Assembly: GCA_008632985.1 (NCBI GenBank)
Contig: QPGO01000193.1
Span: 1 to 64,000, forward strand
Direction of reading: 5' to 3'
Length of the DNA: 64,000 bases
From: Psammoneis japonica
Lineage: Eukaryota
Numbering within the stretch: position 1 is the stretch's first letter; every line of letters starts with the position of its first letter. The notes beneath the pieces were generated by a model that worked only from the letters and a program-made list of their open reading frames with translations, had not been told where the DNA came from and did not search any database. The position numbers and the translations under genes were made by a program. Below are positions 1 through 64,000 of this stretch, one piece after another.

Positions 1-2304
1 GGTGATGTTCGCGAGACACCACGTAAGCTTGCCTTTTGCGCACATGCCATCATGTCCAAGGAGGATCTGTTGATTGTAGAAGATGCCACTCAAGACGATC
101 GCTTCAAGGATAACCCTCTGGTTACAGGACCACCCAACATTCGCTTCTATGCCGGTGCACCACTCATGTCTCCAGAAGGCTACAAGCTCGGGACTCTATG
201 CTTGATTGATTCCAAGACGCGGCCCGGCGGTTTGGATCTGGAAGAAAAGCAGAACCTTAGTGAATTGGCGGCGCTGGTGGTCGACTCTATGGTCAAAGTT
301 CGTCAATCCAAGGAAGCCGCCATCAAGGAGAAGTCCGCCATGATTGCATGTACTGCTCACGACATGCTGACACCGTTGAATGGAGTTGAGCTCTCCCTGA
401 ACCTTCTCTTGGAGGAACGGGACAAGCTGGATCCATCCTTGTTGGAACTGGTGGAAACCGCATCATCGTGTTGCGACATTATGAGTCGCACCTGCCAGCA
501 AGCAATTTCGCGGTATCGCCGTGAAAACTCTAGTACAGGTCGCAACAAAGTGGCGGCCGAAGACAAGAACCGATCCCATTTTCGACAAATGAATTCTTCG
601 TGTGTCTCTGTGACCTCCTTATCTGCCTTTGATGAGATTGTTATATCCGACTTGGTCAAGAACGTACAAAAGGTCATGGAACATCTTCCAAAGTCGGTAC
701 CTATTTGTGTCACTGTGGATCCATCGGTACCACCTGTGATTATTTCAGATGACCTCAAGGTATTTCGCTCTGCTCTCAACTTCCTTACCAACGCCTGCCG
801 ACTCACCACCCGAGGGTCGGTTCATTTCCAAATACGAGTCGAGGAAAAGTCAAACAAGCAAGTTTTGGTGTTTGAATGCAGCGACACTGGACCGGGTGTC
901 CCTGTGGATATGTATCCAAACTTGTTCAAACCTGTGGATCCAGCCGTGCTCAATCAAGATCATCCTGATTACGAGCAAGCCATGTCTTGCATCAAGATTG
1001 ACCCCGACTCCAAGGAGATGTCGGGTGGAGTATGCCATCCCGTTGCCAAGAATGTTGGCCTGGGATTGTATAGTGTTGCCACTAACATCCGGAGCCTCAA
1101 TGGTGACTATGGATTCCATCCTAAAGAAGGCAAGAATGGAGCTGTGTTTTGGTTTTCCATTCCTCTCTTGACGCCACCTTCCAGCGAGCCGGGTGGCACT
1201 ACTCGCACGAGTAAGAACGAAGCAAAGATCGATATGATGCTTGAGCCAGAAGATGCTCCTCCTGTAATCATCCCAAGCGCCCCTCAAGATTCCCCCAAGA
1301 GCAATGTCAACGCGTCCAGCGCACCATTACCAGATGGAACAAGTCGTACTCGCCGTGCTTTAGTGATTGACGACTCTGTGGTAATTCGAAAGTCAGTAAA
1401 ACGTGCTCTCGAGAAACTCGGCTTCTCTGTTACTCAAGCTGTTGACGGTCTGCAGGGACTGAAACAACTTCAACAGGGAATTTTCGACTTGGTATTGTGC
1501 GACTTCTTAATGCCGGTCATGGACGGCTTGGATTGTATACATCAATACCGAGAATGGGAGCAAGTCCATCGACCGCTTTTCCGACAGTTTATTGTGGGGA
1601 TATCTGCTCATGCATCCGAAAAGGACATTGAAAGAGGCAGAGCCGCGGGAATGGACGACTTTGTTCCCAAGCCTGTGAAGCTGGACTCTCTCAAGAAACT
1701 TGAAGAAAACTCCCAAATGAACGTCATTGAAAATTTCATGGACGGAATGGCAGTCACCGCAGACAGCCATTCTAACGGAAATTGTAGCCCTCTCGAAGCC
1801 CAGTCAGGTCGCGTCATGAAGAAACGAAAGCAAGATGATATCGCCTACGACGAGCAAGGCCACGGATTGACTGAAGAAGCAAGATTCGTTTGCCTCGTTG
1901 CCGAGAGTTCTGCATCAGTTGCACAACGGCTATCCCAAAGCATCAAAAAGCTTGGAGACTGGAGCACAGTTGTTGTCAACGACGGTCAGGATGCACTACG
2001 ATTACTCAAGATGCGTCAGTACGATGCCGTATTTCTGAGCGAGGACCTCTCCACCTTGAACGCAGTCATGTGCATGGAACGTTTCCGTCAATGGGAGGAC
2101 CAACACCGCGTTTCAAGACAGGGGAATGTGACGTTGCTGAGTTCGGATTATATTCCTCCATCCATGTCCTCTGGATGCAGCACGTTTGTTTATCCAGAGC
2201 ACTTTGACGGGGCACTGGGAAAGCCATTCAGCGCAGCTGAACTGTATGTTATATTGAAAGAAGCGACTCAAAGTGTCGGGAAGCGTAATATTGTCACGAG
2301 TTGA
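1..2304 (+). CDS. Hybrid sensor histidine kinase (GAF-HisKA-HATPase-REC-pseudoREC), 5' end outside window
   Basis: Frame open from base 1 (GDVRETPRKLAFCAHAI...RFYAGAPL...LGTLCLID = GAF). H-box TAHDMLTPLNG; N/G boxes NFLTNA, SDTGPG, GLGL; receiver LVIDDS...LCDFLMPVMDG...FVPKP; a second, degenerate receiver at the C-terminus. Confidence 0.93.
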   Translation, partial: GDVRETPRKLAFCAHAIMSKEDLLIVEDATQDDRFKDNPLVTGPPNIRFYAGAPLMSPEGYKLGTLCLIDSKTRPGGLDLEEKQNLSELAALVVDSMVKVRQSKEAAIKEKSAMIACTAHDMLTPLNGVELSLNLLLEERDKLDPSLLELVETASSCCDIMSRTCQQAISRYRRENSSTGRNKVAAEDKNRSHFRQMNSSCVSVTSLSAFDEIVISDLVKNVQKVMEHLPKSVPICVTVDPSVPPVIISDDLKVFRSALNFLTNACRLTTRGSVHFQIRVEEKSNKQVLVFECSDTGPGVPVDMYPNLFKPVDPAVLNQDHPDYEQAMSCIKIDPDSKEMSGGVCHPVAKNVGLGLYSVATNIRSLNGDYGFHPKEGKNGAVFWFSIPLLTPPSSEPGGTTRTSKNEAKIDMMLEPEDAPPVIIPSAPQDSPKSNVNASSAPLPDGTSRTRRALVIDDSVVIRKSVKRALEKLGFSVTQAVDGLQGLKQLQQGIFDLVLCDFLMPVMDGLDCIHQYREWEQVHRPLFRQFIVGISAHASEKDIERGRAAGMDDFVPKPVKLDSLKKLEENSQMNVIENFMDGMAVTADSHSNGNCSPLEAQSGRVMKKRKQDDIAYDEQGHGLTEEARFVCLVAESSASVAQRLSQSIKKLGDWSTVVVNDGQDALRLLKMRQYDAVFLSEDLSTLNAVMCMERFRQWEDQHRVSRQGNVTLLSSDYIPPSMSSGCSTFVYPEHFDGALGKPFSAAELYVILKEATQSVGKRNIVTS

Positions 2305-3293
2305 TACGTGAGAGCAACTGTGTCTCCGTTGTTTGCCGAGGATTCCTTTCATTCTGCACATTCTTTATTTTCACTGTCGGAAGCCTCCACCACAACGGAC
2401 ACCATTTTTCCACTTTTGATGCATCTAGATTCATAGTGCATTGATGCATGTGGTAATCTACTTTCAGACATTTCTTTATAGATATTGCGATTTACTTTAG
2501 CCATCTGTACGCTTTATTTCTCCTCATGGCTTCTCAAACCACGTGTCGTCCGGGCGATTTATGAATTCTGTAAAGAAAACGCTCAAGCCCTCGCGACTAG
2601 CAAACTTCTCTTCAAATTCCTTGCGATCCGTTGGTTCACCAATGCAAAAGATGCTAGTGCCACTTCCGGACATCATGACGTGTTTAAACGTCAATGGGAG
2701 GACCAACACCGCGTTTCAAGACAGGGGAATGTGACGTTGCTGAGTTCGGATTATATTCCTCCATCCATGTCCTCTGGATGCAGCACGTTTGTTTATCCAG
2801 AGCACTTTGACGGGGCACTGGGAAAGCCATTCAGCGCAGCTGATCTGTATGTTATATTGAAAGAAGCGACTCAAAGTGTCGGGAAGCGTAATATTGTCAC
2901 GAGTTGATACGTGAGAGCAACTGTGTCTCCGTTGTTTGCCAAGGATTCTATTTCATTCTGCGCATTCTTTATTTTCACTGACGGAAGCCTCCATCACAAC
3001 GGACACCATTTTTCCACTTTTGATGCATCTAGATTCGTACTGCATTGATGCATGTAGTAATCTACTTTCAGACATTTCTTTATAGATATTGCGATTTACC
3101 TTAGTCCTCTGTACGCTTTATTTCTCCTCATGGCTTCTCAAACCACGTGTCGTCTGGGCGGTTTATGAATTCTGTAAAGAAAACGCTCAAGCCCTCGCGA
3201 CTAGCAAACTTCTCTTCAAATTCCTTGCGATCCGTTGGTTCACCAATGCAAAAGATGCTAGTGCCACTTCCGGACATCATGACGTGTTTAAAC
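2086..3293. repeat. Near-identical ~603-bp tandem duplication (2086-2688 / 2689-3293) of the convergent 3' ends of the histidine kinase and ispE
   Basis: cgtcaatgggaggaccaacaccgcg occurs at 2086 and 2689; both units end in catcatgacgtgtttaaac; only scattered substitutions and a 1-nt indel. Confidence 0.95.
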
Positions 3294-4299
3294 CCTGGAA
3301 CTTGCAACAGCTCTTCTTTGAGAGACTTGAGCTCCGGAACACAAACGAATGCAGGCGGCTCCAAATCATTGATGTACATTGACGGCTCGATATCCTCTAC
3401 GCCCTCAGATATAAACGTATCAAGAATAGATTCGGGATCCAGCGAGCTAAGGGCATCATAATCCAAAGCTCCAAAGACAGATGGCGTGGACAATCCAATA
3501 TCAGGTTTGCAAATTACAAGTTTCGTTCCGCTTTCCAGAGGTGGGTCGATGGACGTCATGATTTCGCCTCGTCCAGTGCAATACGCTGTCCCTCGAGATA
3601 AGAAAAATGTAATGTCAGATCCCAATTCTCCGGACCATTCAACGAGCTACGAACAAAAACAGTGTTAGAGCTTTCTCAGAAAACAGGATTCTTTCCATCA
3701 TCAAACACACGAACCTCTTCCGTTGATGCAATATTTCCCATGAGTTGGTTAGCACCAAACATTGCTGTTGCTGCATTCGCTGAACCTCCACCTAAACCTG
3801 CCTGTGCGGGCACCTGCTTGATTAGATTGGCTTTAAAGTACGTGTTTGGAGAATTTGTTTTGGTCCTCATCAGTTCAAGAGCCCTCAAGACAAGATTCGA
3901 GGAATCCGTCGGGACGCCTTTCATGTTGCATGTAAATTCATCCGTGCTGGCATCCTCGAGGAGTTCTAACTCCAACGTGTCTCCAAATCCTACCGCTTGA
4001 AAGAGAGACGCCAAATCATGAAAGCCATCACTGCGTTTTCTCAGTATGCGCAGAAACAAGTTGATCTTGCAAGGGGAAAACAACGTCAGTTTCTTTGTGC
4101 CGACTGCAGTTTCGTCACTCGCAGAAGCTAGACTTGATTTTGAATCCAGTTTTACGATATTCTTTCTCGCTACACCGAAAGCTCCGACTCGTGAAACCGG
4201 CTGATGCCGATGGCTGGATGAAAAGGCGATCGATTCCCATGGCTTGCAAGCAACAGTCATGGCCATCAAAAGGGTAGTTACTTTTCGTTTCACACTCAT
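3128..4299 (-). CDS. ispE: 4-diphosphocytidyl-2-C-methyl-D-erythritol kinase (MEP pathway), plastid-targeted; exons 4299-3715 and 3646-3128
   Basis: SPCKINLFLRI, PAQAGLGGGSANAA (GHMP ATP loop), LGSDITFF, NDLEPPAF, MSGSGTS. A 68-bp GT..AG intron (3714-3647) joins the two ORFs in frame. Signal peptide followed by SIAF resembles the diatom bipartite ASAF-type presequence. Confidence 0.93.
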
Positions 4300-4660
4300 A
4301 ATTTCTATATATTGAACGAAAGAACGATAGCAAGTTGATCCACAGGGTTTGCTATCACAAGATGCAATAAGAACGACGCAACACAAAACAAGCGCCCGAT
4401 GTTGATGTATGATGGCGCATTCAGCATTCATAGCATTGCATGCACATGTTGAACTTCCTCGGCAGGATTCCATCGTACCGGTAGGAAGATACCGGCGCTT
4501 CCACGTGAAACTTCCCGCCATTTCCCAGCACGGAAACCTTTGATGACAGTCGTCATGAAACAGACAAACATTCACGAAGGAACGTTGTCTGTGCCGGTGC
4601 TTGTACCGGCAATCATCGCCCATCATGCCAACAACATAATACCTTGCAACATCTTACATC

Positions 4661-7600
4661 GGGACAGCGCACAGCGCCTTCAATCACATACGCCAACCAT
4701 GAACAACTGCCACTACATTTTCCTCGTTTTGATGCTGGGAGCAGTTCAGTGGGTCTTTTCAGCTTCAATCCGCACAATTTTTTAGAAGCCGTTCGAGAGT
4801 GACGACAGCCTCCACGCATCAGGCGGGCAAGCGTGGCAGCAGCAGTTGAGGCTTTGAATGACACAGCAGTTGATGCAACAAGGGTTGAAGCAATCCTGGA
4901 GGACACAAGTCAGAAACATGATGATCACAGAGCTCGTCCGACGAAAGGATGTCGAGAAAAAGGAGGTCATTTGAGAGCAGCAGAGAAAACAACATCAGAG
5001 AGAAGTGCAAGCACGTCAGAAAATTATCAAGACGAGCATCAACAGCAAGATGATCGTCACGATGATGTTTTAGATTCGATTGCAGAGTGCTTTTGCAGAG
5101 CTCCTGCACAGTTGGACAGAGGAAAAAGCGGAAAGAGCACTCACAACAACAAGAGATCTCAATCTCGAAGGGCAGAAGGTGGTCGCCGGGCCAACGTCCA
5201 GCTTCCGCCGGGATGGGGTAAAATGCCACTCGCACTCAAGTCAATCGAAAACTTTGCCATGGACGGAATGGATCCCAAAAGAGAAAGACTTCATTCGGCC
5301 ATGCATGTTGCACCAACTTTGAAACTCGTGGATCAAGCATTGGATGACCTGGATGAGTTTGGGGTGCTTGATCACGTGCCTCATTTGCAATTGATTGTGG
5401 CGAGCCAGACCAATCACACCGAGGATTGCGCGACATCTTCTGACGAGATTGCGGCATTCCTGTCCTCCAAAAATGACGGCTTGTCCTTCATTGGCTGCAC
5501 TCACAAGTCTTTGCCCAAGGTTGGAGAGGCGCCATCGAAGCCAGGTGTCACCATTGGTTTTGCCACATTTGATGAGGCACACGAGATGGAAGGGATTGGC
5601 AAACCATCTGGATGTGGTCTCTGTGACTTGTTGACCCCAGTTGATTGTCGCTCATTTCCAACTGCCACTCCACGTCGATGCACGGATGCTCCACAACAGG
5701 CTGACATTGTTGGTGGTGAGCTTTGCAAGGATGGCTCGCAAACGCTCATTCCCAATCAAAGCTCAGAGCCCAAAAAGCCACTGGTGTCCGCAGCTTTGAC
5801 AATGCGACCCCATTTGGACCATGCCTTGCGAGACGGACGCTGAGTGATGCCGTGAACCAAAATGTCACTGTTCCAATCACACTTTGTGTGTTGGATGCCG
5901 ATGAAATTGACGCCGTCCTTGCTGATCTGCTCCTTGATGATTCCATCCCACTGGCACTCTCGAAGGACTGCCTGCTCCCATTTGCAATTCAAGCGGCTTT
6001 TCACAAACTCAATGTGAGCGCAGCGCCGTGTCGCTCCATTCCATGAACTGCCGTGCTCGTGCTTTTGTGAGTGACTGCAGCACCAGTTCTTGAGAAGGAT
6101 GACATCACCGCATTTGCGGTCAGTGGCAGCTCCGACATGTCACCTGGCAAGCGGGAAGAAATCTTGTCAAGAGCGAAACGAGCGACCAAATCGATTGTTG
6201 CCAATTGTGGGGCATTGGCGACCGGCGTGGACCAGGCAGATTGGGAGTCAGTGGTGATGGCAGATCCTGTCCGAAGTGCCGTTGACGCGCACCAAATGAT
6301 TGGACGTGTTGGCCGAAAGGCTCCTGGCAAAGAGTGTGGATGCGTTTTGGCACCCTCGGCCACAACTGGTGATGCTGGATTTATGGAAGATGAAGGTGGC
6401 TATGAATCTTTCACATTGGCATTCGAAGCAATGGTCGGACTAGATCCCAAATTATGGGAGGATGTCGTGTTTGTAATTGACGAGAGCGCCAGACTCGGAA
6501 GGCCTTTGCATGACGTAGAATTCCCTTCTTGGGTGCTTGAATCATTCATGCTTCCAGACTCACTGCTCCTTGAAATGAAGAATGACATCATGAATCAAGC
6601 AATCACGGAATGCAAGAACCGTGAAAGCGATTGGGACCAAATGTATGAATTGCTTTTGGTTTGCAAAGAAAGAGAGGGTGACTGCAATGTTCGAAGAAGC
6701 CATGTCGAGGGTGGGAAGAACCTGGGAGCTTGGTTGAGCAGGCAGCGTGCCATGAGGAATGCCGGGAAGCTTGACAGTGTTCTTGAGGAACGGCTCAAAA
6801 CGCTGGCGTTGCTTGGGATGTTCCTTCTGAACGTTGGGAAGAAATGTTTCGACTCCTCGTCCAACATAAGAAACGCGAAGGGGATTGTGATTTTCCAGCC
6901 AAACATGTCGAGGATGGAAAGAACCTTGGAACTTGGTTGAACACGCAGCGCAGGACGAGGAAAGCCGGGAAGCTCGACAGCGCTCTTGAGGAACGGCTCA
7001 CAAACATTGGCGTTGCTTGGAATGTTCCTTCTGAACGTTGGGAAGCAATGTTTCGACTCCTCGTCCAACACAAGAAACGCGAGGGTGATTGCCGCGTTGT
7101 GCGAAAGCACAAAGAGGATGGAAAGAATCTTGGAGAGTGGCTAAAGAAACAGCGTGTTTTGAGGAATGCTGGAAAAGCTGGACAGTGCTCTTGAGGAACG
7201 GCTCAAAGAGGTTGGTGTTGCTTGGAATGTTCCGTCTGAACGTTTTGGGAAGCAATGTTTCGACTTCTTGTTCAATTCAAAGAACGGGAGGGGGGCTGCA
7301 ACGTTCGACGCCGCCATGTGGAGGATGGAAAGAACCTTGGAAAGTGGTTGGATCAGCAACGTCAAGCGAAGAAGACTGGGAGACTCAACCGAGACCGTGA
7401 GGAACGCTTGGGTGAGATTGGCGATCGGTGGAATTTTCGATGAGGAAAATATAAATGGTGAAAACCGGCGGAAAACTTGACCTTGACCGTGAGAAGCGCT
7501 TGGAGCAGCTTTGTGTGATGTGGAGATAGCTAGCGTTCCCTCGAGTAGAATGCAACGCAGTCGTCAAGTAGAAGTGCAAACAGCTTCGTCCCAGCTGTGA

Positions 7601-7846
7601 TGTTTGAAAAAGACGCTGTTCTACTTTTTCCGCTACAAGTAGGACTCGGCGCTCTCTAGTCATCGTCCACCGACGAAGAGTCAGAGGACGATTGAGACGG
7701 TAAATCAAAAGCACATTGATTTTCTGCGGCAAGAATCTTGGAGCATGGATAAAAACGCAACGTGCTTCCAGAGGAATGCCGGGAAACTGGTTCACGTTCG
7801 TGAGAAACGCTTGGATCAGATTGGCGTTCGGTGGAGCATTCGATAG
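4661..7846 (+). pseudogene. Decayed SF2 (ResIII/DEAH-like) helicase with C-terminal helicase-associated (HA) repeats, copy 1
   Basis: Motif I LPPGWGK, II FDEAH, III TATPR, V LATGVD, VI QMIGRVGR spread over frameshifted ORFs. Then repeats of W..MFRLLVQ.K.REGDC.V...H.EDGKNLG.WL..QR...GKLD...EERL..IG..W, with a further HA fragment at ~7731-7846. Confidence 0.85.
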
Positions 7847-8459
7847 GTTCTTAATTTTGACATTGTGATGCCAGCTCTCTATCGGGTCTCTCATCTTTGA
7901 CACGGCAATGTTTTCTCCCGTGTCGTCGCAGGCATCGGACGCACCCAGTACATGATTCAGTATCGTCAATGATAGCTCGTCACCCCGGCCCGGCTTTTCT
8001 GTGTTCAAACGCTGGGTTAGTGAATATCTATATAGCGATACACTGATTGCAAAACTTGTACTATTCATACTTTTGAATCATGTGCTACTTGTCGTTTCTT
8101 GTTGCTCCATAGACACTCCTCGAGCGTTCTGTTTCGATCAGCGTTAGTTCTTCGATTGTGAAACTCGGACAATGGTATTCTCTTTTGTTGCAAGCGCCTT
8201 TTCCCATGTGCTCTGTTGTCTGTTTATAATCAAAGCACTATTGTGAAGTTGTACATTTTACTCAGCCAGTGATGCTGGGAGAATCGCTCCATTTTCGCCA
8301 TGCACTTGTCCGCTTGCTATTGTTAGTCGATCGACATGGGTAGTTAGCAAAAAAGGGTACTCCTTCCGAAAAGCGAGTCAGTCAATTTGAAATAAGAAAG
8401 GATCAATAAATCGCTTTAGAGGAGTCGTTGCAAATTCATCTTCAAAAGACGATCCGAAA

Positions 8460-9884
8460 CTACTGCATGCCAAAATGTCCATTGGCTATTTCTTGAAAAT
8501 GATTTTTGTACCGACGAAGAATCTCCTCCTTTATCATGCGCTCCTCCACCTTAGCGTCCGGGTGAAACTCCATATCCTTCATCCACATGGTTGCGTGATT
8601 CGATATCGCCTGTGCCTCCTTGCTATGGTGCTTTATCCAAATCATTTTCTCTTCCACGTCGCTAATGTCTGTAGCCAACGGAACGTAATGAACCCAAGGA
8701 ACTAGCAACTCTTCCATTGCCCAAGATGTATGCGTGGGTGGTGGCATTAGGACTACAGAGTTCGAAAGTAGAGCCCACTTGAGACCGCTTGCGACATCGT
8801 TGCCCTCCAACATGATGATACCCTTGTACGTTAGCAAGTTTTCGACTGTCACTTTCTCAGATACAATCAATGTCCCGTCAATCGTCCTTGGTAGGCGCTT
8901 TCGAGTCGTAGTCAGTTTAGCATCCACGTAGGGCGAGTGAGCCGTTTCCAGAACCAAACGGCATCTCATCATGCGTTGGCAATTTGCTAGATCCGTCGAG
9001 TGTTTGTTATAGTTCTCCAATGCCCCCGTCAACTGACCCCTAAAGACCGCTACATCTTTTTTATGCTCCCATGGTATATCCACATCCGTTATATTTGGGA
9101 GCAAACGAAAGTGACGATGGGTCGCAAGTTTCCAAACAATCGGAGAAAACTGAGCTTGCCCAAGAAAAGTTGGTAATACAGGCCGCGAAGTCCAATCTAG
9201 GCATTCCCCGTCAGTGACTGCCTTCAACGCTTTACTCGTTGTTCCACTCCGAAACTTCTTCAAGTGAGGAATATTGACCATTCGAAATACATGAGAATGC
9301 TTCATGTCACCAAACTGTAGCAACACGGGAAATGCTGAACCATGTTCAGAGAACAATTTCGGAAGGATAGAAATCATCTCCTTGGCATCCTCACAGTACA
9401 TTCTCATGTTTGAGCGAAACTTAATACGGCCTTTATACTTTGATGGAATACCTTGGTCGGATTGAAGTTTAATCTCGTCCTTAGAACGAGCACAATCAAA
9501 GATAGTTTCTGGCGTGAAGAGGAAGAGCTTATCGGGCTCAATGATACTGCGTACGTCCAACGGATAACTTGAGTTGGATTTGTCAATCACGTTTACTGAT
9601 GGCCATCCATATGCTTCTCTTTTAAACCGATAAGTAGCTTGTTGCTGATTCGAACAAGGCGGAACATACCAGTTGCCCATGTACACCTTGATCCGTTCTT
9701 CGACCGACGGGAATCTCTCGTCTCGATTCGATGCAATGGGAGGAACAACAATCTTCATCGATTCATGCAATGGCGTAAATGGTAACAGAGAAGAAGGATG
9801 GTTTGCAGCATTGACACCACGGAACCATGCTGTGACCACGAGATACTGCACGAGAAAACGCAAACTCATTCGACCGCCGTTCAT
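8460..9884 (-). CDS. Glycosyltransferase family 90 (CAP10/POGLUT-like), signal-anchored
   Basis: 474-aa ORF with N-terminal hydrophobic segment; PWEHKKDVAVFRG, YKGIIMLEGNDVASGLKWALLSNSVVLMP, WAMEELLVPWVHYVP. Confidence 0.88.
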   Translation of the reverse strand: MNGGRMSLRFLVQYLVVTAWFRGVNAANHPSSLLPFTPLHESMKIVVPPIASNRDERFPSVEERIKVYMGNWYVPPCSNQQQATYRFKREAYGWPSVNVIDKSNSSYPLDVRSIIEPDKLFLFTPETIFDCARSKDEIKLQSDQGIPSKYKGRIKFRSNMRMYCEDAKEMISILPKLFSEHGSAFPVLLQFGDMKHSHVFRMVNIPHLKKFRSGTTSKALKAVTDGECLDWTSRPVLPTFLGQAQFSPIVWKLATHRHFRLLPNITDVDIPWEHKKDVAVFRGQLTGALENYNKHSTDLANCQRMMRCRLVLETAHSPYVDAKLTTTRKRLPRTIDGTLIVSEKVTVENLLTYKGIIMLEGNDVASGLKWALLSNSVVLMPPPTHTSWAMEELLVPWVHYVPLATDISDVEEKMIWIKHHSKEAQAISNHATMWMKDMEFHPDAKVEERMIKEEILRRYKNHFQEIANGHFGMQ

Positions 9885-10566
9885 GCCAAAGCCAACCGTG
9901 AGCTGCCGGGTTTGGCAACCGCTCGAAGACGAAATAATGAATCATGTTGCTTTGATCACTCTCACAAGTAAATCAGGTCCGCGTGCTTGTTGTGTTTGTG
10001 ACTAACATCGGATTCGCAAAGAGTGCTTCATTGCGGCTCTCCCTCTCAAGAGAAAGTTTCTCGCAACCCTCATAAAAGTTTATGTATATATAAGGAATTA
10101 AAGGATACATAAAAATCGAAAATCAAAAATTTCAGTTGAGAGCGTATTTAACATATACATCTCTTTTGACAAAGGAATAAATAGGTCCGTTGAAATATTC
10201 ATCGCGCCATTCTGAGGAACGTCCGACACACGTATGATGAAGGGATGAATGATGATATGATTTGCCAACCTTGATAGATCAAGTCCTTGCCGTTATCCTC
10301 TACTTTGCGCTTCCGGTTACTGTTTTAGTGCGCCACACTCTGCATTCCAGAGCTGTCACATGTGACCGACCATAGCATAACAACCGAGAAACGCCAGTAA
10401 ACTAAAACTTTTTCCTCCAGAGAGAGAGAAGAAATATTCTTCCAGTCGCACAGAACATTCTCTATAGTTTTGAGCATACTTAGACTTTGCGTTTCGACAA
10501 GTTTAACATAAAACTATGTACACAGTAAAATGAAAGGTAAACACCGAAGCTTCCGACAAACCATAA

Positions 10567-12030
10567 TCAATCCCTCTCCTCACGAAAATGGGTCTGATAT
10601 CGCCGAATAATCTCCGCCTTGATCAGTCGCTCTTCTCGACGGGCATCGGGGTGGAACTCCATATCTTCCATCCACGCAGTTGCGTGTTTAGAAATAAGCT
10701 GAGATTCCTCTTGGTGTTCAAGTACCCACGCCATTTTTCCCTCTACATCGGAAAGGTCATCACTGAGTGGCACATAGTGAACCCAGGGTTTCAATAGTTC
10801 CTCCATTGCCCAAGAAGTGTGCTTTGGTGTTGGCATGAGGACTACTGACTGACTCAACATGGCCCACTTGAGACCACTAGCAACATCGTTCCCTTCAATC
10901 ATGACAATTCCCTTATAAACCAATAAATCTTGCATTAAAACCCGAGGAGTGACAACAGTCGTTCCGTTGATAACGTCACCAATCCTTTTTCGCGTTGAAA
11001 CAAGCTTGGCGTCGACAAGCTTTGAATCTGCAGAATCTAGTACCAACCTGCATCGTTTCATACGTTGGCAGTTCTCGTAATCAGACTTGTGTAAATCGTA
11101 GCTCTCGAGCGATCCCGTGAGCTGCCCACGAAAAATCGCCATATCTTTTTTCTTTTCCCAGGGCGTGTCTTTTTCCGCCACAAATGATATCAACCCAAAG
11201 TGCCGAGGAGTATTAAGCTTCCAAAGGATTGGAGAATACTGTGATTGGTTATGATTGGTTTGTAGTACCGGTCGAGCATTGGGTGAAAAGCAGTTATTGG
11301 ACGTAACCCTTGCCAACGCCTTGGTGGATGTGCCACTCCGAAATTTCCTTAAGTGAGGAACATTGATCATTCTCAACACATGAGAATGCTTCATGTCCCC
11401 GAATTGCATTAGAATTGGAAATTTAGGTTCCTTTTCTTTCACGTAGACATGCTGAAGGACCGAGATGATTTCCTTTGCGTCAACGCAATAGAGTCTCATG
11501 TTGGTTCGGAACTTGATGCGATCTTCGGTCTTCAATCGGATACCTTTATCATAACTCTTTTGATATACTTCTTCCGATCGAGCACAGTCCATCACAATCT
11601 CTTTGTTAAACCAAAATAACTCATCCGGTTCAATGACGTTGAGTACCTTCATGGGAAAGCTGGAGTTGGTTTGATCAGTGATTACCACGTTGGTCCAGTT
11701 TCCACCCGTGTTGTTAACCTTGTATGTTGCTTGCTCCTGTCCTTGACAAGACGGCACATACCAGTTCCCCATGTAAATCTTGAGTCTCTCCTCGACCGAT
11801 GGGAAACGTGCGCTTCGATCAGATGGTACGGGCGGGACAGTGATTGCGGCTGACGCGGCTACCGCAAAGAAGACATGGCTTAGTAGAACTAGCGACAACA
11901 ACGCATGCCGTGGTTTTACTTGTTTAGGCAATGCTCTGGTCATGTCGATCGGCTTCATCGTAAGGAGGCAATGGGTGCGTTTGGTGCAGATTGTGTTTGC
12001 CAAGATCGCGGGGACTCCTCCTCCCTCCAT
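10567..12030 (-). CDS. Glycosyltransferase family 90, tandem paralogue (true start may be 11958 or 11943)
   Basis: Colinear with the neighbour: RFPSVEERLKIYMGNWYVP, QFGDMKHSHV, IEGNDVASGLKW, WAMEELLKPWVHYVP. Confidence 0.88.
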   Translation of the reverse strand: MEGGGVPAILANTICTKRTHCLLTMKPIDMTRALPKQVKPRHALLSLVLLSHVFFAVAASAAITVPPVPSDRSARFPSVEERLKIYMGNWYVPSCQGQEQATYKVNNTGGNWTNVVITDQTNSSFPMKVLNVIEPDELFWFNKEIVMDCARSEEVYQKSYDKGIRLKTEDRIKFRTNMRLYCVDAKEIISVLQHVYVKEKEPKFPILMQFGDMKHSHVLRMINVPHLRKFRSGTSTKALARVTSNNCFSPNARPVLQTNHNQSQYSPILWKLNTPRHFGLISFVAEKDTPWEKKKDMAIFRGQLTGSLESYDLHKSDYENCQRMKRCRLVLDSADSKLVDAKLVSTRKRIGDVINGTTVVTPRVLMQDLLVYKGIVMIEGNDVASGLKWAMLSQSVVLMPTPKHTSWAMEELLKPWVHYVPLSDDLSDVEGKMAWVLEHQEESQLISKHATAWMEDMEFHPDARREERLIKAEIIRRYQTHFREERD

Positions 12031-12279
12031 CTCGCTTCTTTTTGGGTCACTTTTTGGATTTTAAAATTTTATTACATAATAACGGTTTGTAGAAGTTCAT
12101 TCAATATTTTAACTGGTCTAAGTTTTCCGTTGTAATGAATTCAACGGAATGGGTCGATTTCATTTACGATAGTAAAAAAATAATCAAATGAACATTTATG
12201 TATTTTAAGTTATGTATACAGAGAATTCATCTATGCGCGAACACAACTTGAAGATGGCACAGCGAACGATAGAATTTCT

Positions 12280-13725
12280 TCAAACGATTGTACCATTGAC
12301 GTCGTTCCCAGCAATGTTTGTTCCGCCATTGATTTGAATGCGAGACACTCCACTGTTGGCGATGTCGTTGTCGTCGAAAGAGTGAGAATCGCCATTATCA
12401 ACAAGAATGCCATACTGACCACTACCGTGGATGAAGTTACCATCAAACAGGCCATCAAGTCCGCCATTTACGTAGATACCACTGCTCCCAGCATTCGTTA
12501 GGTTATTGAACGTGTAATCACCGGACCTTCCCGTAAGCACAACAATGTTATGCTTGCCACTGCCTTCCACCACGTTGCGGTGCACAAGGTTGTCCTTGGT
12601 GGAACCAGAGACGGACGGAGCTCTCAAGTTTCGAATCCCGTGTTCGGTGGAGTTTCGAATATTGTTCAGATTCACAAAATTGTTGCGGACGCGAAAGGGC
12701 ATAGGACACGCTCCCCTGGCGTCTTGCAATTCAAGCAAAAGGCCAATGCGGTTATCGTCCATCACATTCTCAGTCACGTCAACACCGGACGTAGTGATGA
12801 GAGAGACACCAATGTCGTTATCATCCACGACATTTTTATCAACTTTGGTTGATGACGTGGTGCAAAGCGTGAGAATACCCGAGCTAAGGTAATGGGACGG
12901 AACCGCCGACACGTACTTGGTGATCGTGTTGAGTGTGACGGTGGCCTTGGCTTGGCGAGAAACCTGGATCCCGCTGGCAGGGAAGGGAACGTACCCTGTA
13001 CCAGTAATGGTATTCTTCTGGATATGACCCGACATGCCGGCACCATCAACGACAATACCACCTGCAGTAGGTTTCATGATTTTGCAGTTTGAAACCTTGA
13101 TGGACTTGTTGGACCCTGCTTCAAGGGCTCTTGCAAAGACTCCGTAGGAAGGAGTGGGATTTTTGCTGTTGTGCGTTTCAAGGTTCACCATGTTGACCTT
13201 CTTGACGATGCCCTGGCACTCATCACACACGACCCCAGCAGTAATTGGGTTGTCGGAAGTGGTCTCCGCCAAGCTACTACGGCCGTCCAGCGTCAAGAAT
13301 GCGAGCGTGAACTTGCTTCCCGGAAGAGCATTGACAATGTAACGAGTGTCATACGGAGACTTTATGAATGTGCTTCCGGTTCCACGACCCTTGATGATTA
13401 CGTCCTTGCCTTGCGGGATAACCACGGCTTCCGTAAAGGTGCCACGGCACAAATGGAGAGTATCGCCTGGCCCTGCGGCCGCCAATGCAGCGCCAATGGT
13501 AGCAAAGCTGGAATCAGAGCAGTCGCCGACAATGTGAGTGACCGCCAGGTTCCTACGCTGACGCAAACTGGTCATAGCTGCGAGACTCCTGTTGCTGTCG
13601 TGCTTTTCTTGAAGAGAGAAATTCGTCACTAGCATACCAGACTCTACACCTTCAGCGAGGCTACGAGAGGCAGAGATGATGCCAAGCACCAACAGCTTCA
13701 GATGATCGACAAAAGACAACGTCAT
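12280..13725 (-). CDS. Secreted right-handed parallel beta-helix (pectin-lyase-like/NosD-like) protein
   Basis: Signal peptide from MTLSFVDHLKLLVLGII; TIGAALAAAGPGDTLHLCRGTFTEAVVI cap motif; many G-I-x-V...N-x-I (PbH1-type) rungs; intronless. Confidence 0.8.
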   Translation of the reverse strand: MTLSFVDHLKLLVLGIISASRSLAEGVESGMLVTNFSLQEKHDSNRSLAAMTSLRQRRNLAVTHIVGDCSDSSFATIGAALAAAGPGDTLHLCRGTFTEAVVIPQGKDVIIKGRGTGSTFIKSPYDTRYIVNALPGSKFTLAFLTLDGRSSLAETTSDNPITAGVVCDECQGIVKKVNMVNLETHNSKNPTPSYGVFARALEAGSNKSIKVSNCKIMKPTAGGIVVDGAGMSGHIQKNTITGTGYVPFPASGIQVSRQAKATVTLNTITKYVSAVPSHYLSSGILTLCTTSSTKVDKNVVDDNDIGVSLITTSGVDVTENVMDDNRIGLLLELQDARGACPMPFRVRNNFVNLNNIRNSTEHGIRNLRAPSVSGSTKDNLVHRNVVEGSGKHNIVVLTGRSGDYTFNNLTNAGSSGIYVNGGLDGLFDGNFIHGSGQYGILVDNGDSHSFDDNDIANSGVSRIQINGGTNIAGNDVNGTIV

Positions 13726-14823
13726 GGTGTAATTCTTCAAAGGTTTTTGTATTGAGCAGCTACGTCGATTACTTTTGAGGAGAGCAAGTTCTTTCGATGA
13801 CTTTTTTGAGTTTCGAGGGGACACAGCTGTGATACATTTCACGAGTAACATCCGGTCTTCGAACAAAATTTCGTTTGGTATTGTAAGCAGGCTAGGGCTT
13901 CTTTTCAATAAGTAGAAACAATCCCATATAGCCTCTGACATAAGAGATTCGTGGTCAATCTTTGTACGGTACTCAAGGGCTTCTTTTCAATAACTAAACC
14001 GAGTTTGACATGACTCCATCACAGCTCTTGCATAATAGATTCGTGGTCAAACTTTACACCGTACTCCGCTTGTATTTATGGAACTTGTTCCCGGGACGAT
14101 TTCTTATTGTATACTCTAGAACGAATCGAAACCCGTTTATATGCCGCTGTAAACATAAAGGGACGAGTAGCATTTCACCTTTCCGTGGTATTTCTCGTTG
14201 CACGTCCCAGGACACCATCACAACTGTTGCGTCGAGAGGAGATACCAATGGACATTAAGCGTGTCTTATAAAACAGTCACGGAGAATTCATGGATGGGCC
14301 TAGTAGCGCTTTCGAACCGAGGCTCTGACTCGTTCCGCGAAATTATCCCCAGCAAGAACCCAACGTCTGATTAAACATCGCTGAAATGGCGTTGGGCATT
14401 TTTGCTACACAACAGAATCAATTTCTTGATCGTTTCTAGTCGTAGTTTGCAGTCATTGTACATATTATAGCCCCTTTCATCCAGTATGTGTTTTGGTGGG
14501 AGAGAATGAAACGTTGCGTTGCTAAGCACGCATCCTTGGCAGCAACAACATCGTCATCGTCGCATCGACATGCTGCCAAAAAATGAGCGAAAAAAAGTAG
14601 GAGGTTGCACGGATGAATGACGGACGTTACTCGAACAGTTCGAATTTTCAAGTTTAAATCATCATATTCAGTGATAGCAAAGTGAATGAATCTCAAAAAT
14701 CTCCCTCCTACAAAATCTGAAACCGCGTGCGTGTTTATACATCAACGCAATGTCTCAGCTTGTATTGCAACCATGAAAGGCTCCATTATCTCCTCCATTA
14801 GAGCATTGCTTGGAAGATAAAGA

Positions 14824-15711
14824 ATGATCAAGAGTTTCATACGTGTTGTGATTATCATGGTGATGTCAAAACAGTTGTCAGCTCTTTCCACAGGCTTTTC
14901 AGAGGCTGCCATAAAGTCGGCGGCAATGCTCAGCAAAAGTCAAGGCGAAAAGTTGCGCAAGGCCGGCGCCATGGACATTACGCGGCCCGTACACATTACA
15001 GCAGAACGATTAGACGGCAATGCTGAAAAATGCATGACAAGTGACGACAGTAAAATCATTCACTTCCAAAGACACGGACAAGGTTATCACAATTTGCTGG
15101 GCGACGTTTGGAGAGAACACGGTCTCAGCGTCGACATTGACAGTCCGGACCAGAGCATGAATCCATTTGTACGACCCGAGATTGTCGACTCGCCGCTGAC
15201 AGAGGTTGGGAGAAAACAGTGTGCGGACAGGAGAATGGATGCTTCCCTGCTCAATCCCGAGCTTGTGGTTGTGTCGCCTCTTCACCGTGCTATCCAGACT
15301 GCTCAAATTAGTTTTGCAGACCACAAACGTGACAATGTTCCCTGGGTGGCTCATGAAGGATGCCGAGAGGAGATGGGTTTGTTGGTTTGCAACAAGCGTC
15401 GACCTCTTTCGGAAACTGTAAAGGAATTTCCAGAGATTGATTTTTCGCATGTTACATCTGGAGAACACGATAGCTTGTGGCATCCTACCGAGCGAGAGTC
15501 ACCCAAGGCCAAGGCCGAGCGGGTGTACAGTTTTCTTGTAGACTTTGTCCGCTCTAGGCCTGAAAAAGAGATTGCGGTTGTTGGGCATTCCGCGTGGTTG
15601 TTCAACATGTTGAATGCGGTCGTGGACTGTGGCGACGATGAAGAGTTGGCAGGATGGTTCATGACATCCGAAATACGATCCATGAGAGTGTCATTTGCAG
15701 ATCGAGGTTGA
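14824..15711 (+). CDS. Histidine phosphatase / phosphoglycerate mutase-like protein
   Basis: HFQRHGQGYHN (RHG motif), DSPLTEVGRKQ, VSPLHRAIQTA, VVGHSAW; N-terminal targeting-like extension. Confidence 0.9.
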   Translation: MIKSFIRVVIIMVMSKQLSALSTGFSEAAIKSAAMLSKSQGEKLRKAGAMDITRPVHITAERLDGNAEKCMTSDDSKIIHFQRHGQGYHNLLGDVWREHGLSVDIDSPDQSMNPFVRPEIVDSPLTEVGRKQCADRRMDASLLNPELVVVSPLHRAIQTAQISFADHKRDNVPWVAHEGCREEMGLLVCNKRRPLSETVKEFPEIDFSHVTSGEHDSLWHPTERESPKAKAERVYSFLVDFVRSRPEKEIAVVGHSAWLFNMLNAVVDCGDDEELAGWFMTSEIRSMRVSFADRG

Positions 15712-17111
15712 AACCTTTGGCGGTATGGACTGTGGATGGAGAACTGGTGTGATGCATCGATACATTGCTCCCTAGAGTTGACCTGCCTTTGACGAAACTG
15801 AGTACGGTGGCATTGCCCATGACAAGAGACGAAAGTAGGTCCACATACATCCGAGGCAACGGTTGAACTGATTTTTGACGTTGTCACTGAGGCGACAAGT
15901 CACGTGCCAATTGTCACGCGCGGCGCATAATATACGAGTTAATCCTTTGTGGCAGAGATAGCCTTAGCACAATACCAATAGCTGGTTCATCGTACCGCAG
16001 CAACGTCGCAGAGGCTATCCACACCGCGATTCAGGCATACCACGCGCAAATTTCATGTGTCCGTTAATCCGCTTGCGGTTTGCATAGCATCCTGTCTTTA
16101 CCGCATGCATTTGGATGATCCCCAGACTATACGGGACGGGTGCTGTCGACAATACGGCGCTACTTAGGGCCAGAAAGGCTAATCAATTATGAACCGTCAG
16201 TTTTCGCGCTGCTTGCGTTGCAGTAAGGTTAGAAAAGTTAGTTCGTTTCGGCAAAACTTGCCTTTCGAGTAATTCATACCGGTACCACTAAAGTAGGTGA
16301 AAGTGATGGACCGAGAAAGTCAATCAGCAAAGCCGACCTCGAAACGCGCAAATGCCGTCGAAAAAGCCATCAAGAATTTGAAGACTCAGGTCAGCTTACT
16401 TCAAAATATGGACAGACGGTTCAAGCGCAGGGAAGTTCAAAATCACAAGGAAGGAATTGCTTGATGATGTTGACAAAGAACTCAGAAGGGTCGTGTCGGT
16501 TGCTGGTCAAGGTCATAAAGTCGTTCTACTACAGTCGTTGCGGTATGGCGTAGTCCTACGGTCGCTAGTGCACTGACCGTCTGAAGAAGGACGAGGTCTT
16601 TTCGCTCAACTATCCTTCAACCAAGAGCCTCAATTGAAGCAGAGGTCCAGCATCTATGAGTTGAAAGTCAAGTATCACCAGATTTCCGGAAGACGCTGAG
16701 GCCAGCGTAATCGTCGACAACGTGGTATTTAGCAAAAGCGGGTACGCAGCAGCGGAAGTAGCAGACTAGGACAACCTCATACTAGCGAGCCATGGTGGAC
16801 AAGCTGCGAAATCAGTGAGCCTTGGCGAGATACAGTAGTGACGTGCTCAAGCTCGGAGTCGACACCTACCGGTACAGTATGATAACAACCGTGTTTTTCA
16901 GAGAGGCGACAACCGACAACCCGGGAAAAACTTTCACATCGTTCCAACAATCGGAAATATCCCGGATTCCTTCGTGTAACTGCATACTGCGGTTGAAAGG
17001 GTCAACAAGAAGAGGCGGAATCTCTAACACTCACAATCGTTCCTTCACCCCCTCTCTCTCTCTCTCTGAAGCAAAAGGTGGGATCATCTGTTCTGCATGC
17101 CTGCGGTAGTC

Positions 17112-17551
17112 TTACTTTGTACTCGACCAAGTATTAGAAAAATTTGAATCATTCCACTTCTTTGCTTCTTCTTTCTTTTGTCGATCAAGATCTACTTGCT
17201 TTTGTCGGTCGCTCCGAATGACGTTGCTGCGTTGTTGAATATCCTTGACAAACTCGGCCTGTTTTGAATCTCGCTGTCTCCCCGGCAAAACAAATCGTTC
17301 TTGCGCCATGGAGGCAGTCTCCAAATTCTCCTTCCACGATGAAGTCTGCGCCTTTTCTACCATGGCTCGAACCATGGCTTCTTCCTGACTCATGCTCTTT
17401 TTGTGTGTATTGTGGCTTCCGGTACGTTGCTGCCGGGCTGGATGATGGCAAACATGGCCAATCCGGCCAAACCAGAAATCATCATGGACGCCGCGGCAAA
17501 TTTGGGAAAGTTGCGTTTAGAGAGCAACCGTTGAAAACTGAAATTGTTCAT
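17112..17551 (-). CDS. Small single-pass membrane protein of unknown function, apparently frameshifted at the T-run 17398-17402
   Basis: ATG at 17551 gives MNNFSFQRLLSKRNFPKFAAASMMISGLAGLAMFAII (TM). One extra A in the homopolymer would join it to the 93-aa charged ORF 17393-17112. Confidence 0.5.
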
Positions 17552-20500
17552 GATATACACTGTAATGGATGGCTTTCTCTAGGGAAGGGTTGAAAAGTGT
17601 TGCACCGATACGTCACCCTCATTCACCGCCATTCTGTACTTCTAAATGCTCATCGCGTGATGAGTTGGCGCAAAACAGTCACGAGTCGTCGTCACGAATA
17701 GCACCGCTTTGTTCTGAAAATAGATTTCTAGTTTTGTTTTTTTTGAAAATGTCAGCCTCACTCACACACAAACTGTCGGTCATGATGTGTGTGTGTGTGT
17801 GCGTGGCAGTTTTTTTCTTGTGACTGCGAAGAAGCTCGAAAGCGACCAGGTTTGCCGCATGTGCAAATTTCAGTCATTGATTGCATTGTTCCTGCAACAA
17901 TTCACGGTCCGCTGTGACACTGTTCAAAGCATTCTTTCATCTGGCGGATGTTTTGCCGTGGCGCAGGAGGAGTGAGGACAAGAGGGCAGCATCTTCTTTC
18001 TCTCTTGAGTGGCTGAGGAAGGAGGCTGTTGTTGTCAAGAGTTCGCGCAACTTCGTTGCTGCACAGCACCACCCGGTTGATTGTTTTGAAAGTCTTTTTC
18101 AGACTGATGCAACTTCATGAATTGTTGGAGACACACCTGGGAGAAAGATGGTCCATCAAAAACAAGCAGGTGCTTGAGATGTGTTTTCATCCCAGGTGAG
18201 AAATGCGCGTGCAGAGGTGAGACGTTTCGTCTGTCCCTTTTCCATCGCCGTGCTTTTTGTGCAAGCAAATCTGACTGGACTTTCCCCCGATTTTTCGTTT
18301 CTTCTTTCCACAGACATGTTTGTTTTGAAAAGCCAGCCGTTGTTCTCATTGGTTGAAGGGTGCGCACAAGAAAAGCGCTGTCTCGAAAGCGGCATTTTTT
18401 GGAGTGAAGCTGACAGCCATCTGCTCGTTGTTGTTATTCTGGTGCATTTGAGAGACCATTCTGCTGTTTCTTTTGCCGAATCTGACTGCTTTGAAAGAAT
18501 GCATGCATTGTTCATTGTGTGAAGAGCTCACACCAAAAAAGAACGGCGTTCTAACTCTGTTGTTTGCATGAGAAAAATCGGGGGAACTGACTTCGCACGT
18601 GATTTTTTTGCGCGATCGGCCATTTCAAAGATCGACTGATTTGTCGACCTGTGTGGGACACTTGAGTGAATAAAACAATGGGATTGAAATGGCAGCGTCA
18701 AAGTTCAATGTGTGTCCAGTTATTGTGTGATTTGACATGCCTGAGTGGAGTTAAAGATGAAACATTGACAAAATTTCACCGCTCAAAATGACCAGTTCTA
18801 TCTTGGAATAAAATGAAATGGCTGCAACACTGAGACATCGCCAATGGCATTGTTCCACTTTACAACAATGAAACTGTCACACTTGCATCTGAGATTCTTT
18901 ATCCTCACACACCCTCAAAACCGAACACATGACAATTCTCTTGTCGGCAGCAAAAATCTGATGTTGTCGCGCGACCCAAAAGCGTCGTCCATGACGACTC
19001 AAAGTGCAGACGATGCATCATAAGAATCACAGCAACGTGTCATAGAAACATTCTTCATTGTCAGCATCTGGTGTCAAGCAGATGGAGCAGCGCGTTGATG
19101 AGAATCCCACTTCGCAAGCTGAGGAAGAGAGAAAGAGGCATCAAAAATGTCATGAGTCAAAAGGCTGTCCACAAGGCACAACAAAAAACAAAGATCAAAT
19201 TTTCAACCACATCATCGCATTGAGCGTTGTCTCATTGACCTGTCTCGGCATTCTTACCTTCTCAGTCACAACATCCGTTGGTGTAAGAATGGACGAGTTC
19301 ATGGCGACGGCATGGTGCCATTTTCGGTTTGCGCGAATTGTGGTTTGTGGTTCGAGACATGGAAAAATATATTTTTACTGTCATGGAGCTCGTTTTTTAC
19401 TAAGATTTTTGGTGCTAAATGTACGTCTCATGTAGAAACACGTAGAAAACCTCGTGATGTGTCCAAAAGTTTCTCACCCAGGATGAAAACACATCCTTGA
19501 TGCTCCTGGGCATGTTTGAATGCAAGGCGAGCTGAAACATTGTGTCCACAGAAAAAGTTGGAAAAAACACAAACCAAACAGCATGATTGTGCCCTCCATT
19601 CACAATCAATGGGTCAGTTGCTCTCCATTGCTCTTGACTCTGCTGTCCTCCAGTGATTGGTGTGACCAGACCTTGAGCTGGAGCTGGCCAAGGCTGGGGC
19701 AACCCAGATTTGGAGCTCTGGCTGGAGAGCCACAACGGGTGGGTGGCATGGACTGCAAGCAAAGCTCACTCTCAAACTCATCAGCATGGCAGCACAATGT
19801 TGATGAAAGAAAGGAGTGAGCTTGCTTCAACTCATGTGGTGCTCGCGGGCTCATGCACTGCTTCTGCATCAGCCTGGCTGATGCAGAAGCAGATCACGGA
19901 AGACAGCCCCCACTCACGCAGGGGGAGGCACAGACCACTGTCTCTCATTGGTCTCTGATCTGTGATGAATCATCTGCTCACAAAATTGCCCCCGTTGTGA
20001 GATGATGCTTGGTGCTGTCAAGTTGTGTGGTGAGCCATTTGCCAAGTGCTGGCCAGGCCAATGCGCAGCCAAAACACTGGGATTTTTGGCCAAATGGTTC
20101 AACAATCCAACCAGAACAAGCCAGGATTTGACATGGGGCAACAACTTCTTTGGCATCAGCACCCACTTGCAGCAGCACCTGCGTGTGTTTCTGCATGCAT
20201 GCTCTCACAACAATGATGCAACCTTTCTCAGACGGTGTTTGGCTGGGTGGTCCACCCAAGACCATTTTTGCTGTTTCTGCCCATGACACACCTCCATTGC
20301 AGCATGACATGCAATCCTTTTGAGTGAAAAATGACTGTCATTGACACCTTGTGGTTCATGTGCTTGTCATTCTTTTTGGCATTTTTTGCAAACTCAATGC
20401 ATTTTCCAGAGACAGGAGGATTGTCCAGCACAAATTCTGCGCACTTCAGAAATGTCCACCAGTGAACTGCGTGAACCACTTCTGTCTGTGCATGTCAGCT

Positions 20501-21328
20501 GTCAATGATTTTTTCTTCCCTTGCTGGTCAACCAAGTTCTTGACCTCATTTGGTGAAAGTTCTGTCCCCATTGTGGTGCTTGTTGGTGTTCATTTAGACA
20601 AACCACTGGTGCCACCTGACGACATCATCCATCTGCTGTGTGGGTTGGCATTTCTCTGCACAAGATTTGGCATCATAATTCCACTTGAGGGTGACACTCC
20701 TTCCAAATTCCTTCTCATCATGTCATCAAGGCTCCCTGTTTCATGCCTGCAAGTCCTGAACATCCCTTTTTCTGCTGACCAGCTCTGACCAAGATCACTG
20801 CTCTGCACACAGTGGGTTGTTTGCTTTCATTCCCACACCTGCAAGTGTGAAAAAGCAAGGTTTTTCTCCCTGACTTGAGCTGCTTTTGCATCCTCTTCTG
20901 AGCGCAATTGTTCTTTACCGTCATGGTGTGCACACTTTGCATCCATTCCAAAAGAAAGCAATGACCTCCTTCTTGCGCAATTTCGTTTCAATCAGTTGTC
21001 ACTCCTCACAGAGAGCAGTGGAAGTGTGGGTCAGCTCCTGGTGCCAGTGCTGTTGGCTGGGCAAAGGTGTGACAGCACTTAAAATCATTTTTTGATTTTT
21101 TGTGTGCAAGGAGGCAACATGTCCAAAGGATTCATGCAAATTTGCCATGAAAACTTTAGTCCAATGGATCAATGAAGATGCCACACTCAATTGCCTGCTT
21201 GGACATGATCCACAAAACAAAACCAAAATTCCACATTTGTGGTGCTGCTGCGCTTCCACCCTGCAACTCCGGCAACAAGCTAGCCCACACCCCCAGCACA
21301 CTAAAAGTGCGGCAGGAGCAAATGGTGG

Positions 21329-22450
21329 TTAGCCGAGATCGGCATCACCCGAGGGTGACGCCACGCCAAAACAACTTGCGATGGTTCTGGTGCCTCGTGC
21401 AGCCAAACGTTTGGCTTCGCGCATGCTTGATTTAAAGACTGGTTTGAACATGGCCAACCAGTTTCGAATCCGGTGAGCAGAGTGTGACAGGTGTTCTTCT
21501 GCCGAATCAAGGAGGAGCACCTTGTCTCTCGCAAGATGATCGTCTGTGCGAGAATGAATGGCCTTAACCTCTGCTTCTGCGTCTCGTCTTTGAGACGACT
21601 TCCTTGTTTCCGAATCGTGTCCGTGCACAGCATCGTTGTGAGCGTCCCAGAGGTCCCACCACTGCTCCCATGTGAAATTCCCAACAGTTGCAGCCCAATC
21701 CAGCCATTTCTGTTGATCTGAGAGAGTCCGACAAATGCCGCTCGACGAAAGGCAAGAGGTTTGCGTCGCATTCCACTGGACAGAAAAACGGCCATCAAAC
21801 AACTGACGCCAACCTGTTTCCCCTTGGGAATGAATTGCGGGCACGACGCTGTGATGAAATTGTTCCGAGTGCAAAAGCTCGCCTCGAAACCATGCTTCAA
21901 CAGCCGAAATTGTCAAGTCTCGTAAGGAAGGAGACGTGTGAATGTCATCGCACTTCTTGCGCAATCCTTGTAAAAATTTTCTGCGCCAGGCTTCATTGTG
22001 AGGGCAACGGAGAATGTGATCTCTATCTTCCATGGGGTCCTGACAGTGAGTGCAACAGTCCGGACGTGTCGGATTGCATCTGTGTGCAATCTTGTTGGTG
22101 GGCAGAAGATCTTGAACCAGCTTGACGGTGCTGACTTTTCGACGAATGTTTCGTGACATCAATTTTGAATGAACGTCCCAATCAATCGATGCGTGCACTT
22201 CGTCGGACCAACTGTGTTTCTCTTTCATGCACTGAACCAGTGCGGGACTCGACGCCTGACATCTGACAACCGGCTTGCATTTGGAAGAAACAGTGGCTCC
22301 TTGAAGAAGCAGGTTTGCTCGGCAATGAGGCATGCGGGGAGCAGCTTGGACATGATCCACAGTGTGCTCTTCCAAGGTCTGCAGACGATCCTCCATTTGC
22401 ATGTCCAAGGTCTCTTGGCCCAGAAAGATGCTTCTGTCAGCAACTTGGTC
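21329..22450 (-). mobile_element. 3' fragment of a non-LTR (LINE-type) retrotransposon ORF2, post-RNase H / zinc-binding region
   Basis: SIDWDVH...KLVQDLLPT...CCTHCQDPMEDRDHILRCP...Q.ETGWRQLFDGRFSVQW...WDLWDAHNDAVHG matches the C-terminal pattern of LINE ORF2 proteins; 359-aa ORF with zero Tyr. Confidence 0.8.
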
Positions 22451-24326
22451 AATGGTGCTGGCCAGAGCAGGTCAGCCTTCTGCCACAACCTGCTCAAAGG
22501 CGGCACGTGTCTTTGCAAGCAGGAGGGCCTCTTCTTTTTTCCTTTCTTTTCCCCATGACTGGGCCATGAACACTCAGAGGATTCTTGTTTGTCCCAGTCC
22601 CTTGATGGCAAGAGGCTTGGTGCCACACTTTTGGGCAATCTTGTCGAAGTTCAGATGTTTGACAAAGACTCCAATGGATCCAGCAGTGGCAAAAGGTGGC
22701 CATCACCAGGTGATGAGCTTGGCTGGGGATCATGCAGCCCCCACTGGCAGCCACTTGGTTGACGCTCACCATCAAATGAACACCAGATTCCTGAGCCAGA
22801 TGACAAACTTGTGCAGCCACCAATCCACATGTCAACAACCCCCCTCCCATGGTGATTTCACAAGAAGAATGATCTTCAATGGTTTGGGCCATTGCTCATC
22901 TTTTGGTTCAATTTTGGTCAAAGTCATGTTGACTTGTTGCTGTTGTTTGCCACATTTTCTTGGTTTGCACTGACAATTGTCAATGCACCCATTGCTTGAT
23001 TCTTGGTCTCTTTCTCCTCTTTCCTCCAGTGGTTGTTTGCCAATTGTGGCAGTTTCCCACTGCCATTGTTGTGGGGTGCTCAGGGAGGGTTGTGCACTGA
23101 AGGCATGGGCACAATGTTGATGAGTGACAAAGGTGCCAATCTTGGTGAGGTGCGGGGTGTCAAAATTGCCACTCCAATCAGAATCAGATTCAAGGGGGGG
23201 GGGGGGGGGGGGNACCACCTAGACCATTCAATCAAAAGGTCTGGTGTCAGTGCAACCTGATTGAGGGGTTCTCCCTCCTTTCACCTTCTCAAGGGGGGTC
23301 ATTTTTTGCCACTTTTTTTAGCTCGAATTTGGCCGAACAGCTCGTGATTTGCATGATTTGTCCTGAATTTCACCTTGCGTCACCATGGTGAAAACATCAA
23401 GCCATGAGTCTGTGATGGAAATGGCCCATCTGCCAACTCTTGTCCATTTTATGTTTGTTGTGTGTCAAAGGTCACATGTGCCCCAAATGTTTGTAGATGG
23501 ACCACTGCGTTTTGGAGGAATGTCGAGATTGCCATCATCGTCGTGCTTTGATCACGGTGCTTGATGTTCTCATTTTCATGTGCAATTGGGTGCAATGCAA
23601 ATGATTTTTGCATTCAAAAACAGGCACTTTAAAAAATCCCATTTAAATGCCTCAGCAATTCTGGGACAAACGCGGGCGGGGATGACCTCTCTCAAAGAGG
23701 CCAGGCCCAGTGCAGAACACGTGCCCATGCCAAGCTGGGTTTGCCCCCCAAAATGTGTGCAACTCATGCTTGGTGCATGGCGCCTCTTTTTTTTTGTGAC
23801 TGATGGAAAGGCTGAAGACAAAAGATGAAGCAACGGCATGCTTCAGCCCTGTTTGCTCATCTTTTTTGTCTGTTGGGGCAATGCTTCCACACATTCACTG
23901 CAAGTCGGGGCAGCCAAAACACAGAAGTTTGTTGACACACAGCAACAGCAACAACAGCAGCAACAACCTTGATGCTGTCATCGATGCAGCCTGTCGACAT
24001 CAAGATCAACTCATGTTGTGGTGAGAGAAGCGGGTCAAACAGCAAGGATGCACTGGGTTTCCAGGTTGCCCCCAAAACTTTCCGGGGTCTGCTTGCAATG
24101 TCTGATGTCTGCCGTGTGCCGCGCCGCGGTGCCGATGCATGGTCCCACCAAAACCTTGAAATCGGACATCGGCTCTTGGCTCAGACCAAATCAATCCTTC
24201 CATTCCATGGCACGTGTGCATGTTGGAATCTTTTGCATTGCGGCAAGGTCATGATGCGTTGTTGCTGTGACAATTGTGACTTGTTTGTGTGCCCGGAGGA
24301 AAAGTGTTGGTGTGCATCATAGAACG

Positions 24327-25130
24327 ATGTCGACCAAGGCTTTTGACAACATTCTCAAAAAGATCAATGAGACCTCCACAGATCCAAAGGATTGGGAAGA
24401 GTTTGAGAAAAAATGGAGTGAAGTTAAAGAGGCAGGTGACACCGATGAGGAACACTTTGTTTTGGATTTTGATGGACCCTGCCCTCCCTTGGGACTCTAC
24501 AAAAAAATTCTTGCCGACGGTGAGTTCCCTCATGGAGATGAGTTGGAACCTCCCTTGATTTGACTTGTGTTGTTGATTGCCACAAATTCAGGACACTGTT
24601 CAGTCGAACACTGCTGTGCTCTCAAGAAGGATTGTGGCTCCAAAGACAAGGAGGAATGCGCTCACAGATGCAATGAACGTTGGGCGACATCCCACTCCGC
24701 ATTGACGTGGTTGTTGATGGAAGTGTGCGTGAATGAGTCACAAATTTCCAATGTGGAACATGTCGTTGGCTTGATCACCTGCATGGTGACAAAAAATCCC
24801 AAGCTGTGGCAGATCAAACCAACTGCGTTATTTTCAAAAGGCGAAAGAGGTGATCCTTGGAACATGGTTTGTCAACTTTGGGAGAAGGTTGTCAACTTGT
24901 CCGGCATGGACGACAATGAAAAAACTTGACTGGCCAAGGAGCATTTTGTGCTGACTCAAGACAGTTACAAGGCTTTTCTCGAATCCCGCAAAAAGTCGGA
25001 CCTGGAAGTGTTCCTTGCAGCGAAAGGCATTGATTGTCTCCCATTTGAGGCTTTGGATTCTGCTGGCCGACCCAGTGAGAAACACACCTGAAGCTGAAAA
25101 AAGAAGAATGGACAGCATGTGCAGTGAATG
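24327..25130 (+). pseudogene. Degenerate ORF of unknown family interrupted by in-frame TGA stops
   Basis: MSTKAFDNILKKINETSTDPKDWEEFEKKWSEV... reads protein-like in one frame through TGA codons at 24561 and 24927, consistent with CGA->TGA. Confidence 0.45.
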
Positions 25131-27217
25131 GTCTCCTCGTTGCCTGTTGCACCCAGCTCTTCGTTGTGTTTGCGTTTTCCACTCAAACTGTGAAATGGAA
25201 AGCTGTGACCGGCAGCTGGCCAGAGCAGTTCATTTGTGGACAAGGTTCTTGTGTTGCGGTTGACTCGACTGAACAATCACCACTTCTTGAAACCCATGTA
25301 CGAACATTCGGGAACCGGTCTCACAAAGCAGATCGGCAGCATTTCTGAGTGGAGGAAGGAGACAACCACTCAACATCCCTCGAAGCTTCATTCTGCTCAG
25401 GGGTGCACTTGTCCATGCCATGACAGTTTGGATGAGCGGACGAGTTAGGACTTCCAGAACACATCCGGGTTCTTGCAAAATGCCTGTCACAATGGAAGCT
25501 TGACACAGGAACAACTGACAAGCCTTTTGTTCATCGTCGAGGCTCGTCACCACACTGTCAGAGAACCCTTGGCAAGGACTTAGTCTCCTTTGACAACCAT
25601 CGGGGATGATGCATCATTGCTGCTCCCAACTCTTGCTTTTGTCTCCATTTTGACCGACTGGGTTGCTCAGGAACAGAGCGCAGGCCTCGAATGATGACTC
25701 CACTCAGAGCCAAGTTTTTGGTCACTGGAAGCACCCAGTTGTGAAGAAGAGGTGCAGTGGCAGTTCAAGTCATTCATTGTGGAGATGCAAGAATGGTTGT
25801 CCATGCCATTGCCAGCGGGCTTTTTTCTGCTCAGCACCAGAAACCAGGGCTGACCATTTGTGGATCTTGACTGACATGTTCGCAGATGGCTCAATTTCCA
25901 GTGGGCTCCCAACAATGTGAACTCCAGTGCATTTGCCAGCATCTTCACCTTCAAGAAGGAATGGTGCCAAGGGATTTGTGACCTGGATTGTTCCAACTGG
26001 GATGTGGTTCAATGGGCAGACAATGGCACAGAAGTGGACCAAAAATGACGGCCATCATGACCGCCGGCTCCTGTCTGGCCCTCGCACTGTGATTTCCTTC
26101 CTGGTGCTGGTGCTGACAACTGACATCAGCGTGTGCTTTTTAAAACAATCACAGGAGAAAAGGGCAAAGGCAAGAGGATTTGATTTTTGGGATTTTCTGC
26201 TGCACCAGAAAGGTGCGGTGTGCTGCACGCCTCATCGCTGCTGGCAAAAAGCAGCGACATGAGGGTGGTGTGTTGTCACAATGTTTGTCATGCTGGTGAT
26301 CATGTGTCCTGGATTCTTTTGTCTTTGCAAACACTCAGTTTGTTGAGTTTGCAAGAGCACTCATTTGCAAAAGTCCCCCAGAACAGCCCTCGCTCATTTT
26401 CAAACCATCGCGGCAACAGAGAGCTCTGCGCTTTTTCTGCCAGTCACTTTTGATGTGTTCAACATCATTGAATGACTGAGACTTCATCCTGGGGGACTTT
26501 TTTACATGTTCACAACAGTGTGACATGTCATTGTGTCAAGCAGCCATTGCAAAGTCATCGTCAGAGAGGGTTGGAAAGTGTTTGTCATCGTCATCCGCTT
26601 CAAACGGCAACTTGTTGAGCAAATTGCACTCATGTGCACCACCAACGTTGTCTGTCCAAAATTTCAACACCACATTTGGTTTTGTCACTCACTTTTAAGC
26701 TGCTCGTAAATCAACACAAGCGCAAGAGTTCGCAGGTGACATCGCTCCCTCCAAGAGGAGGTGCAGCGAGTTGCGAGTTGGCGCAAAATAGTCACGAAGC
26801 ACCGGTTTCTGAAAATGTCAGCCTCACTCACACGCAAACTGTTGGGTCAAGTGAGTGTGGCACTTTTTTTCTTGTGACTGCGAAGAAGCTAATGACAGCC
26901 ACTTCCATAAGTCATTATATGAAGGTGTCAATAAATATTGTCAGACCGACAATGTCTTGACATTGGTTTTTTCTTCAATGACGCTCACTATCGAACAATG
27001 AGAACGACGAATGAATCCAGGGCTCCACGACTTGATGCTGCCACAACTATCTTGTTGATCTCTTGACACGCTTTTTCTCGATTCTTGATTGAGAAACGTC
27101 AAGATAAGGTAGTAGCTGGTGTGTTTTGGACGGGAGGATACGTCCACATAACGTGAGAAAAAAGAACAAAAAGGTTGAGGTGTTCCAAGAGTAGACAGCC
27201 ACTGCATTCAAAGCACA

Positions 27218-28039
27218 ATGGACTCCTCTCGCTACAATTATTTTATCAGCATACTGCTGGCTATTCTGGTAGCTCCCTCCGTTGCCGTTCTTGTTGGGGT
27301 CGATGCAGATGGCCTTCCAAACAATTCTCCAATAGGCAACGCCTTTCCAGGGGTCACACTCCAGGCCGTAGGACCGAAAATTAGTGGCACGAACGAGGTT
27401 TATGCGATCAATCCAAACGTCTACCTTCAGCCCTTTACGCCGTCGACGGGATCCATGGTTTTTGGCACGGACATGTGGCATTTCCAAAGTCTCTGGGGAG
27501 GTTGGTCCAAGGCGAAACTTCAAATCGATTTCGTCGTTGCTCCAACCTATGTGTCGCTCGACGCCATTTCCAATGACTCGGATGACATTGGCGTTCTCGA
27601 AGCCTTTGACAAGGATGACAATTTAGTGGACACCTATACCACTGCATCGATTCCTGCCAATGACTTTGAGACAATGAGCATTTCTTCCCTGTCTGGAAAC
27701 ATTGCGTATGTTATTGCCGGTGGTGTAGACTTTTCAAGCGTTGGATTAGACAATTTGATCTACAACGTTCTCGAGGTCCAAAAGTGTGCAGAGCTCAATG
27801 CAAACAGATCGGAAAGCAAACTAGCGAATTGTCCTGCTCTTTTGGATGTTTTGAATGCCGCCTGTCCCTGTGATGGCAGCAGGAAGAATCACAGCGCGTA
27901 TGTGTCATGTGTGCGCCAGCGCTTAAAAGCTCTTGAAGGCGCTCGTGCCATTACGGATATGAAGAAGATGCGTGACATCATTCGCAGGCTTGCTAGAAGC
28001 AACAAATGTTTGAAGAAGAATTTGCGCCACCGTGCCTAG
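27218..28039 (+). CDS. Secreted protein of unknown function with a C-terminal CPC-G--KNH--YVSCV module
   Basis: 273-aa intronless ORF with signal peptide; beta-rich middle (IDFVVAPTYVSLDAI...GVLEAFDKDDNLV); ACPCDGSRKNHSAYVSCV. Confidence 0.75.
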   Translation: MDSSRYNYFISILLAILVAPSVAVLVGVDADGLPNNSPIGNAFPGVTLQAVGPKISGTNEVYAINPNVYLQPFTPSTGSMVFGTDMWHFQSLWGGWSKAKLQIDFVVAPTYVSLDAISNDSDDIGVLEAFDKDDNLVDTYTTASIPANDFETMSISSLSGNIAYVIAGGVDFSSVGLDNLIYNVLEVQKCAELNANRSESKLANCPALLDVLNAACPCDGSRKNHSAYVSCVRQRLKALEGARAITDMKKMRDIIRRLARSNKCLKKNLRHRA

Positions 28040-28907
28040 ATCCTTGATGAAAGAGTGCGTACGGAATCAATTGAATTATTTACATACTCATATTGCGTGT
28101 AATAAACTGCAGTTCCTCTGCGAAGGAATAGATACAAATTGTATAAGCGAATGATCATACAAAGGCTTTTAACTCCTTTGTGTTACACACCTTATATTGC
28201 AAGACCAAAAGGTGAAAGATTGCCTTCCGTTCGGATAGCATGCTCGAAGAAGCGATGTGATGAGAGAAAAGTTTGCGGCGTCTTCTAGTTTCGCAATGGA
28301 CTGCCCGTACCTGCGTAGCGATCTCTAGCAGTGTTGAAATGAACAAGGCAATCCTGGCGACGCAAGCTCCTTCACTGGTACCGACAGGTCGCGTTGCTTA
28401 GTGAATAAACTAGACGCTACGAGTATGAATGTTCCCGGTCGAATCGTTGAACTCGATAGCATCTAAGTGCGTAGACTAAAGTCTTGGGTGCTCATGAATG
28501 TTTTGACGACATCAACCACCATCGGAAGAGAGTTTTGATTTCGAGCTTTCCAAATTGTCTGAGGTCATTGCGGGTTTTTCAGAAATGTCCATCGAACATC
28601 CTCCAAACAGTATCATTTAACAACTGAAATACTTATCGGACATAATTCTCTTAGACGATAATTTATGCCATCCTGCCCTATAAATACTCAACTTATCCTG
28701 AACTATTGACGAAAACACTATCTTGTCTATCCTACAGGTATGCTGGTATTGGAAACAGTTATGAAGACAGTCATTGTCTGCTCACTTATCACAATAAATG
28801 TTGCTGGTGGAGCAACCTTGACCTCAGTCAAAGCACCCGTTCGCACACATCGCAGGAACTTCTCACTTTTTTGCAAACAGAGTTTCGGCAAAGGGTGCAA
28901 GAAGAAG

Positions 28908-29869
28908 ATGAAGTTCGCCTTTGGCTCGATCGTGAGCATTTGGTGCCTTGTGTCTGTCAACGGCCATGAGGACAGCCCAAAGTACGAAGATGCGCAGGAA
29001 GCTCTTGTCGACAGGCAGTTGTACCGGTACAAAAAAGCCACGCCTAAGCGTGGCGCGTGCTGCTTCTACTACGGAATCAAAGAGTGTCTCGTCCTCAGGC
29101 CTGGAAACTGCTGGAGGAGGGGAGGAAACTATGTAGGAAATGGAACTGAGTGTGCGCCCTACAACAAATGCCCTCATGTTCCGAAACGTACCCCGAAGCC
29201 TACGCCGTATCCTACCCCGAAGCCTGACAAGCCGTATTATTATAAGCCGAAGCCCACGCCATATCCAACCCCGAAGCCCACGCCATACCCAAAGAAGTAC
29301 CCAACTCCGAAGCCCACGCCTTACCCAACTCCGAAGCCCACGCCATACCCGACTCCGAAGCCCACGCCTTACCCTACTCCGAAGCCGACGCCATACCCAA
29401 CCCCGAAGCCCACGCCTTACCCACTCCGAAGCCGACGCCGTACCCTACCCCCAAGCCTTACAAGTACACTCCACCCCCAAAGCCCACTCCTTACCCTACC
29501 CCAAAGCCTTACAAGAAGTACTACCCAACCCCAAAGCCCACGCCTTATCCTACGCCGAAGCCTTACGATCCATACTATTATTACCCAAAGCCGATTGAAC
29601 TTCGAGGATCTTGTTGCTTTAAAGACGAGGGCAAATGCCTTAATCTCAAAAAGCAGCCATGCCTGCGCAAAGGAGGTCACTTTGGCGGTAAAGGCAATCT
29701 TTGTAGCGAGAAGACGTGCCCAGCTGCGTATGGAGCTTGCTGCAAGAAGGATGGCTCTTGCGTCGTGGTCAGGAAGAAGTTTTGCACCAAAGTTAAGGGA
29801 TACTTTGTTGGATTTGGCACCGTCTGCAAGAAGAACACGTGCCCCAAGTATAAGTATCCCTACTATTGA
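28908..29869 (+). CDS. Secreted extensin-like protein: (PTPKPTPY)n repeats flanked by three GA/SCC Cys modules; 1-nt frameshift at ~29421
   Basis: Signal peptide [19 protein letters not shown]. Repeats continue in the shifted frame after 29421, then [12 protein letters not shown]...CP and [11 protein letters not shown]...CPKYKYPYY, stop at 29869. Confidence 0.8.
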
Positions 29870-30430
29870 AGAGCATTCGAGATTGCTGGAGACCTTTTGA
29901 ATGCTCCACCTTAGGATATACGTATTGCATTTTCGAAGCGTACAGCCATTGTTTCATCTCGTGGTGTGACCAATCACGAAACGGCTGTTGCTTTTGTAGG
30001 AAATGTAAATTGTGTTAGGTTCATGTTTTTGTTTGACACTTCGTTTCTTTGCAATAGATTCTTTCTTTCCAACAAGTTTTATGCCAAAACGATTGTGTCA
30101 AGTTCGCGCCTTTTGACAACTCATCTCTCTCTCTCTCTTTCCAGAATATGGTCAACCATTGCCAATAGATTTTTCTGTCTTGGTGACACGGTAAAGCGAA
30201 GGCTACTGTACTCTCTATTCTCTCTACTCTCTAGCTACTAGAGTCTTCCGGGTCCTTTTATTGTCCTGACGCAGGTCGGACGAGAAAGATCGCGATATTT
30301 TTTCACCCTCATTTTTTGTGCGTCGTTTCATCAGTGTTTTCTTTTGTTCTTTTGCTGTTGCGACACGTGCCTTCTAAAATTCGACACCAGCTGCTGCTCA
30401 TACTGTCAAGATAGATTCGTTTCGTTACCC

Positions 30431-31945
30431 ATGCCTTGTGTAAGCTTCCACCGCTCCAGTCTTTGTAGGCTTCTTGTAGCGGCGTTGCTACTGCTCGTGT
30501 CACCTGCATGCCGAGCGCAAGAAGAAAACAAAAAGGTTGCTCTACTGGCAGATCCGCTACAGGCGGACAAGCTTCTCGATTGGATTGCCGAGAATGGTTC
30601 CGCCTTACAAGGACAGTCCTTTGTGACACAGCAGTCCTTGGTAGAACTGCTCAAGTTTGATTTTCGTACCCACTGGGTCAAAATGGATGTGAAAGCTCTC
30701 TCGGATGATGTCGCTGATATTTTGATTGCCGGCATGGCTGCTGCGGGAGAACTTTCTGGCGTGGTGTACTTTCCCGATTTTACGCGTGATAGCAACGCGG
30801 TCCATACCATTGTTCGTGCTTGCGTCGCAAGTCAAATTCCCTTTGCGCTCAACAAGGAAACTGCGAACCTGGCTCTCCGTGGCATTACAAAGGCCCGAAC
30901 CGCTTACCTCATTTTCAATCCCATTGCCGGTCAAGGCGACGCCGAGTCAGAACTGGCTCTGATTCGTGCTACTCTCGAGCCCCAAATGATCCTTCATGTC
31001 GTACTTACGCAAAAGGATCGAGAAGCTTCGGATCAAGCTATTGAAATTGTAAATACTATCAAGGCGAGTCCAGAGTATTCGGATGGAGATACAGCGTCCA
31101 GCATCATTATAGCGTCGGGCGGAGATGGAACCGTTTCTGGTGAGTTTTTTATTCTTTGTTCTTGTTGTCTACACCACTCCATTATAAAAACAACAGCTTC
31201 GCAGTAGTATCTAGCCTCACCCTCTTTTTCTCCAGCCGTGGCGGGAGCCACAATGGGAACCGGTATCCCGCTGGGTGTCATTCCTCGTGGTACCGCCAAT
31301 GCCTTTAGTGTCGCCCTGGGCATTCCAACCGGTGTCCTTGCCGCTTGTCACAATATATTGTTGGGACAGACGCGCAAGATTGACTCAGCCACATGCAATG
31401 AAGTTCCCATGGTGCTCATTGCCGGTCTTGGCTTTGAAGCCGGCATGGTGGATAACGCGTCGCGTGAATTGAAAAATGTGTTGGGACCTCTGGCCTATGT
31501 ATTGGGCGGAGCACAGCAAGTCATTCAACAAGAACCCTTTACCTGCCGTGTGTCTATTGACGACAAGCCACCCAAAGAATTGCAAACCACGGCACTCACC
31601 GTTGCCACGGTTGCGCCTCCGACATCCGTCATGGCTCAATGTTATGGTGTCGTTATTCCCGATGATGGACTGCTGGATGTGACCATTTCAACCGGCACGG
31701 GAGCGTGGAAAGGCTTGCAAGCCTTGGGTTCTCTGGTCGCTTCTGCCATTGTCAAGGAACCTACCAATACGGATGCACTCTTGTGTGTCCGTGCCAAGTC
31801 ACTCACGGTAGAGTGTGATCCGGTACAAAAGGCAGTGATTGATGGTGAAATTCTTGAAATGAATCCAATCCACTTTCAAGTCGTGCCCGATAGTTTGACC
31901 GTGATTGCTCCTCTTGACGAAGCGCCACAAGAAGAGCCGAAATGA
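30431..31945 (+). CDS. Methylglyoxal-synthase-like domain fused to YegS/BmrU-type diacylglycerol/lipid kinase; exons 30431-31139 and 31236-31945
   Basis: AYLIFNPIAGQG, ASGGDGTVS, PLGVIPRGTANAF, AGLGFEA, IDGE. Upstream MGS-like VALLAD...IVRACVASQIPFALNKETA. A 96-bp GTGAGT..CAG intron restores the frame. Confidence 0.87.
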
Positions 31946-32039
31946 TTGTATTGGGTAGATTGAGTGTATTGGGTGGATTGAGACGAATGTCATTGGCATT
32001 TGTGTTGTTCCATTGGTGTCTGGATAAGTTAAAGAGCTT

Positions 32040-32740
32040 TGACTAGCAATCACGTTTCCTCGTCTTATGCTCGCTTGACGCTGTTTGCCCACCCAATTTC
32101 CAAGGTTATTTCGTTCCTCTTTGTGCGAATATAATAGGTAACGCAATCTGTATTCTAGACGCTTTTCACGGCCGTGGTCAAGTTTCCCGTCCTTTCTACG
32201 ACGCATGGCCTGTACACACAAAATGACGAAAAGTACAGTGTTGCCGATGGGTGGTGATGAGCCTTCGTCAGGAGCTTCTAGCTGGAGTCTCTCCTTTGAG
32301 GAACGACTTGTCTGCCATTGATTCTGCTGTAACAACCGGTTCATCCATTCAAACTTTGGTTGTACAATGGGCACAGGAAAGACTGACACTCCATCAAATG
32401 ACACAGTCATGTGACACACATTTAACCTCAAGCATCAGGCTTTAATGCTTTGCTGATGCATGCCCATGGAGAGTCAAACTTTTGATGCAAGGAAAATGAA
32501 AAAGGTGGTTGCATTGTGTTTCAACAAGCAGAGCAAAAGGTGAACAGGTGTTTGCAAACCACAGAGATCAAATTTCCCAGCCTTTCTCATTGAACACATT
32601 GCATGCTTGCCCACCTCCTGAGATTCTTTCCACACCTTGCACATGCTCGCATGGAACTGTGCAATGTCCCTTGCATTTCTTGAGTCAAAGGAGAAGTCAA
32701 AACACACCATTTCCCACTGCACAGAGAACATGCGCACCAA
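32040..32740 (-). pseudogene. Scrambled helicase-associated (HA) domain fragments
   Basis: RRRKDGKLDHGREKRLE, EERNNLGNWVGKQRQ and ...MRKAGKFD fragments resembling the HA repeats at 6.6-7.8 kb. Confidence 0.55.
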
Positions 32741-32847
32741 ACAACATCAATTTTTCCAGTCATTTTTCTGGGTTGCTGTTTCTGGCTTCAAAATTGCACT
32801 GGGGGGCTCTGCACAGGGGCCAACAAGGAACAGTGTCACAAACACAA

Positions 32848-33232
32848 CATTTTTCCTTTTGTTTCAATCAAAAATGTTTTTCAAAGTGTGACAAGGCACT
32901 GGCATGTGCTGCGATGTTGCTGTTCATTGTTCCAAGTCAAAAATGGGGCAAATGAATCATCAGTGCAGACATTGTCTCCATGTTGTCACAGCATGTGTGT
33001 CGTCGTTCCAACACGGATTTTGTGCACCATGTTTGTGCACAAACAGCATTTTTCCTTTTGTTTCAGTCAAAATCATTTTTCAAAGTGTGACAATGCATTG
33101 GAATGTGCTGTGATGTTGCTGTTCATTGTTCCAAGTCAAAAATGTGGCAAATGAATCATCAGTGCGGACATTGTCTTCATGTCGTCACAGCGCGTGTGTC
33201 GTCATTCCACAACACGGATTTTGCACACCATG
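32848..33232. repeat. ~199-bp imperfect tandem duplication inside a TpA-depleted island
   Basis: catttttccttttgtttca...gatgttgctgttcattgttccaagtcaaaaatg...aacacggattttg..caccatg occurs at ~32848 and ~33047. Confidence 0.85.
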
Positions 33233-33776
33233 TCTTTTTGTGCAATTGCTCAAACTTGCCAAGTTTGAGCAAATGGTGGTGCAAGTTTGGGAGCTTGGGC
33301 AATTGCTCAAACTTTTGTCGTGGAAAAGCCGAGGCTGGAACGCTCAGTCATGGCCGCCAAATGTTGCTTGGTGTGGTGGTGTTTGCCAATGTCCATTGTG
33401 ACTGCACGCACATGTGCATTTGAGCAGTTTTCCCAAATGGTGCTGCCTCACACACTTGGAGAAGAGTGGCAACACATGCCCACAGGTGCCAGGTGATGCA
33501 AGCCAAAATTTGCACACTGTGAGGTGTTTTCACATCACTTGGCCTCACACCTCACACCTCTGCATTCTCTCTGAGTGCCACATGGACAAACTCTCCTGCC
33601 CTCAATTCTCAGCTCTCTGACAAAGCAAGAAGATTTTGCTGGTGTCTCACCTTGTCTTGGGACCCATGGGGTCTGCAACACACAGCTGCGCAGAACAACC
33701 AACCTCTCAATCGTCACACAGGCCCTGCCACTCTCTGCTCTCTGCCAGCTGGCAGCAGCCAGCTGCCAGAGCTCTG

Positions 33777-34764
33777 GTGTCTAGTCTGCCAGGTTTTTTC
33801 CTCAATTGAGGCAGCAAAAAGCACCTCAATTGAGGTGGTCAAAATGCACCGTGGACAGGAAATAACATGCTGTTTTGGCAAATGACACGACAGACGATGA
33901 TGTCAATTCCATTGCGCAAAGTGGTCTCCACAATGACAATGAAGCTGTTGCAACACTCGTTGCACCTTGCTTTGCATGCACAATGCGCTCGCCTGCACCA
34001 AATTTGAATCTTGATGTCCACAAATTAGCCACAAACGCGGGGTGCGAAAATGGCCCATCACATTCATAAAAACACTTTTGACACACTTTCAGCCACAGCA
34101 TCGTCTCGCATTCAACACATGTTGATGCATCTTGTGCTTGTCATTGTTGATTGTTGTGTTTTGGCGACATGAATTGGCACAAAGATTGTTGATCTCGGTC
34201 GTTTGTTGCGACAGCAATTCTGATGCTGCGATCGCAAATGATGGCCCCTGAAAGCTCCGCACACAACAGCGCACTTCTCTTTGTCACAAAGAAGACATCC
34301 TGCTGTGCATGCAGCATGTGTTTGCCATCGTTGCAGACCCGAATTTTTGAGGTGCCATTTTTTGCATTTTGCGCTTGACCCCTTTTTTTTCGACTGTCAG
34401 CTCGATTTCGAGACTCGGACTGCCATGACAAGGTCTTCCTTGTTGTGTTGCACGATTCTGTTTAAAGGTAGATTGTTGAGAGAGTCCCAGAGTTTGTAGA
34501 ACGGCGGTCGCATCATCGTCAAAGTGCCAAAATTCGCGCACATTTGGCATGCGCATGTTTGCATGCCAACAAGTGAAGAAGAAAATGTGCTGTCGAGTGC
34601 GAACAAAGAGCCCAACTGTTGCCCCAAGAGGTTTTAAAGCATGGAGAACAACATTCTAGTGTCACTTAGGGGCTACAACGGTTTTAGCGATTTAGCGAGG
34701 GGGGTCGAAAAACTACCTCAATTGAGGTTTTTACCTCAATTGAGGTGCTTGGTAGACTAGACAC
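33777..34764. mobile_element. Non-autonomous TIR DNA transposon (~1 kb) with paired palindromic subterminal motifs
   Basis: Left gtgtctagtctgccagg vs reverse complement of the right end gtgtctagtctaccaag. CCTCAATTGAGG palindrome twice at each end (33800, 33824, 34716, 34734). Flanked by TG (left) and TA (right). Confidence 0.8.
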
Positions 34765-35173
34765 TAGTTGAAGGTTTCAGTCTTGCGAGATGAACGTTCT
34801 TTGAGATTCCTACGTAAAACACTCATATATTTAGTAGCGTAGTATGTATGTACGTGATTTCCTGTAGCTTGGTCACTGGAGCTGCTGACCCAAGACTGCG
34901 GCATGATGTAAAAATCAAGAGTCCTAAATCGTCAAGAAAACACCGACTTCACCATCACTTCCAACTTCTTCCAAAAAGAACTGCAAAAGAACAAAAGAAA
35001 GTGTTCCTCTTTGTACATTAACAAAGACACTTGAGGTGAGTGCGTCTTGATTGTTTCTTGATTCTGAGTTTTTGTGATCAAAGAGGAGGTGCGAAATACG
35101 AAACGCACTCAGTCGTGCTCTCCCGTGCTTTCTCGTATCTTTTCTACACGAGCAGAAACGTGCCAGAAACACA

Positions 35174-36927
35174 ATGAGTACCGTTCCAATCATGTCTTTC
35201 GAAGAGAGTAAGGGATGCGGCAGGCATAATCCTCCGGATGTAAGCTGCGGGATTTGTGTCGATGTGTATCTAGGGCAGCAAGGTGACCTTCCGCGTTTCG
35301 AGGTGAGTCCCACTTTGTCGGGATTAGACGCAGTGCAGGTTGTGATTGCTCTATTGCACGACAGTTTTGCACTCTCACCTGCCTGCTTTCCCTTACGTAT
35401 TTCTGCTGTTAGATGTCCCGGCCAGTCACTCCTGTCCAAGACAGTGGGGGATGCGACGAGCATTTTCCTCCCGATATGAATTGCGATACCTGCAAGAAAA
35501 CATACTTACCTGAAAACTATGTCCCTAATATTCTGGAAGTTTCCAAGCAAGAAATTGACCCAGAAAAGCATCGTCGGCATCAAGCACAATATGGACAAGC
35601 AGCCGTAAACACCGAGCAGCACACAGAAGAGCAAGAGTCGAATAGAGAATCCGCTGCTGCTGGACTTCCAGCTACTGTTGATATTTCATCGAAGAATCGC
35701 GTCAGTGCCGCTTCGGCAATTGTTCACAACGGACCGCCTCTACAACCCCAAGAAACCCCGGGCAATTGCATCGATCTATCGTGTACAGATGAAGCGCCCC
35801 AGAATGAAATCACCAAGGAGTACAAAGAACTTCGAGGCAACCTCAAGCTCGGGGAAAAACAAAAGATGAGCCAAAAGCAGTATCAGGACATGATGCAAGA
35901 GCTGAGGATAATTGCAAAAGACCCGTTCTTTCGTCGGGTCTCGTCAAACGGACGCTTGGTGGCTTTTGAGAAGTTGCCCGAGCACGCATGTTTAGTTGGA
36001 GAAAACGTGAAAGCTCTACACAATGTCGTCACAAAGCTTGCAAAGCTGTACTTTGTCATTTATGGTGGTACGAAAATCAAGAAGGAAAAGTTGAACGAGT
36101 TTTTCATGTTCCACAAGGGGGCCAAAAAGTACGTGGATGTCCACAAGGAGGAAAACAAGTACGTGAATCTAGGTGGCGATGGGGCTAAACTTGGCCAAAA
36201 TGGAGTCATCAAGGACAAGGGCCACTTTATGAAGTGGTTCGGGAATAGTCAGAATGAAGGCTTGTTTATAAACGAAACAATCCTATACGTGGGAAGATTC
36301 AACGACGAGACGGATGCAACGTGGTTCATCGAAGAAGAAGCGCCAACTTGGTTCTTCATCAATGATCCTGAGTTTCCCTACCGGCGCATGTCGGACGATG
36401 GTATCTTGAAGCGTCTAAGGTGCAACTGGTCAACTTCCAAGAGGAAACTCTCCGACGCAGCGGACAACGAGACAAGTCCAAGAAGCAGAGCGCGAACCGC
36501 GGCTTGGGCACCGAGTCTGACCAGCGCACAACAGGCGACCACTCAAACAACAGCAAGAAGCAATCCTATTGAGACTGTTGTTTTCCAGTTCTCTAGAGTT
36601 GGTACAGAGGACGCTACCTGCATCTCAACGACGGATCCTGAAGAGACATTGAGGCATCTGACAGATCGCTGCCGCGAAGATCCGTGCAGTGCTGTGTTTG
36701 TCTGTAGTGAAGGCGAGATTGAGTCCATCAAGGCGAAGAATTCTGTATGGAGGGTCACCATTGGCTCGGATGACTCATGGAAAGAGCTATACGATTCTCT
36801 TGAACACAGGACCGTGCCTCAAATACTGCAGGGGCTAAAAACCGAAGACGAACGAAAGAATCGAATACCGTTGAAGTTTGAATTAGTCAAGGTTCGAAAG
36901 AACAGACATGTGTGGGATGGTTCTTAG
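35174..36927 (+). CDS. Protein of unknown function with two N-terminal C-x2-H...C-x2-C motifs; exons 35174-35302 and 35413-36927
   Basis: 504-aa ORF. A phase-0 110-bp GTGAGT..TTAG intron links an upstream exon that carries a copy of the same Cys/His motif. Confidence 0.7.
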
Positions 36928-37545
36928 GATATTGTAGTGACACATGGTTAGTTTTGTGATAATTACTTACATAATACGCACTTCAATACAACAGCACTCA
37001 CCTGATTAGCAGCAACCGCCGATCTTAGGGAAGGAAAAGTTGCTATAGCTAGTGCCCATAGGCCGCAAAAAGAGCTAGCTTTGGCTCTCTACTCTAGAGC
37101 TTATGGCCCTGTGGAATCATAACACGCCCGGGGCTAACTAGCAGGTACCGGTAGCAACTAGCTACTCTCTAATAGCTAGACTCTAGAGAAAGAGAGAGTG
37201 CTCCTTCGAGTTCAAAGCTCGACAACGATTGATCGGATGAGTTGTCTCTACTATTCTTGGGAGAATCATTGATTTCTTAGGAATCATTGGGGCAAAGGAG
37301 GACATAAATGATATTGCCGTAAAGAGCTATTTATGTGGACCCCGAATCCGCTGTCCTGTCAACAGCAGGTCGCATTCGTATGGAGGGAGCTTTCTCCATC
37401 CAGTTAGCAGATAAGAGTATACGGAGAGAGCACAATGTCTCTGCCATTAGCATTAAGTCTAAGCCAATTGGTATGTTTTTGTGTGCCCTAGTAGGTCAAT
37501 CGTGTTACTGCCCTTTCTATTTGATCACATAGCAATAACGAGAAT

Positions 37546-38781
37546 TTAAAGATTAAAATGTTTTGTTAGCACGGTACGCACGAGACCCTTGCCTCGAACA
37601 ATGTCGCCGTGGGCAGGAATGATTGTCTCCACATCCCATCCGCCATTGCAAACAAAGTTTGCAATATCTCGAAACTCGTCTCGTTTGGGCTCTTGAACCA
37701 TTAGATTCATGTAAAAGGGTCGAAACACCTTGTCCATTCCAACCTTCCACAATCTGAAAAACAAGAAGCAACGTGGCAGACATAATTTGAGACATCTACT
37801 CCAGCGGCAGAAACCCAGCAAGTCGTTCTCATTTGTGTTGTTTTCTTACCTCGATCCCAACGGAACTTTCTCTACTGCTGGAGCGAGCTCCCACACTCCC
37901 AGGTCTTGCTGTTTCTCCTGCCCAAAATCATTAAAATTCGAGTTGGTAACGCCGTCTCCCTTTGGATAGTTCCAGTACAGGTCGGTAGTGATTAAAGTCT
38001 TGGACGGCTTATGGTAAAATATAACTTCGTTGAAGAAAGGCTTTCCTGTAAACGGATTAACTTCACAATCAACGTGCAGTGGTTGTATTTCGCTTGTATC
38101 CCAGAAACCTTCTGGAAGTGAAGGCGCCGAATACTCTCCATTTGCCCACGAATCGGGGCGAACACCAAACGGCACTTCACCATCCCACCGTACTTGTGAT
38201 TCACGCTCTGCTAGACCAGGACAACCCCACATTTTCGCTTCCGGATAAGCGTCTGCCCATTGCGATGCAAACTTGACGTGTTCATAATTGGGACTCACAA
38301 CGTGCCTCACGGTTCCCAGTTGATCCATGGCTTGTTGCAAGGGTCCATCGAGTGCCACGGGAGAATGGACCCAAATCTCATCATTTTTGCCGGAAACAAT
38401 GACAGTCATGCGACAACCGACATCGATATTGTTCCAGAGAAAGGGTCGATCTGCCGTGTACACACCGGGTATCGATGCCGGTGTCAGTACGGTTCCCAAG
38501 CGATTGGACCACCCCCGAGCCGAATACGTGCCCACATTTTTATCGTCAGCCAAGGAGGAATCTAGGGATTTTGCCTTTTGAATCAGGGCTTGTCGTGTGG
38601 ATATTGGAAACACATAATCTTCGACATCTTGACCTGACATATGCAACCCAAGCGATTTAGCCGAAGTCTGTTGTTGATGGCTCTGCTGCAGAGTGACACT
38701 ACTTGCTATCCAGCCAAAACAAGAGAGTGGCAATAAAAGAACTGGCAGAAACGCGAAATGGCACTTGCTCCAACACATCAT
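37546..38781 (-). CDS. DUF4336 family protein (metallo-beta-lactamase-like fold); exons 38781-37850 and 37753-37546
   Basis: RMTVI, WVHSPVAL, LGTVRHVVSPNYEH, WADAYPEA, EVIFYHKPSKTLITTD, IIPAHGD; 96-bp GTAAG..CAG intron; N-terminal signal. Confidence 0.88.
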
Positions 38782-39089
38782 ATCTAACTTCAGTAACAGA
38801 CTGCATCGCAATGAAAGATGCTGATGACGATGAGATGATACGATTGCGATGCTATGACACGAAATTGTACGGAATCGAAATAAAGCCCTACAGACATGAA
38901 GGAAATTCAATGAAACGCGTCAGCAGGAGCATAAGTAGTTTTTGGCGGGAAATCCCCATGGCACCGCAGTAGAAAGGGCCCACAACATGACGGCCGGGTG
39001 GACCGGCTGTTTGGTCTAGCTCTCTAGCTAGAGGGGGTTTACGGCAGGCTTTAGTTCGAGGCGGTCCTACAATCTCTTAGTTCTTTTAA

Positions 39090-41420
<2,331 letters not shown>

Positions 41421-41992
41421 TCTCTCTACTCTCTAGCTAGAGAGAGTAGCTCTACTCTAGAGTAGCTCTCTGCTAGCTAGAGTGGCTGCCGGTAGAGCCA
41501 CTGCCACTCTACAGCAGAGAGAGTAGAGAGAGCTTAGGAGTCGCTGGCCGGGGCGCCACGACCACGACCCACGACCCGCCAAGACCCACGACTGTCCAAA
41601 CGCGCACTAACACGACACATAAAAATCCAAAAACAACACAACAAAAAACAAATAAAAACACAAAACATGATGCCGATGCCGCATTGCATACACATAGCAT
41701 GTTGCAACTACAAGTGTTCTTACAAGGTTCCAGTACAGTTGTGAACCTTCTTAAAATCCACACCAAAGTCAAAGCACCATTCTCGTGTTTTCCAGAACGC
41801 CCGCTGCAGCCACGGATTCGTCCAGTTGCTGTACCATAACCATTCGTGCACCAAATCATAGTACCTCTTTCACCGACGCAGCAGTGTCGGAATTTGGTAT
41901 CATTCTGTCTCCAACAGCACTCCCCCATATTTGAACAACTGATGAGTTGCCTACAGGATAAAAAGCAAGTAGCATAAGAAGAATCAGAAACC

Positions 41993-43341
41993 ATGGCGCG
42001 TCCCGGAGGAACCATTGTCAAAATTTCCGGATTGAATCCGGTGGATGACCCGAAGTATCGATACGAAATGCCCTGTGTCTATGGAAAGATCGAGGGCCGC
42101 GGAAACGGGATCAAGACGGTCATCCCAAACATTTCGAAAGTGGCTCTCAGTCTTCATCGTCAACCCGGTGAAGTCAACAAGTTCTTTGGATGCAATCTCG
42201 GAGCTCAAACGACCTACAACGCTGACACGGATCGTGCGGTCGTCAACGGGGCGCACACGGATGCTGTGCTGCAGAACTTGATTCACCGATATGTGGAAGT
42301 CTTTGTACTATGCCCCAACTGTGGTCTCCCGGAAACGGACTACAAGATCAAGAGCGAGATTATCTACCACAAGTGTGCTGCTTGTGGATCAAAGGAGATG
42401 GTGGATATGCGCCACAAACTTTGTACCTACATTCTCGCTCATCATAAAAAGGCCAAGACAGAGGTCAAATCGAGTGACAAGAAGGGAAAAAAGGACAAGG
42501 ACGACAAAAAGAAGAAGAAGAAGAAGAAGAAAAAGGAGGGAAGCGACGATGAGAGAAAGGAAAAGAAAAAGAAAGACAAGAAGAAGGACAAGAAAGAAAA
42601 GAAAAAGGGAAAGAATGACAAGTCGAAAGACGATCATTTAGAGGACGCTGTGTCTGAACAGAAGTCTGAAGAATTCGATGACGCAGACGACGTATCGGTT
42701 GGATCGCATGAGGATGATGCGGATGCCTTGGGTACGTTTTGTATAGCGAAGAGAAACGCATTCAATTGAGTATAGTCATGTTGCCAATAACACCACTGCG
42801 ACTCTTTCCCCTTTTTCTTTCATCTCACTGTTTCTTACCTGCTCGCTCCCTTCCGTACTCAGCGCTTGCTGTTGAAGCCACACGGAAGTATCTTCAGGAT
42901 CATCCTGATGCTGGCGCCGAGGAAATTGCTGAACTTGTTACTAACCAGCAGCATGCTTCAGCTCTTAAATCACATGATAAGGTTCACATTATCACGCAGG
43001 CGGCTATTAGTCCCAACTTCTTCAAGGAGAGGGAAATTGAGAAGTATGCACCCGCTATTTCAGAAGTGACGAATGGCAACTGCATCTTGGAAAGGCATCT
43101 TATTGCTGCTCTTGAAGGGCTGTGCGTCTCGAAACCCAAGAACTTCCCTGTCATGCTCAAGCAGATGTATGACGAGGATGCCTTGGAGGAAGACAGTATC
43201 CTTGAATGGGCTGGAGAGGGAAGGAGTGCGTACACGTCGGACACCGTCGATGAGGAGACCAGGGCTGTTCTCCGCGGTTTGGCTGAGCCGGTCGTGGTCT
43301 GGCTACAGGAGGCCGACAGTGACGATGACGATGGATGGTGA
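41993..43341 (+). CDS. eIF5: Eukaryotic translation initiation factor 5; exons 41993-42731 and 42863-43341
   Basis: DDPKYRYEMP, KIEGRGNGIKT, FFGCNLGAQT, VNGAH, FVLCPNCGLPET, CAACG; Lys-rich linker; W2 domain MLKQMYDEDALEEDSILEW; 131-bp GT..AG intron. Confidence 0.95.
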
Positions 43342-43578
43342 TGATTCTTCAGAGTAAAGTGGCATTTTGGAGGTTTCTGTTGAGGGTCAGACCAGGCATT
43401 CAATGCACAGCACATGGTGATAAAGTAGGACGTCTTCGAGCAACTGTTGTGACAGCCTGTTGTCCGCTAGTCTACAGTAAACTGTATTCGCTGCAACGTT
43501 GTAGCACATTTAAGATTTGCTCCATTCGTTCGAGAGATGCCGTCAGCTGCAGAAACCGCAGGCAGAACAAGAGCAAAG

Positions 43579-44199
43579 TCGATGTTGTTCCAGAGAAAGG
43601 GTCGATCTGCCGTGTACACACCGGGTATCGATGCCGGTGTCAGCACGGTCCCCAAGCGATGGGACCACCCACGAGCCGAATACGCACCCACATTTTTATC
43701 TTTAGCCAAGGAGGAATCCAATGACTTTGCCTTTTGAATCAGGGCTTGTCGTGTGGATATTGGAAATACACAATCTTCAACATCTGGACTTGACATATGC
43801 AACCCAAGCTATTTAGGCGCAGTCGGTTGTTGTTGATGGCTCTTCATCAGAGTGGCACTACTTGCTATCCAACCAAAACAAGAGAGTGGCAATAAAACAA
43901 CTGGCAGAAACGACAAATGACACTTGCTCCAACACATGTCTACACTCTTTAGTGAGAGACTGCTGAGTTATGGCTAGAATACTACAATGGGCTGACGATG
44001 GGAGCATCAATGAAATGAGAGAGATGCGGATCAGATGGCACGAAATCTAATGTGTACGGGATGAAATGTGGACCTACAGACATGCAGGAAATTGAATGAA
44101 ACGCGTCAGCAGGGGCATAAGCAATTTTTGGCGGGAAAGGTATGTTGTAAGGCTCTACTTAGTAGTATGGTAGAGTTCAAGGCTGCCCTACAATCTCTT
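43579..44199 (-). pseudogene. Truncated duplicate of the 5' part and upstream region of the DUF4336 gene
   Basis: Aligns to ~38423-39080 (FPISTRQALIQKAKSLDSSLA...GVYTADRPFLWNNID); similarity ends abruptly after NNID. Confidence 0.88.
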
Positions 44200-44302
44200 A
44201 CTCGAGTAGTTCGTTTAATTGGCGCAACTGGAAAACACACGGGGGTTGCACTCTGCAGTACGAAGTTAATCCGCACCTGGCATCTGTGTCAACCGACTCT
44301 AC

Positions 44303-46324
44303 TCACGTCTCGACATTTTGTGGTGTTTCTTCTTCGGCAACATCGCTGGTGCTGGCATTAAATGCTCCTCCCTCGTTATCATTCGTGTCGCTGTTGTTAC
44401 GTTGCTGTCGACGCCGTTCTTCATGCTGTCGTAGGATACGAAACAAGTTGACAACCTCTTGATGAAATTCTTCTCGACCAAACGCTTGACCTGGAGGGCC
44501 CGAGAAGTGCGTTCCCAAGCGTCGACGATTGCTGGCGGGTGCCGCGGCGGGATGCTGCTCACCTGGTTGTTGGCTCCCATCGCCATCAGTAGCAAGGGAC
44601 GACGGAATGTCTGTTCGACAGACGGGACAGGTCCGAGCCTGCCGCAACCATTCTTGACAACAAAGCTTGTGGAAAACGTGGTCGCAAGCTGTCGCTACAA
44701 TCACTTCGCCATCGCAGAAATCACCCATACAGATACAGCATTCCCGTGGATATTCGTCTGGGAATTCTTCCAGCATTACCACTCGGAGCTGATCAATGCA
44801 GCCCGGAGGAGCACCGGAATTGCTGTACGCTACGGGGAAAACATTTCCAAAAGCACCCATGGCTGTCACACCAGGACCACCACCCGTAATGCCTCCTTCG
44901 CCATCGCTTGCTGGGTTGTAACCATTCCATGTTAGCAAAATGGCAACAAAGCAGAACGGAACCAGATAACCGAGTACAATAATGGACCAAGCCGAAATGG
45001 ACAAAATCACAAAAACCGTGCTGGCATTGAAGAGTTGTGGCGCAGTCTCGGGACAAGTGGCGTCTTCGCTGAAAAACACACTCCGTACACCCAATCGCAA
45101 CACCAGCATGGCATATGTCAGGTACGCAATGTTGTACACAATGACTCGAACCGGAATCCTCTCTCTGGAATTTGTGTCCCACCGAAAGACGACTCTCATG
45201 ATATCCGTCCGGAATACATCCAAAATGAGTTGAAACGTCGCCAACCAAAAGTACGCCTTGAGTCCCACATCACAGTCCTTGTCAATCGAAACGACATAGG
45301 CACTCGTCAGAACCACCCAGCACACCAAAATGGCAAACAGCAACAGACTGAATATCAATGCAACGAGCGTAATTATGAGTTGAAACCTTCGATTGATGCG
45401 GATCCAACGAGCTCGAGCTTGTCGATTCGGGTCGGGATCGGCCTGTTGTTCTGGATCCACAAGGCTGTCATTGTCCTCCGAATCGTCAACGCTGGAGGAT
45501 CCTCTTGATAGTTGTATGGAACCAACTCGCTCTGCATCTCCCCCCGCCGCTTCGGTTGACCCATCACCGTCGGTTGTTCGTTGCGTCATTTCAATCGACC
45601 ACGCAAAGGGTGGTTGGGAAGCAGTCGAGTGAAAAATGGAGGATGACAAGGCTGCCGCTTGCAAGTGACCAGAAGAAGACGAAGTCGTTGTGGATAATTC
45701 ATTGCTACGTGGAGCTCCGCCACTCCCGGGCGCTGCGGCGTTTCGTCGTCGTAGCACGTTTCGATCAAAAAAGAAATCGCGTAAACGATTCCCATCGGGT
45801 TCCGACAAGGACCGTTGTCGTCGTTCATCCACCACCTCTTGTACAACGGGTAGTTGCGCGGCGGATCGAAAATAGGTGGGTTCCGTCACGGAGGAATCAT
45901 CATAATGACGCAGTAGCTCTCCGGCATGGGCCAAGGCAAACAAATCTTCGTCACCCAATTGCAAGGCTGACGAGGAATCTCCACCGCCGCCACCATGTTG
46001 GCTTTGCCATCGCCGAGCGGCACGTGAAGAACGAGAAGAGGACGACTGTGCTTGATTATTTTGACCCCGTGTCCGAACCCATCTCCGTACAGCCGCCATG
46101 CCGGAATCCAACGATGCTCGTAAACGTCGATCATTGTTTGTTGCGCTGTTGCTATTACTACTAGCACGTGCTTCATTTTCTTCTTCTGTAATGGAGGATA
46201 CTCGTTCTGAGCTGGAACGACGAGATCGCAAAGATGACGTTGTGGAGGAAGAGGAGGACGATCGACTCTGTCGGTGATGGTGCAGCCGTCGTCGCGATGG
46301 TCGTCTCCGTCGATTATTGGACAT
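44303..46324 (-). CDS. Transmembrane RING-H2 E3 ubiquitin ligase
   Basis: Four hydrophobic segments, then CCICMGDF...CDHVFHKLCCQEWL...CPVCR (C3H2C3). Confidence 0.9.
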   Translation of the reverse strand: MSNNRRRRPSRRRLHHHRQSRSSSSSSTTSSLRSRRSSSERVSSITEEENEARASSNSNSATNNDRRLRASLDSGMAAVRRWVRTRGQNNQAQSSSSRSSRAARRWQSQHGGGGGDSSSALQLGDEDLFALAHAGELLRHYDDSSVTEPTYFRSAAQLPVVQEVVDERRQRSLSEPDGNRLRDFFFDRNVLRRRNAAAPGSGGAPRSNELSTTTSSSSGHLQAAALSSSIFHSTASQPPFAWSIEMTQRTTDGDGSTEAAGGDAERVGSIQLSRGSSSVDDSEDNDSLVDPEQQADPDPNRQARARWIRINRRFQLIITLVALIFSLLLFAILVCWVVLTSAYVVSIDKDCDVGLKAYFWLATFQLILDVFRTDIMRVVFRWDTNSRERIPVRVIVYNIAYLTYAMLVLRLGVRSVFFSEDATCPETAPQLFNASTVFVILSISAWSIIVLGYLVPFCFVAILLTWNGYNPASDGEGGITGGGPGVTAMGAFGNVFPVAYSNSGAPPGCIDQLRVVMLEEFPDEYPRECCICMGDFCDGEVIVATACDHVFHKLCCQEWLRQARTCPVCRTDIPSSLATDGDGSQQPGEQHPAAAPASNRRRLGTHFSGPPGQAFGREEFHQEVVNLFRILRQHEERRRQQRNNSDTNDNEGGAFNASTSDVAEEETPQNVET

Positions 46325-47746
46325 GCCACCAGCCCGCCGACGAAGACGAAGTACTGGTGGATCTTATGGATTCATTCATTTCTGAACGCGTTTCAGGTGG
46401 GTTCTCCTCGAGGAAGAGCCCACTAAGGCTTGAAACGAGGAAGTTGGTACCAACTCTGTAGAATTATCTGCTGCTCCATTGTCTGCCAGCACCGATTCCA
46501 AGTTACCACCACTCGTCGGTTCTGCTTCTTCTCTGTTGTCGTCTTGTTGACTGTATTGTTGTGTATAACTGTAATAATAGTGAGCATCATCCGGCACTTG
46601 TTGCCGTGTGGGTCGGTTAAACAATAAGGAGGAACGAGATTGTCTTTTTGGCTTGGGTTGTCGTCGCAGTGGGTCATCCTCTGTGTTATCCTTGTGTTCA
46701 GACGCAAACACTTGTGATTGTGCATCAGTCTCAGTGGCGGCTGTTCCCTTGAGTAACGCGGTGGCTGCCGCCGCTTCGCCAAGGACGATACACTGCTACT
46801 CCCACCGACGCTGGAATCATGAACGGCGGGTTCGACAAAATCATTGTCATCCAACAAGAGAGCGTCCGTAGTAGTATTTGTTGTCGTAGTATTTTCTTTT
46901 TTGCAGTCATGTCCCAATTACAAACATTGTAATTGTATTCACTGGATGGATGTTGTGGTGGAGCGATTCCTTGTAATGGTTGTTGTTGTGATTCGGGTAG
47001 TTCTGGAGAAGAACACGATTCAACGGTTCTTGTTGTTGTAGTAGTAGCAAGCATGGCTGTAGCCGCAGCAGCTTCTGCCAAAAGTGAGGATGCTCTTCCG
47101 CTTGTCGACGCAGATTGTTCTGCCGCGTGTCCCACCATGTCCCAATTGGTGTCATAATCAAAAGGAGACAATTCCGGTGTACGTTCTTGTTCCTCCATAA
47201 TATTGCCTTCTCCTCCTTGTGTAGTAGTATCATTTTGATTTAAATCTACAGATTGCAAATCATCCGAGAAATGTTCATCCTCATCCTCTTGCTGTTGCTG
47301 GCTTATTGCGCTACTCGGTCTGGATGATGATGATACAATTACATTTCTTCTTAGCAGAGACGAGGATGGCTCTAGTTCCGTCGATGGCTCTGTTGTTGTT
47401 ACAACACCGCCTTGATGATTTTCTTCTTGTTGCTGTTGTTCATCTTCCTCATTTGCCAATAATATCGTTCCAACAATTGTAGTATTGTCGGATTCCAAAA
47501 TTTCATTTTCAAGAGACAAAGAACAAGTAGGTCGTTCTTCTTCATCAGAAATAAACACGGCGCATGCATCGTCCTCGCTCTTGCGTGCAACAATACCCAC
47601 ACGGCCCGTCGTTTCTACTGAATCCATACTTTCCACAGAATCCATCACTACTATATCGTCGCAAGATGATGCAAGGGACTGGCACCGACACGACGAGAAT
47701 CATCCGTGTCCGATTGTTGTTGTGGCTGCTGCTGCGAATTATTCAT
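46325..47746 (-). other. Probable low-complexity N-terminal extension of the RING-H2 gene (or a separate gene) broken by several frameshifts
   Basis: S/T/Q/E/D-rich protein-like text switches frame several times between the ATG at 47746 and 46324, with no evident introns. Confidence 0.45.
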
Positions 47747-48873
47747 AATTCTTGTTTTTCCTTATAGCAACGCCGATGCTGTGTATTTTAATTTCTGAAT
47801 CGATACACCATGGATTTTTTATGCACAAATCAATACTTGTTAACGTATAGTGACTGGTATTCTTTGGACTGTCGCATCAATCAACACTTCTATGCCTCTC
47901 CTATTCTCCTTCGGCTTTTGATGCCAGTTTTCAAGTATTTTTGCTGTGTATTGAAACGCGAAACGCGAGTGAAATGCGGTGATCTCTCCCCCTTTGCGCG
48001 GAAAAGACCAATGTAAGACCGTGCTGTACTAGTGAGACTACGTAGAATCGACATTTTGATTATTTGACTGTATTCAATGTTTAAATACAAGATTTAAAAT
48101 GACACTACAAGTATTCGGACTGGAAGATGTTCATTAGTGGCACGTGTCCGTTCCAAGGATAGCTCGTGATTTCGATTTCCTCTCACAAAATTGCTTGCTG
48201 TGTCTGGCTCACTTTTTCATTACCCGCTCTTCTTCTGTTTAGGACTAGAGATTGAGAGACATGACTCTTTGGGTGACACAAGGTGCCCTTGGAAGAACAA
48301 TGGCCTCTTTGCCTTCTTGTTGTTGTTGCTGTCACCCCAGCAGTTGTTCACCTTCTGTGCATGTGCAAAGGAAACAGACAGACACGTTGCAAACTCAAAA
48401 CTTGCCATGTGAACCGCATGAAAGTGGAACAAAAGCAGCAGAAATAGCTGAAGTCGAACAGAGAGCCTCTAGAGAGCTACTAGTAGAGAGGTCCGACAGG
48501 TCGTCGCCAGCTATGATGCGCAAATCGATGGATAGACAGACAGACAGCATGCGCGCACGCAAAAAAGTTGCGCGCCATCTTTTTTTGGACCACGGTATTG
48601 ATTATTTTATGTATCTATAAAAATAATACAAAAAGGTCACTATCGTAAGAAATGAACAATTAGAGAGTAATATGATAGCTTCATATTTATAGGTTCGATA
48701 AAGTTGAAAAAATCGCTCACGGGAAACACCCCAAAAGCAAGATAGCGCCTGTTGACACTGTTGCCTTGTTGTTTATTGTTGTTGTAATCGTCGAGTTGAT
48801 AACTGCAACGCATCTTGCAAAGCACCCCTATCAACTCTTCTTATAGCTTTCCCTAGTTGTTGTCTATGAAACG

Positions 48874-51419
48874 ATGAAGTTTAAAATCCGCAGCAAAGAA
48901 AAAGACCATAAAAGCAACAGGAACGACGATGAGTTGGCATCTCCTGAAGCCACCGTAGCTTCAGCAGTAGAAGAATCGACAGTAGTAACTCCCTATCAAT
49001 CCTATCAAGATCCGTTGGAACAACCCCAACAACAACCACAGTCTAGTAATCAAACTCAACCCGATAGTCCTGTCAATGGCCATCATGATGATGATTATGT
49101 TCCTCATGATAACGATCAAGATCAAGAGGACGCCGAACACTTGCGTCGTAAGCACCGTGGCTTTTCGACCTCGATTGCCGATTCCTTTGTATGGCAAGAT
49201 TACGAGAGAGTCGATTGCTGTGCCATGACGTGTTTTGGTATTCTCCAAAGTGACCGTGATCGCTACCTATTGACGGGAACCATGCCACCCTCGTTAGTAC
49301 GCCGCTTGTGGATTCATTCGGGATTTCCTTTATTGATCTTTTTAACGGCTGGCTATTGTGCCTTTACCATTCCCAATGCGTATTGGAATCAAATGTGTGT
49401 ACGTTTTGGTGACGTTTATCGTCGTGTATATGATTTTGCAGTGTTTCAAGGGACGTTGGAAACGTTCGAGAGTACGACAAGAGCTCCTGTGGAAACTCCA
49501 TCAAGCGAGACGTGACCATCCACAGCCGGACTTTGAATACACGGAAATGGAAGATGACGGTAATCCTACCGGTGCTCAGCAACAACAACCACAAGTCCCA
49601 TCCTCATCACGCGATTACATGAATGGTCAAACCTATTATGATGTTGGTTGTGCTCATCGTTTGTTGGGTTGTTATGCCAGTGATGTTCCGTCTCACCCCG
49701 AAACACAAGAATACAATAATTTCTGTGCCTGTCTTTGGCAAGTATTCCAAAAATCCTGTTGTGGCAAACTCTGTGGTTGTCATTTACAACTCTGTGGTCA
49801 ATGTGCTTTGGCACAAGAAGGACGAGAATTGGAACGTATCTTGCCCGCCAGCATGAGACGGATTGATTACATTACCATGCAACCCGTCATGGAATATTAT
49901 CCACGCATTTTGCAATTGCGTCTTGACCAAAATTTTGGAATCAAGGCACATTACCAAGCGACATCGAAATTGGCACGCATACTCCTTCTTCACACGTCGG
50001 CCGTGCTCCTTGCCGCGTTGATTTTGAGTTTGTTGCCATTTCTACGCAATTTTGGTATTCGCAATTTCTTGGTACTCTTGGCGACGATTGGACAAGCACT
50101 GGTGCTGTTATATGTGGTGTATTGGCACTGGCATCGATTCCACTTGTCCTTGGATGCCGTCATCAAGTACTTTGCTTCTGGCTTTTTGTTGTCGTCGTCC
50201 TTGGCCATTACATGGGAATTACTCTGTGCGCTCGTCCTTCGACTTCTTGTGGAGGTTGGCATGGCATTGTCGGGTATTGATGAAACGGATGAAAACGGGT
50301 ATGGCAATAGTATTATGAATCACGGTGAGGAAGTTCCATTGCCGGAAATGGGTGGACGTATTCGTATGGACGACAATCATGGCAGTAATCGATTCTTGCA
50401 AAATGATTTTGCCAGTGCTTCGGTACATGATTACATGATTGAATTGGGACGTGATTACTTTTTAGTGTATGCACTCTTTTTGATTGTACAATCCTTCTTG
50501 ATGGCAGCCATGATTGAAGAATTGTGCAAATATTTTGGATATCGCATGGTGGATCATGCCGATTTCTTATCGACACGAGAACTTGCCAAGGCGGCGGATG
50601 CGCCGCAGTACGTTATTGGTAATGACGACGATGATGTCGAAACCAACGCCATGGATGATGCTGCACAGCACGTCATGACGACAGTCGATGATGCCGTCAT
50701 GTCCTTGGCGTCGGGTGATGAATTACACGAAAACAACAAGATGGGTTTGACGGAATTGTTGTCAAGTACCAAAGGTCGTTCTCGACGAGACATGGCTGCG
50801 GCACATACGATTGCCATGGTGGCAACGGCGATTGGATTTGCGTGTTGTGAGAACTTAATCTATGTCTTTGTGTACAATGGACAAAGCCTTCAATCACGTG
50901 AGTATTATTGGAAAAGAGGGTTTTGTTTTGTGTTTTGTGAGTTTGGTATTTTGACTGACGACTTTTTCTCTCTGGATTCATTTTCAACTGAATACAGAAA
51001 TCATGGTACTGGTTAGCCGCGCACTACTCCCGGTCCATCCCATTGCGGCGGCACTCCAGAGCATTGGCGTTTGTCGACGCGTCGTAGAACACGACAAGAC
51101 GATGCGATTGGGCAAAATGATTCTACCCGCCGTCCTGTTTCACGGGACCTTTGATTACGGATTGTTAATGTTGGACTTTTGGAACGGCATGGGCGATAAG
51201 GATGCAGCCGATTCGGCCGCCAAGGAAGCGCTCGTGGCGGGCTTGTCCTTTTGCTATGCCCTCTTTTGCATCATGGGAGCGCTCGTGTATTATTACAAGC
51301 AAAGCATTGAACAACGCCAACGACTGGATGCATTGGATCAAAACGACAATAGTACGCAAGCTGCTGCGGCCGAGGTGGCTAGCGTCAAGAGTGACGATTT
51401 GGCCAGGATTCTCAGTTAG
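48874..51419 (+). CDS. PLAC8-like Cys-rich domain fused to a PrsW-family intramembrane metalloprotease; frameshift at ~49397, intron 50898-50997
   Basis: PrsW motifs IEELCK, GFACCEN, PVH and LFHGTFD. PLAC8-like FSTSIADSF...CCAMTC and CGQCALAQEGREL. A 100-bp GTGAGT..CAG intron restores the frame. Confidence 0.82.
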
Positions 51420-51521
51420 ATATATATGTAGTATAGGTGGTAACGAAGCTAGTATTTGTGAAACTACACGTTCGATTGTCTACCCTACCGTACTAATTTC
51501 AGTCATTGCTGCACATGATAT

Positions 51522-52502
51522 CTACCAATCCGCAGTTCCCTCAAATTGGTTCGAGTTCTCGGGAGTAATGCCCTTGCTAGCCAAAAGTTGTCCCAAAGGA
51601 GAGTCAACCTTGATCTTTCCAGACATGAAGGGATAAAACTTTCCAGGAGGTCCCGGGTTCTTGGTCAATTCCTCCTTGACAATGTCTTCAATCACTTCTC
51701 TGCCATGCGCAATGCTGTACACGGTCTCCGCAACCTTGGCTGGAACACAGACAACACCGTCTTGATCACCAACAATGGCATCACCGGGTCGTACCGTGAC
51801 ACCCGACACATTGACCACGCCGTTGCATTCCCACGGTTGCATGGCGGCGGGGCCCTGACGAGCCGTGGTGCTGTAGGAAAAGCAGGGAAAGCCGTAATTG
51901 ATAATTTCGTCCGTATCACGAACGGATCCATCCGTCACTAGACCGCCAATCTCGAGTTGTTTGAGACGCAAAAACTTGATATCACCACCGACCGATTCCC
52001 AAGGACCGACAGAAGACATGACAAGGACCTTGAATCAAACAAACATAAAAATGATGGAAGAGAACATGAATTAAATGAGACTGGCGACTGGCATATCCTT
52101 TCACAAATCTAAACACAGAAACCTAGTTATAATACTCACTTCGTTAGGTCCACAGAGTTCAAAGGCTTCATATTCGGGCGAGTTTCCTCCGGCAGGCTTG
52201 TCTTGAGCGATATCCGGTCGGGCAGGAACAAAATTGAGCGTCACGGCACGACCCACACACTTCATATTGGGGGCAAGAGGACGAGCCCCATCAATCTGAG
52301 CCGAGGGCCATCCCATGACCCAAAGACCATCCACGAGAGCTTGTGTCGACAGGGAACCCAGCTTTTGAAGCAACTCATCACTAATTTCTCCACCGCTGGC
52401 GGGGCCGGTAGCCATGGTCCTCGCGGCCAAGCCACTCAGCGAGGACAGCGAGGATGAAACCTTGTTGGTGGCAAGAGTACGACGAAGTGCAGCAGAAAAC
52501 AT
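51522..52502 (-). CDS. RraA/DlpA-family protein (HMG/CHA aldolase-like), mitochondrial; exons 52502-52140 and 52028-51522
   Basis: LSTQALVDGL, VGRAVTL, SVGGDI, GLVTDGSVRD, VTVRPGDAIVGDQDGVV; Arg/Ser-rich transit peptide; 111-bp GTGAGT..AG intron. Confidence 0.88.
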
Positions 52503-52675
52503 GGTCAAGGTGTAATCGATGTTGTATAACACACACACAACAGTCAACCGTCAAGGGGCAGGCTGTTGTAGTTTAGATGGATCCTTGACAACCGCAAAAT
52601 AATAGAGTAGCAACAACAGCAGCAACACGCGAGTTCGTCGTGAGACGAAGCAGAAAGCTCAATCAAAGCGGTCTA

Positions 52676-53021
52676 TGACGTACGCGTGTAAAAAATCATC
52701 TTTTCCTGCATTTTGAAGATTTTTCAATCACTTTTTTCGTACTATTTTCAAATTATAAAAAAAAGAGTCAGCTTTTATGTCGGAAAAGAGACGCTTTTGG
52801 TCACTTTCATTTCGACATCGTGACGTCGCCGTTGTGACGAATTCTATAATGACGTGGCTTGTATTCGCATGTAGAACCAGGTACAACTACGTCACAAAAT
52901 GTCGTACTTCGAAAGAAATAGCTTATGGGTCCGTCTTGTTGAACCCTTTCCCGCCACCCTTTCTCACCCAATCTCGTTTTCTCACCACCTTTCTCACGGC
53001 GAGTAGTACGTGGTCACGTCA
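52676..53021. promoter_or_regulatory. Cluster of five TGACGT (bZIP-type) motifs in a bidirectional promoter
   Basis: TGACGT at 52676, 52821 and 52850; ACGTCA at 52889 and 53016; all within the 604-bp divergent intergenic region. Confidence 0.5.
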
Positions 53022-53106
53022 TTGATCCTCCTCGTTTTCTTCTGTTGTTGAATCTCTCACAGTTTTCCACTGAATCTCGTTTCAAACGTCCCCAATATAT
53101 CAAACC

Positions 53107-53868
53107 ATGGCACTCCGTTTGGCTACCGCTCGCTCCTTCTCTCGGGTCACCGCCACCCGCTCCCTCTCGACCGCTGCAACCTCGGGTTTGGATCGCATGC
53201 AGAGCGTCGACAGCTACGAAGCCGTTTTGGACAAGTTTGCTGAAATCCGTGCATGCGCCGTTCTTCGTACTCCCACGTCCGAGGCTTGTCCCAAGGCCAT
53301 GCAAGCCGCCATTGACGGTGGATTCAAGATTGTCGAATTCACACTCACAACTCCTGACTGTCTCGACCACTTGGCCGACTTTCGTCAAAAATACGACGGA
53401 GACGTCATGGTGGGATGCGGTACCATTTTGACCCCCGACGATGCCGCCGCGGCCATTGATGCCGGGTCGGAATTTATCATTACGCCCGTCATGCTTCCCG
53501 ATGTCATTGAATGGTGCCGTGACCGAAACATTGTCTGTGTGCCGGGATGCCAGACTCCCACCGAACTTGTCAATGCCTACAGGCACGGTGCTCCTCTCCA
53601 AAAGCTCTTTCCGGGCGTGGCCGGTGGTCCCATGTGGGTCAAGGCTGTTTCGAGTGCCTTGCCCTTTCTCAGCATCAACCCCACGTCGGGTGTCGATTTG
53701 GACAATGCCGGGGATTTCCTCAAGAATGGTGCTGCCAGTGTTGGTCTCGTCGCTCCGCTCTTTGATCAAGAGGCCATTGCCAAAGGAGACTTTGATCAAA
53801 TTGCCAAGAATGCCGAAAAGGTCATGGCTAACGTTCGTGAAGCTGGACCTTACAACCGCAAAAAGTAA
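53107..53868 (+). CDS. eda: KDPG/KHG aldolase family protein, mitochondrial transit peptide
   Basis: AVLR, VEFTLTTP, VGCGTIL, AGSEFIITP, PGCQTPTE, Schiff-base KLFP, PTSGV; N-terminus MALRLATARSFSRVTATRSLST. Confidence 0.88.
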   Translation: MALRLATARSFSRVTATRSLSTAATSGLDRMQSVDSYEAVLDKFAEIRACAVLRTPTSEACPKAMQAAIDGGFKIVEFTLTTPDCLDHLADFRQKYDGDVMVGCGTILTPDDAAAAIDAGSEFIITPVMLPDVIEWCRDRNIVCVPGCQTPTELVNAYRHGAPLQKLFPGVAGGPMWVKAVSSALPFLSINPTSGVDLDNAGDFLKNGAASVGLVAPLFDQEAIAKGDFDQIAKNAEKVMANVREAGPYNRKK

Positions 53869-54432
53869 AATGTGATGTTATTTGCGTGGCTACTTGTTGG
53901 TAGAGAGACTTGCATAACTCATGCTGTGCATGATAATGTTGTGTAAATGAGAGAAATTATGTAAGCAACCCAGTTTATCTTTTCTGAATAGGCATCGGAG
54001 CTCATGCAACACCGTATCTTTTACGTGATGTCTGCCTACGTGAGACAACTTTCACGCAGCTCCGAGACTGTAGCTTTCTCGTCATTTTCGATCAGTCAAT
54101 GCTCTTGCCTTTCAAAACATCCAGTTGAACATATCTCAAAATGTGATGACTGAAAAGGGGAAAGCTATTACTTCGCAAGCTCCCGGTATAAAAGGTTATC
54201 AGACTACCGTGTCTGGGAAATCCAACAACATATTTACTAGGACAGTAGCAATAAGCACGGTGCTCTAGTGAAGAAGGAAAGTGAGCGGAGGATCTCAGAG
54301 AAATCCAAGCACTGTCTACATGCACTGATGTCTTCCCACCATGGTTTTCAACCATTTCATTGCAACTGTTTTTAGGCGCTGGCACCAACACGTACCCACG
54401 TACTTTGCCCGGTGGAAGATGAATGACAAGCA

Positions 54433-57208
54433 TCAGTTGCTTTGTTGTCGAACGCTCCACCGAACGCCAATGTCATCCAAACGTTTCTTGTGGTCTCGTT
54501 TAAGTGTCGCCGTTTTCCTCAACCTGTGCTGCCAACTTAACCACAACCCAAGATTCTTTCCATCCTCTGTGTGCTTCTGTGGAACGTTGCAATCCCCTTC
54601 GCGTTTCTCATGTTGGATGAGAAGACGAAACATTTCTTCCCATCTTTCAGAAGGAACATTCCAAGCAACGCCAACGTTTGTGAGCCATTCCTCAAGAGCA
54701 CTGTCGAGCTTCCCGGCATTCCTCAAAAACCGCTGCCGATGTGACCACTTTCCAAGGTTCTTTCCATCCTCAACATGGCTGTCTCGAATGTTGCAATCCC
54801 CCACGCAATCTTCACAGTGGACGAGGAGTCGAAACATTGCTTCCCAACGTTCAGAAGCAACCTTCCAAGAAACGCCAACATTGTTGAGCCGTTGCTCAAG
54901 ACCACTGTTGAGCTTTCCGGCATTCCTGGAAGCACGCTGATTTTTTAACCAACTTTCAAGGTTCTTTCCATCCTCTTTGTGCTTTTTGCAATGCGGCAAT
55001 CACCCTCTTGTTTCTTACATTGGAGGAGGAGTCGAAACATTGCTTCCCATTCTTCAGAAAGAACATCCCAAGCAACGTTAATGTTTTTGAGCCGTTCCTC
55101 GTGAACTCGGTCAAGCTGCCCAGAATTTTTCAAAAATCGCTGCCTGCATGACCACGCTCCAAGGTTCTTTCCATCCTCGACATGTCGTTGTGGAACATGA
55201 CAATCACCTTCTCTTTCTTCACAGACCAAAAGCAATTCACACATTTGATCCCAAAAGCTTTCACGGTTCTTGCACTCCGTGATTGCTCGATTCATGATGT
55301 CGTTCTTCAATTCAAGCGGCATTGAGTCTGGGAGCATGAACGATTCAAGCACCCGAGAAGGGAATTCTGCATCACACAAAGACCTTCCGAGTCTGGCGCT
55401 CTCATCAATTACAAACACGACATCCTCCCACAATTTGGGATCCAATCCAACCATTGCATCGAATGCCAATGTGAAAGATTCATAGCCACCTTCATCTTCC
55501 ACAAATCCAAGTGTCTCCAGTTGTGGGTGAGGGTGCCAAAACATGTCCACGCTCTTTGCCAGGAGCCCTCCGGCTGACACGTCCAATCATTTGGCGCGTC
55601 AACGGCACTTCGGACAGGATCTGCCATCACTGCCAACTCCCAATCTGCCTCGTCCATGCCGGTGGCCAATGCTCCACAGTTGGCAACAATCGATTTGGTT
55701 GCTCATTTTGCTCTTGACAAGATTTCTTCCCGCTTGGCAGGTGACATGTCAGAGCTGCCACTGACCGCAAATGCGGTGATGTCGTCCTTCTTGAGAACTG
55801 GTGCTGCATCACGCACAAAAGCACGAGCACAGCAGTTCATGGAATGGAATGACATGGTGCTGCTCACATTGAGTTTGTGAAAAGCTGCTTGAATTGCAAA
55901 TGGGAGCAGGCAGTCCTTCGAGAGTGCCGGCGGGATGGAATCATCAAGGAGCGGATCAGCAAGGACGGCGTTGATTTTGTCGGCATCCAACACACAAAGT
56001 GTGATTGGAACGGTGACATTTTGGTTCACGGCATCACTCAGCGTCCGTTTCGCAAGGCATGGTCCAAACAAGGTTGCATTGTTAAAACTGCGGACACCAG
56101 CAGCCTTTTTGGGCTCTGAGCTTTTGTTGGGAATGAGCGTTCACGAGCCATCCTTACAAAGCTTGCCACCGACAATGGCAACCTGCTGTGGAGTGTCCGT
56201 GTGCCGACATGGAGCAGCAGTTAGAAACAAGTGACAATCAACTGGGATCAACGAGTCACAGAGACCATGTCCAGACATTTTGCCGATCCCTTCCATTTCA
56301 TGTGCCTCATCAAATGCGGCAAACCCAATGGCACCAACGTGCTTCGACAGCGCCTCTCCAACCTCAGGCAACGACTTGCAAGTGCAGCCAATGAAGGATG
56401 AGCCGTCATTTTTTGAGGATGGAAATGCAGCAATCTCGTCAGAAGATGTTGTGCAATCCTCAGTGCGATTGGTCTGGCTCGCCACAATCAATCGCGAATG
56501 AGGCACATGATCAAGGACTCCAAATCGATCCAAGCCATCCAGCACTTGATCCACGAGTTTCAAAGTTGGTGTGACACACATGGCTGATTGAAGCATTTCT
56601 CTGCTCGGACCCATTCCGTCCATGGCAAAGTTTTTGATCGACTTGAGTGCAGGCAGTGTTTTGCCCCACCCCGGCGGAAGCTGGACGTTGGCCCGGCGAC
56701 CACCTTCTGCCCTTCGAGATTTCTTGTTGTTGTGAGCATTCTTTCTGCTTTTTCCTCCATCCACCTGTGCAGGAGCTCTGCAAAAGCACTCTGCAGTCGA
56801 ATCTAAAATGTCATTGTGACGATCATCTTGCTGTTGACACTCGTCTTGATAATTTTCTGACACACTCGCACTTGTTTCTGATGCTGTTTTCTCTGCTGCT
56901 CTCAAGTGATCTCCTTGTTCTCGACATCCTTTTGTCGGATGAGCTCTGTGATCATCATGCTTCTGACTTGTGTCCTCCAGGATTGCTCCAACCCTCACTG
57001 CATCGACTGCTGCATCATTCAGAACCTCAACTGCTGCATGCGCGCTTGTCTGATGCTTGGGCGCTGTCGTCACTCTTGAACGGCTTCTAAATTGTGCGGA
57101 TTGAAACTGAAAAGACCCGCTGAACTGCTCCAGCATCAAAACAAGGAAAATGTGGTGGCAGTTGTTCATGGTTGGTGTGTGTGATTGAAGGCACTGTCGC
57201 GCTGTCCC
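54433..57208 (-). pseudogene. Decayed SF2 helicase + HA repeats, copy 2 (inverted relative to copy 1)
   Basis: Colinear with 4661-7440 starting at gggacagcgc; LPPGWGKT, FDEAH, EDEGGYESFTLAF, four HA repeats. Confidence 0.9.
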
Positions 57209-57399
57209 AGGCATCAATCAAGTTCAAAATGGTTGAACGCCAAGGCTCAAAGGCGCGGGCGCGCGGGCACGCGACATCTGTTGTTCTGCTGGGAGTTGCA
57301 CGAAATGTCGAAATTTTCGTTTTTCTTGGTTTTTCCCTGTTTTTCGCGATTTTTCGAGACAAGAATTCATTTTGTTCATCCCCCAAAGTGTTGCATTTA

Positions 57400-57900
57400 G
57401 CAAGTGCACTGGTGTGCGAACGAACACCGACTCCAGATGGGGTCAAACGGCGAACGCGGTGATGGTTCGTTGATGATGCGAAACGAGAAAATCAGTTCCG
57501 TCCACCATCACTGTGCATGCCATTGTCATCCATGAACCTGTTTTGCCAGTCAATCTAAGATGAGATGATGGTGAAGCCAATGCCAGCACATTGATTTTCA
57601 AAAAGAGATTGGAGTGATGGTGCACAACAAGTCCAGATTTGCAATTAACTCCACCCCGACACAAAACCATTTTCTTGTCATGACTTTGTGTGATCCACCA
57701 CAGATTCCCGGCACAATGGTTTCAGAACAATGCAGATTCAGAGAACAAGGGCACACAACAAGTGAGTGGGCAGGAACCCATGAGAAATGTTGCCTTCATC
57801 TTGAAGAAGGCCCCACAACTTGCACACCATGTCTTGCAAAGTGCTCAAGTGTGGCACGAACCTGTGGTTCCAAATCCATTCCGATCTTGTCAGCCTCTGA
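57400..57900 (-). pseudogene. PIF/Harbinger-like DDE transposase N-terminal remnant
   Basis: VCKLWGLL...PTHLLCAL...GICGG...TRKW...IANL, then IDWQNRFMDDNG..CTVMVDGTDF RI.NEPSP FDPIW CSH (first catalytic Asp in VDGTDF). Confidence 0.75.
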
Positions 57901-59068
57901 ATGACTGTCCTTGCAAGACAATCCACTGTGGCTCTGGGCAGGCAAAGTTGCACAGTGAGCAATGCAGTCGTGTGTTGCGCATTTGACATTGCACTGTCAT
58001 GCCAAAATGATTTCTGCCGCACCGCTGGTGCCACACAGCAGTGTTTTTGTTGCCACAGGTGGATTGATGGTTCCATGTGTCGGGTGGGGTTCTCATTCAT
58101 TTCCAATGTCTAAAAACAATGTTTTGATGTCAGGCCTTTTAGAGAGATTCCCTTCGGGAATGCTTTTGGAGCAGTTTTGGAGCACTTTTGGCACGGCTCC
58201 GGAATGGTGGAAACACGGGAATGATGAAATGCCTGTTTCGTTGAGTGGCATTTCCATGTTGGAGCTGTTGGCGGTTGTTGCAGACATGGTTCAGTGTCAA
58301 ACAATGCCAGCAGTTGCAGCGCATCCTTGCAGCTCAACTCACAGCCACTGCAACTCCAAATTGTTGAGACTTCCAATGGCCGTTCTTTTTCTCAGAGAAA
58401 ATGGAAATGTGTTTTGACGGGTGCACCTTTTGGCAATAAATCCATCTGATCTGTCAAACTTTTGCACTGCTGTGCCACACTCAAACAGCTCCAACTGTGG
58501 TGCTGCACTGACAACAGCACATCACATGTCTCGTTGGCGAGTTGACCGGCTCCAAAGTTTGATTTCCGCATGAATCAGTGCATCATTTGAGAACGTTCTC
58601 GGAATGGTTTTGGAGCGCTTTTGGAGCGGCATGCAAGGGAATCTTGAGTGACAACAATCCAAAATAGTCCAGCCCTGGTCCCCCCCAAGAGACCTTTTTT
58701 GGTTTTGGCGGTTGCAGCCATTTGGCAGGATTTGAATTTGAAATCTGTGCTGTTGCGTGAAGTGATGAGGTTGAGACAGTCGTCAACAGGAATCTTTTGA
58801 AAATGACCCGTGACGCAGAGAGCACAAAACAATTGAGGACCCCTGTGGAATCCACACGTTTTTGCACTGAAGCTGTTGTGTTTGCACAATTTGTGCAAAA
58901 ATGGACTTGACTGTCATCGGATCAGGTGCAGACTTGTTCCAGACTCAGGTGGCGCGCACATGCCCCTTTTTGCAGAAAAAAAAAATTCATTGACCACTCA
59001 GTGGTTGGTGATTGCAGACTTCATTGACCACTCAGTGGTTGGTGATTGCAGACTTTTTCGTGTTGGTC

Positions 59069-60299
59069 CGGCAGTCGGGCAGTCGGGGGGTCGGGGGGTC
59101 AGGCAGTCGGGCAGTCGGGCAGTCGGGAAGTCCGTCTGAATTTGAAAGTGTGTCCCTCGGATTTTGGAAAGGCATGGGTTGTTCAGTGCAGATGAATTCT
59201 TCGGATTCGTAGAATGATCATTGAGGACATGAGAGGTCGTGGGGACATCCTAAAAAATCGACAAATTCCCTACGACGGGTGCATGGCACGGTTTTTCAGG
59301 AGAGCTCAAAAGTTCTCAAAAATTGGGATTGCTGGCGTGGCATGTTGAAAAATGTGTTCAGTTGTGAACAAAGACAACCAATCGTGAATTCTACACGAAA
59401 CTGTCACATTTGGGAAAACATGTCAAACAATGAGTGAGTTTGTGCGATGCGCTGTTGTGGTGATAAATTGGAAAAAAAAGAGTGTCCGTGCACCTTGCTG
59501 CAGCCCCAAAAATGGCATGAGACATCAAACATGACGGTCATCCACGTCACCGGTGTGGTGGCCACGCCGCCACCTGTGTGCGTGCAGGCAGTGCAGCATG
59601 CAACGGCACACACCCACACCCACACCCACAAAAAGAAAGACAAGTGGTCAATGCTCCCCGCAGGCCTGGTTTTCATGTCAGTCCAGCAGTCGGGCAGTCG
59701 GGCAGTCGGGCAGTCGGGCAGTCAGGTTGTCCGTCTGAATTTGAAAGTGTGTCCCTCGGATTTTAGAACGGGATGGGTTGTTTGGTGCAGATGAATTCTT
59801 CGGATTCGCAGAATGATCATTGAGGACATGAGAGGTCGTGGGGACATCCTAAAAAATTGATGAATTCCCTGCGACGGGTGCGTGGCACGGTTTTTCAGGA
59901 GAGCTCGAAAGTGCTGTAAAACTGGGATTGCCGGCATGGCATGTTCAAAAATGCACTCAGTTGTGAACAAAGATGATCAATCGTGAATTCTACACAAAAC
60001 AGTCACATTTGGGAAAACATGTCAAACAACAAGTGAGTTTGTGCGATGCACTGTTGTGGCGATAAATTGGAAAAAAAAAAGAGTGTCCGTGCACCTCGCT
60101 GCAGCCCCAAAAATGGCATGAGACATCAAATGCAACGGTCATCCGCGTCACCGGTGCGGTGGCCACGCCACTCAGCCACCACAACACCGGCCCCGGCGGC
60201 AGGGCCCTGCGCACGTGCAGACAATGCAGCATGCAACGGCACACACCCACCCACAAAAGCGAAAGACAAGTGGTCAATGCTCCCCGCAGGCCTGGTTTT
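59069..60299. repeat. ~600-bp diverged tandem duplication, each unit starting with (GCAGTCGG)n
   Basis: gtccgtctgaatttgaaagtgtgtccctcggatttt at ~59130 and ~59729; both units end in agacaagtggtcaatgctccccgcaggcctggtttt. Preceded by a 35-bp tandem pair at ~58986-59054. Confidence 0.9.
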
Positions 60300-62749
60300 A
60301 ATGCTTCAGTCAACACCGAACACATTCAACAAAATTGATGACATCAATGGCTTGTGAGCAAAATGAACAGAGTGAACTTGAACAAACAAACAGCCAAACC
60401 GGCCATGGCTTTCAGTGACCATGACGGCCCACTTTTTTCAGCCTTGTGGAAAATTGAATGTCATGACCAGGATCTCCACATTTGACACAGTCTGTGTCAT
60501 CAACAACAACAGTGAAAATGCTTGTTGAAGGCTGCAGCGCGGCACAACAATGCCAAATCTTTCAGCAACAACAATTGAGCCTCCACTCACTCACAATTTG
60601 CCTCTGAGGACCATTTCTTTTCCATTGCCATGCACATTTCCTCAACATGTTTGACTGACTCAAGTGCATCAATCGTTTGTGCCTTTTAAACCATGAAAAA
60701 TGGTCCGAAGTCGATGCCATTGTGTGGGCTGAGCTGCACTTCTTCTCACGTCGTCCCAAACTCATTGATCAACGAATGCTTCATTTGATCCGTTGAGTGT
60801 AACTCGCACTCACGCATGAAAACAAAACATTAATTGTGCTGTGTTAAAGACTGGTTTACACATGTTGATGACATTTTACATGTTTCTTGTTGCATTGAGG
60901 CACACATGAATCGCTCATCGGATGATTTGAGCCCTCAACTTGCGGTGCAATTCAGCGACTGACAACTGAGTCCATCAACAGTTTCGAATGCATGGGTGCA
61001 CGCACAAGACAATTCTGCATGCACCCACAACAACACATTTGCAAGTTGTCATGTTTTTGCCATCGAAAATGGTGCCGCAAGTGTGGACCGCGCGTTTCAT
61101 GCAAAAAGGGTCATTTTTTCGTGCGTGAGTGCACCCAAGTCTGGAACAAGTCTGCATTTTTGCAAATGTGTTGAAGAAAAATGCACCTGATCAGAAAACA
61201 GTCAAATCCATTTTTCGCAAAGTTAAAATTCACTGAGGACAGACAGACAGACTTGTCTTGGTGCTGTCCTGCACAATTTCTGCACAACGACTCTGCAGCG
61301 CGAAAGATTGCTGTTGGACTGATTCAAATCGGAGTTCGGGATCGAGAAGGGAACTCAACGGCATCTCGCTCTCCAGTCGCAACACAATGTGCAGAAATGC
61401 CTGGACACATGCTGTGCTCACAGCAACTCCCATGACATGTGTGTCCAGACATTGGAATGTGCGCGCAGTGGAAAATGAGCTGACGGGCAGACACCGACAG
61501 AAGGAAGGTGTCATCATCATCGATCATCGCATCGTTTTGTTGTTCATTCAGTGTGCTTGATGTCACCAGCACACCAACCCAATTGAGTGAGTGGAGGTCA
61601 TTTTTTTCATGCACAGCGCCATTTTGACACTCTCGCTCCAGCGGGTTGTCTTCTCAATGAGAAATTTCGGCGGGGTCTGGTGAAGACAACCACAATCCAA
61701 GTGGTGCAATGCCCGCATTTCCAGGGGCATTTTGTCTCAGCACCAATTGAAAAAAAAGACAGTTGAGAAACCTTCCATGGAATTTTGACATTTTGTCAAA
61801 TCAAACAGAGTCTCAAATGCACAGGATTTGTCCTGCAGCTGAGTGCTTCAAAGGCCGTGCATCTGTGGTGTGTTCCCTGGCAAAAAGCACAAGCAGTGTT
61901 GCAGCGGCAAGTGCGCAAACTTTCGCAGCATCATGCAGATGGTGGCACTCGCATGCAGGCAGGCAGGTCTCTGACATTTCTGTGCATTTTTGCAGGGAAA
62001 AACGAAAATTTCGACATTTCACACAACTCCCAGCAGTTGCAGCCAGCTGGCTGGAACAATTTGACTGAATGTTTTTTCAATGTTCATCCGCTGCATTCGA
62101 ATTCATGGATTTTTGCTGTGTGTGTGGCAAAAAAAAAAAAGCCGCTGACCATGGTGAGTTCGCAGTTGCGTCGTCGTCCATGTTTGTGTGGGAGGTTGCA
62201 TCGGTGCATGAGTGTCTCTGTGTTTTCCCTGTCAGAAGGCATCTACAGTGCTGTGGTGCAACTTCCCCCAAATTTGATTTGATGGGTCATTTCAACATTG
62301 CTGCTCATTCATTTGGCATGTTTTTGCTGGTGTTTTCTGCTGCCACCAACAGAGTGCAAAGAACGATGAGGCACAGCCATCAGAAAGAGACAGCAGTCAG
62401 CCAGGAGCACCAAGTTGTAAAACCACAGACAGAAAAATTGCCCAACCCTTCCACCTGCCTCTCATGAGCTTCGTCAAAAGAGCGCTTCTCTTCCACCCAG
62501 CTGCTGCTTTGGTGGTGCCTGCTCCAGCTCCAGGGGGAACAAAATCATCCCTCAATGTCCTTTTTCAACGTCGACAATTGCAAACAAAATGAGATGCACC
62601 CACATGCAAAATGCAGCACATTTCATGTGACTGCATGCCGTTTCTTTTGAAAATTTGCACCCCAAAAGTGGAGAGTTTGAGCGAGACAAACAACGCTCTC
62701 TTGCCAAATGCTCAAAAGCATTCCACCTGCAGCTGGAACAGGCCTGGCA

Positions 62750-63110
62750 CCTGGCACCTCACCAGCCTTGAGCAAGGATCTTCAGGTCCCTTGTTGTTTG
62801 AGAATGACAAGGCAGCAATCTTGTCTGATGATGTTGTACAACCCTTGGCACTGCTGGCCTGGCTTGTGCCACGATCAACCTTGAATGAGGTGCAAATGAC
62901 CAAGTGCACCACCCCAAGCTTGTCAAAGCATCCAGCACTTGATCCACAAGTTTCAAGATTGAAGCAATGAAGGCAGCTGATGAAAGTCTTGTTCTGCTCA
63001 CACCCAACCCACCCAACACACAAAATTTTCTTTTCTTTCAAAGCAAGGAGCATTTTGCTCCATCCCTGTGGTGAGTTGGATGTTGGCCTGGCGAGCACTT
63101 TCTGCTCCAC
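62750..63110 (-). pseudogene. Third, more diverged fragment of the SF2 helicase gene (motif I region)
   Basis: Reverse complement gccaacatccaactcaccacagggatggagcaaaatg and LKLVDQVLDAL...TTSSDKIAA match copy 1 at ~5190-5520. Confidence 0.7.
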
Positions 63111-64000
63111 TTTTTTAGCACAACCATTGAATCTGATGTTTCATCAAGATGGCTGTTTGCCATTGACAGCTGACTTGGCTTTTTCTTGAAAAGCACTTGC
63201 GCTGCTGTTCCTGGTGTGTTGTCACTGATGGTTGTTCTGCCCCTCACATTTGCTTGATTTCTTTTTGACAACATTCCCATGGAGCAGGTTCTGAGCCAGT
63301 GCATGGGACAAGCACTTGAAATGTGTCTTCACTGCACTGCTGACATGTTGCTGCACCTTGGAAATGAGTGCGCAGGCATCACAAAAACAATGGTTGGGAA
63401 GCAGCCACTTGTGCAAGCAACCCCAAGCACCATCCACTCTGTTTCAAACAATTGTGGGACAGCACCCACTGGAAGCACCAACAACAAGTGAGTGCATGGC
63501 CAAGTGCAACAACTCATCAAAAATGGAATTGCTTTTCAATGCACTGCCACTTGACTGCACATTTTGACAACCTTTTCACAAGAGTCGGGGCAAAAATGTG
63601 GGACACAAACAGTCTGTTCTCCATGTTGTTGTAGAGACTTCAGTTCTTGATCAGTTGAAGAAATGCAAGATCTGCAACAAAGACAGCCCACTCAGCCAGA
63701 GCATCAAAACATGGTCTCAGGAGATTCTGAAACCAGACTTTCCTGGTGCAAAAGAAACTGCAATGCCATCGGCAAAAGTGGCAGACCATGTCAGCCAAGA
63801 AGTGCTCAATTTGCCAGAACATGCAATCAAATTGGAGAGTGTCAGACAACTCATTTCATGCAAAGAACCTCACATTTCAAAAATGGCTTGGTGGGGATGA
63901 TGTGGGGAGCACCATTGCCAAAGCAATTGACATCTCGCAGATGATGCAGCAATGGCTTGTAGAGCCACTTGTTCACTTTCATTTGACAAGGGCCCTCTTG

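Follow-up and report, generated by a model that had tools for sequence, protein, structure and literature searches.

The window analysed here is a 64-kb stretch (positions 1 to 64,000) of contig QPGO01000193.1 from the diatom Psammoneis japonica. Besides genes and intergenic DNA of ordinary composition it contains islands that are very poor in the dinucleotide TA. Mapping with sliding 1-kb windows and a two-state segmentation on TA positions gave six of these, at 4715-7449, 17730-19254, 19444-26889, 32444-34462, 39088-41426 and 54402-64000, which together make up 25.7 kb (40% of the window) and hold 107 TA, an observed/expected ratio (o/e) of 0.06. The remaining 38.3 kb holds about 1,590 TA. 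TA is below expectation throughout the window, this background (o/e 0.59) included.

The first island (4715-7449; TA o/e 0.08, CG 0.81) carries, on the plus strand, copy 'a' of a gene for a helicase with an HA domain (Pfam domains ResIII/Helicase_C/HA). The homology of copy a with a second copy, 'b', spans 4661-7440; its reading frame is broken into the ORFs 4803-5840 and 6071-6937, and HA repeats with a unit of 204 bp lie at 6664-7350. Copy b (54448-57208, minus strand), also recognised by its Pfam domains, lies in the terminal island (54402-64000; 44 TA in 9.6 kb, o/e 0.07, CG 0.59), which reaches the end of the window and also contains unclassified repeats and a helicase fragment at 62786-63130 that was found by tblastn with helicase homologues. 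The region singled out in an earlier note on this DNA, 17660-26890, is composite. Its left part (17730-19254, TA o/e 0.10) is a high-copy repeat, with a summed contig depth of 1,700-9,700 against about 61 in the flanking genes, and opens with a terminal repeat of about 90 bp (about 17744-17836) that aligns with 26806-26890, where a second copy closes the main part. The main part (19444-26889; 32 TA in 7.4 kb, o/e 0.07, CG 0.44) consists of degraded, mostly unclassifiable repeats. None of the 38 ORFs of at least 90 aa in 17.7-26.9 kb has a credible Pfam match, the one weak match being far below its cut-off. It does contain the C-terminal fragment of a 5'-truncated non-LTR (LINE) ORF2 (21347-22354, minus strand), whose homologues are the C-termini of proteins of 742-1,925 aa, one of them with an Exo_endo_phos domain. 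Between the two parts is a TA-normal patch of 189 bp (19255-19443; 10 TA, o/e 0.65, CG 1.38) that has no tRNA and no Rfam match; it interrupts the composite island, and we count it against the explanation preferred below. The island at 32444-34462 (4 TA, o/e 0.03, CG 0.43) is a repeat of no recognised class in which TRF finds a 199-bp unit in tandem at 32844-33233, and that at 39088-41426 (3 TA, o/e 0.02, CG 0.25) has a 406-aa open frame (39154-40371) without a Pfam match and a perfect (AC)231 array at 40578-41039 (TRF). No viral genes were recognised among the erased targets of the window. A further island proposed earlier at 48.2-48.4 kb proved to be a single 199-bp TA-free gap, of a kind expected about 0.4 times by chance in the background.

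The deficit is large. The region 17660-26890 has 57 TA where 384 are expected (Poisson log10 P = -96), and log10 P for the other islands is between -22 and -113; for 19.8-26.9 kb, where the earlier note had put the number at about 30 by eye, the count is 33 against about 295 at the background rate. From background to islands TG and CA o/e rise from 1.20 and 1.17 to 1.64 and 1.72, with equal increases of the two in each island, and CG falls from 0.98 to 0.53 (0.25-0.81 across individual islands). The sums balance, the combined loss of TA and CG being 0.98 o/e units and the combined gain of TG and CA 0.99. The effect is confined to the islands, whose edges are sharp to about 10 bp. For instance, up to 39087 there is a TA roughly every 10 bp, across 39088-40577 there are only three, and from 41427 they are dense once more; an equally abrupt change is seen at 7450, 17729/17730 and 26889/26890. 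Segmentation and inspection of the edges bear out the earlier description of sharp borders, TA-normal neighbours and abundant TG/CA, except that at 39.1-41.4 kb the abundance of TG/CA is inflated by the microsatellite.

What became of the TA can be read from the two helicase-HA copies, which match at 2,336 of 2,784 columns (84% identity). No dinucleotide difference between them is as frequent as the adjacent double change CA<->TG, with 52 sites; the next double change is found at 9. Of these 52, about 9 are expected from CpG decay under a rough and simple model of decay in two copies, with 75 shared CG and 74 one-sided losses of CG as input, and the leftover sites (about 43) match the number that about 100 ancestral TA sites would yield under independent conversion in each copy. 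Of the 2,757 aligned sites that lie outside YR dinucleotides, 227 differ between the copies, with a transition/transversion ratio of about 0.9, and the change of TA to TG or CA is far in excess of other changes. CA<->TG is also the second commonest difference (8 sites) between the members of a tandem pair within the terminal island (59090-59683 and 59689-60311).

The encoded proteins confirm that TA was ancestral. In the helicase alignment, 20 homologues define nine Tyr columns (Tyr in 30% or more of them). At eight of them both copies have TGY or CAY (11 Cys, 5 His), five of the eight differing between the copies, and the ninth reads Trp, which leaves no Tyr among 18 residues. With the threshold raised to at least 60% there are three such columns, and all read His/Cys or Cys/His in a/b. 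Tyr makes up 2-4% of the homologues; the window copies have none or one, with Cys or His at Tyr columns. Changes of Leu to Pro or Ser and of Ile to Thr match CTA, TTA and ATA becoming CCA, TCA and ACA. A close metagenomic relative (L001, the only one) has a normal TA o/e of 0.61. The first 55 bp or so of copy a (4661-4714) lie outside the island and still have two TA, in words (ATAC and CTAC) that are otherwise extinct; copy b has converted both. Although it concerns two sites only, this edge would fit an action in place rather than before insertion.

The LINE fragment likewise has lost its tyrosines. The stop-to-stop frame that contains it (21332-22471, minus strand) has 380 aa, not the 359 given in the earlier note, but the reported absence of Tyr holds (0 Tyr, 13 Cys, 23 His), and at 10 Tyr columns the fragment has Cys (5), Leu (2), His, Phe and Val (1 each) and never Tyr. 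The three examples first noticed, KAIH, IASCF and QGETGW, are correct, having codons CAT, TGT and ACA where homologues have Tyr, Tyr and Ile. The polarised evidence comes from two families of elements, that of the helicase-HA copies and that of a single LINE fragment; for the remaining, unclassifiable islands we infer erasure of TA from composition only.

Both strands are affected, site by site. Of the 52 discordant sites, 22 read TG and 30 read CA in copy a, and along the sequence they form 26 runs where 26.4 are expected. In the a/b comparison, about 0.13 of TA and about 0.67 of CG survive per copy; judged from these figures, erasure of TA would be several times faster than the CpG decay of the same islands. 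Flanking bases matter. Relative to background, TA survival in the islands is 0.00-0.02 in RTAY, 0.06-0.08 in CTAC, CTAT and CTAG, 0.12-0.29 with one 5' T or 3' A, and 0.57 in TTAA. In copies a and b together TA is retained at 28 copy-sites, 22 of which have T before or A after, as have five of the six sites where both copies retain it.

Our explanation, which we hold to be very probably correct, is a DNA-level, locus-targeted hypermutation of TpA to TpG or CpA in silenced, repetitive or pseudogenised diatom DNA. The mutator would turn A:T into G:C at the A of 5'-TA-3', with either strand as target and each site settled independently of the others, wiping out R-TA-Y and largely sparing T-TA-A. 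It would act in place after the copies separated and run nearly to saturation, with neighbouring genes and intergenic DNA spared, and Tyr codons, TAA and TAG stops and other TA-containing signals would be lost. The most likely chemistry is enzymatic deamination of adenine to inosine at TA, and the candidate enzyme would be a deaminase related to ADAT/TadA or derived from a toxin, with duplex or replicating DNA as its substrate. What marks a locus as a target would most likely be its chromatin, silenced or carrying 5mC, and not its being duplicated, and the role may be genome defence.

The earlier note did not recognise this as a described system. The same signature is, however, reported in a preprint on the chlorarachniophyte Bigelowiella natans as de novo TpA to TpG/CpA hypermutation of integrated viral DNA (Mettrop et al., bioRxiv 10.64898/2026.01.13.699255, 2026). 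Of 231 mutations found there across two viral regions, 230 were A to G or T to C and all 230 fell on TpA, and the genome has TpA-depleted, CpA+TpG-enriched clusters whose CDS are enriched in RT, endonuclease-RT and DDE domains; the authors read the process as a genome defence comparable to RIP (10.64898/2026.01.13.699255). As far as the preprint describes it, the likeness is close: A:T to G:C changes at TpA only, giving TpG or CpA according to strand, confinement to particular foreign or silent regions of a normal genome, and long-term TpA depletion with CpA+TpG gain that extends to RT, endonuclease-RT and DDE sequences. The diatom erasure is the same kind of process. It differs in lineage (Rhizaria there, Stramenopila here), in its targets, which are viral DNA there and transposon debris and pseudogenised helicase-HA copies here, and in degree, since the NCLDV region of B. 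natans has a Rho of 0.45 and the virophage region is not depleted, whereas the diatom islands are saturated (o/e 0.02-0.10). CpG decay alongside the erasure is a feature of the diatom islands. De novo events come from B. natans only, the diatom evidence being a footprint in one assembly; flank preference and independent resolution of paralogs come from the diatom, and the main text of the preprint uses neither 'context' nor 'trinucleotide'. With the diatom the process is known from two distantly related lineages, and in this second one erasure has reached saturation in transposons and in pseudogenes derived from gene copies; recurrence in unrelated algae suggests that such a genome defence may be widespread.

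Adenine deamination and a mutagenic modification of thymine predict an identical sequence pattern. The latter, a serious though unlikely alternative, would have a TET/JBP-type enzyme place 5hmU, 5fU or a base-J-like mark on the thymine of TpA in silenced DNA; the modified T would be an epigenetic mark, and its mispairing with G would turn T into C just as 5mC decays at CpG. TpA is palindromic, and a symmetric, maintainable mark would give TG and CA equally and without strand runs, as seen. Dependence on both flanks of a 4-bp site suits an enzyme that reads duplex DNA, and CpG decay (CG o/e 0.25-0.81) implies that the islands already carry at least one mutagenic epigenetic mark. That decay resembles the loss of TA in turning a palindromic dinucleotide into TG or CA within silenced repeats, and occurs with it in the islands, but 5mC decay cannot remove TA, and between copies a and b the loss of TA is much further advanced than that of CG. 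5hmU in dinoflagellates is said to favour TpA and TpC, and 5-formyluracil mispairs with G; neither 5hmU nor base J is, to our knowledge, reported from diatoms. The B. natans authors, from candidate genes only, favour adenine deamination (10.64898/2026.01.13.699255).

We regard as improbable a RIP-like process in which duplicates above some threshold of length and identity are paired and mutated with another chemistry. Most islands do consist of repeats, of which some are present in very many copies, and for copy a the erasure coincides with the repeat unit. Two duplicates in genic DNA outside the islands, a 605-bp tandem pair (97.5% identity) and a 560-bp pair (82% identity), nevertheless keep normal TA (23-28 per copy) and have no excess of CA<->TG. 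The earlier proposal of a chromatin- or repeat-guided A:T to G:C mutator working on both strands at TpA is borne out for the mutator, by the helicase and LINE comparisons; because of these untouched duplicates, guidance by repeats as in RIP is unsupported. Single-copy k-mer depth is found, moreover, over about 3 kb of the main island, although this measure would miss diverged copies, which do not share 31-mers; according to the preprint, the NCLDV region that is hypermutable in B. natans is single-copy too. Fungal RIP shares with the locus-targeted mutator both-strand transitions in a dinucleotide context, non-genic or repeated DNA as target, sharp-edged islands and inactivated ORFs. It runs in the opposite direction, however, changing C to T, creating TA and lowering GC, and it is triggered by duplication, whereas the diatom duplicates outside islands are untouched. 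In Neurospora it converts CpA to TpA, and RIP enzymes are cytosine-methyltransferase-like, with no obvious way to change A or T. Some basidiomycetes have RIP in a TCG context (PMC3318451).

Editing before insertion, either A-to-I at UA in RNA by an ADAR/ADAT-like enzyme or deamination of cDNA, followed by reverse transcription, is very unlikely. ADAR and ADAT/TadA do prefer U (or T) before the target A (10.64898/2026.01.13.699255), element-sharp edges would follow naturally, and one part of an island is a LINE fragment. ADAR, ADAT and APOBEC, like the process proposed for the diatom, direct transitions against selfish nucleic acids, but they act on RNA or single-stranded cDNA with a single polarity (and APOBEC changes C, not A), whereas in the resident diatom DNA each copy has TA to TG and TA to CA about equally and without runs. 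Strand choice that is random along the sequence contradicts such editing. Furthermore, the helicase-HA copies bear no hallmark of retro-copies, the 3' end having no poly(A), the first 55 bp or so of copy a escaped, and the B. natans preprint has mutations arising in resident single-copy DNA during clonal growth.

Composition that was always TA-poor, in the elements or in a foreign donor, for example through selection against UpA, has almost no chance of being the answer. The low TA of the whole window and the many islands without homologues to polarise changes would allow it. Against it stand the tyrosine content of the homologues, the different resolution of the same sites in copies a and b, and the TA-normal close relative; also, because the copies are frame-broken pseudogenes, an o/e of 0.06 could not be maintained by selection on RNA or protein. 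A known weak effect of similar direction is Vsr repair in E. coli, whose bias is proposed to deplete CTAG. It converts TA words into CA or TG words through biased repair of T:G mismatches, but is bacterial, genome-wide and tied to Dcm sites, neither locus-targeted nor near saturation.

Finally, it is hardly credible that the bases are artefacts of sequencing or assembly, with a modified base at TA misread as G (C on the other strand), even though misreading on either strand would give random TG or CA at each site, mimicking independent conversion, and the assembly contains single-base Ns: per-position majority calls would also create TA and CG, but TA is nearly absent and CG depleted, and the B. 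natans changes were heritable new mutations called from Illumina reads, as the preprint has it. The TA-free bases are real. Contigs of 0.7-1.9 kb from a DNA run (X1, which may be the sample behind the assembly) match the islands with 0-3 differences, at a depth of 56-71 in the main island against 61 in the flanking genes, which is unexpected for a 50:50 two-path k-mer mixture; Logan contigs drop minor variants, and a low-level base mixture is compatible with this match. Further genomic copies differ by adjacent CA<->TG changes at 21478/9, 22129/30 and 22194/5.

TA dinucleotides occur at 0.4-0.9 of expectation (observed/expected, o/e) in 1-kb sliding windows over most of the window, and at 0.00-0.17 in several blocks. 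Two-state segmentation on TA positions places the borders of six TA-poor islands at 4715-7449, 17730-19254, 19444-26889, 32444-34462, 39088-41426 and 54402-64000. Combined, the islands make up 25.7 kb, or 40% of the window, and contain 107 TA (o/e 0.06), against about 1,590 TA in the 38.3 kb outside them (0.59). The other dinucleotides shift in step: from outside to inside, CG o/e falls from 0.98 to 0.53, TG rises from 1.20 to 1.64 and CA from 1.17 to 1.72, the gain in TG plus CA (0.99 o/e units) equalling the loss of TA plus CG (0.98), and GC content is nearly unchanged (0.45-0.51 in islands, 0.46-0.48 outside). CpG decay is present in all islands (CG o/e 0.25-0.81). At the background rate the Poisson probability of the island TA counts has a log10 of -22 to -113; the stretch 17660-26890, for instance, has 57 TA where 384 are expected. 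The edges are sharp to about 10 bp. TA occurs roughly every 10 bp through 39087, only three lie between 39088 and 40577, and from 41427 onward they are dense again; the remaining edges are equally sharp, and in 1-kb windows no island of the window shows an intermediate state. Genes, intergenic DNA and genic duplicates in the window all have normal TA. The earlier note's description of sharply bounded islands almost devoid of TA and rich in TG and CA thus stands. One of its islands, at 48.2-48.4 kb, is a single 199-bp gap that is not significant, and another, at 39.1-41.4 kb, is indeed TA-poor but owes part of its high TG and CA ratios to a perfect (AC)231 microsatellite (100% matches, 40578-41039). 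This array lies inside the erased island directly after a single N at 40577 and could be either genuine or assembly filler.

The TA-free bases of the islands are genuine. In X1, a public DNA sequencing run from the same organism, 79% of the region's sampled words are present, and X1 contigs match islands over 0.7-1.9 kb with 0-3 differences (none in 19935-20741 and 22316-23212, three in 23632-25503, two in 25476-26175), with the qualification that X1 is perhaps the assembly's own sample and that contigs hide rare variants. Contig depth is 56-71 on islands and 61 at flanking single-copy genes, which disfavors a per-site mixture of two readings, since a mixture would assemble otherwise. Some parts are high-copy (18.3-19.7, 21.0-21.7 and 23.0-23.7 kb, summed depth 2,000-9,700), and the other genomic copies represented in X1 contigs again differ from the window by adjacent CA/TG pairs, at 21478/9, 22129/30 and 22194/5.

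Two frame-broken copies of a gene encoding a helicase with HA domains, copy a (4661-7440, plus strand) and copy b (57208-54448, minus strand), are 84% identical and allow the direction of change to be read. Their alignment has 2,336 identical columns out of 2,784, and the commonest dinucleotide difference is the CA/TG double change, at 52 sites, the next double change having 9. A simple two-copy decay model, fitted to 75 shared CG and 74 one-sided CG losses, attributes about 9 of the 52 to CpG decay. The roughly 43 left over are the yield of about 100 ancestral TA converted independently in each copy, to TG or CA at random, and about 100 is also the TA count to be expected in 2.8 kb of sequence resembling the background.

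The direction is settled by protein outgroups. An exhaustive profile-free search found 51 helicase homologues; Tyr makes up 0.6-5.3%, mostly 1-3%, of the best 27, and the best 20 were aligned with the copies. In nine columns, at least 30% of these 20 carry Tyr, and none of the 18 corresponding copy residues is Tyr. In eight columns both copies have TGY or CAY (16 of 16 residues: 11 Cys, 5 His), with a and b differing in five of the eight; the ninth is Trp in both. Raising the cut-off to at least 60% Tyr leaves three columns, each of which reads His/Cys or Cys/His. For example, homologue YVTP appears as HVAP in a and CVTP in b, and CTYQSLP as CTHKSLP and CTCKSLP. The copies also carry Arg to His, Cys or Gln changes, the mark of parallel CpG decay. 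The LINE fragment described below has no Tyr in 380 aa, and its ten Tyr columns contain Cys (five), His (one), Leu (two), Phe (one) and Val (one), so that six of ten are Cys or His. The three substitutions singled out in the earlier note (Tyr to His, Tyr to Cys and Ile to Thr) correspond to codons CAT, TGT and ACA. Read from these alignments, TA was ancestral and was converted independently in each copy, and the note's core proposal, an A:T to G:C mutator acting at TpA on both strands, is supported by the Tyr columns and the CA/TG excess.

The note had also raised intrinsically TA-poor composition as an explanation. This is excluded for the helicase-HA and LINE families, the two open to polarization, by the Tyr of the homologues and by the TA o/e of 0.61 in L001 (49% aa identity), the sole close metagenomic relative of the helicase. 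L001 was among 80 loci kept from a metagenome scan by helicase alignment; L002 (29% identity) likewise has normal TA, and the other 78, all distant matches, have TA o/e of at least 0.31 and no TG/CA excess. That none of the 80 is a second TA-erased locus carries little weight, diatom repeats being rare in those data.

Either strand is hit, without polarity. Each island is enriched for TG and CA to the same degree, and Tyr to Cys and Tyr to His both occur inside single copies. Of the 52 discordant sites, 22 are TG and 30 are CA in copy a (the reverse in copy b), forming 26 runs where 26.4 are expected, and these sites show no strand clustering of the kind left by single rounds of RIP (the fungal repeat-directed mutation process). 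A mechanism tied to the transcribed strand is accordingly disfavored. The process has also been fast. Outside YR dinucleotides 227 of 2,757 sites differ between a and b, with a transition/transversion ratio of about 0.9. Per-copy survival is about 0.13 for TA and 0.67 for CG, and TA turnover comes out tens of times above that of ordinary sites and several times above that of CpG, which is rough and, because of saturation, a lower bound.

Survival depends on both flanks. Expressed as TA density in islands over background density for each site class, ratios that carry no strand direction, it is 0.00-0.02 for RTAY (ATAT, ATAC/GTAT, GTAC), 0.06-0.08 for CTAC/GTAG, CTAT/ATAG and CTAG, 0.12-0.29 with one 5' T or one 3' A, and 0.57 for TTAA. 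T before or A after is found at 22 of the 28 copy-sites in a and b that retain TA, and at five of the six sites where both copies retain it. This pattern points to context resistance rather than newly created TA as the origin of the retained sites.

As to targeting, duplication alone is not the trigger, since genic duplicates keep their TA. A 605-bp tandem duplicate (2086-3293, 97.5% identical) that lies directly 3' to the histidine-kinase ORF has normal TA and serves as a control; it and a 560-bp genic pair (82%) have 23-28 TA each and no CA/TG excess. A tandem pair inside an island shows eight CA/TG differences. The first ~55 bp of copy a, which adjoin a gene, keep two TA in contexts otherwise extinct (ATAC and CTAC), and both are converted in copy b. 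Although these are two sites, they hint that the process may act in situ across a domain rather than on a free intermediate. The CpG decay seen in all islands would fit targeting by a silenced, cytosine-methylated state.

Taken together, the observations make it very probable that TA is converted to TG or CA in place, at the DNA level and in targeted domains. For the chemistry we lean toward enzymatic deamination of adenine to inosine, which would be read as G; it is favored because A after U or T is the natural target of ADAT and TadA enzymes (Mettrop et al., bioRxiv 10.64898/2026.01.13.699255). A mutagenic modification of thymine at the palindromic TpA is expected to leave the same sequence footprint as adenine deamination, but we think it the less likely source. 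Equal strand use without runs and dependence on both flanks suggest an enzyme that would act on duplex or freshly replicated DNA.

Four known processes (fungal RIP, CpG decay, ADAR/ADAT retro-editing and APOBEC hypermutation) each disagree with the islands in a feature that defines them. Methylated-CpG decay causes loss at CpG; it occurs in the islands as a process distinct from the TA loss, which is larger and further advanced. Fungal RIP changes C to T, creates TpA and lowers GC, whereas here TA is destroyed at nearly constant GC; RIP is moreover triggered by duplication, and here the 605-bp and 560-bp pairs outside islands are unaffected, a comparison on which length thresholds and the timing of duplication could bear. 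Editing of RNA or of a single cDNA strand is ruled out by the both-strand outcome without runs, ADAR/APOBEC-type retro-editing leaving a single-polarity footprint where the islands show no consistent sense-strand bias.

The earlier note did not recognize the pattern as a described system. It has been described once, very recently, in a preprint on Bigelowiella natans, the only relevant item returned by searches for depletion or hypermutation of TpA/TA, whether in diatoms or more widely (most subscription journals lay outside their scope); the literature on adenine deamination, ADAT2 and DNA editing added nothing relevant. According to the main text of this preprint (10.64898/2026.01.13.699255), two integrated viral regions in B. 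natans mutation-accumulation lines mutate at ~1000-fold the rate of the remaining genome, in some lines only; 230 of 231 changes are A to G or T to C, all of these on TpA. The authors further report 124 clusters of TpA-poor, CpA- and TpG-rich windows and 324 low-TpA CDS enriched in RT, endonuclease-RT and DDE domains, and propose an ADAT2-like deaminase (10.64898/2026.01.13.699255).

The islands resemble that case in three respects: A:T to G:C transitions at TpA (16 of 16 helicase residues, 6 of 10 LINE columns, and TA loss matched by TG plus CA gain once CG loss is accounted for), hits on either strand giving TpG or CpA, and confinement to particular regions, here six islands, with the rest normal. 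They differ in that no target of viral origin was recognized in the window, where the recognizable parts are a LINE fragment and helicase-HA copies; as the preprint's footprint covers RT and DDE sequences, viral origin may not be a defining feature. The ~1000-fold rate there was seen in clonal growth; for copies a and b, one assembly gives an indirect estimate, TA conversion at tens of times the pace of other sites. The window is not from B. natans, which has 8 introns per gene on average (Table 1, PMC13746701), whereas genes of the window are long and intron-free, with diatom relatives. The phenomenon, real and unusual as it is, belongs to a just-described kind and is not categorically new. 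The preprint's main text includes no diatoms and lacks the words "context" and "trinucleotide", although its supplements might address flanks and TE targets (10.64898/2026.01.13.699255). Relative to that main text, what is new is the occurrence in a second lineage, distant from the first; the saturated state; targets that comprise transposon debris and gene-copy pseudogenes; co-occurring CpG decay; independent resolution between paralogous copies; and flank preference.

Tentatively, TpA hypermutation could be an old, chromatin-targeted defense shared across SAR (at least Rhizaria and Stramenopila) rather than something confined to one chlorarachniophyte. Its enzyme would read a duplex 4-bp site, preferably R-TA-Y, on resident DNA, and would be a naturally occurring deaminase of adenine in double-stranded DNA or else the maker of a mutagenic mark on thymine. 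Within diatoms the pathway would saturate every class of silenced DNA alongside 5mC and be a main reason that transposon debris is unrecognizable to homology searches. If so, two very distant eukaryotic lineages have a RIP-like but chemically opposite defense that rewrites TA in silenced DNA, and what was seen in B. natans becomes a candidate for a general mechanism among SAR algae. Diatoms can be transformed and their genes knocked out, and methylomes and histone maps are available for them. These tools would make a hunt for the enzyme practical, and it might prove to be a naturally occurring editor of adenine in DNA that has a defined flank preference. The same process would provide a simple compositional marker of silenced DNA and would account for failing diatom repeat annotation, the pseudo-ORFs being Tyr-free, Cys/His-rich, devoid of TAA and TAG and without Pfam match. 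Models of mutation rate and composition that assume a universal GC to AT bias would not hold for a large part of such genomes; in the window, erased DNA makes up 40%.

Such frames are a trap for gene callers. The islands contain 119 ORFs of at least 90 aa on both strands, many of them long (e.g. 21332-22471, 39154-40371 and 4803-5840), Tyr-free and Cys/His-rich, with TGA as the sole remaining stop; it is the erasure of TAA and TAG that leaves so many long spurious frames open. A Pfam scan of 79 further island ORFs of at least 90 aa gave no credible match (one weak metallothionein match fell far below the cut-off), and no viral domains were found in island ORFs. The recognizable content is the helicase-HA copies, with a further fragment homologous to the helicase family at 62786-63130, and a 5'-truncated C-terminus of LINE ORF2 (21347-22354, minus strand), identified by homology; its homologues match at the ends of 742-1,925-aa proteins, one with an Exo_endo_phos domain. 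Direct repeats of ~90 bp, ~80% identical, lie at both outer edges of the composite island 17730-26889 (17744-17836 and 26806-26890), which suggests either a single large element bounded by terminal repeats or two members of the same repeat family. Between the two erased islands within it is a 189-bp patch (19255-19443) with 10 TA, TA o/e 0.65 and CG 1.38. As tRNA and Rfam scans of the window gave no match, no known RNA gene accounts for the patch; it may be host DNA left intact where two insertions flank it, or it may itself have been inserted later.

The genes of the window are long uninterrupted ORFs, including a GAF-HisKA-HATPase-receiver kinase, two GT90 paralogues and HA-domain helicases. 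Those relatives of the kinase that carry an organism name are all diatoms, including Cylindrotheca, Nitzschia, Leptocylindrus, Amphora, Epithemia, Entomoneis and Thalassiosira (best identity 49-53%). These names, together with the structure of the genes, place the organism among the diatoms. The GT90 glycosyltransferase paralogues are adjacent (8463-9941 and 10570-12060, both minus strand), have normal TA and are ~64% identical at the nucleotide level over 1.25 kb, an ordinary tandem gene pair. In a diacylglycerol-kinase-like gene a contig from another run, X2, skips 96 bases with GT..AG ends (31138-31235), which looks like a spliced intron; X2 covers some genes only and, though not recorded as RNA, may have transcript content. 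None of the runs listed as containing the region is labeled RNA. The ORF at 28710-29897 is Tyr-rich (21 Tyr in 396 aa), and the 24- and 54-bp tandem repeats inside it (29189-29566) have the highest TA o/e of the window, ~1.0. In the helicase-HA family, which has long tails of repeated HA domains, several of the homologues P0001-P0011 have an N-terminus that is hydrophobic and resembles a signal peptide, an unusual feature in a helicase.

What the first reader, a model, noticed from the sequence alone, without database searches (positions are those of the whole stretch)
21300..22420. TpA loss runs ahead of CpG decay
Seen: the LINE fragment is still an open 359-codon frame with many CpGs (gccgagatcggc, cttcgcgcatg, gctcgacg) yet has only about six TAs. 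Flanking DNA (19.8-21.3 kb, 22.5-23.2 kb) and 62.6-64 kb lack both TA and CG and have CGA->TGA type stops. Inference: two clocks, a fast TA-specific process and slower 5mC deamination. TA loss is therefore not a by-product of CpG methylation decay, and the CG level could be used to order insertion ages.
Basis: partly seen in the sequence, partly recalled or inferred. Interest (0 to 1): 0.75.

Follow-up and report, generated by a model that had tools for sequence, protein, structure and literature searches.

The report
TpA-erasing mutator outruns CpG decay
In this probable diatom genome, inserted jumping-gene DNA loses its TA letter pairs (to TG or CA) about thirteen times faster than its CG pairs, by a separate, patchy mutation process that the papers searched here describe only in one unrelated alga.

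Summary
Observation confirmed. The stretch is a 5'-truncated LINE copy (21212-22345) with a target-site duplication, inserted into older DNA. It has 8 TA and 66 CG; the flanks lack both.

Eleven sister copies (two subfamilies) show the parents had gene-like TA (o/e 0.60). After insertion about 78% of TA sites became TG or CA, independently per copy and on either strand. CpG loss was 10.7% and transversions about 0.1%. The TA rate is 13x the CpG rate.

In 376 sampled 1-kb windows, 182 are TA-poor, and none of the 171 TA-normal ones has CG o/e below 0.5. TA loss is not a by-product of CpG decay: one duplicate pair lost 49 versus 1 TA but 4 versus 6 CG.

'Clock' holds only in part. TA loss is patchy and saturates; CG level tracks transversion age loosely (rho about -0.65).

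Best reading: a domain-targeted TpA A:T>G:C mutator, probably DNA adenine deamination; the enzyme is unidentified. Closest known: the Bigelowiella natans preprint. This scan reported the phenomenon, the two-rate idea and the TAY preference many times on other DNA of this genome. Added here: rates, a wider motif, decoupling, and no Tyr loss in 120 outside homologs.

The parts
21212..22345 (-). 5'-truncated copy (last 1134 bp) of an 8.05-kb non-LTR retrotransposon, subfamily A; 36 of 44 inferred parental TA sites converted (20 CA, 16 TG), about 7 of 72 CG lost
21329..22471 (-). open frame of 380 codons with no Tyr; C-terminal end of ORF2 in 21332-22345, the first 42 codons are chance read-through of flank
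21197..21214 (.). target-site duplication, copy at the element's 3' end (18-bp direct repeat; 13 bp lie wholly outside the element, the rest overlaps its ends)
22344..22361 (.). target-site duplication, copy at the truncated 5' end; shows that the LINE is younger than both flanks
21212..21230 (-). 3' tail of short T-rich repeats, shared by subfamilies A and B and related copies
19800..21211 (.). older flank, TA o/e 0.05, CG o/e 0.19; holds a diverged copy (about 20150-21100) of a second repeat family, terminal transversion distance 3.7%
22346..23200 (.). older flank on the other side, 0 TA, CG o/e 0.11
62600..64000 (.). old repeat DNA, TA o/e 0.04, CG o/e 0.13; has relatives elsewhere, some much less eroded
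17601..26900 (.). whole TA-poor block that holds the finding (TA o/e 0.10, CG 0.51)
54301..64000 (.). second large TA-poor block (TA o/e 0.07, CG 0.59), with a DEAD/HA helicase element at 54945-57217
8460..13986 (-). internal control: host genes (two GT90 paralogs, a beta-helix protein) with normal TA and CG

Best explanation
Two separate mutational processes act on mobile DNA after it inserts. (1) A TpA-specific mutator turns A:T into G:C: the A of a TpA step becomes G on either strand, read as TG or CA. One hit destroys the step, so sites end as TG or CA and almost never CG. It prefers 5'-A-A-T-[A]-Y-Y and spares TTAA, CTAA and GTAA longest. It acts site by site, not in single-strand tracts, and on local domains rather than on every repeat. 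It never makes a stop codon but removes Tyr codons, including the Tyr of the RT YxDD motif. (2) CpG decay to TG/CA runs about 13x slower, with only mild context dependence. Young insertions therefore look TA-poor and CG-rich, old ones poor in both, and G+C content hardly moves. Shown from sequence (about 0.95): direction, specificity, both strands, post-insertion timing, rate ratio, patchiness. Inferred (about 0.8): targeting by silenced chromatin, and CpG decay as 5mC deamination. Inferred (about 0.55): the chemistry is enzymatic deamination of dA to dI by a TadA/ADAT- or ADAR-fold enzyme, fixed at replication. The enzyme is not identified.
For: Copy comparison, star-tree EM, 7 copies of A and 4 of B: about 2109 of 2722 parental TA observations converted (945 CA, 1164 TG, about 6 CG); 464 of 4355 CG lost; transversions 58 in 56,113 other sites. 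Only 3 non-transition outcomes at likely TA sites, counted in columns with one deviating copy. Polarity, three ways: spared tracts keep TA where sisters show TG 55, CA 38, TA 39 at 44 sites; at 21 RT columns with Tyr in at least 45% of homologs, copy L041 has C 7, H 3, Y 2, other 9; target-site duplications differ TA/TG (L050) and CG/CA (L047). Tyr codons in A: 24 of 223 kept, 117 Cys, 82 His. No strand bias once context is fitted (factor 1.02). Uncoupling: duplicate L113/L114, positions 5000-6499, TA lost 49 vs 1 of 82 (P 4e-18), CG lost 4 vs 6 of 76 (P 0.75). CG loss varies only 2-fold by 5' base (A 7.1, T 5.6, G 4.1, C 3.6%), so it lacks the strict 5'-T rule. Genome sample: 182 of 376 windows TA o/e <0.25, 35 of them with CG >=0.7; 0 of 171 TA-normal windows with CG <0.5. 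The same spectrum was measured de novo in B. natans (bioRxiv 10.64898/2026.01.13.699255).
Against: No enzyme, methylome, expression data or de novo mutation was observed. The deaminases found look ordinary or are widespread: ADAT2-like L036, TadA-like L033, two A_deamin genes. The second A_deamin gene is also found in diatoms of several genera, so its presence does not single it out. The one natural ADAT2 with DNA activity prefers GAA and TCG, not TA (PMC10354150, passages). TpA is palindromic, so sequence cannot tell whether the A or the T is the modified base. The two processes are not wholly unlinked in space: every CG-poor window is TA-poor, and TA-spared tracts also lost few CG (2 of 59 vs 18 of 177 in sisters; over all windows P 0.12). 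The star tree is an approximation: 8 of 93 other variable columns are shared by 2 or more copies. Neighbouring sites within 10 bp agree in strand slightly more often than shuffled (0.546 vs 0.502 +/- 0.021).
Confidence: 0.7

Rival explanations
1. Same targeting and outcome, other chemistry: a covalent mark on the T or the A of TpA in silenced DNA (such as an oxidised thymine or a methylated adenine) that is miscopied or converted by repair into a C:G pair.
For: TpA is palindromic like CpG, which suits a symmetric mark. The site-by-site, both-strand, tract-free pattern resembles decay of a marked base. The genome has many C5-methyltransferase domains (27 matches), so paralogs with changed specificity are possible (inference).
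Against: No known mark gives clean T>C or A>G at this rate (own knowledge). The weak off-target A>G has the same 3' order as at TA (AAT 1.9%, AAC 0.9%, AAG 0.2%, AAA 0.1%), which suits one enzyme reading sequence. No MT-A70 match, but that search rang in no control genome and shows nothing.
Confidence: 0.17
2. Error-prone patch synthesis by a Y-family polymerase (pol eta-like WA>WG signature), recruited to silenced DNA during repair of T:G mismatches from 5mC decay.
For: Five Y-family polymerase loci (6 matches). AAT is the best off-target context. All CG-poor windows are TA-poor.
Against: Almost pure transitions (3 exceptions). TA is hit 150-180x more than other A, far stricter than the TA-over-AA bias recalled for pol eta. 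No strand-coordinated tracts. TA conversions (about 2109) outnumber CG losses (464) and can occur without extra CG loss.
Confidence: 0.1
3. RNA editing (ADAR-like A-to-I) of the retrotransposon transcript before reverse transcription.
For: ADAR prefers a 5' U (stated in the B. natans preprint). Two A_deamin genes are present. The raw count leans to sense-strand A>G (1164 TG vs 945 CA; 239 vs 171 sites).
Against: 45% of changes are on the antisense strand, and the lean vanishes when context is fitted. Target-site duplications and non-retro DNA are hit too.
Confidence: 0.01
4. By-product of CpG decay, an element that never had TA, or an assembly artefact.
For: Both processes end in TG/CA, so 62 of 188 variable sites in the first alignment show only CA/TG. 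TA and CG o/e correlate among TA-poor windows (rho 0.63).
Against: CG decay cannot consume TA. Parents had TA o/e 0.60. Spared tracts show TA directly. Run contigs match the flanks exactly.
Confidence: 0.02

Closest known systems
TpA-restricted A:T>G:C hypermutation of integrated NCLDV and virophage DNA in Bigelowiella natans (Mettrop et al., bioRxiv 10.64898/2026.01.13.699255; read parts 1-4 of 5, supplements not seen)
   Same: Only transitions TpA>TpG/CpA, on both strands, of the order of 1000x background, confined to foreign or mobile DNA, with RT and DDE genes among TA-poor sequences; deaminase suspected, none proven.
   Different: There: a rhizarian, measured de novo, two viral regions, TpA only mildly depleted (Rho 0.45), 124 clusters; the text does not contain the words CpG or diatom. 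Here: a probable diatom, inferred from copies, about half of sampled windows near-stripped, transposons as main targets, a six-base context, and CpG decay following in the same DNA.
Repeat-induced point mutation (RIP) of ascomycetes (features recalled; indices seen in PMC7884421 passages)
   Same: Transition-only hypermutation of repeats that ruins transposon proteins after insertion.
   Different: RIP is C>T and creates TpA, lowering G+C. This destroys TpA and leaves G+C unchanged (0.495 vs 0.480). RIP hits both partners of a duplication; here one partner can be spared, and a 604-bp, 97.5% tandem duplicate at 2086-3293 is untouched.
CG methylation of transposons by DNMT5 in diatoms (PMC9998398, passages) with passive 5mC deamination
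   Same: Accounts for the slower component: CG>TG/CA on both strands, confined to repeat DNA.
   Different: Does not explain TA loss. Methylation and a DNMT5 ortholog were not shown in this genome.
Amphioxus ADAT2/3, a natural tRNA deaminase with DNA A-to-I and C-to-U activity (PMC10354150, passages)
   Same: Shows that an unengineered eukaryotic ADAT2 can deaminate dA in DNA. The ADAT2-like gene here has HxE, PC and the Asn of the GCxN motif.
   Different: Its motifs are GAA and TCG in hairpin loops, not TA. The Asn is conserved in ADAT2 orthologs generally, so it is no discriminator.

Membership tests
B. natans-type TpA hypermutation | changes are A:T>G:C transitions | tested here: met
   about 2109 transitions vs 3 other outcomes at TA sites
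B. natans-type TpA hypermutation | restricted to TpA, both strands | tested here: met
   TA hit 150-180x more than other A; strand factor 1.02; weak off-target at NAY
B. natans-type TpA hypermutation | about 1000x the background rate | tested here: met
   516-1097x the per-site transversion level in the two subfamilies; relative, not per generation
B. natans-type TpA hypermutation | confined to foreign or mobile DNA, genes spared | tested here: met
   host genes of the window normal
B. natans-type TpA hypermutation | de novo, intermittent activity in living lines | not testable with these tools
   only indirect: a duplicate pair with 0 transversions in 657 bp differs at 11 TA sites (L075/L082)
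B. natans-type TpA hypermutation | targets are transcriptionally silent; same enzyme in both algae | not testable with these tools
   no RNA holder listed; enzyme unknown in both
RIP | C>T at CpA that raises TpA | tested here: not met
   CA and TG parents are kept at 99.6-99.7%; TA falls
RIP | both partners of a duplication mutated | tested here: not met
   49 vs 1 TA lost in L114 vs L113; untouched tandem duplicate at 2086-3293
RIP | needs RID and the sexual cycle | not testable with these tools
   27 C5-methyltransferase matches were not assigned to families
5mC deamination at CpG | CpG-specific C>T, both strands, well above non-CpG C>T | tested here: met
   31-64x; CA 4.7-4.8%, TG 5.9-6.0%
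5mC deamination at CpG | the CpGs are methylated; DNMT5 present | tested here: inconclusive
   no methylome; two divergent methyltransferase exons found, no SNF2 domain seen in the 4 frames scanned near them
ADAR-type retroelement hyperediting | A>G on the RNA strand only, clustered | tested here: not met
pol eta WA signature | TA and AA both hit, many transversions (recalled) | tested here: not met
   AAN 0.1-1.9% vs TA 78%; 3 non-transitions
non-LTR retrotransposon (name 'Ambal-like' recalled, no paper found) | ORF1 plus ORF2 with endonuclease, RT and RNase H; 3' tail; target-site duplication; 5' truncation | tested here: met
   RT and endonuclease through homologs carrying PF00078 / PF03372; the eroded copies give no Pfam hit; RNase H read from recalled motifs only; tail, TSD and truncation

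The most novel reading that the evidence does not exclude
This diatom lineage runs a dedicated DNA adenine-editing genome defence, guided by chromatin, that has rewritten about half of its genome. It shares an origin with the B. natans process, which would make it an unrecognised mutagenic silencing system of the SAR lineages and a source of a natural TA-specific DNA adenine deaminase. Because it adds G+C while CpG decay removes it, it leaves no AT-rich isochores and escapes RIP-style screens.
Probability: 0.35. Interest if true: 0.92.

Novelty: new variant of a known kind. Interest (0 to 1): 0.72.

Why it matters
Targeted A>G mutagenesis of DNA is almost unknown in nature; the searches here found one preprint in one rhizarian alga. 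A second, far more thorough case in a probable diatom, which is culturable and transformable as a group, makes the mechanism testable. It also gives a sequence motif to screen enzymes against, and could yield a natural DNA adenine deaminase. In practice it warns that in such genomes open frames, missing Pfam hits and copy divergence mislead. Copies about 5% apart differ by only about 0.1-0.3% transversions, so ages from total divergence are inflated many-fold, and CG level is only a rough ordering tool.

Tried and rejected
Assembly artefact: rejected. TA-free parent: rejected. RNA-level editing: rejected. One enzyme for both TA and TCG, as for amphioxus ADAT2: not supported, CG loss is highest after A, not T. 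Transcription-linked strand bias: raw lean to TG vanished with context. Processive tracts: none beyond a weak signal within 10 bp.

Enzyme search: PF00383 gave 9 matches, read by eye as dCMP deaminase, TadA-like, ADAT2-like, RibD and two guanine-deaminase-like genes, none with a chromatin domain in the frames read. PF02137 gave two genes. The atlas gave no usable hit for the second. PF02245 (MPG glycosylase, which removes hypoxanthine) gave no match, control rang in 4 of 14; absence is not shown. PF05063 gave no match and no control rang. No RNA holder listed.

No TA-intact copy of subfamily A was found among the 8 seen. The identity of the older flank elements as coding DNA was not established. 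Three further distant copies were not read, so whether more TA-retaining copies exist stays open. Paper searches that found no description in diatoms; no 'Ambal' paper. Most subscription papers are not in the library.

Full report
Observation. For the true element, TA o/e is 0.12 and CG 0.87; the flanks have TA 0.00-0.05 and CG 0.11-0.19. Host genes in the window have normal values. Contigs of run X1 reproduce four flank stretches letter for letter, so this is not an assembly error, although X1 may be the source sample. The organism is probably a diatom: named homologs of a host deaminase exon and of the LINE RT are from diatoms.

What the stretch is. A search of the genome (91.4 Mb, 597 contigs) gave 41 matches. 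Homology runs 21212-22345. The copy is the last 1134 bp of an 8.05-kb non-LTR retrotransposon with a T-rich tail, bounded by an 18-bp direct repeat at 21197-21214 and 22344-22361. It therefore inserted into DNA already there, which fixes the order: CG-rich LINE younger, CG-poor flanks older. The 380-codon frame includes 42 codons of flank. RT and endonuclease identity rest on homologs, since the eroded copies give no Pfam hit.

Direction and timing. I aligned 7 copies of subfamily A (4 near full length, 3 partial, the window among them) and 4 of subfamily B, and inferred parental dinucleotides under a star tree. About 300 and 313 parental TA sites were found, giving TA o/e 0.60 and CG 1.02-1.03, like host genes. 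Of 2722 TA observations about 2109 are converted (945 CA, 1164 TG, about 6 CG), 69-84% per copy. Of 4355 CG observations 464 are lost (6-15% per copy). Transversions number 58 in 56,113 other sites. Polarity does not rest on the model alone. Copy L043 keeps 17 of 17 TA in its first 210 bases and L042 keeps 27 of 34 in a 640-base tract, where sisters lost 42 of 51 and 72 of 102. At 21 RT columns with Tyr in at least 45% of homologs, L041 has 7 Cys, 3 His, 2 Tyr and 9 other residues. The RT motif reads HVDD in four copies and CVDD in one, and YVDD in a distant, little-eroded copy. Target-site duplications differ TA/TG in L050 and CG/CA in L047. The star tree is approximate: 8 of 93 other variable columns are shared.

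Rates and signature. Per site, TA loss is 13.0-13.6x CG loss. Per base it is 150-180x other A>G and 516-1097x the transversion level; CpG C>T is 31-64x non-CpG C>T. Only 3 non-transition outcomes were seen at TA sites. TA retention runs from 4% in ATAT to 67% in TTAA. A fitted model on 2538 observations gives, around the mutated A, -3 A>G>C>T, -2 A>C~G>T, +1 T~C>G>A, +2 T>C>G>A. Off-target A>G follows the same 3' order. There is no strand bias after context is fitted and no same-strand tract, apart from a weak excess within 10 bp. The process made no stops: 8 of 9 new stops are CGA>TGA; 199 of 223 Tyr codon observations in A became Cys or His.

Are the two processes separate? Yes. In the duplicate L113/L114, positions 5000-6499 of a 4.3-kb match (the segment was picked because it holds most TA changes), TA was lost 49 vs 1 of 82 and CG 4 vs 6 of 76. 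CG loss shows only a 2-fold context effect and no 5'-T rule. In 376 of 380 1-kb windows from 38 stretches taken at a fixed offset in large contigs (4 dropped for N; not a random sample), 182 have TA o/e below 0.25; of these 35 still have CG of 0.7 or more and 111 are below 0.5. None of 171 windows with TA of 0.4 or more has CG below 0.5. Against full independence: both act on the same DNA, and TA-spared tracts also lost few CG (2 of 59 vs 18 of 177; overall P 0.12).

Is CG a clock? Roughly. Terminal branch length on transversion-only trees correlates with CG o/e at rho -0.65 (29 LINE copies; L045 dropped for length) and -0.64 (17 of 19 loci of a second family plus the window flank). Scatter is wide: L020 has 0.13 at 1.9%, L023 0.75 at 2.7%; L025/L026 are a recent duplicate of already decayed DNA. 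Terminal branches overstate age where close relatives are missing, and copies are not independent. The distant copy L167/L169 has TA 0.42-0.54 with CG 0.74-0.78, so TA loss does not always lead; its parent's composition is unknown. TA is useless as a clock beyond the first stage because it plateaus and skips tracts.

Targeting. Duplication alone does not trigger it: a 604-bp tandem duplicate of 97.5% identity at 2086-3293 keeps normal TA, and L113 was spared. In L043 the boundary lies about 210 bases inside the element next to gene-like DNA. This points to a chromatin domain, which is inference. The transposing lineages escaped: between the parents of A and B, TA gains and losses balance (98 vs 88) and TA transitions (31%) only modestly exceed other steps (9-27%).

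Distribution. None of the 120 listed RT homologs (of 152 hits), including 12 named Fragilaria crotonensis proteins, shows Tyr loss (2.3-5.6%, median 3.7%), against 7 Tyr in 1966 codons in L041. So this family gives no sign of the process outside this genome. Those homologs may be young or active copies, so absence elsewhere is not shown.

Mechanism. Pure transitions at a strict 5'-T, with a graded wider motif, best fit a deaminase acting on dA (about 0.55). A marked base (0.17) and a Y-family polymerase (0.10) remain possible. Candidates present: ADAT2-like, TadA-like and two A_deamin genes; the second A_deamin gene has close homologs in diatoms of several genera. No MPG glycosylase was found, which would help dI persist, but absence is not shown. 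None of this identifies the enzyme.

Comparison. The spectrum matches the B. natans preprint (parts 1-4 of 5 read, supplements not seen; its mutation table could decide whether the wider motif is shared). I owe that paper to earlier notes of this scan. It works like RIP in effect but fails RIP's defining tests. The CG component fits DNMT5-type methylation known in diatoms (PMC9998398, passages), not shown here. Searches for a description in diatoms found none (one search returned mostly fungal RIP papers, listing only). The scan has reported this phenomenon, the two-rate idea and the TAY preference on other DNA of the same genome; those notes are not independent evidence.

Verdict. Observation confirmed; interpretation partly supported (two processes yes, clocks only loosely); new variant of a barely known kind; interest 0.72.

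Noticed in passing
window 4803-7200 and 54945-57217: Two related DEAD/helicase-C/HA-domain elements, TA-poor but CG-rich, with frames almost free of Tyr: a second young family in the same state as the LINE.
   Followed up: partly
L043 first 210 bases of the element; L042 about 460-1100; L051 about 250-1000: Tracts spared from TA loss inside single copies; two of them overlap the start of ORF1, which may mark a promoter-proximal protected zone.
   Followed up: partly
L167:1500-3491 and L169: Distant full-length copy (63-67% identical to A and B) that keeps most TA (o/e 0.42-0.54) and its YVDD motif but has broken frames and CG o/e 0.74-0.78.
   Followed up: partly
L107:1114-2830: A second A_deamin (ADAT1/ADAR-type) gene besides the ADAT1-like L105; close homologs in Attheya, Skeletonema, Cylindrotheca, Seminavis, Stephanocyclus and Thalassiosira. 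Function unknown; a candidate only.
   Followed up: partly
G000, whole genome: No match to MPG/AAG glycosylase (PF02245), the enzyme recalled to remove hypoxanthine from DNA; 27 matches to C5-methyltransferase domains, several with stops.
   Followed up: partly
L116-L153: TA-poor and TA-normal windows have nearly the same G+C (0.495 vs 0.480): the two processes cancel, so no AT-rich isochores form.
   Followed up: yes
window 2086-3293: 604-bp tandem duplicate, 97.5% identical, with normal TA and CG.
   Followed up: partly
window 8460-12060: Two tandem glycosyltransferase family 90 paralogs with normal TA.
   Followed up: no
window 39101-41400: Low-complexity TG/CA-rich block with TA o/e 0.02, possibly a satellite at the end state of both processes.
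   Followed up: no
subfamilies A and B (L040-L049): Unexplained: the transposing lineages kept TA o/e 0.60 over about 7% transversion divergence although no TA-intact subfamily A copy was found among the 8 seen.
   Followed up: partly
L075 / L082 / L083 / L084: Very recent duplicates (0-1 transversions) already differing mostly at TA steps (11-17 TA changes per segment), a hint that the process acted recently.
   Followed up: no

Follow-up and report, generated by a model that had tools for sequence, protein, structure and literature searches.

Dispersed CTAG-rich palindromic tracts in diatom-like intergenic DNA and their relation to TA-depleted islands

In the 64,000-nt stretch of DNA that was analyzed here as a whole (hereafter, the window), clusters of the words CTCTA, TAGAG and CTAG occur in excess over chance and in intergenic positions; pieces of them are dispersed elsewhere in the genome, and copies with erased TA steps lie inside TA-depleted islands. 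The reading that we favor, and that we hold to have about even chances of being right, is that the clusters belong to a class of cryptically simple CT/AG-TA tracts which is dispersed, prone to form palindromes and native to intergenic DNA, with a source in slippage and template switching. The first-pass annotation, which had noticed CTAG-rich palindromic clusters, was partly confirmed in this observation.

The window is eukaryotic and diatom-like, with long ORFs that are almost without introns and with ORF family matches to GAF-HisKA-receiver, helicase + HA domain, GT90, eIF5, DUF4336, RING and DAGK; a tRNA search of the window returned none and an Rfam search no family. TA is under-represented throughout (TA O/E 0.39 across the window), and a two-state HMM called six TA-depletion islands, with TA O/E of 0.02-0.08 and CG also lowered:

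4715-7449, TA-depleted island
17730-18670, TA-depleted island
19444-26695, TA-depleted island
32444-34462, TA-depleted island
39088-41426, TA-depleted island flanked by the clusters C4 and C5 (listed below), TA O/E 0.02 with 3 TA in 2339 nt, CG O/E 0.25
54402-64000, TA-depleted island

In the islands next to clusters TA has been lost and CA and TG have been gained, a signature like that of the TpA-to-TpG/CpA hypermutation that integrated viral DNA undergoes in Bigelowiella natans (bioRxiv 10.64898/2026.01.13.699255); in the text of that paper the words boundary, border, palindrome and CTAG are absent. The clusters are targets or bystanders of the TA-erasing mutation, not components of that process. 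Pfam gave no match for the three longest ORFs of island 39088-41426 (those scanned, of 289, 406 and 311 aa), and neither terminal repeats of this island nor a second copy of it within the window were found. The same island contains a perfect (AC)231 of 462 nt at 40578-41039, immediately preceded by an N at 40577, which may represent an erased (TA)n, a genuine CA repeat or filler from the assembly. Elsewhere, an inverted duplication (4661-7440/54448-57208, 84% identity over 2.8 kb) bears a helicase + HA-domain gene; since both copies are TA-erased islands, gene duplicates are targeted and not just transposons.

The clusters were defined by a rule in which hits of CTCTA, TAGAG and CTAG were joined across gaps of up to 25 nt and at least four hits were required. 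This rule returned six clusters, spanning 30.2-48.5 kb of the window:

30213-30243, unstranded, C1: about 190 nt 5′ of the first ATG of a DAGK-like ORF, 2.2 kb (2201 nt) from the nearest island edge
37075-37099, unstranded, C2: between convergent 3′ ends
37138-37188, unstranded, C3: between convergent 3′ ends, with 9 TA and 4 CTAG
39016-39033, unstranded, C4: CTAGCTCTCTAGCTAGAG, 55 nt outside the left edge of island 39088-41426 and some 235 nt 5′ of the first ATG of a minus-strand DUF4336 gene
41424-41528 (word cluster; whole stretch 41420-41532), unstranded, C5: the largest, 113 nt with 12 TA and 5 CTAG, in the region upstream of eIF5 and about 465 nt 5′ of the first ATG of the following ORF
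48467-48488, unstranded, C6: about 390 nt upstream of an ORF starting at 48874, 5.9 kb (5914 nt) from the nearest island edge

The number expected per window was 0.13 under an order-1 and 0.2 under an order-3 Markov model (60 simulations each), and no simulated cluster had more than 4 hits, against 15 word hits in C5. The whole window holds 157 cluster words, and CTAG overall is not over-represented (85 sites, 5% of TA contexts), so that the clustering alone is unusual; the tracts are conspicuous because the remaining genome is TA-poor. The 12-mer CTCTAGCTAGAG quoted by the first-pass annotation stands at 41431-41442 and at 39022-39033 (expectation from 100 shuffles, 0.01), and the quoted string CTACTCTAGAGTAG was found at 41452-41465. 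Among the similar clusters that had been listed, those at ~30201-30245, ~37040-37200 and ~48465-48490 pass the word rule and those at ~34750 and ~44150 fail it; the supposed cluster at 34750-34770 is where an inverted-repeat element, described below, ends on the right.

The tracts consist of CT runs and AG runs that meet at TA, usually in the order CT-rich arm, one or more CTAG, AG-rich arm, which gives nested palindromes, and they range in length from 18 to ~500 nt when the window is taken together with one environmental locus (L002). The 12-mer CTCTAGCTAGAG is the 8-mer CTCTAGAG with its central CTAG doubled, and the window holds five copies of the latter and, of the former, two intact and one erased. 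The half-sites CTCTAG/CTAGAG stand in inverted order only, twice at spacing 0 and once at spacing 3, or overlapped as CTCTAGAG, and the window contains 0 pairs in direct or everted order. A 14-mer, CTCTCTAGCTAGAG, is common to C4 and C5, and a 19-mer, TCTCTCTACTCTCTAGCTA, to C1 and C5. Weak periodicity was detected by TRF in three of the six clusters (periods 9 and 7 in C1, 14 in C3 and 11 in C6; scores 32-40), and C5 gave no TRF row despite its 16-nt direct repeats. The ends of C5 form a perfect 15-nt inverted repeat (41420-41434/41518-41532, 100%) around an interior that is a mosaic of 16-nt and 10-nt direct repeats and six inverted pairs. As single-stranded DNA this cluster folds at -33.8 kcal/mol (z -2.4; 3 of 200 shuffles fold equally well) and C4 reaches a z of -4.6 against its shuffles; C1, C2, C3 and C6 show no such advantage.

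Inside the islands the word rule was relaxed, so that TA, TG or CA was accepted at the TA place and at least six hits were required. The islands hold five such relaxed-word clusters, compared to 0.73 in 30 simulations, and two places deserve to be given individually:

33733-33777, unstranded, TA-erased cluster in island 32444-34462: CTCTCTGCTCTCTGCCAGCTGGCAG...CCAGAGCTCTGG, also given as CTCTCTGCTCTCTGCCAGCTGG...CCAGAGCTCTGG
19716-19727, unstranded, TA-erased copy of the 12-mer core: CTCTGGCTGGAG, in island 19444-26695, inside the relaxed-word cluster 19623-19727

When TG and CA are restored to TA, the sequence at 33733-33777 becomes a CTCTCTA/CTAG/TAGAG tract. The pattern CTCYRGCYRGAG has three matches in 64 kb, of which the one at 19716 is TA-erased, against 0.03 expected. 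The presence of TA-erased clusters inside the islands indicates that the mutator affects the tracts as it does other DNA and is not halted by them, and the erased copies are small internal records of the TA-to-TG/CA change.

For the dispersal of the tracts in this genome, contigs of two sequencing runs (X1 and X2) were aligned on 41040-49400. The depth of DNA contigs rises to 565-585 at 41432-41447, within C5, compared to ~60-70 for single contigs, and the contigs diverge into unlike sequence at 41422, 41442, 41443, 41462 and 41465. This raised depth, together with the contig breaks, indicates that pieces of C5 of 20-40 nt recur elsewhere in the genome. X2 leaves 41040-41597 (with C5) and 48015-48572 (with C6) uncovered, from which we conclude nothing; this run is labelled "DNA?" but may be RNA, since one of its contigs skips 42731-42861 with GT..AG ends, a segment that is probably an intron. 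One X1 contig links 41223 to 41701, its short side having just 26 letters, and in an X2 contig the 60 letters that precede 41701 are unlike; a second haplotype or paralogue without C5 may be represented here, on evidence too weak to use. The eIF5 region at 41701-43200 also occurs in a second, heavily substituted form (positions 42717-43146, for instance, hold 40 substitutions in 431 nt), with unlike sequence upstream of 41701; another haplotype or a paralogue may account for it.

The tracts were also found in environmental DNA. Metagenome contigs scanned for exact matches to the 18-mer common to C1 and C5 yielded 45 loci, 33 of them distinct, and 13 of the 33 carry at least three more cluster words within 60 nt, often the same palindrome, where ~0.3 would be expected at the word rate of the window. 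As only exact matches were collected, near-duplicates among the loci carry no information on variation. The adjoining genes belong to HSF, PPR, metacaspase, HAD and other eukaryotic families. Sixteen loci were examined (the 13 of cluster type and three others), and 0 lie inside an ORF of at least 120 aa; the nearest ORF end is an ATG in six, a stop in six, and four have no ORF of at least 120 aa. At L002, ~500 nt of CTA/TAG/CTAG sequence extend between an ORF of 122 aa on the minus strand, taken by us to be a gene, and a dehydrogenase gene on the plus strand; at L024 a (CT)n run is joined to the tract. Our literature search found no description of such tracts in diatoms.

A duplication within the window allowed two versions of the same upstream region to be compared. 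Copy A (38423-39079) and copy B (43579-44200) of a ~620-650-nt sequence are 82-92% identical, and copy A has an extra ~65-80 nt that hold C4 and are missing in copy B, which instead carries a different TA-rich run at 44139-44173. C4 is present in copy A only, and the comparison indicates that the tract region alters by indels. The duplication is partial: of the DUF4336 gene it comprises the 5′ part and the sequence upstream. Copy B lies between the eIF5 and RING genes, and copy A has its right breakpoint at the left side of island 39088-41426.

These properties agree with cryptically simple sequence, a class reportedly described by Tautz and colleagues in 1986, and with compound imperfect microsatellites. 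Like these, the tracts are scrambled from a few short motifs above chance frequency, non-coding and dispersed (as judged from the depth over C5, the 13 of 33 distinct loci and the 0 of 16 inside ORFs); weak periodicity, seen in three clusters, and indels between copies, seen in the one pair A and B, may be further points in common. The six clusters against 0.13-0.2 expected, the TRF periods in three of them, the repeats within C5, the shared 19-mer and 14-mer and the fact that copies A and B differ by indels exactly at C4 all speak for simple sequence. The tracts differ from it in being laid out consistently as palindromes, with a CTAG core between a CT arm and an AG arm, and in their exactly recurring 12-mer core. 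They belong to intergenic DNA here and in related environmental eukaryotes, by 5′ as well as 3′ gene ends. We suggest that they would grow and reshuffle via replication slippage, that intrastrand template switching would convert near-palindromes into palindromes, and that they would be largely neutral. The template-switching step has a model in the correction of quasi-palindromes by intrastrand template switching, which comes from the bacterial and yeast mutation literature. Such a correction would turn a CT run lying by an AG run into perfect nested palindromes as in C4 and C5; a difference is that four of the six clusters do not out-fold their shuffles, and no mutation event was seen here.

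Several observations stand against this reading. Simple slippage would yield direct repeats, whereas the half-sites occur in inverted order only. The exact 12-mer is present three times in 64 kb, once erased, against the 0.03 expected, and its recurrence could mark a selected site. Two clusters adjoin probable transposon DNA, which is more than neutrality needs. Finally, C4 and C5 alone out-fold their shuffles. The reading of the clusters as cryptically simple intergenic tracts includes that transposons land beside them, and one feature is of particular relevance here:

33778-34763 (with flanks 33774-34767), unstranded, inverted-repeat element of ~1 kb whose arms, 33778-33843 and 34707-34763, pair as reverse complements

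Each arm of its ~60-nt terminal repeats has two copies of the 12-nt palindrome CCTCAATTGAGG, whose four occurrences are confined to these arms. The left arm is TA-erased (TG where the other has TA) and the right arm intact, and the left end of the element adjoins the erased cluster 33733-33777. It is flanked by CTGG on the left, which reads back to CTAG, and by CTAG on the right, a candidate target-site duplication in which CTAG is indistinguishable from TA. A second element with terminal inverted repeats was observed at 18178-19495; its repeats are 26 nt long and 92% complementary, it spans two islands, and CTTGA flanks it on both sides as a candidate 5-bp target duplication.

The first-pass annotation had proposed, as an alternative to insulators, that the clusters are stacks of target-site duplications and excision footprints at transposon hot spots. 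Because the CTGG/CTAG-flanked element abuts an erased cluster, the hot-spot idea retains some support, and the right end of island 39088-41426 adjoins C5; on the other side, no footprint with letters of an element end was found in the clusters of the window, and three of the five cluster places (C2 and C3 joined) are without a nearby transposon. The earlier interpretation as a whole, insulator or transposon footprints, is thus partly supported. The 14-mers on either side of island 39088-41426 were also considered as a target-site duplication and rejected, because the left one ends at 39033 and does not abut the island, from which 54 nt of unmutated host DNA (39034-39087) separate it; positions 39053-39079 are shared with the paralogous copy at 44174-44200.

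In its most developed form the transposon explanation would make the tracts self-renewing landing pads, a possibility to which we assign a minor but real share of the probability. A cut-and-paste element that targets CTAG/TA would double CTAG on insertion and leave both copies on excision; the same tentative scheme would lead from CTCTAGAG to CTCTAG-CTAGAG and on to CTAG runs, the tract growing from its center and drawing more insertions. Its premise, which we regard as possible to the same limited degree, is that TA-dense tracts are the main targets for an element in a TA-poor genome. The element that borders the erased cluster 33733-33777 on the right, with its ~60-nt repeats and CTGG/CTAG flanks, and the contact between the right end of island 39088-41426 and C5 are consistent with this scheme. 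So are the presence of both the 8-mer and its CTAG-doubled form (five against two intact and one erased), the three occurrences of CTAGCTAG in the window and its 48 occurrences across the 33 distinct environmental loci, and the inverted-only half-sites, which fit growth from a palindromic center. On the other hand, a single element has a readable junction, where a duplication of CTAG and one of TA are inseparable; no cluster has element-end letters between its CTAG copies; and no transposon was found within 1.9 kb of C1, C2/C3 or C6, that is, at three of five cluster places or four of six clusters. Parts made of CT runs, such as CTCTCTACTCTCTA, are not accounted for by doubling of CTAG, slippage of a CTAG unit yields identical arrays, and island 39088-41426 has neither terminal repeats nor a recognizable protein.

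Among known cut-and-paste systems, hAT elements have 8-bp targets and leave hairpin footprints, and IS630 and Tc1/mariner elements insert at TA, IS630 at CTAG. The tracts resemble the targets and footprints of such systems in the one CTGG/CTAG-flanked element at a cluster margin and in the 12-mer being the 8-mer with a doubled CTAG; they differ in that neither an 8-bp duplication nor a transposase was found, nor a footprint with element letters. We know of no transposon superfamily with a CTAG duplication. It is doubtful, though still conceivable, that the tracts are landing pads that steer transposons and TA-erased islands to set intergenic spots, or else that CTCTAG-CTAGAG is a conserved site to which proteins bind in the intergenic DNA of diatoms.

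The more specific suggestion that CTCTAG-CTAGAG or CTCTAGAG is a cis-regulatory site in promoters of the diatom lineage, bound by a dimeric factor or excluding nucleosomes, we consider unlikely. The first-pass annotation had placed several clusters just upstream of genes, and this holds for C1, C4, C5 and C6, which lie 190-465 nt before a first ATG; C2 and C3 sit between convergent 3′ ends. In the environmental DNA one cluster occupies a 337-nt divergent gap (L035) and three are found 91-217 nt before an ATG (L042, L029 and L015), and the same palindromic core is present in several organisms, as a regulatory site might be. A promoter element would be expected at a fixed place relative to gene starts, but as many tracts face 3′ ends, with six ATG against six stops among the 16 environmental loci and the convergent position of C2/C3. 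In addition, the paralogous upstream region in copy B is without C4, tract length varies from 18 to ~500 nt, most gene upstream regions in the window have no cluster, and our literature search yielded no such diatom motif.

It is very improbable that C5, with its 113 nt, is a miniature foldback or inverted-repeat transposon (MITE). Its perfect 15-nt terminal inverted repeat and its fold (-33.8 kcal/mol, z -2.4, 3 of 200 shuffles as good) would suit such an element, but its flanks, GCAGA and CTTAG, differ and therefore form no target-site duplication, other genome contigs match only pieces of 20-40 nt and diverge on both sides, and the other five clusters share neither its ends nor its length.

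The clusters had also been described as lying at island borders and as possible boundary or insulator elements, which would protect genes from the spread of the TA-erasing mutation or of the chromatin guiding it. Clusters were found at two of the 11 HMM edges, both belonging to island 39088-41426: C5 begins at most 2 nt from its right edge and C4 is 55 nt from its left edge. The other nine edges have no cluster and, in the 150 nt outside them, 0-2 word hits; the edge at 34462 lies not at a cluster but inside the inverted-repeat element, a transposon whose intact end carries a CTAG run. The five cluster places are 2201, 1900, 55, 2 and 5914 nt from the nearest edge, so that four of the six clusters are 1.9-5.9 kb away from any island edge. 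When five places were put at random into the 14,453 free intergenic bases (20,000 trials), at least two fell within 100 nt of an edge in 4.1% of the trials, which favors a boundary; at least one did so in 31%, and the edge hits of C4 and C5 are the two sides of one island and hence a single event.

Insulators would be expected at most or all domain edges, compared to the two of 11 seen here, and should not be overrun by the process that they block, whereas the clusters at 33733-33777 and 19716-19727 have been erased inside islands. Moreover, the 13 environmental loci of cluster type have no TA-depleted flank (lowest O/E 0.41). GAGA/CT elements act as boundaries and promoter elements with the Drosophila GAGA factor and the plant BPC proteins; the tracts are like them in their GAGAG/CTCTC runs, in being intergenic and in that some adjoin a silent domain, and unlike them in having no general tie to domain edges and in being themselves mutated inside domains. 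We know of no GAGA- or BPC-like factor in diatoms. The boundary reading is thus largely refuted in this window, and we regard it as barely credible. If the clusters are cryptically simple intergenic tracts, C4 and C5 would stand beside one island because island 39088-41426 occupies an intergenic space between divergent genes that already held such tracts, and they would have been spared by the mutator because they lie outside the targeted DNA and not because they blocked it.

The finding is real but fairly ordinary, and its value is mostly negative: the sharp edges of TA-erased islands are not set by a sequence-encoded barrier. As the tracts do not set the edges, the limit of the mutator should be looked for in gene activity or chromatin and not in motifs. 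Should the tracts prove to be landing pads, the target choice of transposons would shape where mutated islands arise in a TA-poor genome. Two further repeats were observed in the window. A tandem duplication of ~605 nt, 97.5% identical, occupies 2086-3293 directly after a phytochrome-like ORF, and at 28740-29900 an ORF for a proline-, lysine- and tyrosine-rich protein contains a 12-nt periodic repeat (12 copies of an 84-nt register), with a TA O/E of 1.06 that we attribute to tyrosine codons.

What the first reader, a model, noticed from the sequence alone, without database searches (positions are those of the whole stretch)
54433..57208. Two helicase-HA copies record the mutation direction site by site
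Seen, copy 1 vs reverse complement of copy 2: tttATgg/tttGTgg, acTAga/atTGga, atTAtgg/atTGtgg, atgTAtgaa/atgTGtgaa (WDQMYE vs WDQMCE), gTAgaa/gCAgaa, cacTAcatt/cacCAcatt, caTAcg/caCAca. Also ttgCAtga vs ttgTGtga (LHD vs LCD), the two alternative products of one ancestral TA (or CG). The conserved aromatic position of the HA repeat reads H or C in nearly every repeat (LVQHKK, LVCKE, LQCKK, IQHEK) and survives where it is Phe (LVQFKE). This is internal evidence that TA was ancestral and was lost independently in each copy.
Basis: seen in the sequence. Interest (0 to 1): 0.85.

Follow-up and report, generated by a model that had tools for sequence, protein, structure and literature searches.

The report
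TA-erasing hypermutation in diatom repeats
Two dead copies of a diatom helicase gene show that nearly every TA step in their DNA was rewritten to CA or TG, separately in each copy, which is the footprint of a repeat-targeted mutation process so far reported only once, in an unrelated alga.

Summary
Copy 1 (4659-7436, +) and copy 2 (54452-57210, -) are pseudogenes of a diatom helicase + HA-repeat family, 84.6% identical. Intact homologues polarise the changes. At family-conserved tyrosines only 1 of 10 (copy 1) and 1 of 12 (copy 2) survive, and 7 and 9 are His or Cys (TAY to CAY/TGY). Phe and Trp are kept in 42 of 43 cases. The pair has 52 CA-versus-TG double differences, against 2-9 for every other double-transition class. 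CpG decay predicts about 9.5 of them. Of 20 that could be polarised, 17 come from TA and 3 from CG.

The copies lie in sharply bounded islands covering 25.5 kb of the 64 kb. There TA is at 0.07 of expectation, against 0.59 outside, and CA/TG is in excess. The edges of the TA-poor zone match the homology edges within about 50 bp. Contigs from a public run reproduce the TA-free sequence exactly at single-copy depth.

The same signature (TpA to TpG/CpA) was shown experimentally in Bigelowiella natans in a 2026 preprint. My six literature searches found no report for diatoms. The enzyme is unknown. An adenine deaminase acting on DNA is the leading guess.

The parts
4659..7436 (+). Copy 1: pseudogene of a ResIII/DEAD + Helicase_C + HA-repeat helicase. 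It has 15 TA where 99 are expected at the local baseline.
   Evidence: Pfam HA 6.1e-12 and 3.9e-29, Helicase_C 1.6e-8. tblastn against P0006 needs two frames and meets two in-frame stops.
54452..57210 (-). Copy 2: second pseudogene of the same family, inverted. It has 13 TA where 103 are expected.
   Evidence: Pfam DEAD 1.3e-5, ResIII 1.3e-4, HA 1.5e-30. P0006 residues 8-527 align in one frame with two TGA stops, followed by a frameshift.
6382..6644 (+). Patch of copy 1 that kept 7 TAs, where copy 2 has lost 5 of them.
   Evidence: TA positions and paired contexts.
6620..7436 (+). HA repeats of copy 1 (approximate start). The aromatic column reads C, H, H, F.
   Evidence: hmmsearch with an HA profile built from the P0001 repeats.
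54452..55270 (-). HA repeats of copy 2 (approximate end). The aromatic column reads C, C, C, H.
17730..26500 (.). TA-poor, CpG-poor, CA/TG-rich island (50 TA in 8771 bp). No Pfam match in its ORFs.
32444..34460 (.). TA-poor island (4 TA in 2017 bp).
39090..41427 (.). TA-poor island (3 TA in 2338 bp). It includes a low-complexity stretch with CA 461 against TG 183.
57211..64000 (.). TA-poor island continuing from copy 2 to the end of the window. Summed contig depth is up to about 9400, against about 58 for unique DNA.

Best explanation
The window is nuclear DNA of a diatom. The two elements are dead members of a helicase + HA-repeat gene family that appears to be multi-copy. After the two copies separated, almost every TpA in each was converted to CpA or TpG. 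This is an A:T to G:C transition at TpA, hitting either strand with equal chance and site by site. Per site the rate was roughly 50 times the background transition rate, and per dinucleotide about 5 times the CpG loss seen in the same DNA.

The process is confined to discrete islands whose edges coincide with the edges of the repeated element. Neighbouring genes keep an ordinary TA level. I read this as an active, targeted hypermutation of repeated or silenced DNA, of the same kind as the TpA hypermutation seen directly in Bigelowiella natans mutation-accumulation lines. Ordinary 5mCpG decay is superimposed on it.

Shown here: the direction, the TpA specificity, the symmetry between strands, the independence of the two copies, the sharp boundaries and the near-saturation. 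Inferred: that an enzyme does it, most likely an ADAT2/TadA-like adenine deaminase acting on DNA at 5'-T-A, with a weaker effect when the next base is A. Also inferred: that targeting follows repeat or silent-chromatin status.
For: Direction. With the closest homologue P0006, 0 of 12 (copy 1) and 0 of 13 (copy 2) Tyr are kept and 8 in each are Cys or His. Phe is kept in 13 of 18 and 14 of 18. At positions where at least 3 homologues agree at 80% or more, Tyr is kept in 1 of 10 and 1 of 12, against 238 of 290 and 234 of 302 for all other residues.

Doubles. There are 52 CA/TG doubles against 2-9 for other classes, and no CG/TA pairs. The CpG model, fitted to 74 CG/CG and 75 singles, predicts 9.5 doubles. 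Of the polarised doubles, 17 come from TA and 3 from CG.

Amount. About 107 ancestral TAs are inferred, against 99-103 expected. Per-copy TA retention is about 0.13, against 0.66 for CpG.

Both strands, no tracts. Copy 1 holds CA at 30 of the doubles and TG at 22 (p = 0.33). The runs test gives 26 runs against 26.4 expected.

Islands. TA is at 0.07 of expectation, CG 0.53, CA 1.72 and TG 1.64 inside. Outside, TA is 0.59 and CG 0.97. AT, AA and TT are hardly changed. TA density switches within about 50 bp of the homology edges at 4659, 7436 and 54452.

Context. The island/outside ratio of surviving TA is 0.50 for TTAA, 0.31 for CTAA, 0.17 for GTAA and 0.115 for ATAA, but 0.013-0.083 for the other contexts.

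Not an assembly quirk. Contigs of run X1 match 54348-54655 and 61973-63312 with 0 differences, at depth 61-65 against 57.7 for unique DNA.

Relatives. Three metagenome loci of the family have TA at 0.59-0.81.

Precedent. bioRxiv 10.64898/2026.01.13.699255 (abstract, Results and Discussion read) reports de novo mutations that are almost all A to G or T to C, all at TpA, in two integrated viral regions. It also reports TpA-poor, CpA+TpG-rich clusters.
Against: No de novo event is observed here. Everything is inferred from fixed differences, so a slow passive bias cannot be excluded.

Not every repeat is affected. A 603-bp tandem pair (97.5% identical) and a 356-bp dispersed pair (91.6%) keep their TAs, with 24 and 10 shared TAs. 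Repetition alone therefore does not trigger the process.

No transposon or virus domain was found in any island: 0 real Pfam matches in 41 ORFs. The foreign-DNA label used for B. natans is therefore untested here.

A simple one-rate model does not fit the 6 TA/TA and 16 one-sided sites. Patchiness, context effects or back-mutation must be invoked.

No whole genome is held for this window, so I could not look for a candidate deaminase.

Run X1 may be the sample the window was assembled from, and its platform is not on record.

The 3'-neighbour preference assumes that the islands once had the composition of the surrounding DNA.
Confidence: 0.7

Rival explanations
1. A passive bias rather than a dedicated editor. 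In silent, methylated or late-replicating DNA, a context-dependent replication error at TpA or a biased mismatch repair slowly drives TA to CA/TG. A T:G-to-C:G correction system that exists to counter 5mC deamination would be one such repair; the very-short-patch repair idea for CTAG depletion in E. coli is the analogue (recalled, not checked here).
For: The islands are also CpG-depleted (0.53 against 0.97), so TA loss goes together with probable cytosine methylation. Outcomes are independent site by site and symmetric between strands, as expected from many small events. Ordinary DNA in the window is already at TA 0.59.
Against: Loss per TA is about 5 times the CpG loss and about 50 times the background per site. 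Switches occur within about 50 bp at the element edges. A 260-bp patch escaped in one copy only. In B. natans the same signature appears in bursts in some lines only.
Confidence: 0.15
2. A sequencing or assembly artefact. Modified bases in heterochromatin, for example a modified T or A at TpA, are miscalled, so that TA is written as CA or TG in the assembly.
For: The islands are sharply bounded and also CpG-poor, as modified DNA would be. The outcome at each TA looks like a coin toss. The platform of the supporting run is not on record.
Against: Contigs built from public reads reproduce the TA-free sequence with 0 differences at full single-copy depth (60.9-64.8 against 57.7). They do not split into two half-depth versions. 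The copies also carry ordinary divergence: 121 transversions, indels, frameshifts and TGA stops derived from CGA.
Confidence: 0.05
3. Only methyl-CpG decay. The CA/TG pairs and the His/Cys codons come from ancestral CG (Arg CGY giving His or Cys), with no TA-specific process.
For: CpG decay is really there: 75 CG-versus-TG/CA singles, 10 of 34 polarised single changes are C to T at CpG, and Arg to His/Cys/stop/Trp is seen at conserved Arg. Three doubles polarise to CG.
Against: Homologues have Tyr, not Arg, at the His/Cys sites. The model predicts 9.5 doubles where 52 are observed. CpG decay cannot lower TA from 0.59 to 0.07.
Confidence: 0.03
4. Editing before insertion. Each copy was hypermutated as an RNA or cDNA intermediate, in the manner of ADAR or APOBEC action on retroelements. 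Each would then arrive already edited, which would explain the sharp element-wide edges.
For: The TA-poor zone equals the repeated unit, which is close to the coding region alone.
Against: Editing of one RNA or one cDNA strand gives one-sided changes, whereas here both directions are equal: 30 against 22, and Tyr to Cys 9 against Tyr to His 7. There are no strand-coordinated runs. No reverse transcriptase was found and I saw no obvious poly-A run at the 3' end of the alignment. In B. natans the process acts on integrated single-copy DNA.
Confidence: 0.05
5. Selection against TA in these elements, for example to avoid a TA-cutting nuclease or TA-targeting transposons.
For: None specific.
Against: The copies are pseudogenes with stops and frameshifts. 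Conserved tyrosines of the helicase core are destroyed, and the outcome differs between the copies.
Confidence: 0.02

Closest known systems
TpA hypermutation of integrated viral DNA in Bigelowiella natans (Mettrop et al., bioRxiv 10.64898/2026.01.13.699255, 2026; abstract, Results and Discussion read)
   Same: TpA to TpG/CpA only, on both strands. It is confined to discrete regions, with the rest of the genome ordinary. The long-term footprint is TpA-poor, CpA+TpG-rich clusters, mostly without annotation.
   Different: That work concerns a chlorarachniophyte (Rhizaria), while this window is from a diatom (Stramenopiles). There, de novo events were seen in mutation-accumulation lines, while here only fixed differences are available. 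Their NCLDV region is still at Rho TpA 0.45, while the islands here are near saturation (0.07). Their targets are single-copy viral inserts, while here the targets appear to be multi-copy families, including a host-type helicase gene. The preprint's main text contains neither the word 'diatom' nor the word 'trinucleotide'.
Repeat-induced point mutation (RIP) of ascomycete fungi
   Same: Hypermutation by transitions at one dinucleotide, confined to repeated DNA with edges at the repeat boundary. It acts independently on each copy and leaves dead genes.
   Different: The chemistry is the mirror image. RIP turns CpA into TpA (C to T) and enriches TA, whereas this process destroys TA (A:T to G:C). 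Short or young repeats in this window are untouched. Whether it depends on homology, on a sexual phase or on a RID-type methyltransferase is unknown. The RIP features are recalled and were not checked in a paper here.
Methyl-CpG deamination decay of silenced repeats
   Same: It produces the same end products (TG/CA) and acts in the same islands.
   Different: It starts from CG, not TA. It accounts for only about a fifth of the CA/TG doubles and none of the Tyr losses.
tRNA adenosine deaminases TadA/ADAT2-ADAT3, and A-to-I editing with U at position -1
   Same: The edited A is preceded by U/T. A DNA activity of ADAT2 is cited in the preprint.
   Different: No enzyme was identified here. The natural substrates are RNA loops. 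The apparent 3' preference seen here (T, C > G > A) is a rough inference. The comparison with TadA's UACG site is recalled, not tested.

Membership tests
TpA-targeted A:T to G:C hypermutation (B. natans type) | Changes are A to G / T to C | tested here: met
   Conserved Tyr (TAY) reads His (CAY) or Cys (TGY) in 16 of 22 copy-sites and is kept in 2 of 22. Of the polarised CA/TG doubles, 17 come from TA and 3 from CG.
TpA-targeted A:T to G:C hypermutation (B. natans type) | Restricted to the TpA dinucleotide | tested here: met
   Island TA is 0.07 against 0.59 outside. AT is 0.85 against 0.94, AA 1.23 against 1.15 and TT 1.31 against 1.14. Background transitions are only 0.039 per aligned site.
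TpA-targeted A:T to G:C hypermutation (B. natans type) | Both strands hit (TpG and CpA products) | tested here: met
   30 against 22 (p = 0.33). Runs test z = -0.11.
TpA-targeted A:T to G:C hypermutation (B. natans type) | Confined to discrete regions, rest of the genome ordinary | tested here: met
   Five islands totalling 25,474 bp of 64,000, with edges within about 50 bp of the homology edges.
TpA-targeted A:T to G:C hypermutation (B. natans type) | Targets are of viral, transposon or other foreign origin | tested here: inconclusive
   0 of 41 island ORFs have a meaningful Pfam match. The helicase family looks like a diatom nuclear family. Summed depth suggests multi-copy families.
TpA-targeted A:T to G:C hypermutation (B. 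natans type) | Very high de novo rate, in bursts, in living lines | not testable with these tools
   This needs mutation-accumulation or pedigree sequencing.
Fungal RIP | C to T at CpA, creating TpA | tested here: not met
   The direction is the opposite: TA is destroyed.
Fungal RIP | Acts on any duplicated segment above a length and identity threshold | tested here: not met
   The 603-bp tandem pair at 97.5% and the 356-bp pair at 91.6% keep their TAs. They may, however, be too young or too short.
Methyl-CpG decay as the sole cause | Ancestral state CG at the CA/TG sites | tested here: not met
   3 of 20 polarised doubles are from CG. The model predicts 9.5 of the 52.
RNA-level A-to-I hyperediting of retro-copies | Changes on one strand only | tested here: not met
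   The products are symmetric: 30 against 22, and Tyr to Cys 9 against Tyr to His 7.
Helicase + HA (PF03457) proteins | ResIII/DEAD, Helicase_C and HA domains in order | tested here: met
   Pfam matches. Homologues P0001, P0002 and P0004 carry PF04851, PF00271 and PF03457. Both window copies are broken.

The most novel reading that the evidence does not exclude
Diatoms possess a DNA-editing genome defence that is the chemical mirror image of fungal RIP. It recognises repeated or silenced elements to within tens of bases of their ends and deaminates adenine at 5'-T-A on either strand until TpA is almost gone. Together with CpG methylation it funnels both YpR steps into CA/TG. Because the same signature occurs in a rhizarian, the system would be old and widespread in the SAR supergroup, and it would shape a large share of diatom genomes (40% of this window).
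Probability: 0.4. Interest if true: 0.9.

Novelty: new member of a known kind. Interest (0 to 1): 0.8.

Why it matters
TpA-specific A:T to G:C hypermutation has been reported once, in a 2026 preprint on a chlorarachniophyte, and its enzyme is unknown. Finding its saturated footprint in a diatom has three consequences.

- It moves the phenomenon into a second supergroup branch, one with genetic tools and great ecological weight.
- It shows that the process can erase nearly all TA from repeat families, with edges as sharp as in RIP.
- It adds mechanistic constraints: both strands are hit, outcomes are independent site by site, TAA is partly refractory, and the process coexists with CpG decay.

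There are practical consequences too. Islands without TAA or TAG stops throw up long false ORFs. Tyr to His/Cys recoding hides homology in repeat annotation. A natural enzyme that edits A in DNA at TpA would also interest makers of base editors.

Tried and rejected
- Whole genome: none is held for this window, so I could make no genome-wide island map, no full set of family copies and no deaminase search.
- Earlier notes of this scan: nothing on this genome, nothing by sequence, and nothing relevant by words.
- Same-species intact paralogue as an outgroup: not found. The best relatives are 42-61% identical.
- Metagenome scan for related loci: only 3 short contigs at 40-49% identity, all with ordinary TA. 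They served only as a composition control.
- Pfam on 41 island ORFs: no real match, only one chance-level metallothionein hit.
- RNA evidence: no RNA holder is listed among the runs.
- Strand-coordinated tracts, as a processive single-strand deaminase would leave: none.
- One-rate model for TA loss: it does not fit the 6 shared and 16 one-sided TAs.
- Literature: searches for TpA depletion or hypermutation in diatoms and algae returned only the B. natans preprint. The library lacks most subscription journals.
- Structure prediction, complex prediction and RNA tools were not used, because nothing here called for them.
Full report
**What the window is.** The 64-kb window has 48% G+C and is dense in long ORFs on both strands. 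These include a GAF-HisKA-HATPase-receiver kinase, eIF5, a RING protein and two GT90 glycosyltransferases. The eIF5 ORF finds its best named relatives only in diatoms: Ditylum, Cyclophora, Thalassiosira, Cyclotella, Epithemia and Stephanodiscus, at up to 83% identity. The helicase's named relative is from Pseudo-nitzschia. I therefore treat the window as diatom nuclear DNA. No whole genome is held for it.

**The two copies.** An inverted pair joins 4659-7436 (+) to 57210-54452 (-). Over 2754 aligned, ungapped columns there are 2331 matches and 423 mismatches (84.6% identity), made up of 302 transitions and 121 transversions. Both copies encode ResIII/DEAD, Helicase_C and HA repeats, and both are broken. 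The closest homologue, P0006, aligns to copy 2 over residues 8-527 in one frame that holds two TGA stops, and a frameshift follows. Copy 1 needs two frames and also holds two stops.

**Classifying the mismatches.** Of the 302 transitions:
- 104 lie in 52 adjacent double differences, CA in one copy and TG in the other;
- 75 are CG versus TG or CA;
- 16 are TA versus TG or CA;
- 107 are in other contexts.

The six other possible double-transition classes number 2-9 each, and there is no CG/TA pair. By a naive count, then, TA-involving single differences are few. The signal is in the doubles. A CA/TG double has two one-step ancestors, CG or TA, so polarity is the whole question.

**Polarity from intact homologues.**
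- P0006 alone: 0 of 12 tyrosines are kept in copy 1 and 0 of 13 in copy 2, and 8 in each are Cys or His. Phe is kept in 13 of 18 and 14 of 18.
- Positions where at least three of the six homologues agree at 80% or more (300 and 314 positions): Tyr is kept in 1 of 10 and 1 of 12, and is Cys or His in 7 and 9. Phe is kept in 9 of 10 and 11 of 11, and Trp in 10 of 10 and 12 of 12. All other residues together are kept in 238 of 290 and 234 of 302 (Fisher p = 3e-6 and 1.4e-6).
- The changed codons are CAY or TGY, one step from TAY.
- At the aromatic column of the HA repeat, 25 repeats of P0001-P0005 read Tyr 22 and Phe 3, and four repeats of P0007 read Phe. The eight repeats in the window read His 3, Cys 4 and Phe 1.

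**Polarity of the doubles themselves.** For doubles inside one codon, the homologue majority fits the TA ancestor in 9, the CG ancestor in 2, and neither in 2. For doubles across a codon border, the residue of the second codon says A was ancestral in 8 and G in 1. One fits neither and 16 could not be polarised. The remaining 13 of the 52 lay outside usable frames. In total 17 come from TA and 3 from CG (p = 0.003 against 1:1).

A separate calculation agrees. With 74 conserved CG/CG and 75 one-sided CpG differences, per-copy CpG retention is 0.66, and only 9.5 CA/TG doubles are expected from CG. The other roughly 42 imply about 85 TAs lost in both copies. Adding 16 lost in one copy and 6 kept in both gives about 107 ancestral TAs. 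The TA level of ordinary DNA in this window predicts 99-103. Per-copy TA retention is about 0.13. Per dinucleotide the loss is about five times the CpG loss. Per site it is about fifty times the background transition level, which is 0.039 per aligned site for the pair.

**Independence of the two copies.** At the ten Tyr sites converted in both copies, six are His in one and Cys in the other, and four are Cys in both. This fits two independent 50:50 draws. The four concordant sites could also be older than the split. Among the 52 doubles, copy 1 holds CA 30 times and TG 22 times (p = 0.33). The order of outcomes along the gene shows 26 runs where 26.4 are expected. Both strands are therefore hit equally, and each TA behaves on its own. 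This speaks against editing of a single RNA or cDNA strand, and against long single-strand tracts.

**Islands.** The TA loss is not a property of the whole window. Ordinary stretches hold about 20 TA per 500 bp. Five stretches hold 0-5: about 4660-7440, 17730-26500, 32444-34460, 39090-41427 and 54433-64000, together 25,474 bp. Observed/expected values are:

| Dinucleotide | Inside islands | Outside |
|---|---|---|
| TA | 0.07 | 0.59 |
| CG | 0.53 | 0.97 |
| CA | 1.72 | 1.17 |
| TG | 1.64 | 1.21 |

AT, AA and TT hardly differ between the two. Around copy 1 the TA density switches within about 50 bp of the homology edges at 4659 and 7436, and likewise at 54452 for copy 2. Downstream of 7436 there are faint further HA-like pieces in DNA with ordinary TA. 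Within copy 1, a 260-bp patch (6382-6644) kept seven TAs, five of which copy 2 has lost.

**Which TAs survive.** TAs that survive in the islands are mostly followed by A. The island/outside ratios are 0.50 for TTAA, 0.31 for CTAA, 0.17 for GTAA and 0.115 for ATAA, against 0.013-0.083 for the other contexts. By my own arithmetic on these ratios, an additive two-strand model fits them roughly, with rates ordered T >= C > G > A for the base after the A. This is an inference. It assumes that the islands once resembled the surrounding DNA.

**Is the sequence right, and are the islands repeats?** One public run (X1, coded, platform not on record) holds 77% of the sampled words of 52500-58500. Its contigs match 50000-54375 with 3 differences. 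They match 54348-54655, which spans the edge into copy 2, with none. They also match 61973-63312, inside an island, with none. The depths are 57.7, 64.8 and 60.9. A miscalling artefact at modified bases should split such places into two half-depth versions, and it does not. The run may be the sample the window was assembled from, so this checks the assembly and not the biology. Summed depth of contigs at least 85% alike is 380-890 over copy 2 and 1000-9400 over 57.5-61.7 kb, against about 58 in unique DNA. This is not a copy number, but it indicates multi-copy families. Part of the island (62142-62608) is at single-copy depth.

Repetition alone is not enough to trigger the process. A 603-bp tandem pair at 2086-3250 (97.5% identical) and a dispersed pair, 38423-38778 with 43579-43937 (91.6%), keep 24 and 10 shared TAs and show 0 and 1 CA/TG doubles. 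The islands gave no transposon or virus domain: 41 ORFs were scanned and the only match was one chance-level hit. Three related metagenome loci have ordinary TA, at 0.59-0.81.

**What is known.** A 2026 bioRxiv preprint (10.64898/2026.01.13.699255) is the one close precedent. It reports that in mutation-accumulation lines of Bigelowiella natans two integrated viral regions mutate about 1000 times faster than the rest. In those regions 230 of 231 changes are A to G or T to C, and these fall on TpA. They occur in only some lines. The genome also holds 124 clusters that are TpA-poor and CpA+TpG-rich. The authors propose an ADAT2-like adenine deaminase acting on DNA. The main text contains neither the word 'diatom' nor the word 'trinucleotide'. 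Six full-text searches for the phenomenon in diatoms or algae returned nothing else. The library lacks most subscription journals.

**Verdict.** TA was ancestral and was lost after the copies parted, mostly independently. The qualification is that CpG decay runs alongside and accounts for about a fifth of the CA/TG doubles. The best explanation is an active, TpA-specific, two-strand A:T to G:C hypermutation aimed at repeat-family or silenced DNA. That is the same kind as in B. natans, here in a diatom and close to saturation. The enzyme, the trigger and the timing are inferred, not shown. A passive bias in silent DNA is the main rival. An artefact, CpG decay alone, editing before insertion and selection are each unlikely.

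Noticed in passing
window 7437-8100 (+): Faint further HA-like pieces (for example a GKNLGAW..QR motif and a G.L..REKRL motif) lie just beyond the end of copy 1, in DNA with ordinary TA density. Either a resident older HA gene fragment sits there, or only the part shared with other copies was hypermutated.
   Followed up: partly
window 2086-3250: Two tandem units of about 603 bp, 97.5% identical, at the 3' end of the phytochrome-like kinase gene. They are not TA-depleted (24 shared TAs).
   Followed up: partly
window 38423-38778 and 43579-43937: A dispersed direct repeat, 91.6% identical and 5.2 kb apart, not TA-depleted. Six of its 30 mismatches are TA versus CA/TG.
   Followed up: partly
window 40490-41425: A low-complexity stretch whose minus-strand ORF is 29% Cys. 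CA outnumbers TG 461 to 183 in its island, the only strongly one-sided island.
   Followed up: no
window 50897-50998 and 52026-52138: Contigs of run X2 skip 100 and 111 bases here, as spliced transcripts would, so X2 may hold RNA although it is not on record as RNA. The same run holds a 1690-nt contig about 88% like copy 2 (55304-56208), that is, another family member.
   Followed up: no
all TA-poor islands: With TAA and TAG gone, only TGA stops remain, so every frame carries long false ORFs (43 ORFs of 60 aa or more in each 4-kb copy region). Gene finders would over-call here.
   Followed up: partly
window 1-2304 (+): An open-ended ORF with GAF, HisKA, HATPase_c and receiver domains, looking like a diatom phytochrome-type sensor kinase.
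   Followed up: no
window 8460-9941 and 10567-12060 (-): Two tandem GT90 glycosyltransferase paralogues, 61% identical at DNA level, with ordinary TA.
   Followed up: no
window 23213 and 40577: Single N bases, both inside TA-poor islands.
   Followed up: no
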